A stretch of DNA of 64,000 nt from Monocercomonoides exilis PA203 (Eukaryota > Protista > Preaxostyla). Shown here piece after piece: positions 1 through 64,000 of this stretch. Each line of letters starts with the position of its first letter. Within the stretch, counting starts at the first letter, position 1. The stretch is taken from NCBI GenBank assembly GCA_001643675.2, contig LSRY02000021.1, forward strand, positions 248,001 through 312,000, in the 5' to 3' direction. A model generated the notes under the pieces. The model was not told the DNA's origin. It saw nothing but the letters and a program-made list of their open reading frames with translations, and did not search any database. The position numbers were made by a program, and so were the translations under genes.

Positions 1-3000
1 CCATATTTCCCATGCTACCCATTCCATGCATCCCTCCAGCACCATTCACTGGGCTCATTGAATTCATCGCATTCATTGAGTTCATTGAGTTCATCGATCC
101 CAATGCTCCCATCCCGTTCACTCCTCCCAGTCCACTCATCATCACCATTCCTCCACCAAATCTCATGTCTCCTCCCATTCCCATGCCCATCCCCAGCCCC
201 ATTCCCATTCCACCTCCCATCTGCTGGCTCTGCTGCTGCTGCTGATTCGGCTGCTGCCCCAGTGTCAGTGACAGCCCCATCACAGCCGACTGCGACGGAG
301 TGCCCCCTGACTCCAACAGCAGCTGGTGCGGCGACACCCTCCGGCTGTGCATCCTCAGCAGTCTCCCCCATCTGTATCTGCACTGAATGTCCGTTCGCCC
401 CACCAGCCCCTGTGCAATGCGCGTCCAGTTTGACGTGCCGAAGCGGATGACACTCTGCTCCAGTACCGCGTCTTCCTCCGCCGACCACGCTGCCTTTTTG
501 ATCGACGGCGCCAGGACGCGGTGCCAGTGCTGGCTGCACATGTCGCCTGTCCGGTTTCCCCCGACATATTCTGCAATCTTCTTCCAGTTGCTCATCCCAT
601 ACTTCGCTACCGCCTGCTGCAGCCGCACGTCTTCGTAGTCTTTCCATTTGAGCGGGCGTCTTCTCTCAACTTTGCGTGTCTGGTGGGCAGGAAGCACAGA
701 CGGCGAGAAGGAATACGATGGCTGCAGAGAAGAGGAAAGAGAACTCGACATTGAATACGAGGCAGAAGCAGAGTTGGGGTTGGAGCCAGGACCACCACCA
801 GACGAAGAAGAAGGGAAATATTGCTGTGAATTAGGATTAGAAGAATTAGAATTAGAAGCAGATGATGATGATGATGATGATGACATAGCAGAATGGGGAT
901 CCATCGCAAATCCAAATGAATGCGAACTCATCGAAGCTGAAGAGAGCGAGCGATGATGAGAGCGGTGGGCAGGCGGCGGATATTCCCCATCTGAGTCGTT
1001 GTAGTCGTCATCAAACTCCTTTTCAAACGATTCCATCAGAGAATGCGAATTCCCACCTTCTTTGCTCTTCCCTCTTCCTCTCCCGCGCCCACTGCTCCTC
1101 CCACTTCGCGCCCTCCCTCTCCCTCTGCCTCTTCCCCCGCCTCTTCCTCTTCCTTCTCTCTCTCTTTCCCTTTCCCTTTCTCCTCCCTCTCCGTTTTCTC
1201 CTCCACTTCCCTCTCCTCTCAGCTGCTCGTGTGCCTTGTCCTCATCCCAATCTGCATCTCCGCTGCTTTCTCTTCCTTCCCTTCCTTCTCTCCTCTCTCT
1301 TCTGTCTTCTCCATTCATCCCCCCTTCGCTCTCTTCCTCGTCCATCTCTGACTCAAAATCCAAATCTCGAATGAAATCGTCCAACTGCTGCGGATGGATC
1401 GACTTGCGTTCTCTCAGCCCCATTCGAAGGGGAAGCTCATTCTCTCCCTCTGCCACACTCGAATTGGAGGTGATGCTGTCGCTCCAATCTCCATTGGGGT
1501 GAAGAGGAGAATAAGAAGAGGATGATGAAGAGGAGGAAGAAGACGAAGAGGTGGTGTGAGATGAATGGAGATATGAAGACATTGAAGAAGTTGAAGATGA
1601 AGGTGAATTGACAGAAGCAGAAGAAGAAGAAGAAGTGGAAATGGATTGATCTGATGATGCCATGTTTGAATTCATTGAGCCATCAACAGAAGAAGAGGCA
1701 GAAGCAGAAGCAGCAGCAGAAGAAGGAGATGAATGCGATGGAGAAGAAAGCGGATTTCCAGTCAAAGCAGCCAAATGGCGGTTGGACTGAGTGTTCTGCT
1801 CGTGAAGTGCCCGCTGATGCCTCCGATGGCTGGAAAACGACTGAGGATGATGTGAAAGCGGATAAGTCTGCTGACTTCTGCCAAAGTTGTTGTGTTGGGA
1901 AGAAGCTGAAAGAGAAGCAAGAGATGAGATTGAGTGTCTCTGGGATGAGCTGCCCATCTGAGAGTGCATATGATAGCTGTGTGTGTTTTGACTGTCTGGC
2001 TGCACAGACACATTCGGATGCGACATCGAATGGAAAAGCTGTCCTGACTGCTGGCGCTGTTGTTGTTGTTGTTGTTGTTGCTGTTGCTGTTGTGTTATGT
2101 TTGATTGTGATTGAGGTTGAACCTGCCACTGCTGCCATTTGTCGTCACCATTGGTGTCTCTCCGCATTCTGCCGTGTCTTTGCTCTCTCTCCTCCATCTG
2201 CTCGTCACTCCCGCTCATTGCCATCTGCTGTCCTTCAGCATCGCTCTCACACATTCTGTTCCATTCCTCTCTTGTCCGCTTCATCTTCTGCGCCATCGAC
2301 ATCATCAGCATCATCTGCTGCCGCTCCCACATCGCCTGCGCCGCTGCATCAGAGACGCTCATGTTCTGAAGGGAGGCGCCATACCCAGCTGAAGAGTATC
2401 CATTCTGTGCAGACGAGGCCATCCCCTGCGACGAAGACAGGTCAGTGCCGAAGGCAGCGCTGGGCTGCGGAGAGAGGAACGGCTGATATGCATTTTGGGT
2501 GGCATTCTGGTCAGATGAGGAAGAAGACGAGGAATCAAATGGAGGAGAAAAGGGGGTTCCGAACGACTGGCTGTGCATCGGCTGAAAGAAGAACGAAGGA
2601 GAGGAGACAGAAGCTGCGGCATACTGCGGATAGATGGGCGGAGTGAAGAAGGCGTTTTTGCCGAGGGCAGTGCGGATGGTGCTTGGCGTTCCGTCTTCCT
2701 GTGAAGAGAATGCACTTTCGCCTTTTGAGTCATATCGAGCCATCCCTCCGCGGATTAAGCTGCTGCCTCCTCCGCTGCTTACACCGCCAACATCTCCATC
2801 ATCATCGTCATTGTTGTTGTTATTGTTATCATCAACAGACGAAAAAGCTTTGCCCGCTGCAGTCTGTTCGCCCAGCTGAGTTGGAGGTGAAGAGCCGACA
2901 GTTTGATCGCTGGCTTTGCCACCAGGGGAGAAAGTGAAAGGAGAGGAGGAGTAGAAGATGGATGGCGAGAAAAAGGAGAAGGGAGGAGAAGCAGATGAAG

Positions 3001-3931
3001 AAGAGAAAGAAGGGAATGTGCGATTGTTAGAAGGTGTCCGTGGTGAAAACACAGAACGATCTTGTTGAGATGATCTGTCGAGTTGAGAGAGTGTGGTTGA
3101 TGAAGGCGTTGATGATGTCGAAGATGTTGTAGAAGAAGAGGACGAAGAAGAAGGCATTGTCGATGTTGATGATAATGACATAGATAGCTGCGTATTACTA
3201 CAGCTTTCGATTATTTCATCATTTTTGTTTTCTGGAAACGTTGAAATGTTTTCAGAAGTATGGTAATTTTCATTAGATATAGAATGTGATTGAAGTGAGG
3301 CTGCACTAAGAATTGAAAACGGTTCAGAAGTTTCTGTTTGTTTGATTTGTGTATGTTCATTTGTTGGGGATGGCTGAAAATCTGAAGTTTTCTCTTTAAT
3401 TTTACTCTGAAAAGGAGGAGATGATGCAAATTGATCAGATTGATGCGATGAAGAATGTGAAACTGAAATTTCAAAAAAAATAGAAAAGAACCATAACTAC
3501 ACAAAATTAACTCAAATATTGCACACTTGGTGCAGCAGGCGTAATACTCCCATATTGAGTTACAACAATAGTAGATGATGAATCAATTGAAAATGTATTA
3601 ACTGGAGCATCTGGAATCTTGTTCTTTTCCTGATTTGATGCACAATCAGTGTTCTTATCCTGTGTGCTTGTTTGCAATGGATCTAATTTGAATTTAAAAA
3701 TAAACAAGTTCAAAAATTATCATTTATCATGTCTTTTGAATGATAAAATGAATGTTCGCAACCTTTTGATGAACACTTTGCGAAATATAAACAGTAAATT
3801 ACAATTGTTACGTAGATAACAATGTAGAAAAATTCAAATTGTATTTTATTGGAACAATCAAAAATGAAACGTACTGATTCTTTACTCGATTTCAAGGTGT
3901 TATCTGTTGTTGCATGAAAATTTTGATCCAT
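1..3931 (-). CDS. Myb-domain (R2R3-type) transcription factor; multi-exon; 3' end lies beyond the left window edge
   Basis: Manual translation of the minus strand at about 655-355 gives KWKDYEDVRLQQAVAKYGMSNWKKIAEYVGGNRTGDMCSQHWHRVLAPSIKKAAWSAEEDAVLEQSVIRFGTSNWTRIAQGLVGRTDIQCRYRWGRL, two Myb repeats with regularly spaced Trp. It is in frame with a long exon starting near 3462, and a Gly/Met-rich tail follows. Probable ATG at 3931, with a GTACGT donor at 3874. Confidence 0.9.
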
Positions 3932-4373
3932 TTATCGGAAAAAGAACACTGTATATTGGAACATCAAACAGTAATCGCCCAACATCATGAAAAAATTAGA
4001 ATCGTGTCGCATCAAAATGATCAATTTGATATGTTTTGAAATCAGGCTGGAAAAAACTTCAACTTACACGATAAATGATTTTAACGATAAGCGATAACTC
4101 GTTTATGAAATTGATATCCATGGGATTCATGCGCACATTCAAGAAATCCATTAACTTATTTGATCATTACCATATTGTTTTTTCAATCAATAATTGTCTC
4201 AATATTCATTTGAAAAACGTTCATAAATTTTAAATTTATATGAAGTTTTTTTTCAAGAAAAGTCTTTTCAAAGAAATTGTGGGAATTATTTAAAAAAAAG
4301 ATAACAATTTTTCCTTTTCATAAGGAAAATTCATTTAACTTATTGTACAACTTTTCACAAAATTTGTTCCCTC

Positions 4374-6782
4374 ATGCTTTCAGATATTTTTTGTGATTCA
4401 GAATTTTCTTCTCCGTTCGCTTATCATTCACCAGTGAAGCGACCATCTCCAATTTCTCTCCCTTCTGATCATTCACAGCTTAGTTCTACATTTTCGTTTT
4501 CCAATAATAAAGATAATCATATCATTTCAACTCCTTCATCTCCTTCTTCGGATTTAGTCCATACTTTGACTGAAACCCCAAATCACATTTCAAATCAAAA
4601 ATTATTGTCAACAACGACGAGAGTTCATTTTAAAGCAATACCAGCCATCAAAAAGCAAAGGTCACTTCCAAGAGTTGCTATTTTAGGTCAACAATGGGCT
4701 CGAGACAGAGTATCACATTCACCAACAACTCCAACTTCGAGCGGTTTTGATACTCCAAGATCTCTAACTCCAACTTCAACTGCATCTCCAACGCCTCCAA
4801 CTACTCCTACTTTCAGAGCACCATTTCTATCAACAACACCAACAGGAAGACTTTTGGATAACAAGCCTATTCCTCTTTTACGAGTTACAACACCACCCGT
4901 TAGCCCATCCTCTTTATCAGCTCCAACAACACCAAAACAGAAAGAAAAACAACTTGCATCAACGCTTACAACCACAAAAACTCGACCAAAAAAGAACAAC
5001 CTTTCAAAAACTGTTTCTTTTTCAACAATTAAACCAAAAAATCCAAAAGAACGCCCAAGTGCAGCATTTGCCTTGCCAGTTCAAGTTAAAAGGCCTTTCA
5101 AAGCAACTCAGCAAAAGCCAATTCAACGCACAGACGATTTATCTTCTGCTCGTAGCCAAATACCTCACTCAACAAATAGACGAGAGGGACTGTATAACAG
5201 CACAACAAAAATCACGAGGCATCTATCAGCAACATCAATTCACAGCGATTATGCAAAAGAGAACCTTGGGCGCAATCATCTTTCAACACCAAATTTGATT
5301 CGCGATAAACAAACCAAAGCATCTCCTGCCCCTATTAAGAAAAGAGGCATTCCGCATCTGACTGATAAAGCAACAAGACAACTCGAAGACAACATGAATG
5401 TTGTGGACGACGACAGTAATGAGATTATAAATGATGATGCTCCATTTGCAGCTGCTCTCAATTCTCCACCTCCAATTCCTTTGTCGCAAGCGACTGTGAT
5501 TTCACAACCGTCACCTCCTTCATCTGCATCTTCGGCTTATCCTTCCTCATTTTTATTCTCTCCTTCGCCTCATAAATCGCCTTTAGTTTCTCCTTTGATT
5601 GAATTATTTAGATCTCCAATAGCATCAAAAGCAACATACACAACAAATTATCCGAAAGAAGTAACACCAGACCGAACCACAAAATCTCCAATAAAATCAT
5701 CTCCATATAAGTCTCCTATTCGCCAGCTTTCAGCAGACAACTCTGAAGACCAAGAATTATTCAATACTGCTTCGCATCAACAAAAAGAAGAAATAAACGA
5801 TTTCCCCGTTCAACAAACATCTTCATTACGTCGTTCACCTATTCACAAAAGTCCAATTATCGAAGAGAGGATTCCATGCATTGAGCAAGCATCTGCTGTC
5901 GAACAAGCCACCCCATTGCATTCATCTGCCATCTCAGCTTTTGGCAATACTCCTTCACATTCTTCATCAGTACATCGTTCAGGCAGAAAGAGAAAGTCTC
6001 CGCAAAAGCAGTCTCCATACAGAAACCAAGTTCTCTCTTCTGTTGATTCTCCTTTCAAATCCAACAAAAAATCACCCAAACGCTCGCCATTGAAAACACT
6101 TCGCTTTGCAGACGAAGAAGACTCATCGCAGGCAGAGTCAGTGCTAATGCTGATGCAGGAAGATCAGAACAATGCGCTGCAGACGCTCCAGCAGAAGCAC
6201 TCCGATGAGCTAAGCCGGATGTCAACGCGTGTTGAGGCGCTGCGGACGGCTGTTGCAGCACAAACAGCAGAAAACGAGTGGCTGGCTTCTGAAACGATCA
6301 AAACGCAGCAGAGCACGTATGATCAGTTGGAGCTGACGATGAAAGGGAGTCAGGCAGTTACAGAGGAGCTGAGGAGAAGAGGGCAGATGCTGACTGAGAG
6401 GATCGGAGAGATTGAGATTGCTTCCAAAGAGGAGAAGGAAAATCTGGAATATTATCTGTTTCATTCGATATGTCTTTTAATAAAGTTGGAATTCGAAATG
6501 AAAGGTTTGCCTCATGCAACATGAATGGATTCTTCTTTTATGAAAATTCTTAATTTTTATGATATTTTAAATTTCCCTCATTTCTCCATTTTGAAACACA
6601 AATTATTCCATTCACTTTTTAATGCTTGGTTTTCTTCAGGAATTGATGAGGACATCGACATTAACGAGCTATATCTGAAATATCACAATCTTCAGCCAGC
6701 CGAATGGAGCAGAAAAATCTACGACATATTCGAAGAAGCAGCAAGCAAGAAAAATTATTGGGAAGAAGTTGAGTACATATGA
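4374..6782 (+). CDS. Hypothetical Ser/Pro/Thr-rich protein with C-terminal coiled coil (2 exons)
   Basis: 716-aa ORF with many SP/TP motifs and a helical C-terminus. A likely intron at about 6505-6639 (GTTTGC...TTCAG) joins it to the terminal exon IDEDIDINELYLKY...EYI*. Confidence 0.7.
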
Positions 6783-7157
6783 AAAAATGCACAACAAAGC
6801 CAAACGACAGATCTCAAAATCGCAATAAATAATGTTTATTTCTGTTCGCATAAAAAGAAAGTAATTGTGCTTAGAGATAAAGTTCATTTCCTTTTTATTT
6901 TGAAGTTTTCATAGATTGAATGTTTATTGTTCTTTATCATTATTTTTCAGTTTTACTTATTCATCAATCACCCCCAAAAAGTGTGTGAAAACATCAATTT
7001 AAAAAAAAATAAATTGCTAAGTCTTTATTAAAATTATATTTTAAACTTTCTTTAAAAAAAGAAAGAAATAAAATTGAGTTTACTCATAATTTATAATATC
7101 AAATAAAAATTGTAACATTTAAAATCTATAAACACAACAAAAATACATAAATATATT

Positions 7158-8083
7158 TCACCTTTTCTTAAAACCCCTCGACATTTTTGAAATAAATGAT
7201 TGTGTTGAGCGTGCAATAGTTTTGCTAAACTGACGTAAAACAGGATATAATTCCTCAAATGCTGTGTAGATGTCATTTCGCGATTTGGCTCCAGTAATAA
7301 CAACCTTTCCGCTAACAAATATTAAAAATGTGATTTTTGTTGTGGTCATGCGATACACTAAGCCAGGAAACATTTCCGGCTCATACTGAACACAAAAAAA
7401 GAAAGGTGATCACATTAAGGCAGAGGGCAATAAAGATAGCAAACTGTTGAAAAATTAGTGTGAGCAGCAGCAAGCGCTTCTAGCCTTATCGGAAATCTAA
7501 CATCACAACTTGCTAAAAAATTCAAAAATAAAGTTAATCGTCTCAAAATATGTTCAAACCAACAAGATTTTCTATTTTAAAATTTTGAAATGTGATATGG
7601 ATTCCTTCATGCTCAGCTAATTTTAATCAAATTATCATTTTGACATTCAAAAAAAAAATTAACACAAACGTATTTTATGTATAGTTTTCGCTGTTCTCCT
7701 ACATGCAAGCCTTGCAAGTTCTTCACTTTTTGCACCTGTACAAACCATTTTCCCGCTCTCAAAAATAAGAACTGTTGCTTTTGGATCTCTAAGCCTAAAT
7801 ACAGCAGCAGGAAAGCGTCGTGGATTATGCTCAACATTACGAACGTTAGAAGCAATTGTTCTAAGATTAACTCTTGATCCCAGAAATGCAGTTGCAACTA
7901 CATTTTGAATTTGAGGTATTATTCCACTTGGATGTTCAGATACTTTCAAAGTCGATTACACAACGTAGCATAATTAATTGAATGCAAAAATATTTAATTT
8001 TTAATGTATTTAATCAATTAATGCACCAAACAATCTACATCGGCAGATCTACCAGTTTGAACATCTGAAGGCTTTATAGCCAT
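7158..8083 (-). CDS. TBP: TATA-box binding protein (multi-exon)
   Basis: Both TBP repeats are present: [12 protein letters not shown]...[34 protein letters not shown] and [18 protein letters not shown]...[13 protein letters not shown]...[17 protein letters not shown] at 8083; GT-AG introns. Confidence 0.96.
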
Positions 8084-8883
8084 TTCTTGAGATCAAATAA
8101 ACCATCTTTTGATGAGTAACTTAAGTTTTTATTTCTATATTTCTTGCAAAAATAACAGAAAAACTTTCTTTTATTTATAACATTATTTCATTTTTTATAG
8201 TTTTGATAGAGCTACATAAAATTTGTAAGTTTTCGAAAAGTTGCGCATTTATGAAATTCTAAAATTTCTTCAATTTGCACAACTGCATTTTTCAATTATT
8301 CCCATGCAAATTATACTTTAAATTTGATAGGGAAATGACGTTATTCAATTTTTTTAAAAAACTATAATACGTATTGCTGTGATGTTAACGTTTGTGAAGT
8401 AGTTTTTTCTTTTTGATGAAACATGTGATAAAATCCAAAAAAATATTGATATAAATGCAATAACTTACCATTGGGAGTTAATACATTTCATTGAACTTGA
8501 GTTTTGTCTTTTATAACAACAGTTGCATTTTTAAATAATTTAAATTATCGTTCATTTTTCAAAATTCATAAACAACGATCAATAAAAGATGATTAACAAA
8601 ATCCTTTTCTCAGTAATCACTTTTTTATATGCATTTATTTGAAAAAAATTCTTTAAATTTTCATCTATATTTCAACAATTAATATTCAAAAACATTTTAA
8701 GTGTTTTTAAAAAAATACTCACAGATTTATTATTAAAGCATAATTGGAATGACTAAATGGAAACGCATAAACACACTCCACAAAATGATACAAGCAAGGC
8801 AATAAAGAAAAAGGAAGAAAGTCTTACATACAAATTATTATCAATTCACAATCTTTTAGCTTCAAAATTCAAGACTCACTTTT

Positions 8884-10372
8884 TTAGTTACGTGGGATAA
8901 TCTGCAAAGATCCAGTGACTGTAACATTATCCAGAACGGCTTTTGGTGGAATAACGATTTTCTGAGACTCCTGGGCGACAATGACGACGTTTCCTTTGAT
9001 CACGACATCTGCTCCGAAAGTGACATCCCCCACAGTTGTGAGGCTCTCCATCTCGACAAGATCTGGCGGTGAAGGGCAGCGCTGTGCCAAGTCTTTGATC
9101 TTTGAGAAACAGGGTCCGAGGGACATCACAGGGAACGTCGAGAAGTTGCGCTTGGGGTTGACATAGAGAGAGCCACCAGCACATTCGTAGTAGTTGCTCA
9201 TAATCAAAATCAGGTCGCTGCATGTTTTTGTGGGGATGAAGCGGATGCGAGGCACAGAAACCACATCCACTTTTGTGGAGCAGCTGACGATGGCACCGCA
9301 CGCTGTCTCCAGCTGAAGAACTGGGATGTCGTTGACTGTCTTCGGGTTCGATATCACATCCAGCTGAAGGCGCCCAGTCTCCAGCGCCTCTCTCAGAAAC
9401 GACACTTTTATCCAAATGTTGTTCGTGTTGAACACACTGAACTTCCTGACTGACTTGAACTCGCCAACATACGGTGCTGGCACCTGTGCAATCTCAAGAA
9501 GCTTGTATCCGAGCTCTCCTTTTTCTGTGGGATAACGAATGACCGTTCCTCCTTTGATGTCGGTGGGTGTTTTAGGTGTAAGCTCAATAAGAACATCATT
9601 CCCTTGCTTGAACAAGCGATTCAATATCTTTGGCTCAATTGTTGCACCAAGATTGTCAATATTTGAAACGAAAATGTATTCAATCCCTGTCTTCGCAAAC
9701 AGATCCAAGGTGCCACTTGCAAGAAGACTATCATATAAATCTCCATGTCCAGGTGGATACCAGCAGCTTGCTGGATCATCTCTGGATTTGGCTATGGGCA
9801 TAAGTGTTTCACGGTTAAGTCTAGGAAATTGATTCTGGTTGAAGCAAATTATATTTAAATCTGTAGCCTTACTCACGAATTTTTTTGTTTCTGCTTCTGT
9901 ATTGAAGCTGTTCATCAAAACAAGAGGAACAGAGCAGTGAAATAGATTGTTGACATGACGAATTTGTTCAAAAGTTAATTCCAAGAAATTCTTTTTTTCT
10001 TTAATGACAATCGTTGATTTAGGTCCAGTTAGTCCCATTGTAGTTCCAAGACCTCCATTCAGTTTTACCTACAGCGAAAAATAAAATAAATTGATAGAAA
10101 ACGCAAAACACATTCGTTTGCAAAATCAAAACATTATTCATGTAAATTGAATTTGGAAAGCATACCACTGCAACTTTTTTCATGAATTCAGCAATTTCTG
10201 CTTCTTCTGGTTGTGGAAGAGTTGTCAGTTGTGCAATGTCGCCATCTTTCAATGGAACGACTTTTTCCCAATCAATCAATCCTACACCTCTCCTCGAAAT
10301 CAAATCAAGCATTCTCTTTCTGGGTATTTCGTCCAACAAGGCAGTAAGAGCATTCTCACAATCTTGAGCCAT
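8884..10372 (-). CDS. UGP1: UTP--glucose-1-phosphate uridylyltransferase (UGPase), 2 exons
   Basis: Removing intron 10165-10069 restores KVAVVKLNGGLGTTMGLTGPKS. Also contains the WYPPGHGD, FVSNIDNLGA, DIKGG, LLEIAQVP, FNTNNIW and QLETA motifs. Confidence 0.96.
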
Positions 10373-10486
10373 TCTTACCAATATTATCACACTTGTGGGT
10401 TAATAAACCATAAGTAAAATATTTTTATTTTCATTATTTATTATTGAAGGATATAATTTGATATTAATATTATATTATGAAATACA

Positions 10487-13400
10487 ATGTCCGTACAAAA
10501 TGAAGAAAATAATGCACCTCAGAAGGAACAATTTGATCGTTTTGGATTCAAAGTTCAAGAGTTAGACTTTTTTTATTTGTTTTGCGATATTGATATCATT
10601 TAACATATTATTAAACTATTGCATGCGTACCCTAAAATTCAATAAATCTTATTATATTTAATTTTTGCAATAGCTCTTCAATATCGACAACAAAAAAACA
10701 AATTGAGAAAGAAATGGAAAGAACGAAAAAATGGTTGGTAATGATTCAAAACTGGGATGAGTGGATGAAAAAGCGTAATAAAAAAGTTTGCATTATTATT
10801 TTGTGCAATTATGAATATATTTCATTGATATTTAGATTAAGGAGCGTTGCTACAAAGGAATTCCTGATAGAATGAGAAATCAAGCTTGGAAAAAATTGGC
10901 AAGATTTGACGAGAGGGTAAAATCTGAGGAACTGAGGGGTTATTCTTATCAGGTAATGCATATTTGTATTTTTTTAATTTTTGTCTTTGTTGAACATCTT
11001 TTATTTTTCAGACTCTTTTGAAGGACAAAACAATATGGGAATCTCAAATAGACAAAGATTTGCATCGCACTTTTCCGCGGCATGTTGACTATGGTGAACA
11101 AGACGGAATTGCGTTTGCAAATATTACTATATTATGAAAATAATTTCGTAAATTATTTGATAAGGTTTGAAAAGCTGAAGAGAACGTTGTTGGCGTATGC
11201 GGTGTTTGACTCAGATCTTGGTTATTGTCAGGGAATGAGTTATCTTGCCGCCTGTTTAAATATGTACTTCACAGATGAGGTATGCGATACGTTGAATGAA
11301 ATGTATTTTATGAATCGGTTTTTTTTATTTTTAATTTTCACAAATTTGAATGAAAAGGAGTCATTCTGGATGCTCGTGATTCTGCTCAGCCCCAAGTTTG
11401 GATATGGAATGAGGGAATTTTTCGTTCCCAAATTTCCTCTTCTGCATTCGTCTCTGTTTTGTTTTGAGTCGCTCATGGAAAAAAAAGTGAAGAAACTCTA
11501 CAAGCACATTTCAAGCCTGTGTAACACTTCGTCATTTATGAATTATAAACCAAAGAGAACTGCCAAAGCGATGCATAAGAAGAAGGCAATGTCATTTTCA
11601 ACTGAAAATAGCTCAATAAAGGTTTTGGATGCTCAAATAACGAATAAAGGAAAAGATGAAAAGAAAGAAGCTTTCTCAACTTCTGTTCAATTATCATCAA
11701 ATGAATCTGAATTGTCTTCTTCTTCCTCCTCCTCAACGTCATCATCATCTTCTTCTTCGTTGTCATCATCTATTTCATCTTCATCAGCATCTTCATCATC
11801 AGCTTCTTCATCATCATCTTCCACCTCATCATATGTTTCTTCTGATACATCTTCAAACGAAAGCCATTCAATCAACATGAAAGGCAAAAGTGAAGAAAAA
11901 GAACCCACAAAAGTCAAAATGAGAGTTTCAACAAAAGAGAGCAAAGAAGAGAAAGAGAAAGAGAATGAGAAAAAGAAAAAGAAAGATGATGACGAAGATG
12001 ATGGTGATAACGATGATGATGACATCTCTTCTCCTTCTCTGTTTCGTGGGCAGATTGCACAGATGTTTGCTCAGCAGTGGTTCTTCACCATCTTTCTGTA
12101 CACTTTCCCTTTTTCAACAGCCGTCCGCATTTGGGACTGCTTCTTCTTCGGAGGGCTGAAAATGATTTATCGCTTTGGGCTGGGTTTCTTGAAGATGATT
12201 GAAAGTTTGTGTTGAGTGCACCTTATGAATGAATAAATGAATGAATTTGCATTTTTAAATATAAATACTTTTTTTTTTTCTTTCTTTCTTTCTTTTTTGT
12301 CATGTTTTTTATTTAATTTTGCATTCTCTCTTTTTCATCTAATTAATATTCACACTCTTATTTAATATTGAATTCGCATACAAAACATTAACCATTTCAC
12401 AACAAAATTTTCACCCTCCCACAGAGAAGATAATGTCATGTGAGATATTTGAAGAGGTCATTCAGCTCATACAGCACAATTGCAGTGAAGAAAAACAGGA
12501 CATAGAAAGACTTGTGAAGGAAGCTAAGAGACTGTCTTTGTCTCAAAAAGAGATTGACTCGCTGATGACACTTTTTTACACAGAAGAGAAACCAAAAAGA
12601 GACAAACGAGAAGAAAAAATGGAAAGGATCTCAAAAATGCGGAAGGAAGAGTGGGAAAGGAAAAAAAAGGAGAGGATGAAAGAGAATGAAGAGAAAGAGA
12701 AATTAAAGGGAAATGAAGACAGTAACGAAAATATGAATATGGAAATGAAAAGAGGGAGTTCAGAGGATAAAAGGGAAACAATGCAAAGCATTTCTGTTTC
12801 AAATGATGAGAAATATGTTAATGATTCATTCAAAGATGGAAACGATCTTGACAGGGAAAAAAGCAAGGAAATGGAAAAGCAACATATTTGTTCGACAACA
12901 TCTGGATGTGCTGAATGTAGCGGAGATGCAGAATTCACGTCTTCTTCCTCTTCCTCCTCTTCAATTGATTGTACAATGTCATGCCAAAATTGTCCAACAG
13001 CCTGCAATTCTAATGAGGAAACAGATGAGAATTCATCCAGTTCATCTGCTCTTCCAGCAATGATGAAGAGCAGCAGCAGCATGTTGAATGTGGTGCCTGA
13101 GTATCAGAGCACCCCTCAAACCAGCACAGATGATGCTGCATCGCTTTCTCCCCCTTCTTCCACAGCGTTGATGAGTGTGATACTTCCACACGTTGGAGAA
13201 GAAACTGAATCAAACAGCAGATCAAATGCAAGTGAAGAAGACGCACTTTCTACAGCAGAAGTGAATGAAGAGGCACAAAACAAGAAAGATTCTCCTTCTC
13301 TTTCTCAAAATGAAAACACACAGAAAGCGACGTCTGTGCCGAGTGCAATGCAGAAGGAGGCAACAAAGCCAAAACAGCGCTTTTCTTCGCATAAATGGTG

Positions 13401-13509
13401 TGGCTCGTTTTCGTCTGAAAGTGATGATGAGTATGTGTTTGGTGAAGAAATAAGAGCAGAAAAGGAAACAGCAAAAATTAATGGAGGTAAAAACTCGACG
13501 ATGAAATGA
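10487..13509 (+). CDS. TBC-domain Rab GTPase-activating protein (multi-exon)
   Basis: Exons encode DRFGF, CYKGIPDRMRNQAW, QIDKDLHRTFP (IxxDxxR arginine finger), LGYCQGMSY (YxQ glutamine finger) and QWFFTIF...AVRIWDCFF. Ser-rich insert inside the domain and a low-complexity tail. Confidence 0.9.
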
Positions 13510-14623
13510 AGAGCTAATTATAGAAATGTGCACTCAAATTTTTGTAAATAAATTATTAGAAATTAATTGAAGATTTCATGGTGATCCTTGAAGCACTCGT
13601 TGAACAAATAAGTTCTGTAATTGTCTTATAAGTTGAAAGTGATTGCGCTTTTGCAGTCATTGTGGTTGATATTTTTTAAAGACCACAATCAAATGAGACA
13701 TCTTGGGAGAGGGAACAAATGTCTATTCATGCTTTGATAAATTTGATGAGAACTGTTTTTTAATAGATTTGCAAATATTTACCATTTCTGTAGTGCTTTG
13801 TGGACATTTAAAGATCACCTATTTGCTGCATATTTTCGTCCCTAGTGTTTGAGTAGTTTTAAAATTATGTGTTTGTTTTTTCATCTTTGTGATATTTTTT
13901 ATTCTGTTTCATCCCCAAACGACTTTCGTTTTCAATTATTTTTGAATTATTTTTTCATATGAGCATTTCCTTTCAATGCTTATACATCAACTTTTTGTTT
14001 TTGTTGCAATTCTTTTCTATCAAGGAGAAGTCACTTCGTTTATTAAACAAAAGTTTTCTTAAAACAAAATCTTGTTTCATCTTTAATAGTGTGAAGAAAA
14101 CTTTAAAAATGAAAAGATAAGACAAAACACTTGAATAAAGTGACTTGAAGAAAAGAATTGTAAAGCTTAAAGAAAAAGCAATTCAAACATAGAAACAATA
14201 ATATAATAACTGCTATCAAATATTGATTTCTTTTTAACTCAAATAAAAGTAATTCGAGTGAAGCAATCAAAAACGATAGGGGAAAAAATAAAAAACAAAA
14301 CTGTTAAAATATTTTTCAAATTGAAAAAGCATAACAACAGTATGACAGAAAAAGAAAAATGTGGATGAAATGCAATTGAAGAACAAAAGACAACAGACAA
14401 ACCATTCAACGTAAAAAATTCATAAATTATTACAATAAGAATTGATTCTCAACGAAAAAGAAATGTCTTATTCGAGAAAAAAATAGAACAATGAAAGCAG
14501 ACTAATCGGAATGGAATGATTAAGAAAATGAGATGAATAGATGATTTGCTTGCTGAAAGACATGCGAAAAAAAAGATAGAAAAGAAATCTGGTTCTTCTC
14601 TGACAATATGAATTCTACACCAT

Positions 14624-16864
14624 TCAAATGAACTTCAGAGCCAGACACAAAATGAATGATATCATCAAAGCGCAGAGTTTCGTCATCGGTTGGATGTTGA
14701 AAGCGCCTTCTGCTTCGACCGGGAGAATCGGACACTTCATTTTGTATGCCACAAATGAGTCATTCGCATACTGCCCATCAGCCACTGAACTCATCGAGAC
14801 CACCGGCTTCGTCCTCCCAGCGATACACATCTTCATCTGCGACATCCACCCACACTCCGGCTGCAACGCACACTCTGCACACGAAGAGTAGCCGAAGCAG
14901 CGGTCACAGCGGGACAGCGTGTTAGATGATCGTGTGCTGTTTGTCGAGAAGTACGGCGACGACGGGAAGTGGCAGGTTGTCTGCGATGTCAGCTCTCCGA
15001 TCGATCCAGTCGCAGAAGTCACCTGCTTCCACGACGCAATGCAGGACTTCGTTGAGTGGCACCAGATGCACCCGCCGCCAGAGACACACGTGGAGCAATC
15101 GCGCATCAGACACGGATCGTCCGTCTCAAAAATAGGCTCGTCGTTCGCTTGGTTCCTCCTGCCCCCCAAATTTCTGTGGATCTGCTTCGAGGCGCTTCTT
15201 CCTTTGTTCTGCTGCTGCAATGAATGTGAAGCAGCGTCTGTGGGCGCACATTTTTTAAGCACACGATTCCAAGTGCAGTTGGCATCCGCATCGCACAGAG
15301 GCTTTGTATGGTACGTGCAGTTCTTCACAGCCGGATTCTCCGGGTCTGAGTGGAGTGTGTATTCCAGCGACTCAGATGAGCACTCTCCAATCCGTGCCTC
15401 TGGATCTGCAGACCATTTGTTGTTGTCCAGACACAGCCCAGACTCTGCGCACCATCCGCAGATGGCCTTGGAGAAGTCGTCTGTGCCGTTCGTCACATTG
15501 ACATTCGCTGCGATGCACGCCTGCTTCGTGCGAATGCCCAGACAGGGGTACTTCTCAATCAGCTCCTTCTTCGTGCGGAGCAGCGACGTGCACTGCCCGA
15601 AGTTCTGCCCTTTCTCGTTCCCTGCGCGGCACTTGCGCGTCGACCCGCAGTAGACACAGCCTGAGTGCGAGACGCACCGCAGCGGGTCGTACGACATCTG
15701 CGCACAGTCGTCCAGCGGGCACTGCTCGGTGCTCTTCGACATTTCGGTGCACATCCCTTTCTTCGGCTTCTCGTCTGCATCGACCTCGACACACTGGTCA
15801 GATGTCAGGCAGTACCCACACTTCGTCGCCCCGTCCTCAAAAGTGGCTGCTTTGCACGATTCGCAGGTCTTGAACGGCGAGCACTTATCGTCAACTGGCC
15901 CCACAATTGGCTCGTAAACTGCGTTTTCTATCCCAAAAGCATCGGTTCCTCGTTCTATTCGGAAATATCCTCCATCTGCCCAATACGAACCCCAGCTATT
16001 TTGTATCAGCCAGTACTTAGTTGGTTCGTTCCGCTTATTCATTCCTGTCCCCCAACCAACGATTTTCACTGCATGAAATGTATCAAATTCACCTCCTTTA
16101 TCGTCTTTGCAGTACACAGTTGTTTTTGGATAACTAGAGTAAAAAGATGTAAATGAACCCCAGACCTAATATATTCATCCAAATAATTATTATCATCATA
16201 TAAAACAAGAAATAAATAGTTGACAATGCGCTAATGCTGCATACTTCATATGATGCGATGACGCTGCCTGAATTTAACATCGATTCCATAATTTCCTGTT
16301 CATTCGATAATTGTCGAAATGATTTTATTTTAAAAACAATATTATCTGTAATTCTCTCTTGGTTATCACATGTTTCTGCGCAACGTCTCTGCCCAAGTTC
16401 TCGATAAGATTTGCATGCAAGTGGAACTATTCCATTTTCCTGAACAAAACTTAAAGCCTTCGACACATAACCTCCATCGCAACCAAAATTTTCTGTGCTA
16501 CATTGTATTAGATGTTCTGCAGACATTTGCTGATTCGTATGCCCATTGATGCAAAGTCTATCCGCAGTAACGCCGCTGGTTGCAAATGACCAGCAACTTC
16601 CACATTGACCTGAAGAACAAAATTCATTTTAATCGAATATTTTTTAAACTTCATTTATAAAATTAAACAAAGCAACCTTGATTTAAAGGACGATTAAGTG
16701 AAATGCATTCAGGGTATTTCTCTCGAAGATCGAATGTATCCGGGAATGTTTCTAAAATGTTTTTCAAATAATCAATATTTGAAAATGTTAATTGCATTAA
16801 CTTGACAATAAAGAAATATACCCTGGCAAACAACGAAGTAAAAAAGGAAAAAAAACAACTTCAT
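14624..16864 (-). CDS. Cathepsin-B-like (papain family C1A) cysteine protease with C-terminal Cys-rich PSI-like repeats and a hydrophobic tail (4 exons)
   Basis: Spliced reading: signal peptide [38 protein letters not shown] (catalytic Cys), [15 protein letters not shown] (His), YWLIQNSWG (Asn). Then repeated CxxC...CGWC...C units and the C-terminus [17 protein letters not shown]. Confidence 0.92.
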
Positions 16865-17056
16865 TTTCTTTTGATTTTGTTATTGGTAAACTTGATCTTA
16901 TACAGAAAATTTCATAACTTTTACTTTTTTCAAAATTAACATAAAAAAATACTTGATGATAACTAAAATGGCTCGATTCTTAGTAATTGAAATTTTTTTT
17001 TCAATCAGTAATGATAAATGGGGCAGTAAATAAGCGTCTTTTAAAAAAAGATGAAT

Positions 17057-18362
17057 TTACTTGAATGTCTTTCCGTCAATGCATGGAACATTCTTTCCTC
17101 CAAAGCTTCCTTCCCATTCGCAGAGTTCTTCGAACAATTTTCTGTCTGCTTCGGATGCAGGATCCATTTTTCTCCAGGTCCATGATTCGAAATCTGGGCA
17201 TTCAGACATTCCAGCTGGCATGTCTTTATCGTTCCACAACCAGCAACCCATTGACTGCAAGTCTCCGTTCTTTCCGAGAATCAGAACAGATCCAAATGCA
17301 GTCTTTCTGATGCTTTCAAGTCTCTGTAACCATCCGCTAACAAGATTGCACAATTTGAAAGCTTGATCAAATTCTTTTGGAAACTTATATTCGCAGAAAT
17401 AGATGCTGAAATGCTCGAACTTATCATCATCTAATTTCTTCCACAACTTTGGCCACATCTCCTTATAGTTTGCGGGTTTTGTGTTGGAATACAGTCTTTT
17501 CCACCAGTCCATGTTCAAAGGAGCATTAGGATCTTCAACGTATTCTTGCTCTTCTTCTTCCTCTTTTTCTTCAACTTCTTCCTTTTTCTCTTCTTTTGGT
17601 TTGTGTTCTTCCTTTGGCTTTTGCTCCTTTTTAGGTTTTTCTGGCTTTGGAGGTTGTTCGCCATTTTCGCAGAGTTTGAATTCTCCCAAAACGGACTTAA
17701 CGGGGCAAAGGTTGAGAATTGTGTTCATCCAACGAGTAACGCAAATCAAGCCTTTACGATCATTTTGTCCATAAACATGGGCAAAGATGTAAGACAATGA
17801 TGTTGCCAAAGAAATATCAGCCAATGAGCAACGCTCTCCAACCAAAAAGGTTTTGGTGAACAAAATCTTTTCCAATCTGTCAACAACTTCCCGAACAGAT
17901 TTAGTGGCTCTTTGGTAGTTTGGTGGGTTGTACTGTCTCTTTTGTGTAATTTGTCCAGCAATTTCTTCGACTTGATGTTCAACTCTTTCTTCGCAAACAT
18001 CCAACCATTGGTCAACATTTCCAGATTCAGCAGCTGAACGACCATACAAATAGCAGCAAGTTGACAGTGGGCGAGATCTTGCAATTGTACGAAGGATTGC
18101 ATTTGCACCGAAGACATGACCTCCTGGATATGTCATCACTGGGAAAATACCAAGTGGTGAAAGTTCCAAAAGATGCTCTTTTGCTTTTTGATCCTTTGGA
18201 GCAACATCGTTAACAACAACCAAATCAATTTTGTTAATTTTGGCTGCAATTTGAATTTTGTTCAAAACTGATCCTTCTTCGCAATATAATGTCTAATAGG
18301 AAAAAATTATAAATAAATATAACGAAAAATTCTCAAACCACTTTATCACAACAGCAAGACAT
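17057..18362 (-). CDS. EEF1G: Translation elongation factor 1B gamma (GST-like domain + EF1G C-terminal domain), 2 exons
   Basis: GST-like N-domain (NAILRTIAR, VDQWLD, TFLVGERCSLADI), Lys/Glu linker, EF1G domain (MDWWKRLYSNT, NLVSGWLQRLE, KTAFG, DGKTFK end). Short exon 1 MSCCCDKV from ATG 18362. Confidence 0.95.
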
Positions 18363-18424
18363 CTTTTTTTCAATAAAAGATCTTATCCATAATATTGTAT
18401 GCTTCCCCATTATTTACATTTATA
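18363..18424. promoter_or_regulatory. Putative bidirectional promoter (62 bp between the eEF1B-gamma and DPCK-like start codons)
   Basis: Divergent ATGs at 18362 (-) and 18425 (+), each immediately followed by recognisable N-terminal sequence. Confidence 0.6.
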
Positions 18425-19480
18425 ATGATCATTGCAGGTTTGTCGGGCCAGGTTGGCACCGGCAAGACCTCTGTAGCTTATATGCTTCGTGAAAAGGGGG
18501 TAACGGTAATTTGTCATGGTTTGACATGAAGAAATATTTGTTTAATTTTTGGTCAAAAATGTTATTTTATTTTTATGTCGTTTTTGATTTCAAGATGAAA
18601 TTGTTGCTACAAGCATAAAAAAGGGCAGTTCCTTTTATAATAAAGTATTTATTTATTAAAATTATAAATATGAAGATTTATTTTTTTATTCTTTTGATTG
18701 CATAACGTAATTTTATGCAAATTTTTCGCTTTGACAAGGTTGTAAAATTCATGGGTGATGGAGTGCTTCTTCAAGATGGGAACATAAATTTTCGTCATTT
18801 TTTTGGTAAGCTGATACTTTTCAATTGTTTCTTTGATTCCTAATTTGAAACGCTAATTTAATTTTTTATTTTAACATATCATTGAAAAGATTCTTCAACT
18901 CAAAATAACAAAGAACAAGGAGAATTGTGGAAATCTATTCGAAAGCGTGTTATTATTGAAATAAGCAAGCGCATTGCAATTGAATGGCTGAAGGTAATTT
19001 GATAATGTTAAATTTTTATGTATGTTGAATTTGTTTGCTTTTAAAACAATTTTTATCGTTTGTAAGGGTACGGAAATACTTATATTAGATTGCCCAATTG
19101 TATTCGACTCTTGGGTTAAGCATTTTATTGATCCATTAATCGTTGTTTATGCTGATCCAGCAACTCAAACAAAACGCATTCAGCAGAGAGATGGATTAAG
19201 CGGTACGGAGATAGCAAGCAGAATTTCTTCACAAATGGCTTTGTATGAAAAAGCTCCGCTGGCTTCTACTCAGATTGATAATAGTTTTACAATTGAAAAT
19301 ACCCAAAAGCAGGTTGATGCACTTTATTTGCGATTACAAACTTCATCGGAGAAAAAAACTGTTAAAAGAAAATCAATAAGAATCGGAGTTATTATTTTTG
19401 GGATATTTCTTCTTTTTCTTTTATTTCGCTTGCTTCTGGGTTTCATTAAACGGATTTATTTTTCAATTTTTAAGAAATGA
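18425..19480 (+). CDS. Dephospho-CoA kinase-like P-loop kinase with C-terminal transmembrane helix (about 5 exons)
   Basis: N-terminal MIIAGLSGQVGTGKT P-loop, LDCPIVFD, QTKRIQQRDGLS...RISSQM and IDNS, matching the CoaE/DCAKD layout. Hydrophobic tail IGVIIFGIFLLFLLF. Confidence 0.82.
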
Positions 19481-19730
19481 ACATCTTCGATTCGAGTTCT
19501 TTTTCTTTTTGAATGTTTCTTAATCACAAATTATTTATCTTCAAAATGGTTGTATTGTTGTGTTAATGTAATTACTAATTAGTCAATTTTAATAGTTAGC
19601 ATGATTTTAGTGTTGGGATATTTTCTATTTTAAAATATTACCAACCCATTAATTTAACATAAAAAGTTACTGAATAGGGATAGTCAAACACATAGAAATA
19701 GAACATTGGTCTCTTTTTGAACTTTTCAAA

Positions 19731-20585
19731 ATGACAGCTGATCCACGTGAAACCGCAGTATATATGGCTAAACTCCAGGAGCAATCCGAGCGCTATGAAG
19801 GTTTAAGATTTTTAAGATTTTTTGAAGATTTTTCGAACTTCATTTGAAATGGCGAAAACTGTCATTTATATATGTAACTAATTGCTTGATAATTAATATT
19901 TATAGAAATGGTGAAGAGCATGAAAACTGTTGCTCAAATGAATGTTGAATTGACAGTTGAGGAAAGAAATCTGCTTTCTGTCGCATACAAAAATGTTATC
20001 GGAGCTCACCGTGCTTCGTGGAGAATTGTTTCTTCAATTGAACAAAAAGAAGAGGCTAGAGGAAACGCACATCATTTGGAAATGATCAAGAAATATCGCG
20101 CAAAGATTGAAGACGATCTGCAAAAGAATTGTGATGATATTCTTGAACTTCTTGACAATAATCTCATTCCACACGCCACAACTCCTGATGCAAAAGTGTT
20201 TTACTATAAAATGAAAGGAGATTATTTCCGTTATTTGACTGAATTCTTGGTCGATGAACCAAAGAAGAAGGCTGCTGACAACTCACATGCAGCATATGAA
20301 TCTGCAACTGCAATTGCAGAATCAGACCTTCCACCCACAAACCCCATTCGTCTTGGACTTGCTCTGAATAACTCTGTGTTTTATTACGAAATATTGGAGT
20401 CACCAGATCGTGCATGCGCCCTTGCAAAGAAAGCATTTGACGATGCAATTGCTGAATTGGATACATTGAGCGAAGAATCATACAAGGATTCAACTTTGAT
20501 CATGCAACTCCTTAGGGATAATCTTTCTCTGTGGACTGCTGGTGCTGGAGAAGAAGAGGAGGAGAATAGAGAGAAGCCAGAATAA
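19731..20585 (+). CDS. 14-3-3 protein (2 exons; intron 19801-19906)
   Basis: [53 protein letters not shown] and [16 protein letters not shown]. Confidence 0.98.
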
Positions 20586-20799
20586 ATTTTATAGTTCATT
20601 TTAGAAATCCTATCGACCCAGGCATTGCCTTTTTTTATTTTCTCAAATTTTTTTTCCTGAAATGCAATCAATTCGTTTCCAGTTTTCTTTTTGGATTGAA
20701 GTAACAAAAAATCTATAAAAATGAAATGTGTGACGAAATGATAGTCTGAAATGAAGATAATGAAATTCAAGTTTTTATTAAGATTTGTACATAGAAGTT

Positions 20800-22387
20800 T
20801 CAAGTTAAACAGGATGGACAGTTATGGAGAGAATCTGAGAACAAGAAAATGTTAATTTTAATAATTTAATGGAATAAATCATATATTTAATTTTAAAAAA
20901 AAAATCCATTAGTTCATAAAAAGGGTAGAAATAAAACAAACTGTGTATGTAAAAATCGCAATCTTTACAATAAATTTTCTGACACTTAGGGCATTGGAAG
21001 ACTTCTTCTTCTTCAACAAAGCGACTTTGGCATCCAAAGCACCTTTAATGTGTTGTAATCATCAATTAAAAAAGAAATTAAATTACATTCAATCAAAATT
21101 TTCATTGAACCCGATGTATGTTTATTGATAAAAAAATGAATACAAACTTCTTTGAATCAGAAACCGCCCATGAAAGATTGTCTGAATCGAGCATATCTTT
21201 ATCTTTCTGATCATCTGATTCTTTTGAATATGAAGATGCGGCAGAAAGGACTGAAGATGAAGAATAGCTTTGTTTGTCAAAAGATGCAACTGGGAAAAGA
21301 TGATGGTTTGAACGAGCAAGGTGAGGCGCTGCAATCAAAAAAAGTCCGCATACGGAGCAGTCAGAAGGAATTGAATGTGTCACAGACAAGCATTGTGGGC
21401 AAATAGAAAGAAGAGAGTTTGTTTGATGCGCTTTCTGTTGGAGCTGGTCGCTAGAAACAGAAGTTTTTTGAATTGAAGATGATTTGATACCAGAAAATTC
21501 GGGAGATGCGATTTGAGATTGCTGTGAAGGCTGAATGTGAAGTGATGTCAGTGATTGAGGATCGAGAGTTGATAAATCTGAAGAGGATGATGTAGAAAGT
21601 GTGGTTGGAAATCCAATTTTTATTAAAAAGGCTCGAGAAGTTGATTTTTCGGTATTCTCCTGCTTAATTCGAATGTGTGGACTTTTCTTAATCGTCAAGT
21701 TTGCAGAGCGAGATGGAGATGGCACTGTAAAATATTGCAGCAACGAGTTGCAATGCTCTTCGTTTAATGCAACGTTGTGAGTTCCTTTTTATAAGAAAAA
21801 TAAAAACCAAAAGTTTATAATTTCAACTAACCATTTGTCTCATGTGCAATAACTTTAAGTAAATGCATTTCAACGTCAAGTGAAATTACAGAACATTTCA
21901 CTCTATCTTGCTTTAATGTACCAATTGTTGAATATATATTTCCAGGATCGCAAGTTTTTGTATTTCCATAAACAATTAGAACTTCTTTCGAACCATAACT
22001 TGGGACAGTTTTGAACGAATTTAAAACAGATTGCAAGCCATTTTGAAGTGATGGTTCTCCGGAACAATTAATTTCTGGTGACAGATGCTCTAAGACTTCC
22101 TCGCAGCTGCCTATTCAAATAAATATTAATTATGAAAAAAGATTTACCAAACTATCAGGTTCGCAAAGGATATGCGCTTTTCCATTTTTTGTCAAAACTA
22201 CTCCAAGTCGAGACAATGGATTTTGATCGAAAAATTCTCGAATAAAGGAGACAAGAGCTTGTTTTATAAATGTCATCCTGTCTGGTGAAAAGTCCGTTGT
22301 TTCCATCTTTTGAGAGCAATCAAGCAAAATTACTAAATAACGAAGCATGTCCCTTGAGACTGCTTCCCCTGTTGAGATTTTTGTCAT
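20800..22387 (-). CDS. GTF2H2: TFIIH subunit p44/Ssl1 (vWA domain + zinc fingers), multi-exon
   Basis: MLRYLVILLDCS, FIREFFDQNPLSRLG, GEPSLQNGL, SKEVLIVYG.TCDPG, CPQC...CSVCGLFL.APHLARS.HHLFP, and terminal exons CFGC...CPKC..YCKDCDFYIH..LHNCPSC; stop at 20800. Confidence 0.93.
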
Positions 22388-22508
22388 TGGAAATTTTATT
22401 TATTATTTGATCATTTAACCAAATTAATATTTATTTTTCGTTTTGGATTATACAAACACACAACTATTTTATAATAATTCTTCAAAACTTGGTTCCATTG
22501 AAGGCATT

Positions 22509-23557
22509 ATGGAATTTCCATCTCCTGAACAATTATCAAAAACGCATTATTATGGAAAAATCAACAAAATGAAACCAAAAAAGAATAAAAGATTATTTGC
22601 AGCAAAGAATGTTTCGAAAGAAATTCCTCGCTCCCTGCGCGATTTTGTTCCATCTTCCGGTAGCTCTTACAATCCCGATGAAAATTCACATCAAAAAGCG
22701 CTTGCTACAGCTGTTTCACATATTGTCAGAGAAGAAAATAAGCAAAAAATTTTATTGAAAAAAATAGGGAAAATCAGGAAATCTAAGGGCGATGTGTTGC
22801 AAATGAAATCACTAAAATCTCTTCTCAACTCCACAGATAATGAAAAAAAGAAAGAAGATGATTCTGACGATGATGATGTGTGATTTTCTGTTTTATTTGA
22901 TTTTATTAAGTTTTTTTCAGACATCCGAAGAAGATGATGAAATTAACCCGCAACGCCTTTCACGTTGGCAGCGTATCAGATTAAGAGGAAAACGAAATAG
23001 TGCGTTATTGAGAAGAGCTAGAATGAGAAAGATTGAAAATGAGGCACGAATTGCTGCTGCGGGCGGGAGAGTGGGAAAGTTGCATAAACCTGTTGAAATT
23101 ACACCTGAGAAAATTGCCCGTAGAATGAGGAAAAAACTGGCAAGGAAAAATAAGAAAGATGCAAAACAACTTGGGCGTCATAAGTTTGCTTTTTCTTTTG
23201 GATGGAAATCTTTAAATATTTTGAAATGAATTTGAAGGTTTCAAGATAAGCCAGATGAAGTTTTGCTTAGTGAAGAACTCCCTAAAACGCTTCGGCATTT
23301 GGCTACATCATCTCTGCCTCTTTTGGATTATCAACATTCATTAGAAGCAAATGGTTATATTGAGCCAAAGCATGTTGATCGGTTTGATTTTTCAATTTGC
23401 ATTAGCATGTTACATATACAATAATATGTATTATTACTTTTTTCAATTTTTCTTTTGATTTGAATTCATTTTTAGTGTAAAAAAAACTAAAAAAGTGTTG
23501 CATTCTCAAAATACAGCTGTTGCTGACTTTCTAAAAGATCAGGGAGTTGACGTGTAA
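22509..23557 (+). CDS. NOP53: Nop53/GLTSCR2-like 60S ribosome biogenesis protein (short form, multi-exon)
   Basis: Nop53-type motifs PSSGSSYNPDENSHQKAL and LGRHKF..PDEVLLSEELPKTLRHL...LDYQHSL..GYIEP, plus a basic central region. Confidence 0.8.
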
Positions 23558-23951
23558 TAATTATGTGAATAATTCTTTCATTTCATAATTAACATTTCAA
23601 TAAAATACTTCCATTTCACCATTTCAAATGAAAATAAAGAAAAATTCTGATATAAATGTATAGTTACAAATTTTCAAGTGTTATTCATAATTAATATGTT
23701 TTATTCTGGAACAATCATCACATAAGTAATTAAACACGTGACATAATTCCTTTAGGGGTATTTGAATAATTGAAAAGACTCCTTGCTTCAAAGCTGAAAC
23801 CATTCCAAGCTACAAAAGAGCGTAATCTTTATTCGTTAATAATTTGTTTCATTTATCTTTTAGTATTTTTAGGAATTTCTTTACAATAACATTTTTCTTC
23901 AAATGAAATTTAAAGTTTTTTTAAAGCAATTATTATTGAATTTTTTTTTGT

Positions 23952-24003
23952 TTTGTTTGTTTGTTTGTTTGTTTGTTTGTTTGTTTGTTTGTTTGTTTGT
24001 TTG
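23952..24003 (+). repeat. (TTTG)13 microsatellite inside the left TIR, mirrored as (CAAA)13 at 29241-29292
   Basis: Directly visible; same unit number in both arms. Confidence 0.95.
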
Positions 24004-24490
24004 GCGTTTTCTGGTTGTTTTATTTTTATTAAGGTTGGTAATTATTTTTGAAATCATAACTTTTTCGGGATATTGATTTTTCAAAAGTTGTTTGTCATGG
24101 GTAAGAGGTTTTGAATTCAAATTGTTGAATTATCACTCCTGTTTCAAAAACAAATGCTTCACCTGAAATAAACATGAAGATGTCTTTTGCAAAAAATTTG
24201 AACTTTTCAATGTTCGTTTGTAAATATTCAAGAGAAAATTTCGAACCGAATTTTTTGTTAGCAAAAGCATGATTTCTAAAATAATCACACAGGCATATTC
24301 GCTCATTATTATATTTGAAAACAGCAAAATGCAAGTATTTAGAAGAGATTTAAAAAAATACTAATGAATGTTTTGACGTGAATTTTTTTTAAGGTTTCCG
24401 TCATTCATGTAATTTTTGATGAAAATGTGTGTGCCCATAAAATACACACTAACCATTTCATCGTTAATGTTAACAATGGTGGACACTTTC

Positions 24491-24742
24491 AAGAGACATG
24501 GTATGTCAGCTATAGATCCATCTCGATTAGGTCAATCAATTTTATCTATTTATGTGTATCTGATGGTAGTTATCATTTTATATAATAAGTTGGAATAAGC
24601 AATGATAATTGATAGAGATCGAGAGTTATTGCTGTTATTCTTAGGGTTTATCATGACTAGATTTTCATTGATGTTCTATAAAGTTGGAGTTATTGATTGG
24701 TGTAATCGATATATGTCTATAGCTGACATACCATATCTCCTT
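24491..24742. repeat. Nested ~50-bp imperfect inverted repeat (24491-24540 / 24692-24742) inside the TIR, mirrored at about 28502-28753
   Basis: Perfect 19-bp core ATGGTATGTCAGCTATAGA versus TCTATAGCTGACATACCAT, with further pairing (TCGATTA/TAATCGA, CAATCAAT/ATTGATTG). Confidence 0.9.
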
Positions 24743-24904
24743 GGAGGAGAATTAGCTAAAAGATTAACTGGAATGTCGAAGATGGTGAAATTAGTGAAAA
24801 ACATGAGTTGTATGTTGAACGTGTTGTATGTTGAATGCGTTGGTGTGATCGTTGGAGGAAATCGTAAATAAAAATAATTGATTTTGTTTTTTGTTTTATA
24901 GTAA

Positions 24905-25147
24905 ATGGGTCGGAAGAAGATATACGCAACTGTTGAAGAAGCGAAAGCGGCTCAACAGAAACAAATTAAACAGTTTCAGGAAAAACGAAAGGAAGAAACT
25001 AAGTATTACAACGAACATGTATCTGAGAAACAGAAGATATTGATTAAGATATTGATGAGAAAGCTTATCGAAAGTGATGAGTTGTTAGATGAGTTGATGG
25101 AAAAAGTTAATGGTTATTTGCCTGCACAGGGTGGACAGGTTAAGTGA
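24905..25147 (+). CDS. 80-aa basic helical protein encoded in the left TIR (putative DNA-binding or accessory protein)
   Basis: Intact ATG ORF after a T-tract and TAAATG; N-terminal MGRKKIYATVEEAKAA followed by a charged helical region. Identical copy in the other arm. Confidence 0.65.
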   Translation: MGRKKIYATVEEAKAAQQKQIKQFQEKRKEETKYYNEHVSEKQKILIKILMRKLIESDELLDELMEKVNGYLPAQGGQVK

Positions 25148-25491
25148 GTGATGCTGCGACATGGAAATATTGTGTTAAATCTCCGAGCTTTTCATCCGCA
25201 CTGGTCGCATAGGATTCACCGGGTCATTTATATTCTAGAAATAATGTGGGCAAACGGACAAACTGAGAAAATTGGGAAAAATACATTTTATGTGAAAAGA
25301 GCTGCCAACATACCATTTCTGCCAACATGAGCATTTTCCCCTAATTTGCTATGATTTTGAGGGTTATCATTTAACTTCGACTGTATCATCATTTATCCAC
25401 ATTGCCACATGGTATCGTTGATGGCATACAACAAATGGAACACATATGTAGTATTGTTTTTGTATTAATGATTCCAAAAAATCGAATATGT

Positions 25492-27833
25492 TCAGTTAAT
25501 TTCCACAGAAAAGTCAATGTCATCTTCCTCTTCTTCTCGTTTGAGGAGTTGTTCAATCTCTGGCTTGAGTTTATAACACCACACTTGATTTCCTCTTAAA
25601 CCCATTTTCTTGTGCTCATACCTGTCTTTAATTGCCAGTTGGAATGAGCGATCGTTCTTGAATTCAACTGGTCTGTGACTGAGTGCATCAGAACATCTCC
25701 ACACTTCTTTGAGTTTATTGAAATACTCCTGACAGAACACATCGATGACAGAGAGTGATGCTGCAATGATATCTTCCTTTGCATCCGTTGTTGGAAAAGC
25801 CCTTGTGTTGAAATTGGTGAGATCTTTGCTGATGAAATAACAGAGAAGTTGTTCATAGAATTCGTTGTCGAAAGAGTTAGTGAAATCCTTGAAGAATGTG
25901 AGATTGTTCTTATATTTTGAGTTTCAATCACAAACAACATATCTTCTGTCACCAACCTCAATCTTTGCAGAGAATGTGTTATTTGTTACAAATATGAAAT
26001 TAGCTACGTTCTCAGCTGTTCTTCTTGACTGATTCTTCTCATTAATTCGAATAATGTTTTCTGTTATTTCAGACTTCAATGGATCAAAGTTATCTGTTTG
26101 ATCATCTCCAACATTCTTCAATTCGTTAAGAACAATCAACATTTTCACTTCGATGATGGAGCAAAATTGTCCTTTCAATTCCGCAATCTCTGTGACATTC
26201 GGACATGAATATCCTGCCAACAGTTCAGCAAGAACATTTGTCCAGACATTCTTTCCAATACCTTGCAAACCTTTGAGAACAAGTGAAATTCCTGCTTTTT
26301 TCCAGGATTTTGAACAATTGACGCAATCCGACAGAGGATGTTTTGATACAGCACTTCGTTGTCGTTGGAGATAATATCTCGTGTGAAATTGAGGAATGGA
26401 TGATGATTTTGTCATTTTGTTCATTTGTCATTTGGTATTCGAACACATGGAACAGAGAGAATATTCGGGAGTTTTCTGAGAAGAACTTCACACCATCGAT
26501 CGATAGAACATGAGAGTGTTGTTCGAAAGCTGTCTCAACTGTGAGAGTCTTTTTTATCATCATGCCGGAGTTTTATTGTTTTGAAGAGTTCGTACATTGT
26601 TGATTTTGTCTTAAATGTTATTGAGAAACAGGAGGAGTGAATGTCAAACTCTTTCACAATGAATTTTATCCTTGCTTCAACAAACCTCAGAACTTTTGTG
26701 ATATCTTCAGCGACTTCAGACAGTGAGGAGTATTGTTATCGACAAGCTTCATCCCTGATTTCAGAGAACAAAAACGATGAGTTGAGATATTTTTCATGGA
26801 CAGTAATCTCTCGTGGAGGTTCTTCCTTTTACTCATTCTCTTTTCAAAGGAGTGGAATGATCACATCGTTGTAATATGTTGGATTCCATCCTTTGACAAT
26901 CTTTTGAAGAAAAAATTGATGTGAGTTGTTGTCTCTGTACCTGTTTCGTTTCTCTTCAAAGTTAGTGATTGCATTTGCTGCTAGAGCAGCTGTATCTTTG
27001 ATTTGATTGAAAAAAAAATCTATCGATTGGTTGTCCAAACCGTTAATGTTGACGAGAAAGTTGAGAGCTGCAAATAACGGCAAAAGAGTTAACTCGGAAT
27101 CAAGTTTCAAAGAACCCACGTCGTTATGTATTTCAACATCTTTGAGTCCATCAACAAGAGCAAGAGCAACAGTTGGAGACATATCAACGACACCATCTTG
27201 TGTGAGAAGATTGTGTAGTTCAGCTGCCATTGCCACTGATGTATTCTCTGTTTTGAGAACAATACCGAATGCATCAAGAACACTTTCAAGTGGAGAAAGA
27301 TCTCTGAGCTCTCTGTAATTGTTGAGGGGAATGTATTTGGTGATGATTCTCTTGCCATCTTTTATCTCTCTGTATGAAGAGTCAGCTTGAACAACAAGCC
27401 TCTGTTTTCCATCTCCAACACCTGCAAAAATGTCGATGTCGAACTCTGGACTCGTGAACACTTTTGTTTGTGACGAGCATTTAAGGGGATAACAACACAG
27501 CTCACAATAAACATGAAGACCACCATGAGCTGTTTGTACAAGCCCGACAATTCGGTGGAGTTTGACGAGAATGGAATTCCTGATGGTTTTCGTTTGCTCA
27601 GGTTGAAGAGATATGTAAATGTCAACATCAACGACACAGAGATCCTCACATTTGCTGATATCAACGGCTGTTCCAGTGTGTCGTTGGCCCTGCTTCTTGT
27701 CAAAGTATTTCTTGTAGTCGAACAAGTCAACAAGGTGATCTTTCATTCGTTCTCCCAGCATTTGCTGTTCTGTTGACATTGAATCAATCAGTTGTTGGAT
27801 TGCGTTGTCAGTGTCTGTTTGGGGGTTTGTCAT
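25492..27833 (-). pseudogene. Disrupted Prim-Pol (AEP) + D5-like superfamily-3 helicase (DUF5906-type), ~780 codons when reconstructed
   Basis: N-terminal CVVDVD / QTAHGGLHVY / DIDI (AEP motifs). C-terminal GLQGIGKN (Walker A), LIVLNE (Walker B), FIFVTNN (motif C) and DRRY (Arg finger). In-frame stops at 26846, 26831, 26738 and 25926; frameshifts near 26560, 26400 and 26295. Confidence 0.88.
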
Positions 27834-27944
27834 TTTATAAAAATGAAAAAAACAAATTTATTTAGAAACAGATTTATTTTTGAAACGAAAATTGACAGGG
27901 AAGATGATGTTAAGGTTTATGTCGATAATAAATGATAACAGTAA

Positions 27945-29511
27945 CTTTTCACATAAAATGTATTTTTCCCAATTTTCTCAGTTTGTCCGTTTGCCCACAT
28001 TATTTCTAGAATATAAATGACCCGGTGAATCCTATGCGACCAGTGCGGATGAAAAGCTCGGAGATTTAACACAATATTTCCATGTCGCAGCATCACTCAC
28101 TTAACCTGTCCACCCTGTGCAGGCAAATAACCATTAACTTTTTCCATCAACTCATCTAACAACTCATCACTTTCGATAAGCTTTCTCATCAATATCTTAA
28201 TCAATATCTTCTGTTTCTCAGATACATGTTCGTTGTAATACTTAGTTTCTTCCTTTCGTTTTTCCTGAAACTGTTTAATTTGTTTCTGTTGAGCCGCTTT
28301 CGCTTCTTCAACAGTTGCGTATATCTTCTTCCGACCCATTTACTATAAAACAAAAAACAAAATCAATTATTTTTATTTACGATTTCCTCCAACGATCACA
28401 CCAACGCATTCAACATACAACACGTTCAACATACAACTCATGTTTTTCACTAATTTCACCATCTTCGACATTCCAGTTAATCTTTTAGCTAATTCTCCTC
28501 CAAGGAGATATGGTATGTCAGCTATAGACATATATCGATTACACCAATCAATAACTCCAACTTTATAGAACATCAATGAAAATCTAGTCATGATAAACCC
28601 TAAGAATAACAGCAATAACTCTCGATCTCTATCAATTATCATTGCTTATTCCAACTTATTATATAAAATGATAACTACCATCAGATACACATAAATAGAT
28701 AAAATTGATTGACCTAATCGAGATGGATCTATAGCTGACATACCATGTCTCTTGAAAGTGTCCACCATTGTTAACATTAACGATGAAATGGTTAGTGTGT
28801 ATTTTATGGGCACACACATTTTCATCAAAAATTACATGAATGACGGAAACCTTAAAAAAAATTCACGTCAAAACATTCATTAGTATTTTTTTAAATCTCT
28901 TCTAAATACTTGCATTTTGCTGTTTTCAAATATAATAATGAGCGAATATGCCTGTGTGATTATTTTAGAAATCATGCTTTTGCTAACAAAAAATTCGGTT
29001 CGAAATTTTCTCTTGAATATTTACAAACGAACATTGAAAAGTTCAAATTTTTTGCAAAAGACATCTTCATGTTTATTTCAGGTGAAGCATTTGTTTTTGA
29101 AACAGGAGTGATAATTCAACAATTTGAATTCAAAACCTCTTACCCATGACAAACAACTTTTGAAAAATCAATATCCCGAAAAAGTTATGATTTCAAAAAT
29201 AATTACCAACCTTAATAAAAATAAAACAACCAGAAAACGCCAAACAAACAAACAAACAAACAAACAAACAAACAAACAAACAAACAAACAAAACAAAAAA
29301 AAATTCAATAATAATTGCTTTAAAAAAACTTTAAATTTCATTTGAAGAAAAATGTTATTGTAAAGAAATTCCTAAAAATACTAAAAGATAAATGAAACAA
29401 ATTATTAACGAATAAAGATTACGCTCTTTTGTAGCTTGGAATGGTTTCAGCTTTGAAGCAAGGAGTCTTTTCAATTATTCAAATACCCCTAAAGGAATTA
29501 TGTCACGTGTT
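27945..29511 (-). repeat. Right terminal inverted repeat arm
   Basis: Reverse complement of 23733-25299. Confidence 0.97.
28097..28339 (-). CDS. 80-aa basic helical protein encoded in the right TIR (identical copy)
   Basis: Identical translation to 24905-25147; upstream of and co-oriented with the primase-helicase. Confidence 0.65.
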   Translation of the reverse strand: MGRKKIYATVEEAKAAQQKQIKQFQEKRKEETKYYNEHVSEKQKILIKILMRKLIESDELLDELMEKVNGYLPAQGGQVK

Positions 29512-29601
29512 CAATTTTACAAAGAAAACATTATATTTTTATCAAGAAATTACAAAACTGTAATCATTTTCGAAAAACAATTTCATTTCCCATATTTACT
29601 T

Positions 29602-32600
29602 ATGTCAACATTAACAAAATTGAAGTTTTCCAATTTATTTTTCTTTTTAGTTGGAATACTCCAATTCTTGGAATGTAACAATTCACATAATTTAATTAGG
29701 AATGAAAGGATTGGGATAAGTTCACTTTTTATTCATGCATCAATAGAACTGAACCTGTTCGAAAAAAACCAATTTATGCGTGAAAAGTGCTCAGATAGAA
29801 GCCAGATCACTCACTCAGAAGGAATAAACATAAATACTGTGCCTTGCCAGACTTGTGTTGTTTCGCATCTTGCTTCATTCAATTCGACAATAAGTGTTTT
29901 TTGTATTCAATTCAGTTGCGAGTTGGAAAAAGCAGTTGTGTCATTGTTTGGGAAATCATCGTTTTTTGTGAGCAACTGTATATTATCTTCGCCGAAACAA
30001 TTTCGAAATGGGCTTATTCATTCGTACGAGGCAAACATTTGCATTTGCAATTTATCTTTGGTTCAGTCTCATTCGAGCGTTTTTCTTCCTTCATTGATTT
30101 CATTTCCACCAACAAACATAGTTAGAGAACATCAAAGTTGCATCGAAATCAGGGACACTTCACTTTCATCTTTTTCCCTGTTCAATTCGAATCCACTTAT
30201 CCAATCATCAATGAATAACATCATAACGATACAATCCAGCTCCTTTCAAAACATTTCACAACAACAGCCCAAAAGCAACATATTTGTCGAACATAATGCA
30301 TCATTCACCATGTCATCCTGCATTGTTTCAACCGTTTCCAACCCAACAGAAGGCTGCATTGTTCAAAAAGTGTCAGGCGGGTCGCTTAATCTTTTAAATT
30401 CTACATTTGAAAGATGCTCCAAAACACTTGGTTCGAAAATAAACCACACAACAACAGAGGACACACTTGTAGACAATTGTTTGTATGAGAACGTTCGTGG
30501 TGTAATCATAACCCACAATTCAACAGGCTCTGCAATTATCAAAAACACAGACTTCAGAAATTCGACAAATTGCCAATGCATATGGGCTATTAGTTATCAA
30601 TTTTTAAAATCGATAAATAACGCATTCAATTCGGTTAGAACAACAAGCTACGCATCGTGCATTCATCCTTGCCAAGGGAATGGACCTTTGACGATCCAGA
30701 ACAATAACATGACAAATTGTGAGTCAAAATGGGGAGGTGGTTGCTTTCATATTCATACAGGATTTTCAAACGCTGATCTTATTTCGGATTGCACATTTAG
30801 TAATTGCTATACCACTGAAACTTCAACACAATGCAATGGAGGAGGGGCAGTTTGGAATGGTGAGGGAGCAAAAGTTTCATATTCTAATGTTGCATTTGAA
30901 AACTGTTGTGCAAATGCTACTTATGGTGGAGCCATCAGCTTTGCTTCGAGAGAAACTGCTTATACTCATTACAGTTCACTTTTTTATTGCTTGTTTATTG
31001 AATGCGATGCGTTTGGAGATGGCAAAGATATTTATGCAGCAAATCCATGGCAGAATGTGTTGAATGAGAGTCAATTTGTTCTCTGTTGTTCAAATAAGCA
31101 TTTGGAAGCCAATCGTCTGGTTTTTGCAGAGAAAGGAGATAAAAGCAGTTGGATTGGAAAGCTTGGCAACATTTATGCAGACGTCCATGGGACAGATACT
31201 TTGGGATGCGGATGGGCAAAGTTTCCATGCTTGACGATATTCAACTCTGTTGAGATTGCCGTTGTAGCGAGCAAAGGCAGTCCAGTGTTCATAAATATTG
31301 CAGCAGGTTCATTCGTGGAACGAGCACTTGCGATAGATTCAAAATGCCTTTCATTAAAAGGATCAAGCAATTTTGGAACGAAGTTGAGCGCCAGCACTTC
31401 AAATAGCAAAGCTCTTTTCCAAATATCAACTGGATGCGCCACTCTGTTTGGCTTGTTCATCATCAGAAACTCTTCAGCATCGACTTTTCTGTCTTTATTC
31501 ACCATTTCTTCTGCATCTGGAGAGCTTGTGCTCAGCTCGTGCAAAATTTCATCCGAACCATCACAAATTACCCCATTTGCAACAGCATTTGCATCCATTT
31601 CGACTGGCCACTTGAACATGTCAAAAACAACTGTTGAGTCGATGATATTTTCAGATGTGTCTGCTCTCCGGATTGAGTCATCGACATTGCATTGCTTCAC
31701 TTTTGAGAATACGACGTTCAGAGACATCATGCGAAGTGAAGGAAGCGGATCAATTTTTGATGTGACTTTAACTTCTGGTGATGAATTGAATCTGAATGAT
31801 CTGAATTTCGAAAGGTGTGCATGCAACAAAGGGAATGGAGGATCTTTGAATTGCATTCTGGAAGCTGGTGGAAAAGTGACAATCGGTTCCACAAAAAGAA
31901 TTGAAATGGAGGAATGCACAGTGCCGCAGGACATGTTCAACAAAGGAAAAGGAGGAGGAATTCATTTGAAGTTGACGGGGAGCTCATCAAACTTTGTAAT
32001 ACAGGAGACATCATTTTATGGATGTGCTGCTTGGAAAGGAAACAACGTATTTGTTGATGCTATTTCGTTAAGCTCGTCAGTCACAGCAAGCACATTAAAA
32101 TTTGTGCACACAGGGATGAGTGATGATGATCTGATGGGATTTGAAGATCAGTGCAGAACAGATCCGGTTCCACTTCTGGCATATCTTCAAGCATTTACAG
32201 GAACAGTGCTTGTTGGAGGATCCAAGAACAGAGATTTCTCTGGTTGCGGCACAGCCAATTATCCATGTGGAAGCATTGAATATGCAGCAACGCTTCGCTT
32301 TCCCAGAAGCAAAAGAATTGTCACATTGAATCAGAACTTTGAATGGACAGAGTCGGTGGTGTTTGATGCGTTTGGGTGGGAGGTGAAAAGCCCCACAAGA
32401 GGCAGAGAAATAAAAGTGTTGAGCGAAGGCACGAGCACTTCTGAAGGAATGGTTACTGTTGAGATTGCAACCTCCATTTCGAATCTGAGTTTTTCAGCAT
32501 CTTCACAATTAGGACAGCATTCTTGTTTTCTTTTGTGCCGATCTGAGGAGCTTGCGATGACTGATTGCTCGCTGAAATGTTCATCAAGCGGAAGCGCAGA

Positions 32601-35600
32601 ATTTGGTTTTGGGTTCATAAAGATAAGTGGCGGGAGCCTGCTATTGAATCGGTTTTCCACAGCTTCACAAGTGACCTTTTGTTCTGCTTCGTTTATCACA
32701 TTGGATGGATCAGGAGGATTTAGTTGCTCCGAAAGCAATATGAGCAGCATCAAGAGGACGTCTGGAAATGGAGGATGCATTTTAATTGCAAAGAACAATT
32801 TGTTGGCAAGCAACAGAAACAGGGAGATGGCAATCGATGGATGCAGTTTCAGTGATTGCTGTGTTCGTGAGGAAGGAGGAGAAGGAGGAGGAGTGAGTGC
32901 TTGGCTGAGCGAAAATGATATTCTGATTGTAAATGGCTCGGCTTGTTTCGAGGGATGCTGTACACCAAGCGAAGAAGGATGTGGAGGGAAAGGAGGAGGA
33001 ATAAGCATTCACTGTGACGATACGTCTTCTTCCTTCAGAACAATGAATGCGGTTAAATTTTCAAAGGTGAAAGGGAACGAAGCGGAATACGGAAAAGATG
33101 TGTTTGTCGGATGCGAGAGTAGGGTTTTGCTCTCCCAAATGATCAATTCGTCTTCTTTTGGATTTTTTGATTCATCGGAATTGCCGTCAGACGCTTTGGC
33201 TTTGAGCGGGAGCGAAAATGGAAGCTCTTTTCCAATCATTCCTCTGCATGTGTATCTCTGCAGTCTTCAGTCAGAAATTATCACAGGCAGCGACAATGGA
33301 GTTGATCATACCCATTGCGGATTTCCTTCTTTTGCTTGCATGTCAATTAATTATTGCATTGAAAATCGAATAAGCAGCTCATTGAACAACGTAAAGATTG
33401 TCTCCGGCTCGACAATAAAGCAGGAAATATCGATATCTTCCACATCAGTGAATATCTATTCCGAAGCGCTTGTGCCTGTTTCAGTTAAAGACACAGACGG
33501 AGCAACACAGGATGGGTTGGTGATGTGCTCTTCTGCTCTTTTCCTCGTGAATCTGTTGTTGAATGTGCAGAGAACATTTTTGGCAACAAGAAAAGCCTTT
33601 CTTTTCTCTTCATCGTCGCTTTCCATTGGCAACTGTTGGTTGGAATATTCCTCAGAAAATGTGAATGAGCCTGTTTCCTTCTGCGTGATCTATGTGAACA
33701 GCGGAGATCTGATGGTGAGTGGATTCAAAATGGAAGGGGATGCAACATACACATTTTCGCCAATTTGTGCCTGGAATTATAATGCTATCACAATAGAGAA
33801 CAGCAACATAACAGGAACAAGGAAGATAAATGGAGATGGCGGCTGCTTATATATCCACGAAGTGAACGGGGAAGAAAGAAGCATCACGCTCCAAAGGTGT
33901 AAGTTCAGTGGTTCATGCGATGAATGGAATGGAATTCGAGGCGGGGGAATCATGGGGAATGTTGGGAGTGGAAATGCACTTTGCGTAAAAAGCACATCTT
34001 TTGAGAACTGCATGGCGCCTTCCGATGGCAATGAAAATGGAGGGAAAGGATTAGGGGGTGGGATGTATCTTTTTTTGAACAAAAATGTCAAAAGCCTCGC
34101 CTTCGACAATATCAGTTTCAGTGGCTGCAATGCTTGGAAAGGAAAGCAGTTGTTTGTTGATGGAGAAGATCTGAGCCAGATTGTTGGGGATTGGCTGGAG
34201 TGCTTCAAAACAGAAACCATCTTGGCTGAAGATATGATGGGGTTTGAGAGAAGCACAACAAATCGAGAATTCCACATTCCGCTTGTGCTGTATTTCCGAG
34301 CATTTGTGGAGCCTTGCTTCATTGGGGGAGCAGAGGGAAATGGGTTTGATCACACAGGATGTGGATTTTCTGATTATCCATGTGGAACGCTGCCGTATGG
34401 GGGTTTTGTGCGATTTGGGGATTCGAAGGCGCATCTGAGGCTCACAGACCATTTCTGCTTTGCAGATGCGATTGTTTTGAGTTCGCAAGAAATGGACATT
34501 GAAGCAGAGGCAAACGGAACACTAATAAATGTGATGCCTGATGGAACAGGAGAAGGCGAGGGACTTGTCGAAACAAACAACGTTGTTTCATTCAGTGGAA
34601 TAACATTCAATGTTTCGACAACATTCGCAGCAGCAGAAAGAAAGTGTCTGTTCCTGTGCAGTGGCTCAGCCCTTTCGCTTGTTGATTGCTCGGTGAGCGC
34701 TCAATCGAAGAAGATTGGCTTTGGATATGTGATTGTGAGAGGCGGCAATCTCCATGTTCTGAGGGGAGTGCTGAACGAAATAGAACTGCTGGGAGCGCCA
34801 GTGGTTGAACTGAGCGGGGTGACCAGCCGATGTTCTCTGGAAGACGTGGAATGGAACAACCTGAAGACGGGATCAGTCGAAGGGCTGATTGCGGCTAAGT
34901 CCAGCAGCCATGTGGAAATGAAAAACTCGAAAGTGTCTGGGCCGACACAGTTTGGGAATCACGGGGTCTTCTTCGTTGAGGAATATTCGAGCGCAACACT
35001 GGAAAAGAGCAACTTCACCCTATTGACAAGGAATGAAGGAAATGGAGCAGTAATTGAAGGAAGAGTTGGAAGTGGGAAGGGTTTGAGTGTGAATTTTTGT
35101 ACATTTTCTTCAATCAGCTGCTTGGCGAGTGGCTCGAAAGGAGGAAGCATCATCACAACTGTGTCTGCCAACGGGGAGCTGCTGTTCAACAACAACACAG
35201 TCGAAGAGAGTAAAGTGAAGAAAGCGGATGGGCTGGGAGGAGGGATGCACATTGAATTTTTGAGCAGCGAGGTTGGATGCTCGATGAAGAACAACAAATT
35301 TTTGAGCAACGATGCGATGCTGGGATACGACGTGTATCTTGTGTGCCCCACTCCGCGAATGATGATCGACCGAAACAAGTGGGCAGGGTCAGCCACAGAA
35401 GAGCAGGAGGAGAAAACGATGTGGGTGATTGATCCATCGTTTCCAGAGGGGTCAGACACGCTTCTGAAGTATTTGTTTCCCAGATCCGACGAAATAATAT
35501 ATGTGAACATGCTCAATGGCCACGCAGACGGCTGCGGCGCTGACGATTATCCTTGCGAGGAGCTTTGGTACGCTTCTGGGAAGATGACAGAGGAGAAGCG

Positions 35601-38600
35601 CATCTTGCGAGTTCTTTCTTCTTGTGAATTGAGGGGAGCAATAGAGAGGGAAAACGAACCGATTACAATTGAAGGGAAAGAAGAGGACGGGAGTCGGGTG
35701 ATTGTGGGGAAAGAGGGGCATTTGAAGATGGCAGTTGGAACCATGTTCACAACACTGACGATTTCGAAGATTGGATTTGAGCTACCGCGAATATCAGATT
35801 TCAGCGAGCTTGTGGAAGTTGGTGTGGGCACAACATATTTTGTGGAGTGCACACTTGGGAGCACCGATCTGGAAGCATGTGCGGAGACAAGCATGCGGAT
35901 AATAACAGGGAGAGGAGGAAGGATCTCGTTGGATGGAGTGAACATAAAGAACATGGCATTTAATGTTGATTGCGGAATCTTTCTGAGTGGCGAAGTTGTG
36001 TGCACTTTTGATAATGTCGAAGTGAGCAACATCCGATCAAGCGGAAAAGGAATGGTTGTTGGAGAAGGCAGGACTGAGATTTTTCTGAATGAATTGAGAA
36101 GCACAAATTGTTCATTTGAGAACGGCGGATTTGTTGTGCTGAAGAAAGTGAAGGCCCTGAACTGGAAGAATGGGACGAGCATAACAGACAGCAGGAACGA
36201 AGGAGGGAACGGTGGGTGTGGATTTATTTCAGTGGAGGGAGAATGCGATGCTCAGATCAACGGGACAAGCATCTGCTCGTGCTCTGCAAACGAGGATCAT
36301 GGACGAGGAGGCGGGTTGTATTTGGACATTTCAGAGAATCCCCTGCTGAACATCAAACTGTCAGAAATAACATTTGCAGACAATTGCGCCTTCGAAGGGA
36401 AAGACATGTTTGTTGCAAGCACAGATGTGAATGCATCTGTTGTGAGACAAAGGTTTGCATTTCAGCTGCAGAACGAGAGAAACGAAAGCACTGTTGATTT
36501 GAAAGGCACAGATGATGCTTTGTTGGGCGAATCTGTTGTTGATCTTCTGCTATTCTTGATCCAAAGGAAGGAGAGTTCGATTGTTGTTTCAAAGAGCGGA
36601 ATGGACATTTTGGGGTGTGGAAGCGAGGAATTCCCTTGCCAGACATTTTGGAGAGGATATGAAAACATCGATTTGGAAGCACAAAATCAAATGATACAAA
36701 TTGATACAGGAGTAAATATCAAAAACCATTTCGATCTCTCATCGTTCAAAGTTGTGCCGAGTGAGGCAGATGAGAAGTGTGTGGTGCTGTTCGAGAATGC
36801 CCTGGAAGGAGGTGAAGAGAAATCAGTTATTCAGAACTCGAAAGAATTGAAGTTTGAATTGATTCAGTTTTCGCTTCCTTCTTCTTTCTCAAACAACGAA
36901 GGCGTTCTTCTTTTGTCTGAATCATTGTATTCTTGTCTTTCGCTCAATGGATGCACATTCAAGTGCAGCAGTGCGTCAGACTTGAAGTTTTGTCTTATTC
37001 ATTCTGAAGAAGGCGATGTTCAATTGCTGAATTGTGATTTAACTTCACTATCTTTTTCATCAACTCCTGTTCAGCTGAATTCTTATTGTGAAATAACCAG
37101 ATGCAATTTCTCATCGATATCTGCAAAGTCGAGTCAGAATGGAGGAGCGGTTTGTGTGGAGCTGTTGAATGAAGCGACATTTTCGATGAGCCAAACAGAA
37201 ACAGTTGGGTGCAGCTGCTCTGAAGAACAAGGGAAAGGAGGGTTTGTGTTTGTTGAGTGCCAGGGCGCTTCGGCTGACAATCCTTTTGTTTTTGGAGAGA
37301 ATGTTTCTTTTTCTGGACACAAGGCGCAGAGAGGGAAAAACATATTCATCTCGGCAGGCGATCTGAACACAACTGTGACGCTTTCAACATTCTGCTTTGA
37401 CTTCAGGAAAAGCAGAGAAGATGAACTGTTGTTTTGTGGGAGGGACTTGGTCTGGGAAGGCACCACCCTTCTCCGTTTCTTGGAGACTTTCACAAGCCAA
37501 ACAATATTTGTGGGATCTGGTGGATACGACGTGATGAGATGTGGAAGCAAAGAGGATCCGTGCAGGAGCATGTGGAAAGGGATGAGGCAGATAGACGAAG
37601 GTGCTCCGCAGAAGTGGATTAAAATAGCCGATGAGACGACTGTTCAGGATTCGTTCGTGCTCTCAAACTTTGCAATCGAATGCGATGAGACAGAGGAGCA
37701 AAGTCGAGGAAAGCTGATATTTTCGAGCCAGACAGCAGACAGGAGCGATGCAGGAATAAGCAGCGAGGGGACTGTGCAACTGAACAGGATTTCAGTTGTG
37801 ATGTCGGAAGGCTTTTACAACGAACGACTGTTTTGTATTGTTGGAAAAAGTGGGCAGATTGGGATGAGCGATTGCTCGCTTGCTGCCGAGACACGCGAAT
37901 CTGTTCCAGCGAAAGTTGGCTTTTTGATGATGGAAAGTGGAGTGTTGAATGCTACGAAGCTGACGGTTGAGAATGTGATATCAGAAATTTGTGTGCTTGC
38001 GATAAATAGCAGATGCGATTGTGTGCTTCAACAAGTCATGGCTTCCAAATGCACATTTTCTGGTGAAAGTTTTGCTAAAATAGTTTCAAGTGGAAATGAA
38101 AAGGAGAATGAAGTTGAAAGTTCAGTTTCAATCAAAGACTCAACATTCCAGTTGATCACCAGGAATGACAACGGGCCTGCGATTTTCAGTTCTTCAGGCT
38201 GCGCTGCGGTGCTATCACTCAGCGGATGCACATTCGATTCATGCAAGGCGGTTTGCTCAGAGAAGGGTGGAGGTGTTTTTGAGGAGCTTGAGAGTGAAGG
38301 AGCTCTTGCAATGATCAAATCATCAGTGATTCAGTGTGGATGCGACAACGACAACGGAAAAGGAGGAGGGATTTATATATGTTCCAGTTCTGGAGGCGCA
38401 CTATCATTTCTGTTTGAGAAGATGGCATTCAAAGGAAACAATGCGAAAGTGGGGAATGACATTTTTGTGGAGTGTATTGACATTGAGAGTCAGATCAACG
38501 AAACGCAGTTCCGATTTGACTTGAGAGAAACAGCATACATGCGGTTGAATGCTATTTACGGAATCGATACCACAAACCACAAAAGTGACACGAATCTGAT

Positions 38601-41574
38601 GGACTTCATCACTATCCACCAAGCAGACACGATTATTCTGTCATCAGATCCGTCGAAGAATGGGAAGAACGAGAGGCAGTGCGAAACGCTGAAGCTTCCG
38701 TGCCTGACAATGGACTATGGACTGGAACACTTGACGAGCGATGTGGAAAGCAGGCTTCTTGTGGATGTGGAGACGCTTGTCGAAAAGGAGATGGATCTGG
38801 AGGATTTGTCAATGGCTTCAAGGAAGGACGATGCTTCGAAAGTCACGATATTTCGTGATATTCCGCAAACAAGAGCATGCGTGATATCGATGGTTGGAAG
38901 TGTTTCTATTTTGAAGATTGAATTTTCTTTTGAGGTTGGATTTTCGTCTGCACATCGCAGTTTGTTTTCGATTGAATCAGGAAACATGAGCTTTCAGTTG
39001 TGCAGCTTCACACAACTACAAGAAGAAGGAAATAATCAAGCTGTTGGACTGACACTTATCTCTGTTGAAAACGGAGATGTGGGAATTGAGAAGACAAGCA
39101 TTCGCGGAATTAGTCTTTCTGGTGAATCAGCGATTCGAATTACGCATTCAGAAGGGAGAGTGGCATTGTCTGAGATAGAAGTGAGAAACGTTGAACTGAG
39201 CAAAGGTGTATTCATTCTTATTGAAGGAAAAGCATCTTTGGCCAAACAAGCAAGAAATGGAGAAGAGAGATTAGTTGATATGAAATCAGTTGAATTTGGA
39301 AATGTTTCATCTGGAAATGCAGAGAAAGGGGTTTTTGGATGCTCGCTGTTTGAGGGAGAAATTTATTTGGCAAATTGCTCGTTCTGGAAGACAAGCTCGA
39401 GAGCAGAAAGAGGAAGAGTGATGAGTGTTGAGAGATGCAGCAATGTGACGCTGGAATGGAATAAATTGCAAGGGGAGACAGGACATACAAAAAAAGAAAA
39501 AAGCAGCAAAACAAAGGAATTATGCAATTGGAACGGATCGCTGATTGACATGCAGAAGAGCAGAGTTGTAATGAAGGAAACAACGATTGCGAACAGCTCG
39601 GAGGGAGGAGCAAGTATTGAAGGGGGAAGCGTTGTGATTGAGAAAGGCGAGTTTGCAAATAACAACCCAGTGATAACAGGATATGAGTCGGCGCGAAGGA
39701 ATATGCTGTGCCAAGGGATGGGGAAAATGGATTTCATGAGCGTGAAAGGAGGGGATGGACAGGAAAAGAATGGTTCGTTGTGGATCCTTAACAAAGGGTG
39801 CACGCTCAGCGGGATAGCGGAAGAAAGAAGATCACCTTTGTTTATCCCTTCATTGGAAAGTGTGATTACGGAAGATGAAGGAACAGAATTGAAAGTGCTA
39901 TTCAAAGGACAACTTCTTTTACCATGCAACCTGTCATTTCGTGTAGTGAGAAGCGTGAGGAGTGAGGTGTTTGTGGAACGTTACGAGTTTGAAGCAGATG
40001 GAACGCTAACTGAAAAGGAAGTGGTAGGAAAGATACCATCGAAGAAGATCGAGGAGGCGGAAGAGGAAGCAGAAGTGTCAGTTTTTGTGTTGTTTGGAGA
40101 TGCAGATACACCATCAGTGACTGAAGGATTTGTGCTGAAGAACAAGAGCAAGACTCAGACAAGCGGAGATGAAAGGATTGCTGAAAGAGGAAAAGAAGGG
40201 AAATCATCATGGGCATTGATTGTTATCATTATGGCTATTGTTCTATTGATTGTTCTGATTGCTTCAATTGTTCTAGCTGTTCGATGGAGAAAGGCAAAGA
40301 ATGAAGCAGAAGATCTGAGAGAGATAGTGAATGATAACATCAAAAAGGATCCGAAGGCATTTGAAATGATAACAGTGGAGATGTCACCGGAGGAGCAATG
40401 GCGAAGGGCAGAGAGGGAAGCTGAGAAGAAGAATGAAGAGAGGATAAAGAAGAGAATATATGATACGAATATGCAACATTCTGAATCATCAGAGCATCTT
40501 CTATCTGAGAGTGGCTCAACAGAATATATTTTGGGGAGAGATTCAGACAAGATCCCAGAATGGATGCTGGAGAATGTTGATGTGAAAGAAGAAAATATTT
40601 CGAGAAAGAGAACACCATCTCCATCGGTCTCATCCATTTCATCCACATCCACAACTGATTCAGAATCCACTTTTGTTCGCATGGAAGATGCTTGTCCGAC
40701 CACCTCGTCGATGTCGAATCTGGTGGATGCCATGGCGTGTTCATCACCACACGAGAAGCTGATCGTGGACTTGAGGGATTCACTGTTCATGCTGCTGCAT
40801 GGAAGGAACGAGAAGAAGGAGATGGCGATTGGCACTCTGCAGGAGAGGGAGCAAACAGCTGCTCAGATCCTGTTCTGGGTAGCAAATGGAGCTCTTCACT
40901 CATTTGACGAGATGGAAAATCCCCTTCAGTCATTATCCAATTTGAGTCCCCACCTTGTGCTGTTCTCAGAACACATGGTCATCTGCATTGTAATGCATTC
41001 TGACTTATTGTCCGATGATGACTCAGATTCATCCTCTATCTCTTCGTCAACTGTTGTGACTTCTGCCAGCGATGATGATGATGATGAAGACTCTCTGCCC
41101 TCGTCTGCCTTTGAGGATGAAGATGACTTCAAAAAAGAGTGCCTGAGATGGAAGGCACCTGAGCTGCTGATCAACAAAAAGATGGGAGCAACAAAGGAAT
41201 CGGTGACATTCTCGATCGGGATGATGCTGTGGGAGTGCCTGACTCTTCAAATTCCGTTTGGTGATTATGAAGCTGTAACAGCAGGGGATAAGATTACAAA
41301 AGGAGAAAGGCCGAACTGCCAAATGCTCAGAGGACAGAAGTGTTATGAAATGGTTCGGAAGTGTTGGTCGGCCGATGTGTCAGAAAGGATGAGCCTGATG
41401 GAGATGAAGAAGGAATTTATCCAATTATTTCCAAGTGGATCGGCAATGCTGACTATGTCTGATGCAATTGGTATTATAGAGGCATGCGCAGGAAATGAGG
41501 AGGGATCACAAGCATGCTCATACACAATTGACAGCAATGGGGCAATTCGGTTGATTCAAAAGTGCGTACCATAA
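29602..41574 (+). CDS. Giant (~3,990 aa) single-pass surface protein: repeated beta-helix-like ectodomain, TM helix, degenerate kinase-like C-terminus
   Basis: Intronless ORF with a likely signal peptide from Met at 29602. Eight D-x2-3-C(G)-x4-PC-type units with GxGG motifs; TM WALIVIIMAIVLLIVLIASIVLAV-RWRK at about 40210-40290; kinase C-lobe remnants RWKAPE, FSIGMMLWECLT..PF, GERP. Confidence 0.88.
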   Translation: MSTLTKLKFSNLFFFLVGILQFLECNNSHNLIRNERIGISSLFIHASIELNLFEKNQFMREKCSDRSQITHSEGININTVPCQTCVVSHLASFNSTISVFCIQFSCELEKAVVSLFGKSSFFVSNCILSSPKQFRNGLIHSYEANICICNLSLVQSHSSVFLPSLISFPPTNIVREHQSCIEIRDTSLSSFSLFNSNPLIQSSMNNIITIQSSSFQNISQQQPKSNIFVEHNASFTMSSCIVSTVSNPTEGCIVQKVSGGSLNLLNSTFERCSKTLGSKINHTTTEDTLVDNCLYENVRGVIITHNSTGSAIIKNTDFRNSTNCQCIWAISYQFLKSINNAFNSVRTTSYASCIHPCQGNGPLTIQNNNMTNCESKWGGGCFHIHTGFSNADLISDCTFSNCYTTETSTQCNGGGAVWNGEGAKVSYSNVAFENCCANATYGGAISFASRETAYTHYSSLFYCLFIECDAFGDGKDIYAANPWQNVLNESQFVLCCSNKHLEANRLVFAEKGDKSSWIGKLGNIYADVHGTDTLGCGWAKFPCLTIFNSVEIAVVASKGSPVFINIAAGSFVERALAIDSKCLSLKGSSNFGTKLSASTSNSKALFQISTGCATLFGLFIIRNSSASTFLSLFTISSASGELVLSSCKISSEPSQITPFATAFASISTGHLNMSKTTVESMIFSDVSALRIESSTLHCFTFENTTFRDIMRSEGSGSIFDVTLTSGDELNLNDLNFERCACNKGNGGSLNCILEAGGKVTIGSTKRIEMEECTVPQDMFNKGKGGGIHLKLTGSSSNFVIQETSFYGCAAWKGNNVFVDAISLSSSVTASTLKFVHTGMSDDDLMGFEDQCRTDPVPLLAYLQAFTGTVLVGGSKNRDFSGCGTANYPCGSIEYAATLRFPRSKRIVTLNQNFEWTESVVFDAFGWEVKSPTRGREIKVLSEGTSTSEGMVTVEIATSISNLSFSASSQLGQHSCFLLCRSEELAMTDCSLKCSSSGSAEFGFGFIKISGGSLLLNRFSTASQVTFCSASFITLDGSGGFSCSESNMSSIKRTSGNGGCILIAKNNLLASNRNREMAIDGCSFSDCCVREEGGEGGGVSAWLSENDILIVNGSACFEGCCTPSEEGCGGKGGGISIHCDDTSSSFRTMNAVKFSKVKGNEAEYGKDVFVGCESRVLLSQMINSSSFGFFDSSELPSDALALSGSENGSSFPIIPLHVYLCSLQSEIITGSDNGVDHTHCGFPSFACMSINYCIENRISSSLNNVKIVSGSTIKQEISISSTSVNIYSEALVPVSVKDTDGATQDGLVMCSSALFLVNLLLNVQRTFLATRKAFLFSSSSLSIGNCWLEYSSENVNEPVSFCVIYVNSGDLMVSGFKMEGDATYTFSPICAWNYNAITIENSNITGTRKINGDGGCLYIHEVNGEERSITLQRCKFSGSCDEWNGIRGGGIMGNVGSGNALCVKSTSFENCMAPSDGNENGGKGLGGGMYLFLNKNVKSLAFDNISFSGCNAWKGKQLFVDGEDLSQIVGDWLECFKTETILAEDMMGFERSTTNREFHIPLVLYFRAFVEPCFIGGAEGNGFDHTGCGFSDYPCGTLPYGGFVRFGDSKAHLRLTDHFCFADAIVLSSQEMDIEAEANGTLINVMPDGTGEGEGLVETNNVVSFSGITFNVSTTFAAAERKCLFLCSGSALSLVDCSVSAQSKKIGFGYVIVRGGNLHVLRGVLNEIELLGAPVVELSGVTSRCSLEDVEWNNLKTGSVEGLIAAKSSSHVEMKNSKVSGPTQFGNHGVFFVEEYSSATLEKSNFTLLTRNEGNGAVIEGRVGSGKGLSVNFCTFSSISCLASGSKGGSIITTVSANGELLFNNNTVEESKVKKADGLGGGMHIEFLSSEVGCSMKNNKFLSNDAMLGYDVYLVCPTPRMMIDRNKWAGSATEEQEEKTMWVIDPSFPEGSDTLLKYLFPRSDEIIYVNMLNGHADGCGADDYPCEELWYASGKMTEEKRILRVLSSCELRGAIERENEPITIEGKEEDGSRVIVGKEGHLKMAVGTMFTTLTISKIGFELPRISDFSELVEVGVGTTYFVECTLGSTDLEACAETSMRIITGRGGRISLDGVNIKNMAFNVDCGIFLSGEVVCTFDNVEVSNIRSSGKGMVVGEGRTEIFLNELRSTNCSFENGGFVVLKKVKALNWKNGTSITDSRNEGGNGGCGFISVEGECDAQINGTSICSCSANEDHGRGGGLYLDISENPLLNIKLSEITFADNCAFEGKDMFVASTDVNASVVRQRFAFQLQNERNESTVDLKGTDDALLGESVVDLLLFLIQRKESSIVVSKSGMDILGCGSEEFPCQTFWRGYENIDLEAQNQMIQIDTGVNIKNHFDLSSFKVVPSEADEKCVVLFENALEGGEEKSVIQNSKELKFELIQFSLPSSFSNNEGVLLLSESLYSCLSLNGCTFKCSSASDLKFCLIHSEEGDVQLLNCDLTSLSFSSTPVQLNSYCEITRCNFSSISAKSSQNGGAVCVELLNEATFSMSQTETVGCSCSEEQGKGGFVFVECQGASADNPFVFGENVSFSGHKAQRGKNIFISAGDLNTTVTLSTFCFDFRKSREDELLFCGRDLVWEGTTLLRFLETFTSQTIFVGSGGYDVMRCGSKEDPCRSMWKGMRQIDEGAPQKWIKIADETTVQDSFVLSNFAIECDETEEQSRGKLIFSSQTADRSDAGISSEGTVQLNRISVVMSEGFYNERLFCIVGKSGQIGMSDCSLAAETRESVPAKVGFLMMESGVLNATKLTVENVISEICVLAINSRCDCVLQQVMASKCTFSGESFAKIVSSGNEKENEVESSVSIKDSTFQLITRNDNGPAIFSSSGCAAVLSLSGCTFDSCKAVCSEKGGGVFEELESEGALAMIKSSVIQCGCDNDNGKGGGIYICSSSGGALSFLFEKMAFKGNNAKVGNDIFVECIDIESQINETQFRFDLRETAYMRLNAIYGIDTTNHKSDTNLMDFITIHQADTIILSSDPSKNGKNERQCETLKLPCLTMDYGLEHLTSDVESRLLVDVETLVEKEMDLEDLSMASRKDDASKVTIFRDIPQTRACVISMVGSVSILKIEFSFEVGFSSAHRSLFSIESGNMSFQLCSFTQLQEEGNNQAVGLTLISVENGDVGIEKTSIRGISLSGESAIRITHSEGRVALSEIEVRNVELSKGVFILIEGKASLAKQARNGEERLVDMKSVEFGNVSSGNAEKGVFGCSLFEGEIYLANCSFWKTSSRAERGRVMSVERCSNVTLEWNKLQGETGHTKKEKSSKTKELCNWNGSLIDMQKSRVVMKETTIANSSEGGASIEGGSVVIEKGEFANNNPVITGYESARRNMLCQGMGKMDFMSVKGGDGQEKNGSLWILNKGCTLSGIAEERRSPLFIPSLESVITEDEGTELKVLFKGQLLLPCNLSFRVVRSVRSEVFVERYEFEADGTLTEKEVVGKIPSKKIEEAEEEAEVSVFVLFGDADTPSVTEGFVLKNKSKTQTSGDERIAERGKEGKSSWALIVIIMAIVLLIVLIASIVLAVRWRKAKNEAEDLREIVNDNIKKDPKAFEMITVEMSPEEQWRRAEREAEKKNEERIKKRIYDTNMQHSESSEHLLSESGSTEYILGRDSDKIPEWMLENVDVKEENISRKRTPSPSVSSISSTSTTDSESTFVRMEDACPTTSSMSNLVDAMACSSPHEKLIVDLRDSLFMLLHGRNEKKEMAIGTLQEREQTAAQILFWVANGALHSFDEMENPLQSLSNLSPHLVLFSEHMVICIVMHSDLLSDDDSDSSSISSSTVVTSASDDDDDEDSLPSSAFEDEDDFKKECLRWKAPELLINKKMGATKESVTFSIGMMLWECLTLQIPFGDYEAVTAGDKITKGERPNCQMLRGQKCYEMVRKCWSADVSERMSLMEMKKEFIQLFPSGSAMLTMSDAIGIIEACAGNEEGSQACSYTIDSNGAIRLIQKCVP

Positions 41575-42378
41575 GAAATTGCTCAATGAATGTTATCATC
41601 GCTAGATTTGTTTCATATCAGTAAAAAGTTTATGTATTTTGTTTGCATGCGAATGCTTATATATGTAGAATACTTTTTATATTTTATTATTGTAATATTC
41701 TCTTCATCTAAAAAGAACATCTTTTATGTATTAACAAATATGTCTTTTACGTTTACATGTAGTTTTGCATTCGCTTATATTTTCACAGTGCGTATTATTC
41801 TAAAGATTATAGCTGTGATTTTTGGTGGTTTTAATCATCATCTTTATTGTTATAAAGTTTATATATTTTCATTGATTTCAATTTATCTTTACTAAAACAA
41901 AATGAAATAAAAAATTACAAGATTATCATATAACTTTTTATGTTTAGTGGGGAAGAATAATGAACAAGCACTTGGGAGCTTTCAAGAATTGATAAAAGAT
42001 TGCAAGCAACCAGGAACTTTTAAAACGAGAATGCACCAAAGTCTATAATAATTTGGAATGAAACTTTAGACATTTTTGGAAGCTATACTAAAAAAGATGA
42101 TCTGTGGTTTTGAATTTATTACAATAATTCATTTAATAAAAACATTTCTTTTTTTCTTTTTTCATTAATTGCGTTTCTTTCTTTTCTCAAATTAATCGAA
42201 GATTAGTTAATTTTTTCTAACAACAAAAAATAGTGCCACAACAACAACACATATCTATTCACTTCCATGTTGTTTTTTTGTGTGCAGACTTCAAAGATTT
42301 TTATTTTGCATTATTCAAATAGTTTTTACAACAAACAATTTTTTTAACCATAATTGCTTCAATTATATCTGAATTTTG

Positions 42379-43499
42379 ATGAAGCCAAAGAAGTTGAAAA
42401 ACCAAAAGCCCAATGAAAGTTCATCCAAGGAATTAAAAACTAACGATATATCTGCAGAGCAACAACAATTGGAAAATTCGAATTCGACGAACAAATTGCG
42501 TGAGTCTGCATCCTTGACAATTACAGAAAATTCAGATGCAATCAATGACAAAGACAGAAACGTGTTATCTCCTTCAAGTAGTGAACATAGTGCACAACAG
42601 AATTTTGAGCAAGCCTGCAAACTTACTATGGAAGCAACAGAGGAAGTTTGTTCTTATATTTATTTTAAAAAATAGAATTTATTTGTGATAAATAAAATCG
42701 AAATGATATATAAAAATTAATAAAGTTTAATAAAGTTAAGGAAGAATTAGAAAACGCAAAAGACGAGTCAGAACTTCAATTATTTGATTCCAAATCAAGG
42801 CACGATAGCAGAATGGAACGCCTTCAACTTTTGATTTCACAAAAAAACGAGTTTGATTATTTTTTTTTTAATATTTATTTTGAAAACTAAAATATTCAAT
42901 ATTTTTAGTCACCAACAAAACAAAGTCATTTCACCTTCAAAAAGTGTCTCAAACAAAAAGGTTTCAATAAGAGTTTATTTTCAATAATTGTGAACTTAAC
43001 TTTGGTTATCAATATAACACAGATGCATATTAATTCTCGAGAAGCACATGAAATGGAAAAAGATGATGAAGAGAAATTAACTGAGTTGCAATTAGCTCTT
43101 GGAAGAGCAACAATGCCATTCAATTCAATCTCCCAACTTTCATTAAACCTTGCGACTCAAATGAATGAAATGCTAAAAGAAGAATTAGAATTACTATCCG
43201 AGCAGCGCAAAGAATCGACTATTGCACAAAATTCAAATTCTTCTTCGTCTTCTTCTACTCTTTCTGATTCTGACAATAATTCACATCCCTCGAAAACAAC
43301 ATGTTGTTTTCGATTTTGGAAAGGATTTGGACGTTGCACGGATGGACTTAACATGCTGCTTGTTATTGTTCTCTGTGGACTGATTATTTGGTTTTCACTT
43401 TTTACGATTCTTTCACAAAAGGAAGTGAATAGCTTCGATAGACCATCCAATCATGCAAAGTTTATACTGGATCCATATCGAAACTTAATGCCCTCATAA
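42379..43499 (+). CDS. Hypothetical coiled-coil protein with a C-proximal transmembrane helix (multi-exon)
   Basis: Coding-like ORFs separated by AT-rich GT-AG introns; last exon carries LNMLLVIVLCGLIIWFSLFTIL. Confidence 0.6.
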
Positions 43500-44027
43500 G
43501 TCTTAATGCTTTTTTACAACCAAAAATTTCCTTTTTTTCAAGTGCATTTCTTTTCCTTTTCCTTTTCCTTTTTCTTTTTCTTTTCAAGCGATGGATAAAT
43601 ACCGTTCACTTCACGTTTTATTGCGCTCATGTTTCAACTGTTCATTATTTGTTATATTAGAGAAGCAAATAGTTCGTCAATGCACCATCACATCCTCGTT
43701 CATATAGAAAAAAATATAGACATTTACACTTCACAACACAAAAAGCAACTTCAGTTACATTTCTCCAATGCCAAAAAAGGAAAGTTTAAGAAAATAATTG
43801 ACTTAACTTTTGCTTGAAAAAGATATTACTTTTTTACGATAAATTAAACACAAACAAAAATAGCAGTGCTTATTAAAAAAGTCTCAATTGAAGATTAACA
43901 ACAGTTATTTTTATGCGAAATGTAAACTTTAACAATAATAAAACATTATTCCATACATGAACACAAAGAAATACATGGATACAAATCAAAAATTCTAATA
44001 AATTATTGTAATAACACTTTCAATTCA

Positions 44028-44283
44028 TTAAGCAATTCGCTTTCCTTTCACCAAAAGATTAAGCGGATTTTGATTAAATGCAACTTGCTCTTTGCGTTCC
44101 CTGTAAATTAGACGCCAATTTCCTGTGTTGAGATGCTCTGTTTCAGAAAGAATAGCAGAAGGAGAATAGAATGAAGAAATGCGCTTTGACGAGTCGTCAG
44201 ATTCAAGTGGCTTATCGCACTCGCCTTCTTCAGCAGAAGAAAGCGGCGCAGCCGGGTGTTGTGCGGACGAAGATAATGAGTGA

Positions 44284-44315
<32 letters not shown>

Positions 44316-47300
44316 TGATGATGATGTGAATGAATTGTCTGCCATTGAAGAAGAAGAGATGGAGTGTGGAGGAGTATCGAAGTGGATTGTGGATGATTCT
44401 TCTGTTGAACTCTTAAATTCTTGCTTCTGCATCTGATGTTGGACAGATGCATCCTTCGAGCGCTCATCTGAATCAAAAGCATCCTTAGATGTTTTTTCTG
44501 CAGAAGCAGAAGAGAAACGCAGGGTGATGCGACTGTCTTCGGACGGCGAGTCTGGTGGAGAGGCGCTTCTGTTGCGTGCGCTTTGGGTCTGAGGCGATGA
44601 ACTGTGGCTGTTCGGATTGGAAGTTGGAAGCGAAGCATTCGAATGGAGCAGATCGCCAATGGAGGATGGGTCTTCGTTTGGCGCTGGCTCTGCAGAGCGA
44701 TTACTCGGCAAAGAGTCTGCAGCCAAAGCAGAAAGAACCAAAGGAGCTGGCTTGATTTCAGTTGAAATTGCATCTTTTTCTTTGGGAAACTCGTTTTCCT
44801 TTTCAGAAATAGCTTCTTTGGAATTATCAATCGCCTCAGCTTTTTGTGAAGCATCAGTTTGAAGTGTCAGACAATCAGAAGAATTATTTTGTTTTAACAT
44901 TCTCTTTTCTGTTGCAGTTTCGCTTTCATCTGTTTCCAGCAGATGTGATTCGTGTGAATGCTGCTGTGAATCAGACTCATCTACAGAAATGTTGATGTGA
45001 GAAGGAGAGGCTTCTTCAGCACTTTCAGCCACGACAGGCAGCGACTGATCGGTTTTTTGATTGCCCTTCAGAATTTCAGGGTTTGGTGAACAGCTGCTCG
45101 ATGCACTCTTTTGAGTCGAACGTGTTTTGGATGGCCGATCGAAAAATGACACAAGATGATAATCAACAACAACTACACCAAATAAAGAAATGGAAGAAAT
45201 AGAGAAGAAATGAAAAAAAAAAATATTTTTAACAAGCAAATTAAAAATTTAAGTGAAATAAAGGAATAAAAAGCATAATTTTATAACAAAAAGGTTCAAT
45301 AAAATAATAATCTCTTTTCTTTTCTATCCCTTTTCCACACGAAAACAAACATAAACACACTTTTCATTGTTGATTCGACGCATTCAGTGATCAGCTCAGT
45401 CACAACAGGCGTTGCGTGATCAAAACAAGGGGCAGAGTTAACCTCAATCAGCCACGGATGCATTTCATCATCAACCATAAAGTCAAACCCATAAATCTCA
45501 AACGTGCTTTTCCGCTCTTTTATTCCTTCTCTGGCCGATTTGATTGCAACCACAATTATTTTCTCTATCATCGGAAGCGTTTCGTTGATCCACGTTGTGT
45601 AATAGGTTGTGCTTGGAGAACTCTCTGTTGCTTCATCGAAACAAAAAGAAGATTCTGAGTTTTTGGAGGAATTTGTTCTTTTTGCTGCTTTCGCATCGGA
45701 AGCATTGGATGAGCTTTCTTGCGAATTAGTGTCTTCGCTCTCTTTCTGGTTATCCTCTGTATTTGGCTCAGATTTTGAGACTGGTTCCTCACTCTCACTT
45801 TTTTTCGTTACTTTTTTGTTTTGTCCTTCTTCCTCTCTTTTGCTTTCAGCTGACTCATTCTTCTTCTTTCTTCTAATTGATGCTTCGCTTTCATCAATCC
45901 CTCCACTCTGCAGCGCCTTCAAATATTCCTCAAACTGCTCGCGATGCCACATATTCCCCTGAACACCCCAATCGCCTCCAACTGTGTCAAACGCATCGCT
46001 TTTGACCTGAATGGCGTTGTTTGTCAAATGAACGAACTTGTCCAGTGACTTCAGAGTGAATGGAACAGAAGTGAGTCTGATGTAGGGACGCTGATACGCC
46101 CAGATGGTGAGTGGACACAGCGAGGTGACAAGAACCCACAGACGAATATCAAACTTCAGTCGATGAATTAACAATGGATGCTCAATGTATTTCTTATTTG
46201 CAAGTTTGAAAAAAGAGACGAAACAATTGAGTGTGAAGATTTGTATAAATATGAGAAATGAACATATATATGCATATTATAAATTCTGAAGAAGATAAAA
46301 AAAAGCTAATCAAACCTGAACGACAAACGAATCCTCACAAGCAGAAACATGCTCAAATATTTCAGAAAGTGAATTGAAGCAAGCAATTCCTCTTCCGCGC
46401 GACTTGCCAATCGGCTTCGCAATCCAAATGTTCCTCATGCCCAACGTCTCAAAAGGAGCAATTGTTTGTAGAATCAGCGGATACACCTCGGATGCGCGCT
46501 CCAGCAGTGACGAAAGCGACGGAATTGCACTTTTGGTTGAAGAAGAAGAAGATGATGATGAAGATGATGATGAAGGATGAATAGAACTTTGCTTGGCGTT
46601 ATTACTTGCACCATCCAACTGAGGAGGATGCATCGAACGTGAAGGAGATGCCATGCGGATTGAAGAAAGATTGCTGTCTTTCATTTGGCGAGGCAGAAGA
46701 GAACTCCCTCTTTCTGCCTTGTTTGATGAAGGACTGCGATCCACTTGGCGCTGAGTTGCTGCAGAAGGACTCAGCACAGAACTCTTTGAAACAACAAGAG
46801 ATGAAGTTGATTCACTCTCAGATGCAGTTGATGAAGTGCCATCGTGTTGGCTCGAAGAAGAAGAAGAATTGTGGCTCAATTTTTGATTGGTCGAAGTGCT
46901 TTTGTAAGGGCTCATTGCTGGCAGTCGCTTTGGTGAGTGTGTTGAAAGAGAGGAAATTGAGGTGGAAGAAGAAGGACCGAGTGAAGTGGCTGGCTGTGAA
47001 GAGATCATAACAGCAGGCAAAGAAGAAGAAGAAGATGATGAAGATGAAGACTGTTTTTGTTGAAGAAGATGTTTCGAAGGGCTTTTCTGCTGGGAAGCAA
47101 TGGGAAAGGGATCGTTCTGTTTCTTCGGCAGCATCTGGGCTGAAGTCTTCCTCGGAGGTGTTTTATATCTCTGGGAATCAGCACGTGTTGAAAGACCGGA
47201 AGCTGTTTTGCTCATGTTTGAGGACAAACCAGCTCGACGCTGCGAACTCGTTGATCTGCTGGGTGCATACGGAGAAGGCGTACGAAAAGCAGCGTTTCTC

Positions 47301-48650
47301 TGAACAGACAGAGACCGCTTCTCAGATTGAGGCAGCTTTCTTTGCTTAGTTGGACTGCTGAATTGCGGAAGTTGGATGGCTGGTGCAGAGTAAGAAGGCA
47401 CCAGATGAGAATGAGCGTATGGCGAAGCTGCTGATGGTTGCTTGTTGCCGATGGATGTGCCAGACGCATCTGCTGCAGAAAGATGAGTTGTTGATGAAGA
47501 CTGCTGTGCACTTACAGGAATGCAGGTGCTTTTATTATTCGTGCGCAGAAGTGTGCTTTGTGAATCTTTGGCAGCTGCTGATGTGTTTATTGATGGCTTT
47601 TTGATTCGGCGTCGCTTTGTAAGAAACTCAACTCTCTCGACGCATTCCTCTCCAACCACAAGCCAATCATCTTCTGTCAAATAGGTTTTGCCTTCTTCTT
47701 TTATTTCATTCTCCTTTTGTTGGCATTTGCTTTCATTGTTCATTGTATTGCTGTCTGAGTTTCCACGAAGTGAAAAAAATAATTCTGTATAAATAATAGA
47801 AAAATATATAGCAGAAGGAGAATAATGCGCAGATCTGGGGTTGTCGGGAAATTTATGAGGACCATGTGATTGTTTGCTACTGCTTTTGTACTTTGGTTGT
47901 AATTTTGAAATTTCAATTCCGTTCTCTTTTAAAAAATATTTCATTATATTTGCACATTTCATGAGACGAAACATTTTCACAAATTCTTTCTTTTCATCTT
48001 TATCTCGTAAATCATAGCAAAGAGGAAAGAAATTATGATAGTTCACGCCACATTCCCACATAGCATTTGTTTTTAAAGATCTGTAAAGACCAGACTTTGT
48101 TGTTAAAGAAGATGTTTTGGGAAAATGATTAACAAGTTTTGGAAGTTTAAAATCTTCTTCATTCAAATCAGATGTTTGAATTGCCCATCTAAAGTCAATG
48201 TTTTGATCAGCTAAATGATGAAGCTTTTGATAAAAAAATAAAAAATTCAAAAAATTTGAAGAAACCAGCTTCTGTACATTCTTCCCAAGAACGACTTTTA
48301 AGAGCCTGACGAACGTCCCCAGTACAATCTCCACGACTTAAAACTTTAAATCTCTGTTCAATTTCCAATCATTAAAAAACAAACTTTTGTTGTAATTAGA
48401 AATGAACAAACTTTCACTCTTTTTTCAGCTTTGGCTGAATAAAATATCAATTCGTTTCAATGTCACATTTAATATTTCGAATGTGCATCAAAAATTGTTG
48501 CACGAAAAGAATAAAACACATTGAAAAAAAGAGAACATTGCACATATAATCCAAACAAACAGCATACAATTATTTGATTTTATCGTTCCTTTACTAATAT
48601 CCCCTTTTAATTTTGAATTGTGCATTTGACATGTTTTTTCTGCTTTTCTG
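44028..48650 (-). CDS. Tubulin-tyrosine ligase-like protein, TTLL3/TTLL8 glycylase-like (multi-exon; 5' end uncertain)
   Basis: VNHFPKTSSLTTKSGL, FFPLCYDL, NIWIAKPIGKSRGRGI, VVQKYIEHPLLI.KFDIRLWVLVT, VHLTNNAIQ, FEIYGFDFMVD, PWLIEVNSAP. The NIWIxKPxxKSRGRGI signature is typical of glycylases. Confidence 0.88.
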
Positions 48651-49492
48651 AAGAAAAAAAATATGAATTAAATTTAACGATATTTATATTATATTTTTTT
48701 TCTTTTTTATCGAAAAGACAAAACTGTTTTCATTTGTCTTTTTATTTAAAAAGATATTAATTCACTTTTTGTTCCTTTTTATTTTTTTGTTGTCTTTCAA
48801 TTTATTTATTTGTTTTTAACAAATATAAGCAGATTGTGAAAACTTGTTATTTATTAAAAAAAACATTATGAGAAAAAAATTGTTTAACTATCAAAAATAG
48901 ACAAGATAAATTCATATTTATATATTGGAATAAAAATTTGAAAAAATAACAAAAAATGATTGAAAAATAAAATTCTTCACTAAAAATTTAATTCGTAACA
49001 ACTTTAATCACTAAATAAGCATATTGTTTCAATCTTTCTGCAATTCATTTTACATGGATCATTGAAAAAACATGAATTGATGTTGGAAAATTTGATATTT
49101 GAAATATTGATAATTCTTTTTATTTTTTGGTTGATAATAAAAGTTGAAGATAACTCAATTTCATGAATAACCCACAGTTATTGTCAAACCTATTATTGAA
49201 AATATAATCGATTTTTGAAGAAAAATAAATGTTAAATTGAGAAGGTGAGTGAATTTTTGCTTAAAAAAAAACAACGACTTGTTCCAAACTTATTTCGCTT
49301 TCATTTCTGTAACTCCAAGAGTCTCACGCATATAATCATGAAAAAATGAAAAAAACTTCAGAATAATATCAGAAAATATCACGCGTGACAAAATAAATAA
49401 AGCATAAAATATCTTTCCAAGGAATATTTTGAACAGAAAAATAGTTATAGGATAATAAGATCAGAAAATTATTCCAACATTTTTGAAATTTC

Positions 49493-52400
49493 ATGCAAAA
49501 GGAATGTTTACAAGTAAAGCTATTAAGATTAGGTGCTTTTGATCCTCAATCATCACATAGAGCGAAACCATCAACTCATATGCTTTGGAATACAAAGAAA
49601 GATACTCATTCCGCCTTAGATGAAATTGCACCTCTTCCTCCTGTTGTTGCAATTCGTGTAAACGCAGAAGAAAGCGATTATTTTTCACATTTTTATCAGA
49701 ACCATCCGTTTGAAGAGGTCGTAAGCTTTCAACTGCAACATGTCGTTTGTCAAGTGTATTTTTTCAATACAAACTCATTTTTTGGAATTTTTTATTTCAT
49801 ATTTTACGTATTTTAAGCTTGAAGATAAAAAGCGAAATTCTATTGTTGTGTGCCCGAGACCCTCAAATAAAACTGATTTAGTGGATAAAAGCTCAGTTAT
49901 TTCAGATGAGCCAAAGGATGCGATTCACGAAAAGTCAGTGGGTACAGAAACTTGCGAGATAGATTTGAAAAGCGGAGAAGGCAATGTTTTATGTTCTTGC
50001 CCAGTACAAAAAGGCATTCTTCACTCTCTTTCAAACGCTAATGCGCATGTATCAACATCATTTTCTTGGATTCCTTCACCAGCCACTGGCCATTCACCGT
50101 TTTCTTTCAGCTGTCATCGCGCATTTCCATGTGATGTTGTTAGTGCGGTGAGTCAAATTCCAGGCTCTGCGAGACGTCGGACTTCATTTCAGCGAAATTT
50201 GGCATCTTCAGATTTAATCAATTCACCAAGCATGTCTCATTTGCCGCCTTTGGGAATACCTTCTTCGCCATCCCAAATTATTGCAGCTGCGGCGACTGCG
50301 CCTCAACTTGCTATGAAAAATCCATTAATTCAACCAGTTTGGAATTATGCTTATTTGAAAAAAAATTCTTAACTATTTTATTTGACACATTTTCTTTTTT
50401 TTTTGAACTTTGTTATTTTTAATTTCTCTCTGTTTTTCCGCTTTGTTGTCTTTCTGTCTTTCATTTTACCAAACTTTGTCACATCCGACCAATCGCAGCT
50501 TCCTTCCCAGCTTATGCACCTTCGGGGCTCCTTTTCGATGATCACCAAAGACGAAGAGGCGCATCTCCGGTCTGCATTCCACAGGCTCCTTCAGACGATG
50601 TTTCTGCAGCAGCTGACGGCCAAAGAGTGGGAAGAGAGCGAAAAGCGACTTCTGAAGGAGCAGCGAGTGAAGGAGCTGGTTCTGCTGAGAAAGAAAAGAC
50701 AGGCTCTTGAAAATACACTGCAATCTTCTGCTGCTTCTGAATGTGACAATAACACTGCTGCATCAGACGAGCCAGAAAAGTTGCACCAGCCACAAGAATC
50801 GCAGTCACAGGGTTCTCCAGACAATACAAAAGTTGACGGAAATCAAACTGTTAAGCCAGAAAATGGAACAAACTCCAACAATTCTCCCCGTTCCGATTCC
50901 AACCTCCATTCAAGTACCCTTCTTCTTTCCTCTCCGCCTCCAACCCTCCCCTTCTTGTTCTCTTTCTTGTTCTTCTTCATTCAAGGCGCGCGCTTTCGCG
51001 AAGACGAAGTGAAAATCCTGCCGTTTCGAAGGGTTGTGGAAGACGAGCGGGAAGAGCTGGACCACCAAAGAGAAGAAGAGCTCAAAAGAAGAGAAGAAAA
51101 AATTGAAAGGGAGAAGAGAAGGAGAAGAGAGAGAAGAGAGAAGAAGACGGCAAAGGAACAAGACGGATCAGAATGTCCGACTTATCTGCAACAAGATGCT
51201 TCAAATGAGGAAACCTTTGCACCGCTTGAACCAACACAGCTTTCTTCTTCTTCTTCTTCTTCTTCTTCTTCTTCCTCTGCTGACAGCGATGCAATTCTTT
51301 CTCCCTCACTTGCATCAGCGCCTTGTCTTCCGCCTGCCCATCATTCCAGTCACAACAGCAGCCATTCCACACACAAAGAAGATCGTTCGACTCTTTTGGA
51401 GTCTCTCACATCGTCTTTCTTCACATCACTTTTCGATTCTTATCTGCTCTGCTCAAGTTCTTCTTTGGCTCCATCTATTGTTGAGCCTCACAATACATCT
51501 TCACTTCATTCCTCCTCCTCTTCTTCTTCCTCTTCTTCCTCCTCCTCCTCATCATCAACAGAGACATGTCCTGCTCTTTTGGATCCTCTCCCTCTTGTTG
51601 ATGGACAGAGCCTGCCTCGTCTGTCTGAACTGGCAGCGCCTTCTCAACTGCGCATGAGAAGAGGATGGCGATGCTGGCGTGTTGGAGAGAGAGAAGGAGA
51701 AAGAGAAGGAGAGAAAAAAGGAGAAAAGGAAAGAGAAGGAGAAAGCAGAAAAGAAAGAAGAAGAATCGAAAGGAGGAATGAATATGAGAGTGGAAATAGC
51801 ACAGAATGCGATCGTTCTCTTGATGATAAAAGTGAAAATAGAGAAGAAAATGAAGAATGTCATGAAAATGAAAAGGAAGATGAAGTTCATCCAAAAGCAA
51901 GTAATTTCAAACATTCAAAAAAGAAACTTGAATCTCTTCTTTCATCACAGACACAACAAGAGCCTTCTCTTCCGCTGCTTCTTCGCCGTTCTGTTTCTGC
52001 TTCCTCTTTCTTTCTTTCTCTTCTTCCGCCTTCGAATCCTCTTCCCAGTCAATCTTCACTCGACACTTCACATTCGTCTGAATCAGACAAGTCAGACAGC
52101 AATGAAGGAGAAAGGAAACAAGGAGACTTAAAAGAAGAGCAACCTTCAATTGCACTATCTTCTCATCATTCTCTTTCTTCTTCTGACTCTTCCCCTTCCT
52201 CCTCCTCTTCCTCCTCTTCTTCCTCTTCTGCTTCTCCTCCTTCTCCTTCTGATTCAAATATTCCTCCCACAACTCCATCTTCTTCTCATGGCACTTCATC
52301 TTCTGTTCAGAAGGCGTCTCAAAAACATTCATCAAAACTTGTCTCTTTTTGGAATTCAACTTCAAATCGGCTGTTTGCTTCATCGTTAAACGAACACACT

Positions 52401-52802
52401 CTCTCCCTTTTGTCGTCTTATGCTGTCTCATCTTTCTCTTCCTCTTCTTTCCTTTCCTCCTCTTCGTCTTCTTCCTCATCCTTCTCTTCTGCTTCTTCTT
52501 CTTCTTCACTTCCCTATTCAACCTCTTCCTCCTCCTCCTCTTCCTCTTCCTCTTCCTCTTCTTCCTCTCTCAAAACATCCACCACATTCGAACTCGACTC
52601 CTTTTTGAGAGACCTTCTCGATGAATCTCAGCTTCGTCGTCTGTTTCTGAATGAAAGTTGTGTCATTGTTCCTTCTCATCGCTCTCTCTCTCCTCACAGA
52701 CAGACAACAGAGCAGAGGAAAAGCTCTCTTTGGGCTTTGTTTGCTAACCCTGCTGATGTTGCTGCTTTGTCATCGTCTTCTTCCTCTTCCTCTTCCTCTT
52801 CT

Positions 52803-52835
<33 letters not shown>

Positions 52836-55800
52836 GCTTCTGCTTTTAATGCAACAGGATCAGCTGTACCTATCACACACATATCAAATTTCTTACCTCC
52901 TTCCATTTCATTTTCATCATCATCATCTTTTTCTTCTTTTTCTGCTTCTTCCTCTCCTTCCTCCTCCTCTTCGTATTCTCTTTCCTCTGCCCCTTCCATT
53001 TCATCCACCTCTTCTCTCTACATCCAACCTTCTTCCCTCTCCTCCCTCTCTTCCCTCTCTTCCAATGCTTCTCTTTCTATTCCTCTGCGGATGTTCGACT
53101 TGCAAAGAAAAAAACGCATTTTGCACTCGAAATTTCGCATCTGCCCCGCCACACCCACAAAAGAAAGACTTCTTTTTGTGGCGCTGAAGAAGAGAGGGAA
53201 AAGGGCACAGAGAGAAAGGAAGAGGAGCAAGACGAAGCGGAAGAAGCTGATGAGACGGTGGAGGCAGCTGAAGAAGGATGTGGAGAGAGAGAAGAATGCA
53301 CAGCAGAAGAGGAAAGAGAAGGAGAAAGAGAAAGAGAAAGAGAAGGAGAAAGAGAAGGAGAAAGAGAAAGATACAGACACCGAAACAGATCGGTCGAGGC
53401 ATTCAGGCGAAGGACATAAAAGCGAAGAAACACCCACACATCTTCTGCCTTCTCACAGAAAGGCTTCTGTTTCAATGCAGAAGCGCACTTTCTCTACTTC
53501 TTCATCTTCTTCAACTTCTTCTTCTTCGTCGTCATCTTCCTCTTCCTCTTCCTCTTCCTCTTCTACCTCTTCCTCCTTCTCCTCCAAGTCCTGCCAATCT
53601 CCCGACTCTTTGTCCTCTGCCCCATCCACCCCTCGTTCCAAGCACTCTTCTCCTCGTTCCCATCCTCCTCTGAATCATTCTTCTTCTGCTTCCTCTCTTT
53701 CCATCAGCGACATTTCAGACTCTCCTCTCTTCAACAGCACAGCCACCTCTGCCAACTTCCCTTCTCTCCCTGCCTCTTCTTCTTTGACTGTGCCTCTTTA
53801 CAGACCACTGAGAAAAGACGAAATGTCTTCTGACTCACCAATTTCTTCGTCTCCTCAGTCGAATGTTGCACTCAGCGCTTCTTATGCACTGCCTTCCTCG
53901 TTCTCCTCTTCTTTCTTTTCATCATCGTCCTCCTCCTCCTCCTCTTCTTCTTCTTCTTCTTCTTTCTCTTCTTCCTCTTTTTCAACAGCACATGCAAAAG
54001 CCAAAGTATCTGCTCCTCTTTCTCCTCAAAATCTGTCTCCTTCGTCTCGCTCTGTTTATCTCCAGACAGCAGGCTCCACTCCCACATCAACTGCATCTTC
54101 TCTCTCATCCATCTCTTCTGCTTTCCCTTCCTCCTCCTCCTCTTCCTCCTCATCTTCTTCTCCTTCCTCCTCTTCCTCTTCCTCTTCCTTTTCTTCTTCC
54201 TTTTCTTCTTCCTCTCCTCAAATGTCTTCCTGTGTCAACTTCAATCTTTCTCTCCAGCACCCAACGTCCAACAGATATTGGTCCGTCATCTGCTGTGAGG
54301 GCGATGAGCTGATCATTCACAGAGACGAAAGAGAACTGCCAGAAAGAAACATTCAAATTCTGAGGATGAAGAAGAAGGCACAGAAGATGCTTGAGAAGAG
54401 GAAAAGAAGGCTTTTGAGAACAAAAAGAAGGAATCAGAGAAAAAGAGGTGTGAAACAAGAAACAAAAGAGGAGAACGAAATGCCATCAAATTTGAATGAA
54501 GGACAAGAATCTTCCAACAAAGATAGCATAAACCCTTCAATTGCATCAACAGATCCCTCTTCAATGAAACCTCTTTCTGCCTCTTCGACTTCTGCTTTCT
54601 CGATGCTTTCTCCTTCTCCAACTTCTCCTTCTCCTTCTCCTTCTTCCCCTCTTTCTCCTCTTTCTCCTCTTTCTCCTTTGTCTTCTCATTCATCTGACTA
54701 TTCAGAAGCATCCAATGAAAATGACTGTTCTTCAAATGAAACAGAAAGCACCTCAAACACAAACAAGAGCCAAACTTCCTTCCAAATGCCCTCTCTTCCT
54801 CCTCTCCACCAGAGCTATCTGAGAATAAACGAGATGTGGATAGAGTCTTCGCAGAGTCCATTCACATCTCCTTTTCCCGACCAGCGCTTTTTCGAAGACA
54901 GAAATGGAGTGCAGATGAGGAAGAGAACTGCATCGACGGTGAAGATGGGGTCATCAATGAATAATAATAATAATAATAATAACAGCAACAATACAAACAC
55001 AAATACAAATACAAATGCCAGCGGAGGAGGAGGAGGAGGGAGTGTGTTTGGGTGTGCCATGTCTTCTGCCACATCGATCACTTCTTCTCTTCCATTAGCT
55101 CCGCTCAACCCGCCTTCATCTGCTTTTCCTTCATCAAATCCAGCAAAGTCATCAGACGCTGTATTGACTTCTGATTCAGCCCAATCTCCTCTGCTTCCCA
55201 CTGCAAATGGAACAAACAGTTTTTCATCCAACTCATCTTCATCATCATCATCATCTTCTTCTTCTTCTTCTGAGAATAACCATTTCAGTTCAAAACCTCC
55301 AAAGATGTCCTTCTGCTATCCAACTTGCCTCCTTTTTGCAGTTTCTTTATCCAACAACACATATTTGTCTGAGGAAGACATTAAATCTGCTGTTGTAGTG
55401 GGATCTTCATCTGCTTCTGCTTCTTCCTCCTCCTCTTCCTCTTCCAGTTCTCCCTCTTCTTCTTCTTTTGCATCGGTATCGTCTTCTTCTTCTGCTTCTT
55501 CATCATTTAATTCGAAAAATGAAATGACAAGTTCATCAAACATGTCATTTTCTGCTTCCTCTTCGACAAAAGGAGAAATGAGTCGAGTGAATCGAAATGC
55601 ACATGATGAAGACAAAGCTATAAATGATGTGCTGAAAACTCCTTCACATTCAGTCTTTTCCATTCCTTCACTCAAATTGAATGCTTCTGTCTCAACTTCT
55701 TCTCTTCCTTCTTCCTCTTCCTCTTCCTCCTCCTCTTCTTCTTCTAATTCTAATTCTTCCTCGCCTTCCTCTTCCTTTTTCTCCCGTTCGCGTTTCGGAA

Positions 55801-58800
55801 AGAACTCATCCAATCCATTTTTCGACAAGAAGCCCAAAGCAGCTGAACAGAACATTCCCGTCAAAACAGAGCATGGTATAACTTCATCTTCTTCTGTATC
55901 TTCTTCTGCTCCTTCTTCTTCCTCTAAAAATCGTTCTTTCTTTGGAACTCCAAAGACTTCCTTGAATTCCAACAGCCAGCAGCCTTCCCCGTTTCCTCCC
56001 CCTCCTCCTCAAACAAAGAAACCCAGCTTTTCTTCTCCTTCTGCCTCTGCCTCTGCTTCTCTCTCAGTTCCTCTCTCTTCCTCCTCCTCTTCTTCTTATC
56101 CACTGCACACACCACAGCCTAAACAGGTCCCTCCTCCACCTCCTCCAATTGTGCTGTCTCGCCCATCCAAGCGCAATCATTCACAAAAGACAGACAATTC
56201 CCCTTCTCCTCCTCTTTCCACACAAACACCCAACATTCCACTCGCTGCAACACCTGCTGCTCCTTCCACACCGTCTTCTTCCACTTCTTCTTTGTCTCCT
56301 TCTCTTTCTGCTTCTTCAACAGCTCAACTTCGCAGCACACCTTCTCCTTCCTCATCTTCCACTGCCTCCTTTTCTCCTCTTCTGCACTCACCAAACTTGT
56401 ATTCTCCTTCCTCTTCTTCTCCTCCTTCTCCTCTCAGCCAGTTCCCAACTTCCCGCTCTGTCGCCTCCAAAATGCCCCATTCTCCCACCCCGCCAATCAC
56501 ATCCAGGCCAACCTCTGCCTCTTCTCTTTCTACTGTCTCCCTCGAGTCTTCTGCTTCTTCCTCTTCTACTTCTCCTTCTCTCTCTCCTGAACTTTCTTCT
56601 CCACAGCAGTCGTCTCAACTCCCTCTGCCAAATCAGTCCACCCCTTCTTCCTCATCCAACCTCTCTCCTTTGGCTGACTCTCGCTCTGAGCTTTCGCTGC
56701 AGAGCCACCAAACCGAATCCTCTTTTTCTCCCCTTTCTGCACACGAACGAAGCGAGAAAGAAGCAAATTTCACTCAAAATGACACCCCAATTGTTCCAGA
56801 AAACCTGAAAAAGCTTGTTGTTGCTCATGCTTCTTCCTCACTAACATTGCCCATCCCTTCTTTGCCTCTTCTAAATAGCGATCCTTCTCTTTCCTCGCTC
56901 ACCTTCGATCCTTCCATGCGCAGCCTGACAAACGATGACTTGACAGGCAAGTCGCCCACATCAGACCGATCGTCTTTGTCGTCCTGTGGCAGTGTTAATC
57001 CATTTGTGTGTGCCAGTTCTGGCCATTCCTTTGCCCCTCCCTCAAATCACGAGTCCTCAGGCGATGAATCGCCCTCTCAGCGGCATGGAAAGCAGAGTGA
57101 GAACAGAAAGAAGTCATTTTCACATTCAACAACTCAACAATCTCTGTTTGGGCTGCCATCAAAAAGACAGCCAACAACAAAATCTCCAACACAAAGCAGA
57201 ACATTCAGCAGAGAAGACAGACCATCATTCACAGGTAATCACAAGCAGCATCACTACTCTCTGTCTCCTGATGAGTCAAGCACAGATTCAGACATCCCTC
57301 TTTCTGCCTCTGAGTCTCCCTACAGAATATTAACACTGTTCCTTCTGAAGCCAGGTGACTTGAGTGAATACGGAAGAGAGACGAGTGAGATGCTGTGGCC
57401 ATTCAATGCGAACGTTCGATCGATGAATCCAAAAGGCGAAGAGAACGACTCACTCGCAAACAACATCGCCAGGAAGAACAGACTGAAAGCGCCTAAAAGG
57501 CAGACGAGACGAAGTTCGGAGGTTTTGATGGAGATGAGAAGAGACGGGAAAAAGAAGGAGATGTTTACCTCAAAGCCTTCCAAAGAAAGGCAACAGGAGA
57601 CACAAAATGGCTTTTCTGACAGTCCAACACAGCTCAAAGACCAGAGCATGAGTCAGCGTTCTTCCTCTCTTACTCCGCCAGCATACAACATATCAACCGA
57701 TCTGTCTGTGTCTGCTGAATCAACCTCGTCTGCTTTCCCAGCAGTGGCACAGCTGTCTCAGTCAGGCACAGTGTCTGTATATCCTCCTGCACATTGCACA
57801 CAAATAAATGTGCCTAATAAACAGCATGGCTCTTCACCTTCCACACCTGAAACGCCTCTCTCTTTCAATCGATTCGAGATGGGAGGTCGATACAGAGAAG
57901 AAGGCTGCTCAGAAGGAAATGTCACACCCACATTCAGAAGAGATGGGATGCCTGAGCTGCTGTCACACAATTCTCAGTCATTAGCCAGATCGGCAGAAGA
58001 GGAAGAAGGGCACAGGAAGGAATACATCGTTGGAAAAACACACTCAAATGACATTGTTGCTGTCGCGACGCCTTCAATTAGCACAGCGTCGCTTTCGCTT
58101 CCGCATCCTTCAAGTGTCATCTCTGCCTCTCCTCTTGATTGTGTGTATTCGTATCGATATCTGAACCCTTTCACTGAGTTTTCCATAACTCCAAATAGCT
58201 TTGGACTTTCTGGAAAATCCGATTCTAATGGCAGTGTTAATTGTTACAAAGACTATGAAAGAATGAAAGAAAATAAAGAGAGCCAAATATCTCATTCAAG
58301 ACTGCTGACTTCGTTGTTGTTAGCATCATCTTCTCCTTATTCTCATGTTGTGCCTTCCTCTTCGTCTGTTCTGTTTCCTTCAACAAACTCTTCAAAATTC
58401 TCTCAAAGGCCATTTATTGACACCCTCACTTGCTCTTATCCTGCCATACTGCGATGCAGCACTTATTTGCCACCGCCTTTGTATCTGAAAGATAGCATTT
58501 CCTATCCTTATCACCTTGAAGCACAGCAGAAGGACAAGCATAACACTCAGTTGTTCAATCGTTGTCATTCATTAACATTGTCCCAGATTGATAATGATGG
58601 AGGATGCGTTCAATTTGGAGGCTGTAATGATCACAAAGAAAGTGCTAATCTGTCATCAAATGAAATGAACGAAGAGAAGAGCGCTTCACATTTGAATGAA
58701 AGCAATTTCGATTCAAAATCATCTTTGATGCTGTCTTCTTCAAAGGGTGACGCGACGCTTTCGGTTCCTCAGAATTCTCTGTCGTTTGTTTCTCTTATTT

Positions 58801-61155
58801 CAATCCAGTTTGTTGTGCCTTCTGCAGATGCATCGAAAATACTCGAAGAGACGATCAATTTCGCAGAGAAGTCTCGAAAGAGAATGAGGACGATGTCAAA
58901 AAGGGCGCTAGATATTCTTCACGAGGAAGAGATCAAGCTGCTAACTTCATGGAAAGACAAGGAGAAGAAGAAAATGGAAGAAGAGAAGAAGAAGAAGAAA
59001 GAAGAGATGCAAAAGAAGTTGGAAGCTGAAGGTTCATTGAAATCGGAGAAAGGGCAAAAACTAGAAAAAATTGGAGGACCGAACAGATTTGAAGAAAGAG
59101 CGAAGAGGAAAGAGGAGAGGCGAAAGAAGAGAAGAGAACAAATGAGGATGAAGAGAAGGCGAAATGAAGTTGAACGAAGAACGAAAAACTTGGTTGGACT
59201 TTGGGTTGACTTCCGAAGAGAGCAAAGAGAAAAAGCGAAAAAGAAGCAGCAGAAAAGCAAAAAAGAGGAAATGCATCAAAAGAAGATGAAAATGGAAGAC
59301 ATCCAAAATGAGATAAAGGAAGATGGAGACGAAGAGCTGTTTGAATCGGAGAATGACAGCGAAATGGAACATTCAGAAGGAGGATGTACTGCTTCTGCAA
59401 TGGAAAACAGCGAAAGTGAAGCATTTGACTTTCGAAGGGACAAAAAAGAGCATTTTGGCAAAGCAGAAAGCTTGGCTGGTTCAGATGCTGATGAAGATGT
59501 GACATCTGATTTGACACCTGAATCGTCCTCAGACTTCTCTTTCACCTCGTTTCTCTCTTCAGACACGTCCACCTCGCTTTCTGGTCTTTCCTTGTCGAAC
59601 ATCGACGATATGGACAACGAAGAGATAACATGGCGCATTCGGCGAGTGGAGGAAAAACTGAAGTATCAGCAGCGTCTTCAGAAGCACCGCCAGAAGAGGC
59701 TGAAGTATTTGAGAGAGAAAGAGAAAGAGAGGAAAGAGATCGAACGGAGTGCAGAAGAAGGATGGAAAGACCCGAGCAGCCAAAGAGACAGAGGGCTTCA
59801 GCAGCTGAAGGAGCTGGAGAATATGTTTTCTGTCGATGGCAAGGGAGAAATGAGCGGAATGAGCAGATTTGGGATGCGAATAGGAACTGACGGGAAGGTT
59901 GTTGCTGAGCCAATAGGCACTGGGAAAGCTTGGATCTCAACAGGGTTTGTGCAAATTGAGTTATAATTAGAATTTTATAATTATTGTGTATATTTATATT
60001 AATGTTTGAATCTATATCATATTTAAATTTATTATTTGAATAATCATTTTGATGTCACATAGCCCAATGATTTCTGGAAGTGATGTTGACAAATACCTCG
60101 GTGGGCAGTCAGCAAAGCAGCAGCTTGAGCAGCTGGCGTCTTCGCTCACGTCGTCAGTGTCGACATCTTCCTCTACGACAATTTCATCTTCTTCTCTGCA
60201 ACAATCTCAGCAGTCTTCTTCATCGACGTCTGCTGCTGCTCAGCCAGTGAGCATTCGCTTTAATCCTCCAAATGTCACCTCAGCCATCTTGTCCACTCCA
60301 ACACATCTTTCTCTGATGCACTCAATATTGCCATTTAATGTGCAGAACAAATGCTGGTCTTTGGTTTATTCAAAGCATGAACATGGAACCTCAATGAACA
60401 CACTCACATACAAATGCTCAAAAATCAAGCCACCGCTTATCCTTTTGCTAAGAGATGGAAAAAGAAAGGTTTTTTTAGCACAGTTTTTGTTAAATAATTT
60501 TGTTGAATATTTTTAAATTTTCAATCATATATTTGTTGTGTAATCCATCTGTAGGTTTTTGGAGCTTATCTTTCTCATACGCTAAGCGTCCAGCCACGAT
60601 ATTATGGAAATGCAGATACTTTTGTCTTTTGCTTCGATTCAGCTTCTTCGTCTTCAAGTTCACAAACAGCATCAACTTCGCCTTCTTCCTCATCTGATTC
60701 AGCCTCTTCTTCTTCACCTCCTCAACAAACAGAACTTACAATTCGAAAGTTTGCTGCATCCAGGCGCAATATGTACTATATTCTGTGTAAAGATTATATT
60801 GCAATTGGTGGAGGGTTTGTTAAATATTTCTTAATGCTCAAAATGTTTATTTAAAATTTTTATCAAATTTTTCAAATTTCTTATGATTTGATTAGAAATG
60901 GGATTGCAATCAGAATCAATGAAGGCTTTTCATCTGGAACGTCTTCTGATTGCTCAACCTTTTCTTCTCCTCAGCTCTCATCAACACAAGATTATAACAT
61001 CGGACCAATAGAACTGTGGTCTCTTTCACAAGGTTTGTATTTGTTTAATCTTCTTTTTTGAATAATATTTGAATGAAAAAATGATAATGCATACAGATTT
61101 CAAGCAAGGAAGCAATTACACAAGTTTTAATTCAACAATGAAAGCTTTCCCCTGA
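49493..61155 (+). CDS. Very large Ser-rich protein with C-terminal TLDc domain (multi-exon)
   Basis: The ~9.5-kb exon (about 50470-59944) splices in phase (GG|GTTTGT...CATAG|C) to exons encoding WSLVYSKHEHGTSMNTL, LLLRDG..VFGAYLS, YYGNADTFVF, IAIGGG, GTSSDCSTFSSPQL and IELWS (TLDc signature); stop at 61155. The link to the 5' exons at 49493 is inferred. Confidence 0.78.
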
Positions 61156-61979
61156 GTGAAAATGAGAATATTAATTGTTTAACAAATATTTTTAAAAAAT
61201 ATGTTTTTATGATTTTTCGTTTTTGTTTTTGTTCAATGATTTTGTGAGGTTTTCTTGTTTTTATCTTATCACATCTGTAAACTTTTTTTCCTGTAATTTA
61301 GTTTGTTTTTACAAGTTATGTTATATGTTTTCTTTTGCAAGAATTAATATCATCTTTTTTTGGTTCATTTTTCTTTATTTGCTCGAAAATATTTCGCTAA
61401 AAAAAACTTTTTAATCAGTAAAAAATAAAATAAAATAAAATAAAGTCTTCTGAAATAATAAAAATTTTATTTCAACTAAAAGTTTCACCATTTTTTTCTA
61501 ATCTATTTTCATTGTATTGTGAGCATTTGACTTGAGTGATTACTCAAAAAACGAATCGACTTTTTATTTTTTTATAATTTTATTAGCAAACTCATTTTTG
61601 AATGGATTTTGATAATTCGTGGAGTACATGTATTTATTTAACTAATAACATAGTATTTAGGAAATGTGCAGACTCATAATTCAAAAACAACGAAATTAAT
61701 GTAAAAATTCAGTTTATTCACAAATAATTATCCCTCAATAACATGCATGAAAAAAACTAAAAATTGAAAGAAGTCTTTCTCTCAAAATTCAATTTGTATT
61801 AATAAATATCCATCGCCTCAATAACAAAAAACATCAGTAAATAAATGGAAAAAATAGAAAAAGAAAATGATAAATATCAAAAATTAAATGAAGTAATATT
61901 TTTAAAGACTCTTTTAAACGCCAATTTTGGAAAATAAATTACAATAACAATCAAATCACAAATCATCTAAAAAATTCAT

Positions 61980-64000
61980 TTACGGTTTAAAGTTTACATT
62001 TTCAGCGATATCGCCTGGCACGCCCTCAGTTAAAGAGAGTTCACCAAAATGAGTAGAAGGCAATTCTTTATACGAAGACACTCTATTCATGCTGTTCGAA
62101 GTAGAAGCAGAACTGGTGCGCTGAAAGTCAGGTGAATCTGCGTGGAAAACAGAAGCCTCACTCTCATTTTCCAGATCATTCTCATCGCCATCATCAAATC
62201 TGTAAGAGTCAGTCGCTTTCATCGAGTCCCTTTCATTCGCCCCGCTGCTGCTGTCTGTCAGTGAATCTGTCTCAGCTGCTCCGTTGCTCCCTTCGTTTGC
62301 ATCAGTCCCCGAAATGAATGAGGGAGACTGCGGATAGAAGTTCGGCGAGTCCATCATGTCCAGCTGCAGTGAGTCTTGGTCATAGAGCGATGCATCATCA
62401 GATGAGAAGTCGCTGTCACTCTCATTCTCACCACGCTTCTGAAACTGTCCATTAGAAGACAGGAAAGTCGAAGGCATATCTGCTTTCGAAGCAGCCTTGA
62501 TGAATCCTGCATGGTTTGTTGAGTGACGACGCTGCTCTTTCCTGGCACGTGCAACAGAAAGAGGGAAAGACCTGTGCCGGTTGGATAGAGTAGCAGCCAA
62601 GCCAATTGAGAGATCGAATCTTTTTTGTGGATGCAGATGTGCTCCTATTCGATTTCTGGCTGTGTGGCGTTTCATGTCTTCTTGTCTGTATGCTTGTGAG
62701 TTAATTGCAGATGAATCTGTTCCGCGTGTTCGTGATTTGCCTGCAGACAGAGATGCACTGGACGAAGAATGGGGCATTCTATCATATGACTGAGCCATTC
62801 CAAGCGTTTTAGGGTTCGCATATGATGTGTTCGATTCAATAGAACCATTTCTGAGTACACGATGAGACCTCGTTGTGAGCGATGAAGCAGAAGTTGGGCG
62901 TGTGTCAGAGACAGACAAGTTGATCATCGACGATTTTTCAGATGACAGCGCATTTTCTTGAGAGACATCTGACTCAGCAAAGGCAGACTTTTCAGAGACG
63001 CCTGGTGCTTCATATACTGCAGATGGTTGGCGATGTGGCTGAGAAGGCATCAGTTCAGAAAGAGAAGATGAGCCTGTGCGGCGTGATGAGAAAGAAGAGA
63101 CAGAGCGAGGTGAGGACGGAGAGTAGTATTCGTATGAGCCCATGGAAGACGAGCTGTGTGGGGAAGACGGGGGTGACTGGTGCTGAGAGGAGGAGCTGCG
63201 TCTGCGCGGCTTCGAGGCGAGTGAATGAGAGCGTGAATGGCGCGAGCCTGAGTCGTGTAGCGAGCTGCCTTCAGATTGGGATGTGTGTGATGTTGGGATG
63301 AAGTCGACAGAGGCAGTGCTGTGGACGTCGTAGTTCTGTCTGAATGATTCGTAGTCGGAGGTGATAAACGAGGAGACAGAGGAAGGGCCTGACCGCAGAT
63401 TGGAGGAGCGGACATCTGGGCGATGCCGCGAATAGGAAGAGGCATCAGAATCATCTCCGTATGAGTAGAACATCGAGTCAGGTGTGACAGAGGCTGGTGG
63501 AGAGACAGAGCCAGACTGGAGGAAAGAGCCCTGTGAGGAGGACATCAACGAGCCAGAGGAGCTTATTGCTGCAGAGGCTGTGTTTGTCAGCGCGGTCTGT
63601 TTGACCGCTGGTGGCTGCATCGACTGCGACCTCCCTTCCAACATGCCATTTCTGTCTCTGCTTTTCGAATGGGCATTCGCTTCTTGCCCACTCCAGCGCT
63701 TGGCATCAGCATCTGCCCGTGACTCTGATATCGTCCTTCGATACCCCATCACTGGGTCGCTGCTCCTTCTCTTGTCTCTTCCTCTCTTGTCTGAATGCCG
63801 CTGGGATTTGTGAGTCATCCCAGAAGAGTGTCCAGATACTCCTGAGGCATCTGCTGCATGCACTGCTTTTGCCACAGCATCGGCAATGGCACCTCCGTCT
63901 TCTTCTCTTTCGATGTCTGCTATTTTGATCTGGTGTGAGTAGCCACTCGGTGGGAACAAGGACGGAACATTCGCTGGGAGCGAGGCAGACGGCTTCGTCT
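61980..64000 (-). CDS. 3' part of a hypothetical Ser-rich protein (gene starts beyond the right edge)
   Basis: At least 659 codons open with coding-like GC content, ending at an AT-rich intergenic region; no recognisable domain. Confidence 0.7.
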   Translation of the reverse strand, partial: TKPSASLPANVPSLFPPSGYSHQIKIADIEREEDGGAIADAVAKAVHAADASGVSGHSSGMTHKSQRHSDKRGRDKRRSSDPVMGYRRTISESRADADAKRWSGQEANAHSKSRDRNGMLEGRSQSMQPPAVKQTALTNTASAAISSSGSLMSSSQGSFLQSGSVSPPASVTPDSMFYSYGDDSDASSYSRHRPDVRSSNLRSGPSSVSSFITSDYESFRQNYDVHSTASVDFIPTSHTSQSEGSSLHDSGSRHSRSHSLASKPRRRSSSSQHQSPPSSPHSSSSMGSYEYYSPSSPRSVSSFSSRRTGSSSLSELMPSQPHRQPSAVYEAPGVSEKSAFAESDVSQENALSSEKSSMINLSVSDTRPTSASSLTTRSHRVLRNGSIESNTSYANPKTLGMAQSYDRMPHSSSSASLSAGKSRTRGTDSSAINSQAYRQEDMKRHTARNRIGAHLHPQKRFDLSIGLAATLSNRHRSFPLSVARARKEQRRHSTNHAGFIKAASKADMPSTFLSSNGQFQKRGENESDSDFSSDDASLYDQDSLQLDMMDSPNFYPQSPSFISGTDANEGSNGAAETDSLTDSSSGANERDSMKATDSYRFDDGDENDLENESEASVFHADSPDFQRTSSASTSNSMNRVSSYKELPSTHFGELSLTEGVPGDIAENVNFKP

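Follow-up and report, generated by a model that had tools for sequence, protein, structure and literature searches.

The window is a stretch of 64,000 nucleotides from Monocercomonoides exilis PA203, in which two long inverted arms enclose a 2645-nt core that contains a decayed replicase gene. The features of the element are as follows.

23728-25299 (+): left inverted arm, 1572 nt, free of mismatches from 23733 on
23733-24034: outer arm segment private to the locus, 25% GC, including (TTTG)15 at 23943-24003
24035-24292: MITE-like insert, GG on both flanks, ending in imperfect inverted repeats of ~20 bp
24293-24433: second private arm segment, 26% GC, two-fold depth at 24311-24433
24447-24796: 350-bp imperfect palindrome with CACTA...TAGTG ends, where family depth starts
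24905-25147 (+): 80-aa ORF, left copy, basic and coiled-coil-like
27830-25492 (-): PrimPol-SF3 helicase-wHTH pseudogene, broken by 3 frameshifts and 4 premature stops
28097-28339 (-): right-arm 80-aa ORF, same sequence as in the left arm
27945-29516 (-): right inverted arm, 1572 nt, mirroring the left one and its internal mosaic

The arms and the replicase pseudogene

The inverted arms of ~1.56 kb described in an earlier note are real; the coordinates given there miss the last 13 nt on either side. The two arms differ at a single position (23732) in 1572 nt. Their boundaries are abrupt at both edges, with residual similarity extending neither inward nor outward, and the search for an older, diverged continuation inside or outside the perfect arms gave scores equalled by 439-851 of 1000 shuffles. 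The longest reading frame within the arms is 91 aa, and 23400-29700 contains no Rfam match. Each arm carries the identical 80-aa ORF directed inward, as had been observed before.

Read evidence comes from assembled contigs of four DNA runs (X1-X4) of one sample, possibly the one that was assembled; their summed depth does not equal copy number. The left outer junction is crossed by two exact contigs (23489-23922 and 23490-23762), the right outer junction by another (29312-29627), and the left inner junction by an exact short-read contig. These bridges argue against a fold-back assembly artefact, which the earlier note had listed as a possible refutation. Moreover, run X1 breaks just as a branch at 23733 demands, and private arm DNA has about two-fold depth in three of the four runs. 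The near identity of the arms would fit an artefact, as would two negative results: no read record among the contigs of the four runs covers the entire element, and the right inner junction has no exact contig among the matches listed, being crossed by the diverged contigs 27603-28027 (72-75 differences) and 27803-28080. Taken together, we regard an artefact as highly improbable.

The core gene is interrupted by premature stops at 26846, 26831, 26738 and 25926 and by frameshifts near 26552, 26401 and 26298. With these seven disabling lesions the replicase copy in the window is dead, and the former picture of a core filled by one reading frame, in a working replicon, does not hold. DUF5906 (SF3 helicase) matches the window copy with an E-value of 5.7e-17 and is found in all 31 family members, the Pfam Prim-Pol domain in one of the 31. 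Across the family alignments the acidic DxD and histidine GGxHxY motifs form conserved columns, and the window copy has both. The domain layout is taken from the structure model of a full-length relative, P0003 (mean pLDDT 63). Its residues 26-196 resemble the PrimPol domain of pRN1 ORF904 (Z 9.5, rmsd 3.3-3.5, 150 aligned residues), residues 466-757 the C-terminal helicase region of NrS-1 (Z 10.0), and residues 682-777 winged-helix folds (Z ≤7.2, possibly reflecting a common fold only). The core gene encodes a pRN1/NrS-1-type fusion of PrimPol, SF3 helicase and winged helix, and the DUF5906 match and the fold of the relative bear out the original assignment to AEP Prim-Pol fused to an SF3 helicase. 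The same order of PrimPol, helical domain, SF3 and winged helix occurs in pRN1 ORF904, NrS-1 and SaPI5 PriRep (Z 9.2-10), at 10-19% identity; those proteins belong to prokaryotic plasmid, phage and satellite replicons, not to nuclear TIR elements. Dictyostelium Ddp2-type plasmids, which combine one rep gene with a long inverted repeat, were considered as well.

In agreement with the earlier note, the stretch between the arm ends is devoid of genes for a transposase, an integrase, PolB or a capsid: arm frames do not exceed 91 aa, and the core frames with a domain match are all pieces of the replicase.

Mosaic composition of the arms

The arm had been treated as a single repeat unit. Its private, MITE-like and family-depth pieces differ in read-contig depth, which speaks against this. 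Family-level depth is confined to the ~850 bp beside the core and begins at ~24440-24475. The outer ~720 bp are AT-rich and found only in these two arms, apart from the 258-bp MITE-like insert. Because the arm is a mosaic with a private outer part, the 1.56-kb repeats are probably not the termini of the family, and their description as the TIRs of the element is not supported.

Within the outer part, 23733-24023 and 24311-24433 have only one- to two-fold single-copy depth in the read contigs (for 24311-24433, 59-65 in X1, 238 in X2 and 4.4 in X3). The doubling of private arm DNA is visible in X1, X2 and X3, and not in X4 (2.6-2.7). The GC content of 23733-24034 resembles that of the flanking intergenic DNA, and this segment is likely host intergenic DNA copied onto both sides. 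Among the read contigs, nothing resembles the outer arm at the 80-85% identity level. The MITE-like insert, whose terminal repeats (24038-24057/24269-24288) are 90% identical, belongs to a very high-copy family: its end bin has a summed contig depth of 51,000-56,000, against 35-107 for single-copy DNA, and the loose flanks before 24037 in read contigs are mutually unrelated. A join of 29209-TA-24035 in one run, considered as a hairpin telomere or circle junction, belongs to this MITE family.

These data bear on the possibility that the whole 1.57-kb arms are the termini of a linear replicon, recently copied in trans with its arm identity kept by a panhandle and then inserted here. The 99.9% identity of the arms, their sharp ends and the 4-bp AATT adjoining both outer ends fit such an event. 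However, AATT is self-reverse-complementary, and a 4-bp match occurs in 16% of random intergenic pairs, so that we rejected it as a target-site duplication. Polintons/Mavericks have target-site duplications of 5-6 bp. No direct repeat longer than 4 bp was found from -6 to +7 around either outer end; the flank present at insertion may have been overwritten since. The host-like GC and lack of relatives of the outer arm and the dead gene further weigh against the linear replicon. In addition, no near-identical donor copy is seen, because the exact arm sequence has only about two-fold depth in the read contigs. We therefore find a recently inserted linear replicon improbable.

The palindrome begins where family depth begins. 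Its inner 48-bp inverted repeat (24493-24540/24692-24739) is 83% identical, and it stands out statistically (z -3.6; score 34, against 14 for the best of 200 shuffles). It is a candidate for the family end, an origin or a second MITE. A 20-mer of the palindrome occurs in three IMG/VR contigs of one phage group, as a 22-nt match within coding DNA, and was dismissed as chance. CACTA-type transposons carry a CACTA end motif and a 3-bp duplication. The family ends could be the CACTA palindromes at 24447 and 28797, moved by a host CACTA-type transposase with the replicase as passenger of a non-autonomous cut-and-paste element. The coincidence of motif and depth start favors this, and DNA transposons total 3.7 Mb in M. 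exilis according to the accessible part of PMC8767320. Against it, the motif is short, and the palindrome is flanked by ACA on the CACTA side and AAA on the TAGTG side, which is not a perfect 3-bp duplication; transposase-driven cargo is accordingly a doubtful explanation. The flanks of the whole element are mirror copies of each other and so uninformative about a CACTA duplication.

For the 80-aa ORF, the sole homolog found is MONOS_17995 (90% identical), which sits on a contig of length 978,991; gene copy P0009 lies on a contig of equal length, which fits arm DNA accompanying the gene in other copies. Pfam and PHROG gave nothing above the curated or convincing threshold. The best Atlas neighbors (top 0.90) are unnamed 67-aa proteins, a lead only. 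Intactness of the ORF was discarded as a sign of selection, as the lesion rate of the gene predicts only ~0.7 lesions per 240 bp.

A dispersed oxymonad family with viral relatives

M. exilis has nine named family proteins, on contigs of eight different sizes, and Streblomastix strix has 15. The core has a summed contig depth tens of times that of the flanks in all four runs. The data support a mobile-element replicase, multi-copy and dispersed. Contigs from other copies diverge from the window gene at 13-18% of sites. The two diverged contigs at the right inner junction cross from arm into the 5' end of the gene, placing arm DNA 5' of the gene elsewhere. Shared flanks, the check proposed earlier, are thus found for arm DNA on the 5' side, while the outer ~720 bp, apart from the MITE insert, are not shared with other copies. 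On the 3' side, family depth runs beyond the gene (bin 25270-25546) and reaches ~2x core depth at 25333-25337, and read contigs contain two opposite-strand joints of unspecified direction (25418/28107 and 25492/28080). These observations suggest that the arm also lies on the 3' side of the gene in other copies. None of the 24 loose ends listed, out of ~960, runs into another gene.

Relatives at ~40% identity are located in virus-like contigs from gut metagenomes. One contig (L020) carries a full-length replicase relative (40% over 670 aa) and an A32-like ATPase, and another (L006) a relative with Pox_A32 (E 9e-10). On L008, L011 and L012 there are an rve integrase (E 2e-4 for L008) and a protein of 547 aa, with capsid clusters among the Atlas neighbors of the latter. 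A quick helicase tree (44 rows) places the oxymonad proteins within those of the virus contigs, with SH-aLRT support of only 80-92 around the oxymonad clade. Judged by sequence, the same PrimPol-SF3 family serves as a replication gene of Polinton-like viruses (PLVs) of gut protists. The search for larger relatives succeeded in that ATPase, integrase and capsid-like genes lie beside the relatives, and failed in that the arm DNA is not common to the fetched loci, none of which matches the 80-aa ORF or the arm DNA. Long inverted repeats were found at none of eight related loci, on short contigs. Scans of IMG/VR brought up nothing close (four phage loci at 22-28%), and an initial metagenome scan gave no relatives among 22 pattern matches. 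Relatives with long enough context have other virus genes alongside and are never solitary. An 837-aa ORF of L020 resembles pPolB by eye, with no match in Pfam, PHROGs or PDB sequences, and was set aside; folding the L008 capsid candidate from its sequence alone gave a meaningless model (pLDDT 27.5).

This kinship raises the possibility that the locus is a decayed PLV end module of TIR, small ORF and replicase, the second arm being a one-off local inverted duplication. In its favor are the relatives in virus-like contigs and the private DNA in the arm, which shows that local duplication did happen; furthermore, the diverged copies directly display the 5'-side junction only. The available portion of PMC10120064 lists, in its supplement, six capsid-gene hits in the M. 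exilis assembly, and that of PMC11296320 describes PLV replicases as often adjoining a TIR. On the other hand, gene copies (nine named plus the window copy) outnumber the listed capsid genes, the depth past the 3' end of the gene fits an arm there too, and no sampled loose end enters another gene. A decayed end module is an unlikely explanation that nevertheless carries some weight.

Probable local copying of the arms and comparison with known elements

As the best explanation, to which we give an even chance, the locus holds a dead member of the dispersed oxymonad primase-helicase family, likely a capsid- and integrase-less PLV remnant, whose arms were likely equalised by recent local recombination and not by a recent jump. 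Most likely the arms are near-identical because one was recently copied over the other in place: they differ at 1 of 1572 sites, whereas the gene bears seven lesions. The family unit would comprise a ~0.85-kb arm (palindrome and 80-aa ORF), the replicase and an inverted arm, ~4.35 kb in all (24447-28797). In intact copies, the winged-helix tail is predicted to bind the arm palindrome as origin, the SF3 hexamer to unwind the DNA, and PrimPol to prime and copy it without a terminal protein. Insertion would require either host recombination or the integrase of a complete endogenous virus acting in trans. In the window copy, the gene would have decayed first, followed by arm-to-arm homologous repair; the repair would have continued beyond the family arm for ~720 bp, so that host DNA and the MITE were doubled and any target-site duplication was erased. 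Metamonads are described in the accessible text of PMC8516963 as lacking NHEJ and depending on homologous repair. The Drosophila element Galileo, as far as PMC3573991 describes it in part, has long TIRs that are 98-100% identical within a copy, and arm extension by such repair was proposed there, as here. Galileo is a P-superfamily transposase element that recruits internal sequence, whereas in the window element the extra DNA is external to the family arm. Several observations count against this explanation. The documented extension in Galileo is inward, and an outward one is needed here. The 3'-side arm of other copies is indicated indirectly, by the depth at 25333-25337 and the two joints, and no second complete copy was seen in the material covered. 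The lack of long inverted repeats at the eight related loci, the virus genes around relatives with enough context, the missing doubling in X4 and the modest tree support weigh in the same direction, as does the failure of the 80-aa ORF and the arm DNA to match any fetched locus.

The earlier note held that the layout fits none of the known classes. By gene content the element does fall outside Polintons, PLVs, Tlr1 and transpovirons, but the statement was too strong because its kin are PLV-borne and solo AEP replicases have already been proposed. Polintons/Mavericks are defined by protein-primed PolB and rve integrase (available parts of PMC5499653 and PMC11296320); the element has neither, and its inverted arms are real with an outer half private to the locus. 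The Maverick-Polintons and PLVs of Metamonada, as partly available in PMC10120064 and bioRxiv 10.64898/2026.06.19.733378, share the AEP-SF3 module, and possibly TIRs, with it. They measure 15-30 kb, against 4.4-5.8 kb here, and the element has no capsid, ATPase, protease, integrase, recombinase or pPolB gene; major capsid protein and A32 packaging ATPase, missing between the arms, are found beside the relatives. Transpovirons and Tlr1 (parts of PMC5499653 and PMC3671162) are small, TIR-bounded, capsid-less PLV derivatives around a helicase, as the oxymonad element may be; for them it was proposed that the virion module had been lost, and we propose the same origin here. Both have an SF1 helicase joined to an inactivated pPolB, and transpovirons have 6-8 genes and rely on mimiviruses, in contrast to PrimPol-SF3 and two ORF types in the window element.

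Also close are the solo, repeat-bracketed AEP(-SF3) replicases of Polisuviricotina, for which autonomous mobility was proposed in October 2026 (bioRxiv 10.64898/2026.10.13.758929, available in part). Such a class calls for replicases multiplied in one genome with neither integrase nor capsid gene alongside; the present family is multi-copy, and the window locus has no integrase. The present family differs in being nuclear and dispersed, with long ORF-bearing arms and no adjoining endonuclease. Mobility is hypothetical for both. The solo-replicase copies of Bodo saltans virus, in the available part of their description, have no flanking repeats, unlike the window element. No description of the element was found in the literature covered, which excluded subscription papers and Repbase, and six gene names or terms do not occur in the four supplements of PMC8767320.

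Tentatively, and with less conviction than for the dead family copy itself, we propose that oxymonad nuclei harbor a ~4.4-kb self-copying family of PrimPol-SF3 and two palindrome-tipped ORF arms, with no terminal protein and no integrase of its own, which would insert by priming into chromosome breaks in an end-joining-free host. If so, it would be the first nuclear, TIR-bounded solo mobile AEP-SF3 replicase and an SF3 counterpart to transpovirons. Replicase-only elements are invisible to capsid-based surveys of endogenous DNA viruses. If the arm-gene-arm unit holds family-wide, a cultured protist could directly test the self-movement of AEP-SF3 replicases, so far a proposal, and part of the unclassified repeats of M. 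exilis (35% in the accessible part of PMC8767320) would be classified. If it fails, the locus warns that near-perfect long inverted arms may form locally. Such arms need not signal element ends or a recent jump.

Layout of the locus and its flanks

The element is composed of two inverted arms flanking a core, which contains a decayed PrimPol-SF3 helicase (AEP-SF3) replicase gene.

Features of the element and its right flank (window positions; arms and core from the repeat finder)
23728-25299: left inverted arm, 1572 nt
27945-29516: right inverted arm, 1572 nt
between the arms: core, 2645 nt
27830 to 25492, minus strand: core replicase gene, interrupted frame
29416-41574: 4052-codon open frame with a kinase domain at its end, right of the element

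In a base-by-base comparison the arms differ by a single mismatch, at 23732, and each carries an identical 80-aa ORF directed inward, in agreement with the long inverted arms described in the earlier note. The absence of an integrase, PolB or capsid gene, claimed there as well, is also confirmed, as no further frame between the outer ends is able to encode an integrase, polymerase or capsid. The genes on either side are of ordinary eukaryotic type, with Nop53 to the left and Pfam matches in 9 of 17 frames scanned. The right arm ends ~85 bp upstream of the likely start of the 4052-codon kinase frame; such a frame is typical of the kinase family known to be expanded in M. exilis. Farther right, a 3197-codon open frame with low-complexity tracts (50373-59966) has no Pfam match at E 1e-4.

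Four DNA runs (X1-X4), all from one sample that is possibly the one assembled, were used for read contigs. A fold-back assembly artefact could produce such inverted arms, and no single record in X1-X4 was found to span the whole element. However, an artefact is unlikely, because exact contigs cross both outer junctions and the left inner one: X4 23489-23922 and X1 23490-23762 on the outer left, X3 29312-29627 on the outer right, and contigs of X2, X3 and X4 on the inner left. Among the outer junctions, X3 bridges only the right and X4 only the left. Run X1 breaks in the way expected for a branch at 23733, and X2 is continuous across the left boundary.

Mosaic structure and history of the arms

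Depth was summed over contigs and serves for contrast only, not as copy number. Exact flank contigs give single-copy depths of 34-40 (X1), about 107 (X2), 2.2-2.9 (X3) and 2.6 (X4). The core at 80% likeness reaches about 1,700-2,900 in X1 and 1,400-3,600 in X2, tens of times the flank. Within the arm, depth changes from segment to segment.

Segments of the left arm
23733-24023: private outer segment, near two-fold depth, GC 25-26%
24035-24292 (mirror 28952-29209): MITE-like insert with its own 20-bp imperfect inverted ends, GG on both sides
24311-24433: second private segment, near two-fold depth, GC 25-26%
24447-24796: 350-bp imperfect palindrome with a conserved 48-bp inner inverted repeat

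The private segments show depths of 59-65 in X1, 238 in X2 and 4.4 in X3, with no doubling in X4, and their GC resembles that of host intergenic DNA. The segment at 24035-24292 is a MITE-like insert: it has inverted ends and very high depth (end bins >50,000), and its flanks in other contigs are unrelated. Because the depth of the replicase family begins only at 24434-24474, where the palindrome starts, at most ~850 bp per arm moves with the family. The entire ~1.56-kb arms are therefore unlikely to be the terminal inverted repeats of the element, contrary to the earlier proposal; by read-contig depth the outer arm is private or MITE-like.

Other MITE-like members apparently start with TG, often after TA, have variable interiors and can be arranged head to head; in another copy one abuts the palindrome directly, at 24494. 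In some contigs the far-side flank precedes 24493, a pattern that may come from mapping to the opposite arm of the repeat or from flip-flop isomers like those of genomes with hairpin ends. Short direct repeats (16-bp unit, 2.5 copies) lie at 24803-24851 upstream of the 80-aa ORF, and in other copies an iteron-like 12-bp unit is expanded in tandem at mirror position 28386.

In other copies, too, the inner arm lies upstream of the gene: the 27945 junction is passed by 83 nt in contigs with 72-75 differences, and by 136 nt in a further diverged contig. Downstream of the gene, depth at 25333-25337 is roughly double the core value, and there are two single-copy opposite-strand joints, their direction not given. 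These hint at an arm on that side as well. The sole homolog of the 80-aa ORF is on a contig equal in length to that of gene copy P0009, indicating that the two are linked, though not necessarily adjacent.

The two arms diverge at 0.06% of sites, whereas the core gene has seven lesions and, set against contigs from other copies, 13-18% divergence. Exact-match depth accounts for these two arms only, with no near-identical donor. Repair at the locus is the simplest account of arm identity, because a dead element that had jumped recently would have left such a donor behind, unless the donor had been cut out. One arm would have been copied over the other, in a tract that extended ~720 bp into the flanking DNA. 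Lacking NHEJ, metamonads depend on homologous repair (PMC8516963), and a similar arm extension was proposed for Galileo (PMC3573991).

The replicase family and its relatives

Compared with a full-length relative, the core gene has four premature stops (26846, 26831, 26738 and 25926) and three frameshifts (near 26552, 26401 and 26298), and so is not the single reading frame previously described. Residues 1-328 of its protein share 85% and 73% identity with two M. exilis proteins, one of which bears the name 'putative Poxvirus D5 protein'; this points to that oxymonad or a close relative as the host. Nine named M. exilis family proteins, on contigs of eight different lengths, emerged from cluster look-ups and a second search, and among them only P0003 (804 aa) appears full-length. 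Streblomastix strix has 15 named members, and the five scored show 30-32% identity across the N-terminal region. In a profile search, 1,912 representatives score at E up to 1e-30, and the best 150 include many full-length relatives of 750-940 aa.

In the P0003 structure model (mean pLDDT 63), residues 26-196 match the pRN1 ORF904 PrimPol (Z 9.5), residues 466-757 the NrS-1 helicase region (Z 10.0), and residues 682-777 winged-helix folds. As established for the replicases of pRN1, NrS-1 and SaPI, a protein of this kind can prime DNA synthesis, polymerise, unwind the duplex and bind to an origin. Among the contigs carrying ten full-length relatives and their cluster members (P0030-P0045), 11 of 15 are 2.5-3.6 kb long, near the 2645-bp core; repeat-bounded cores would fragment short-read assemblies in this way, and choosing full-length genes also favours such sizes.

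Relatives were found at 15 metagenome and five MAG loci. The virus-like contig L020 (1-9384, 9.4 kb) carries a full-length relative (40% identity over 670 aa), an A32-like ATPase (Pox_A32 E 0.002; E 2e-10 against the ATPase of L006, itself Pox_A32 at E 9e-10), an ORF resembling one in L008, DUF4108, and an 837-aa ORF that is pPolB-like by eye only, with no library match. It is binned within a bacterial MAG and is probably a mis-binned gut-protist virus. The combination of pPolB with a primase-helicase is termed uncommon (PMC3671162).

The near-identical L008, L011 and L012, counted as one virus, have a helicase-only relative without the PrimPol half, an rve integrase whose E of 2e-4 does not reach Pfam's cut-off, and a 547-aa protein. 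Among the language-model neighbours of this protein at 0.97-0.98 are a Parabasalia cluster and capsid clusters, a lead to a capsid-like candidate. L010 is also near-identical and has these three genes, and all four are gut-metagenome virus contigs. In L022 the helicase adjoins a protein similar to the L008-type integrase (E 7e-11). L021, L022 and L023 are short contigs assigned to prokaryote MAGs, each with a replicase relative. Since neighbours in L021 and L022 match genes of virus-like loci, these three are likely contaminating eukaryotic-virus DNA. Most of the remaining loci are too short for an assessment. Long inverted repeats are absent from all eight related loci examined, which are short contigs.

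Fold comparison and phylogeny, called for in the earlier note, gave matches to PrimPol-SF3 folds and placed the oxymonad proteins near virus contigs. A quick, moderately supported tree of 44 helicase regions, built without exclusions, places the M. exilis proteins with two other proteins and the Streblomastix copies; this set lies within a broader group that also contains the virus contigs. AEP-SF3 fusion is a known replication module of Polinton-like viruses (PLVs), and Metamonada elements form an ungrouped outlier set (10.64898/2026.06.19.733378). In the portion covered, a supplement gives the value 6 for M. exilis in two tables, which we tentatively read as six capsid genes in one cluster (PMC10120064).

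Classification and possible origin

The element lacks the defining gene content of Polintons, PLVs, Tlr1 and transpovirons. The proposal that it fits none of the known classes holds to this extent, but its predicted working resembles a PLV end module. No earlier description of the family was found in the literature searched, and it is unmentioned in the parts covered of the M. exilis genome paper, which leaves 35% of the genome as unclassified repeats (PMC8767320). The idea of a solo mobile replicase is not new, because integrase-free mobility of AEP and AEP-SF3 replicases has already been proposed, with an AEP-only element and 11 copies in Bodo saltans virus as examples (10.64898/2026.10.13.758929). 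That the present family consists of self-mobile minimal AEP-SF3 elements seems to us rather doubtful. Found in a nuclear genome, a dispersed family of inverted-arm replicases would count as a new variant and make a good test case.

The family unit may be a 4.35-kb arm-replicase-arm structure, derived from a PLV through loss of virion and integration genes; a comparable loss from a PLV has been proposed for transpovirons (PMC5499653). To insert, it would have to draw on a helper integrase or on host repair. PLV inverted repeats are proposed to have a double purpose, serving as origins for the adjacent primase-helicase (PMC11296320), and the arm palindrome, as a candidate origin for the replicase, fits this proposal.
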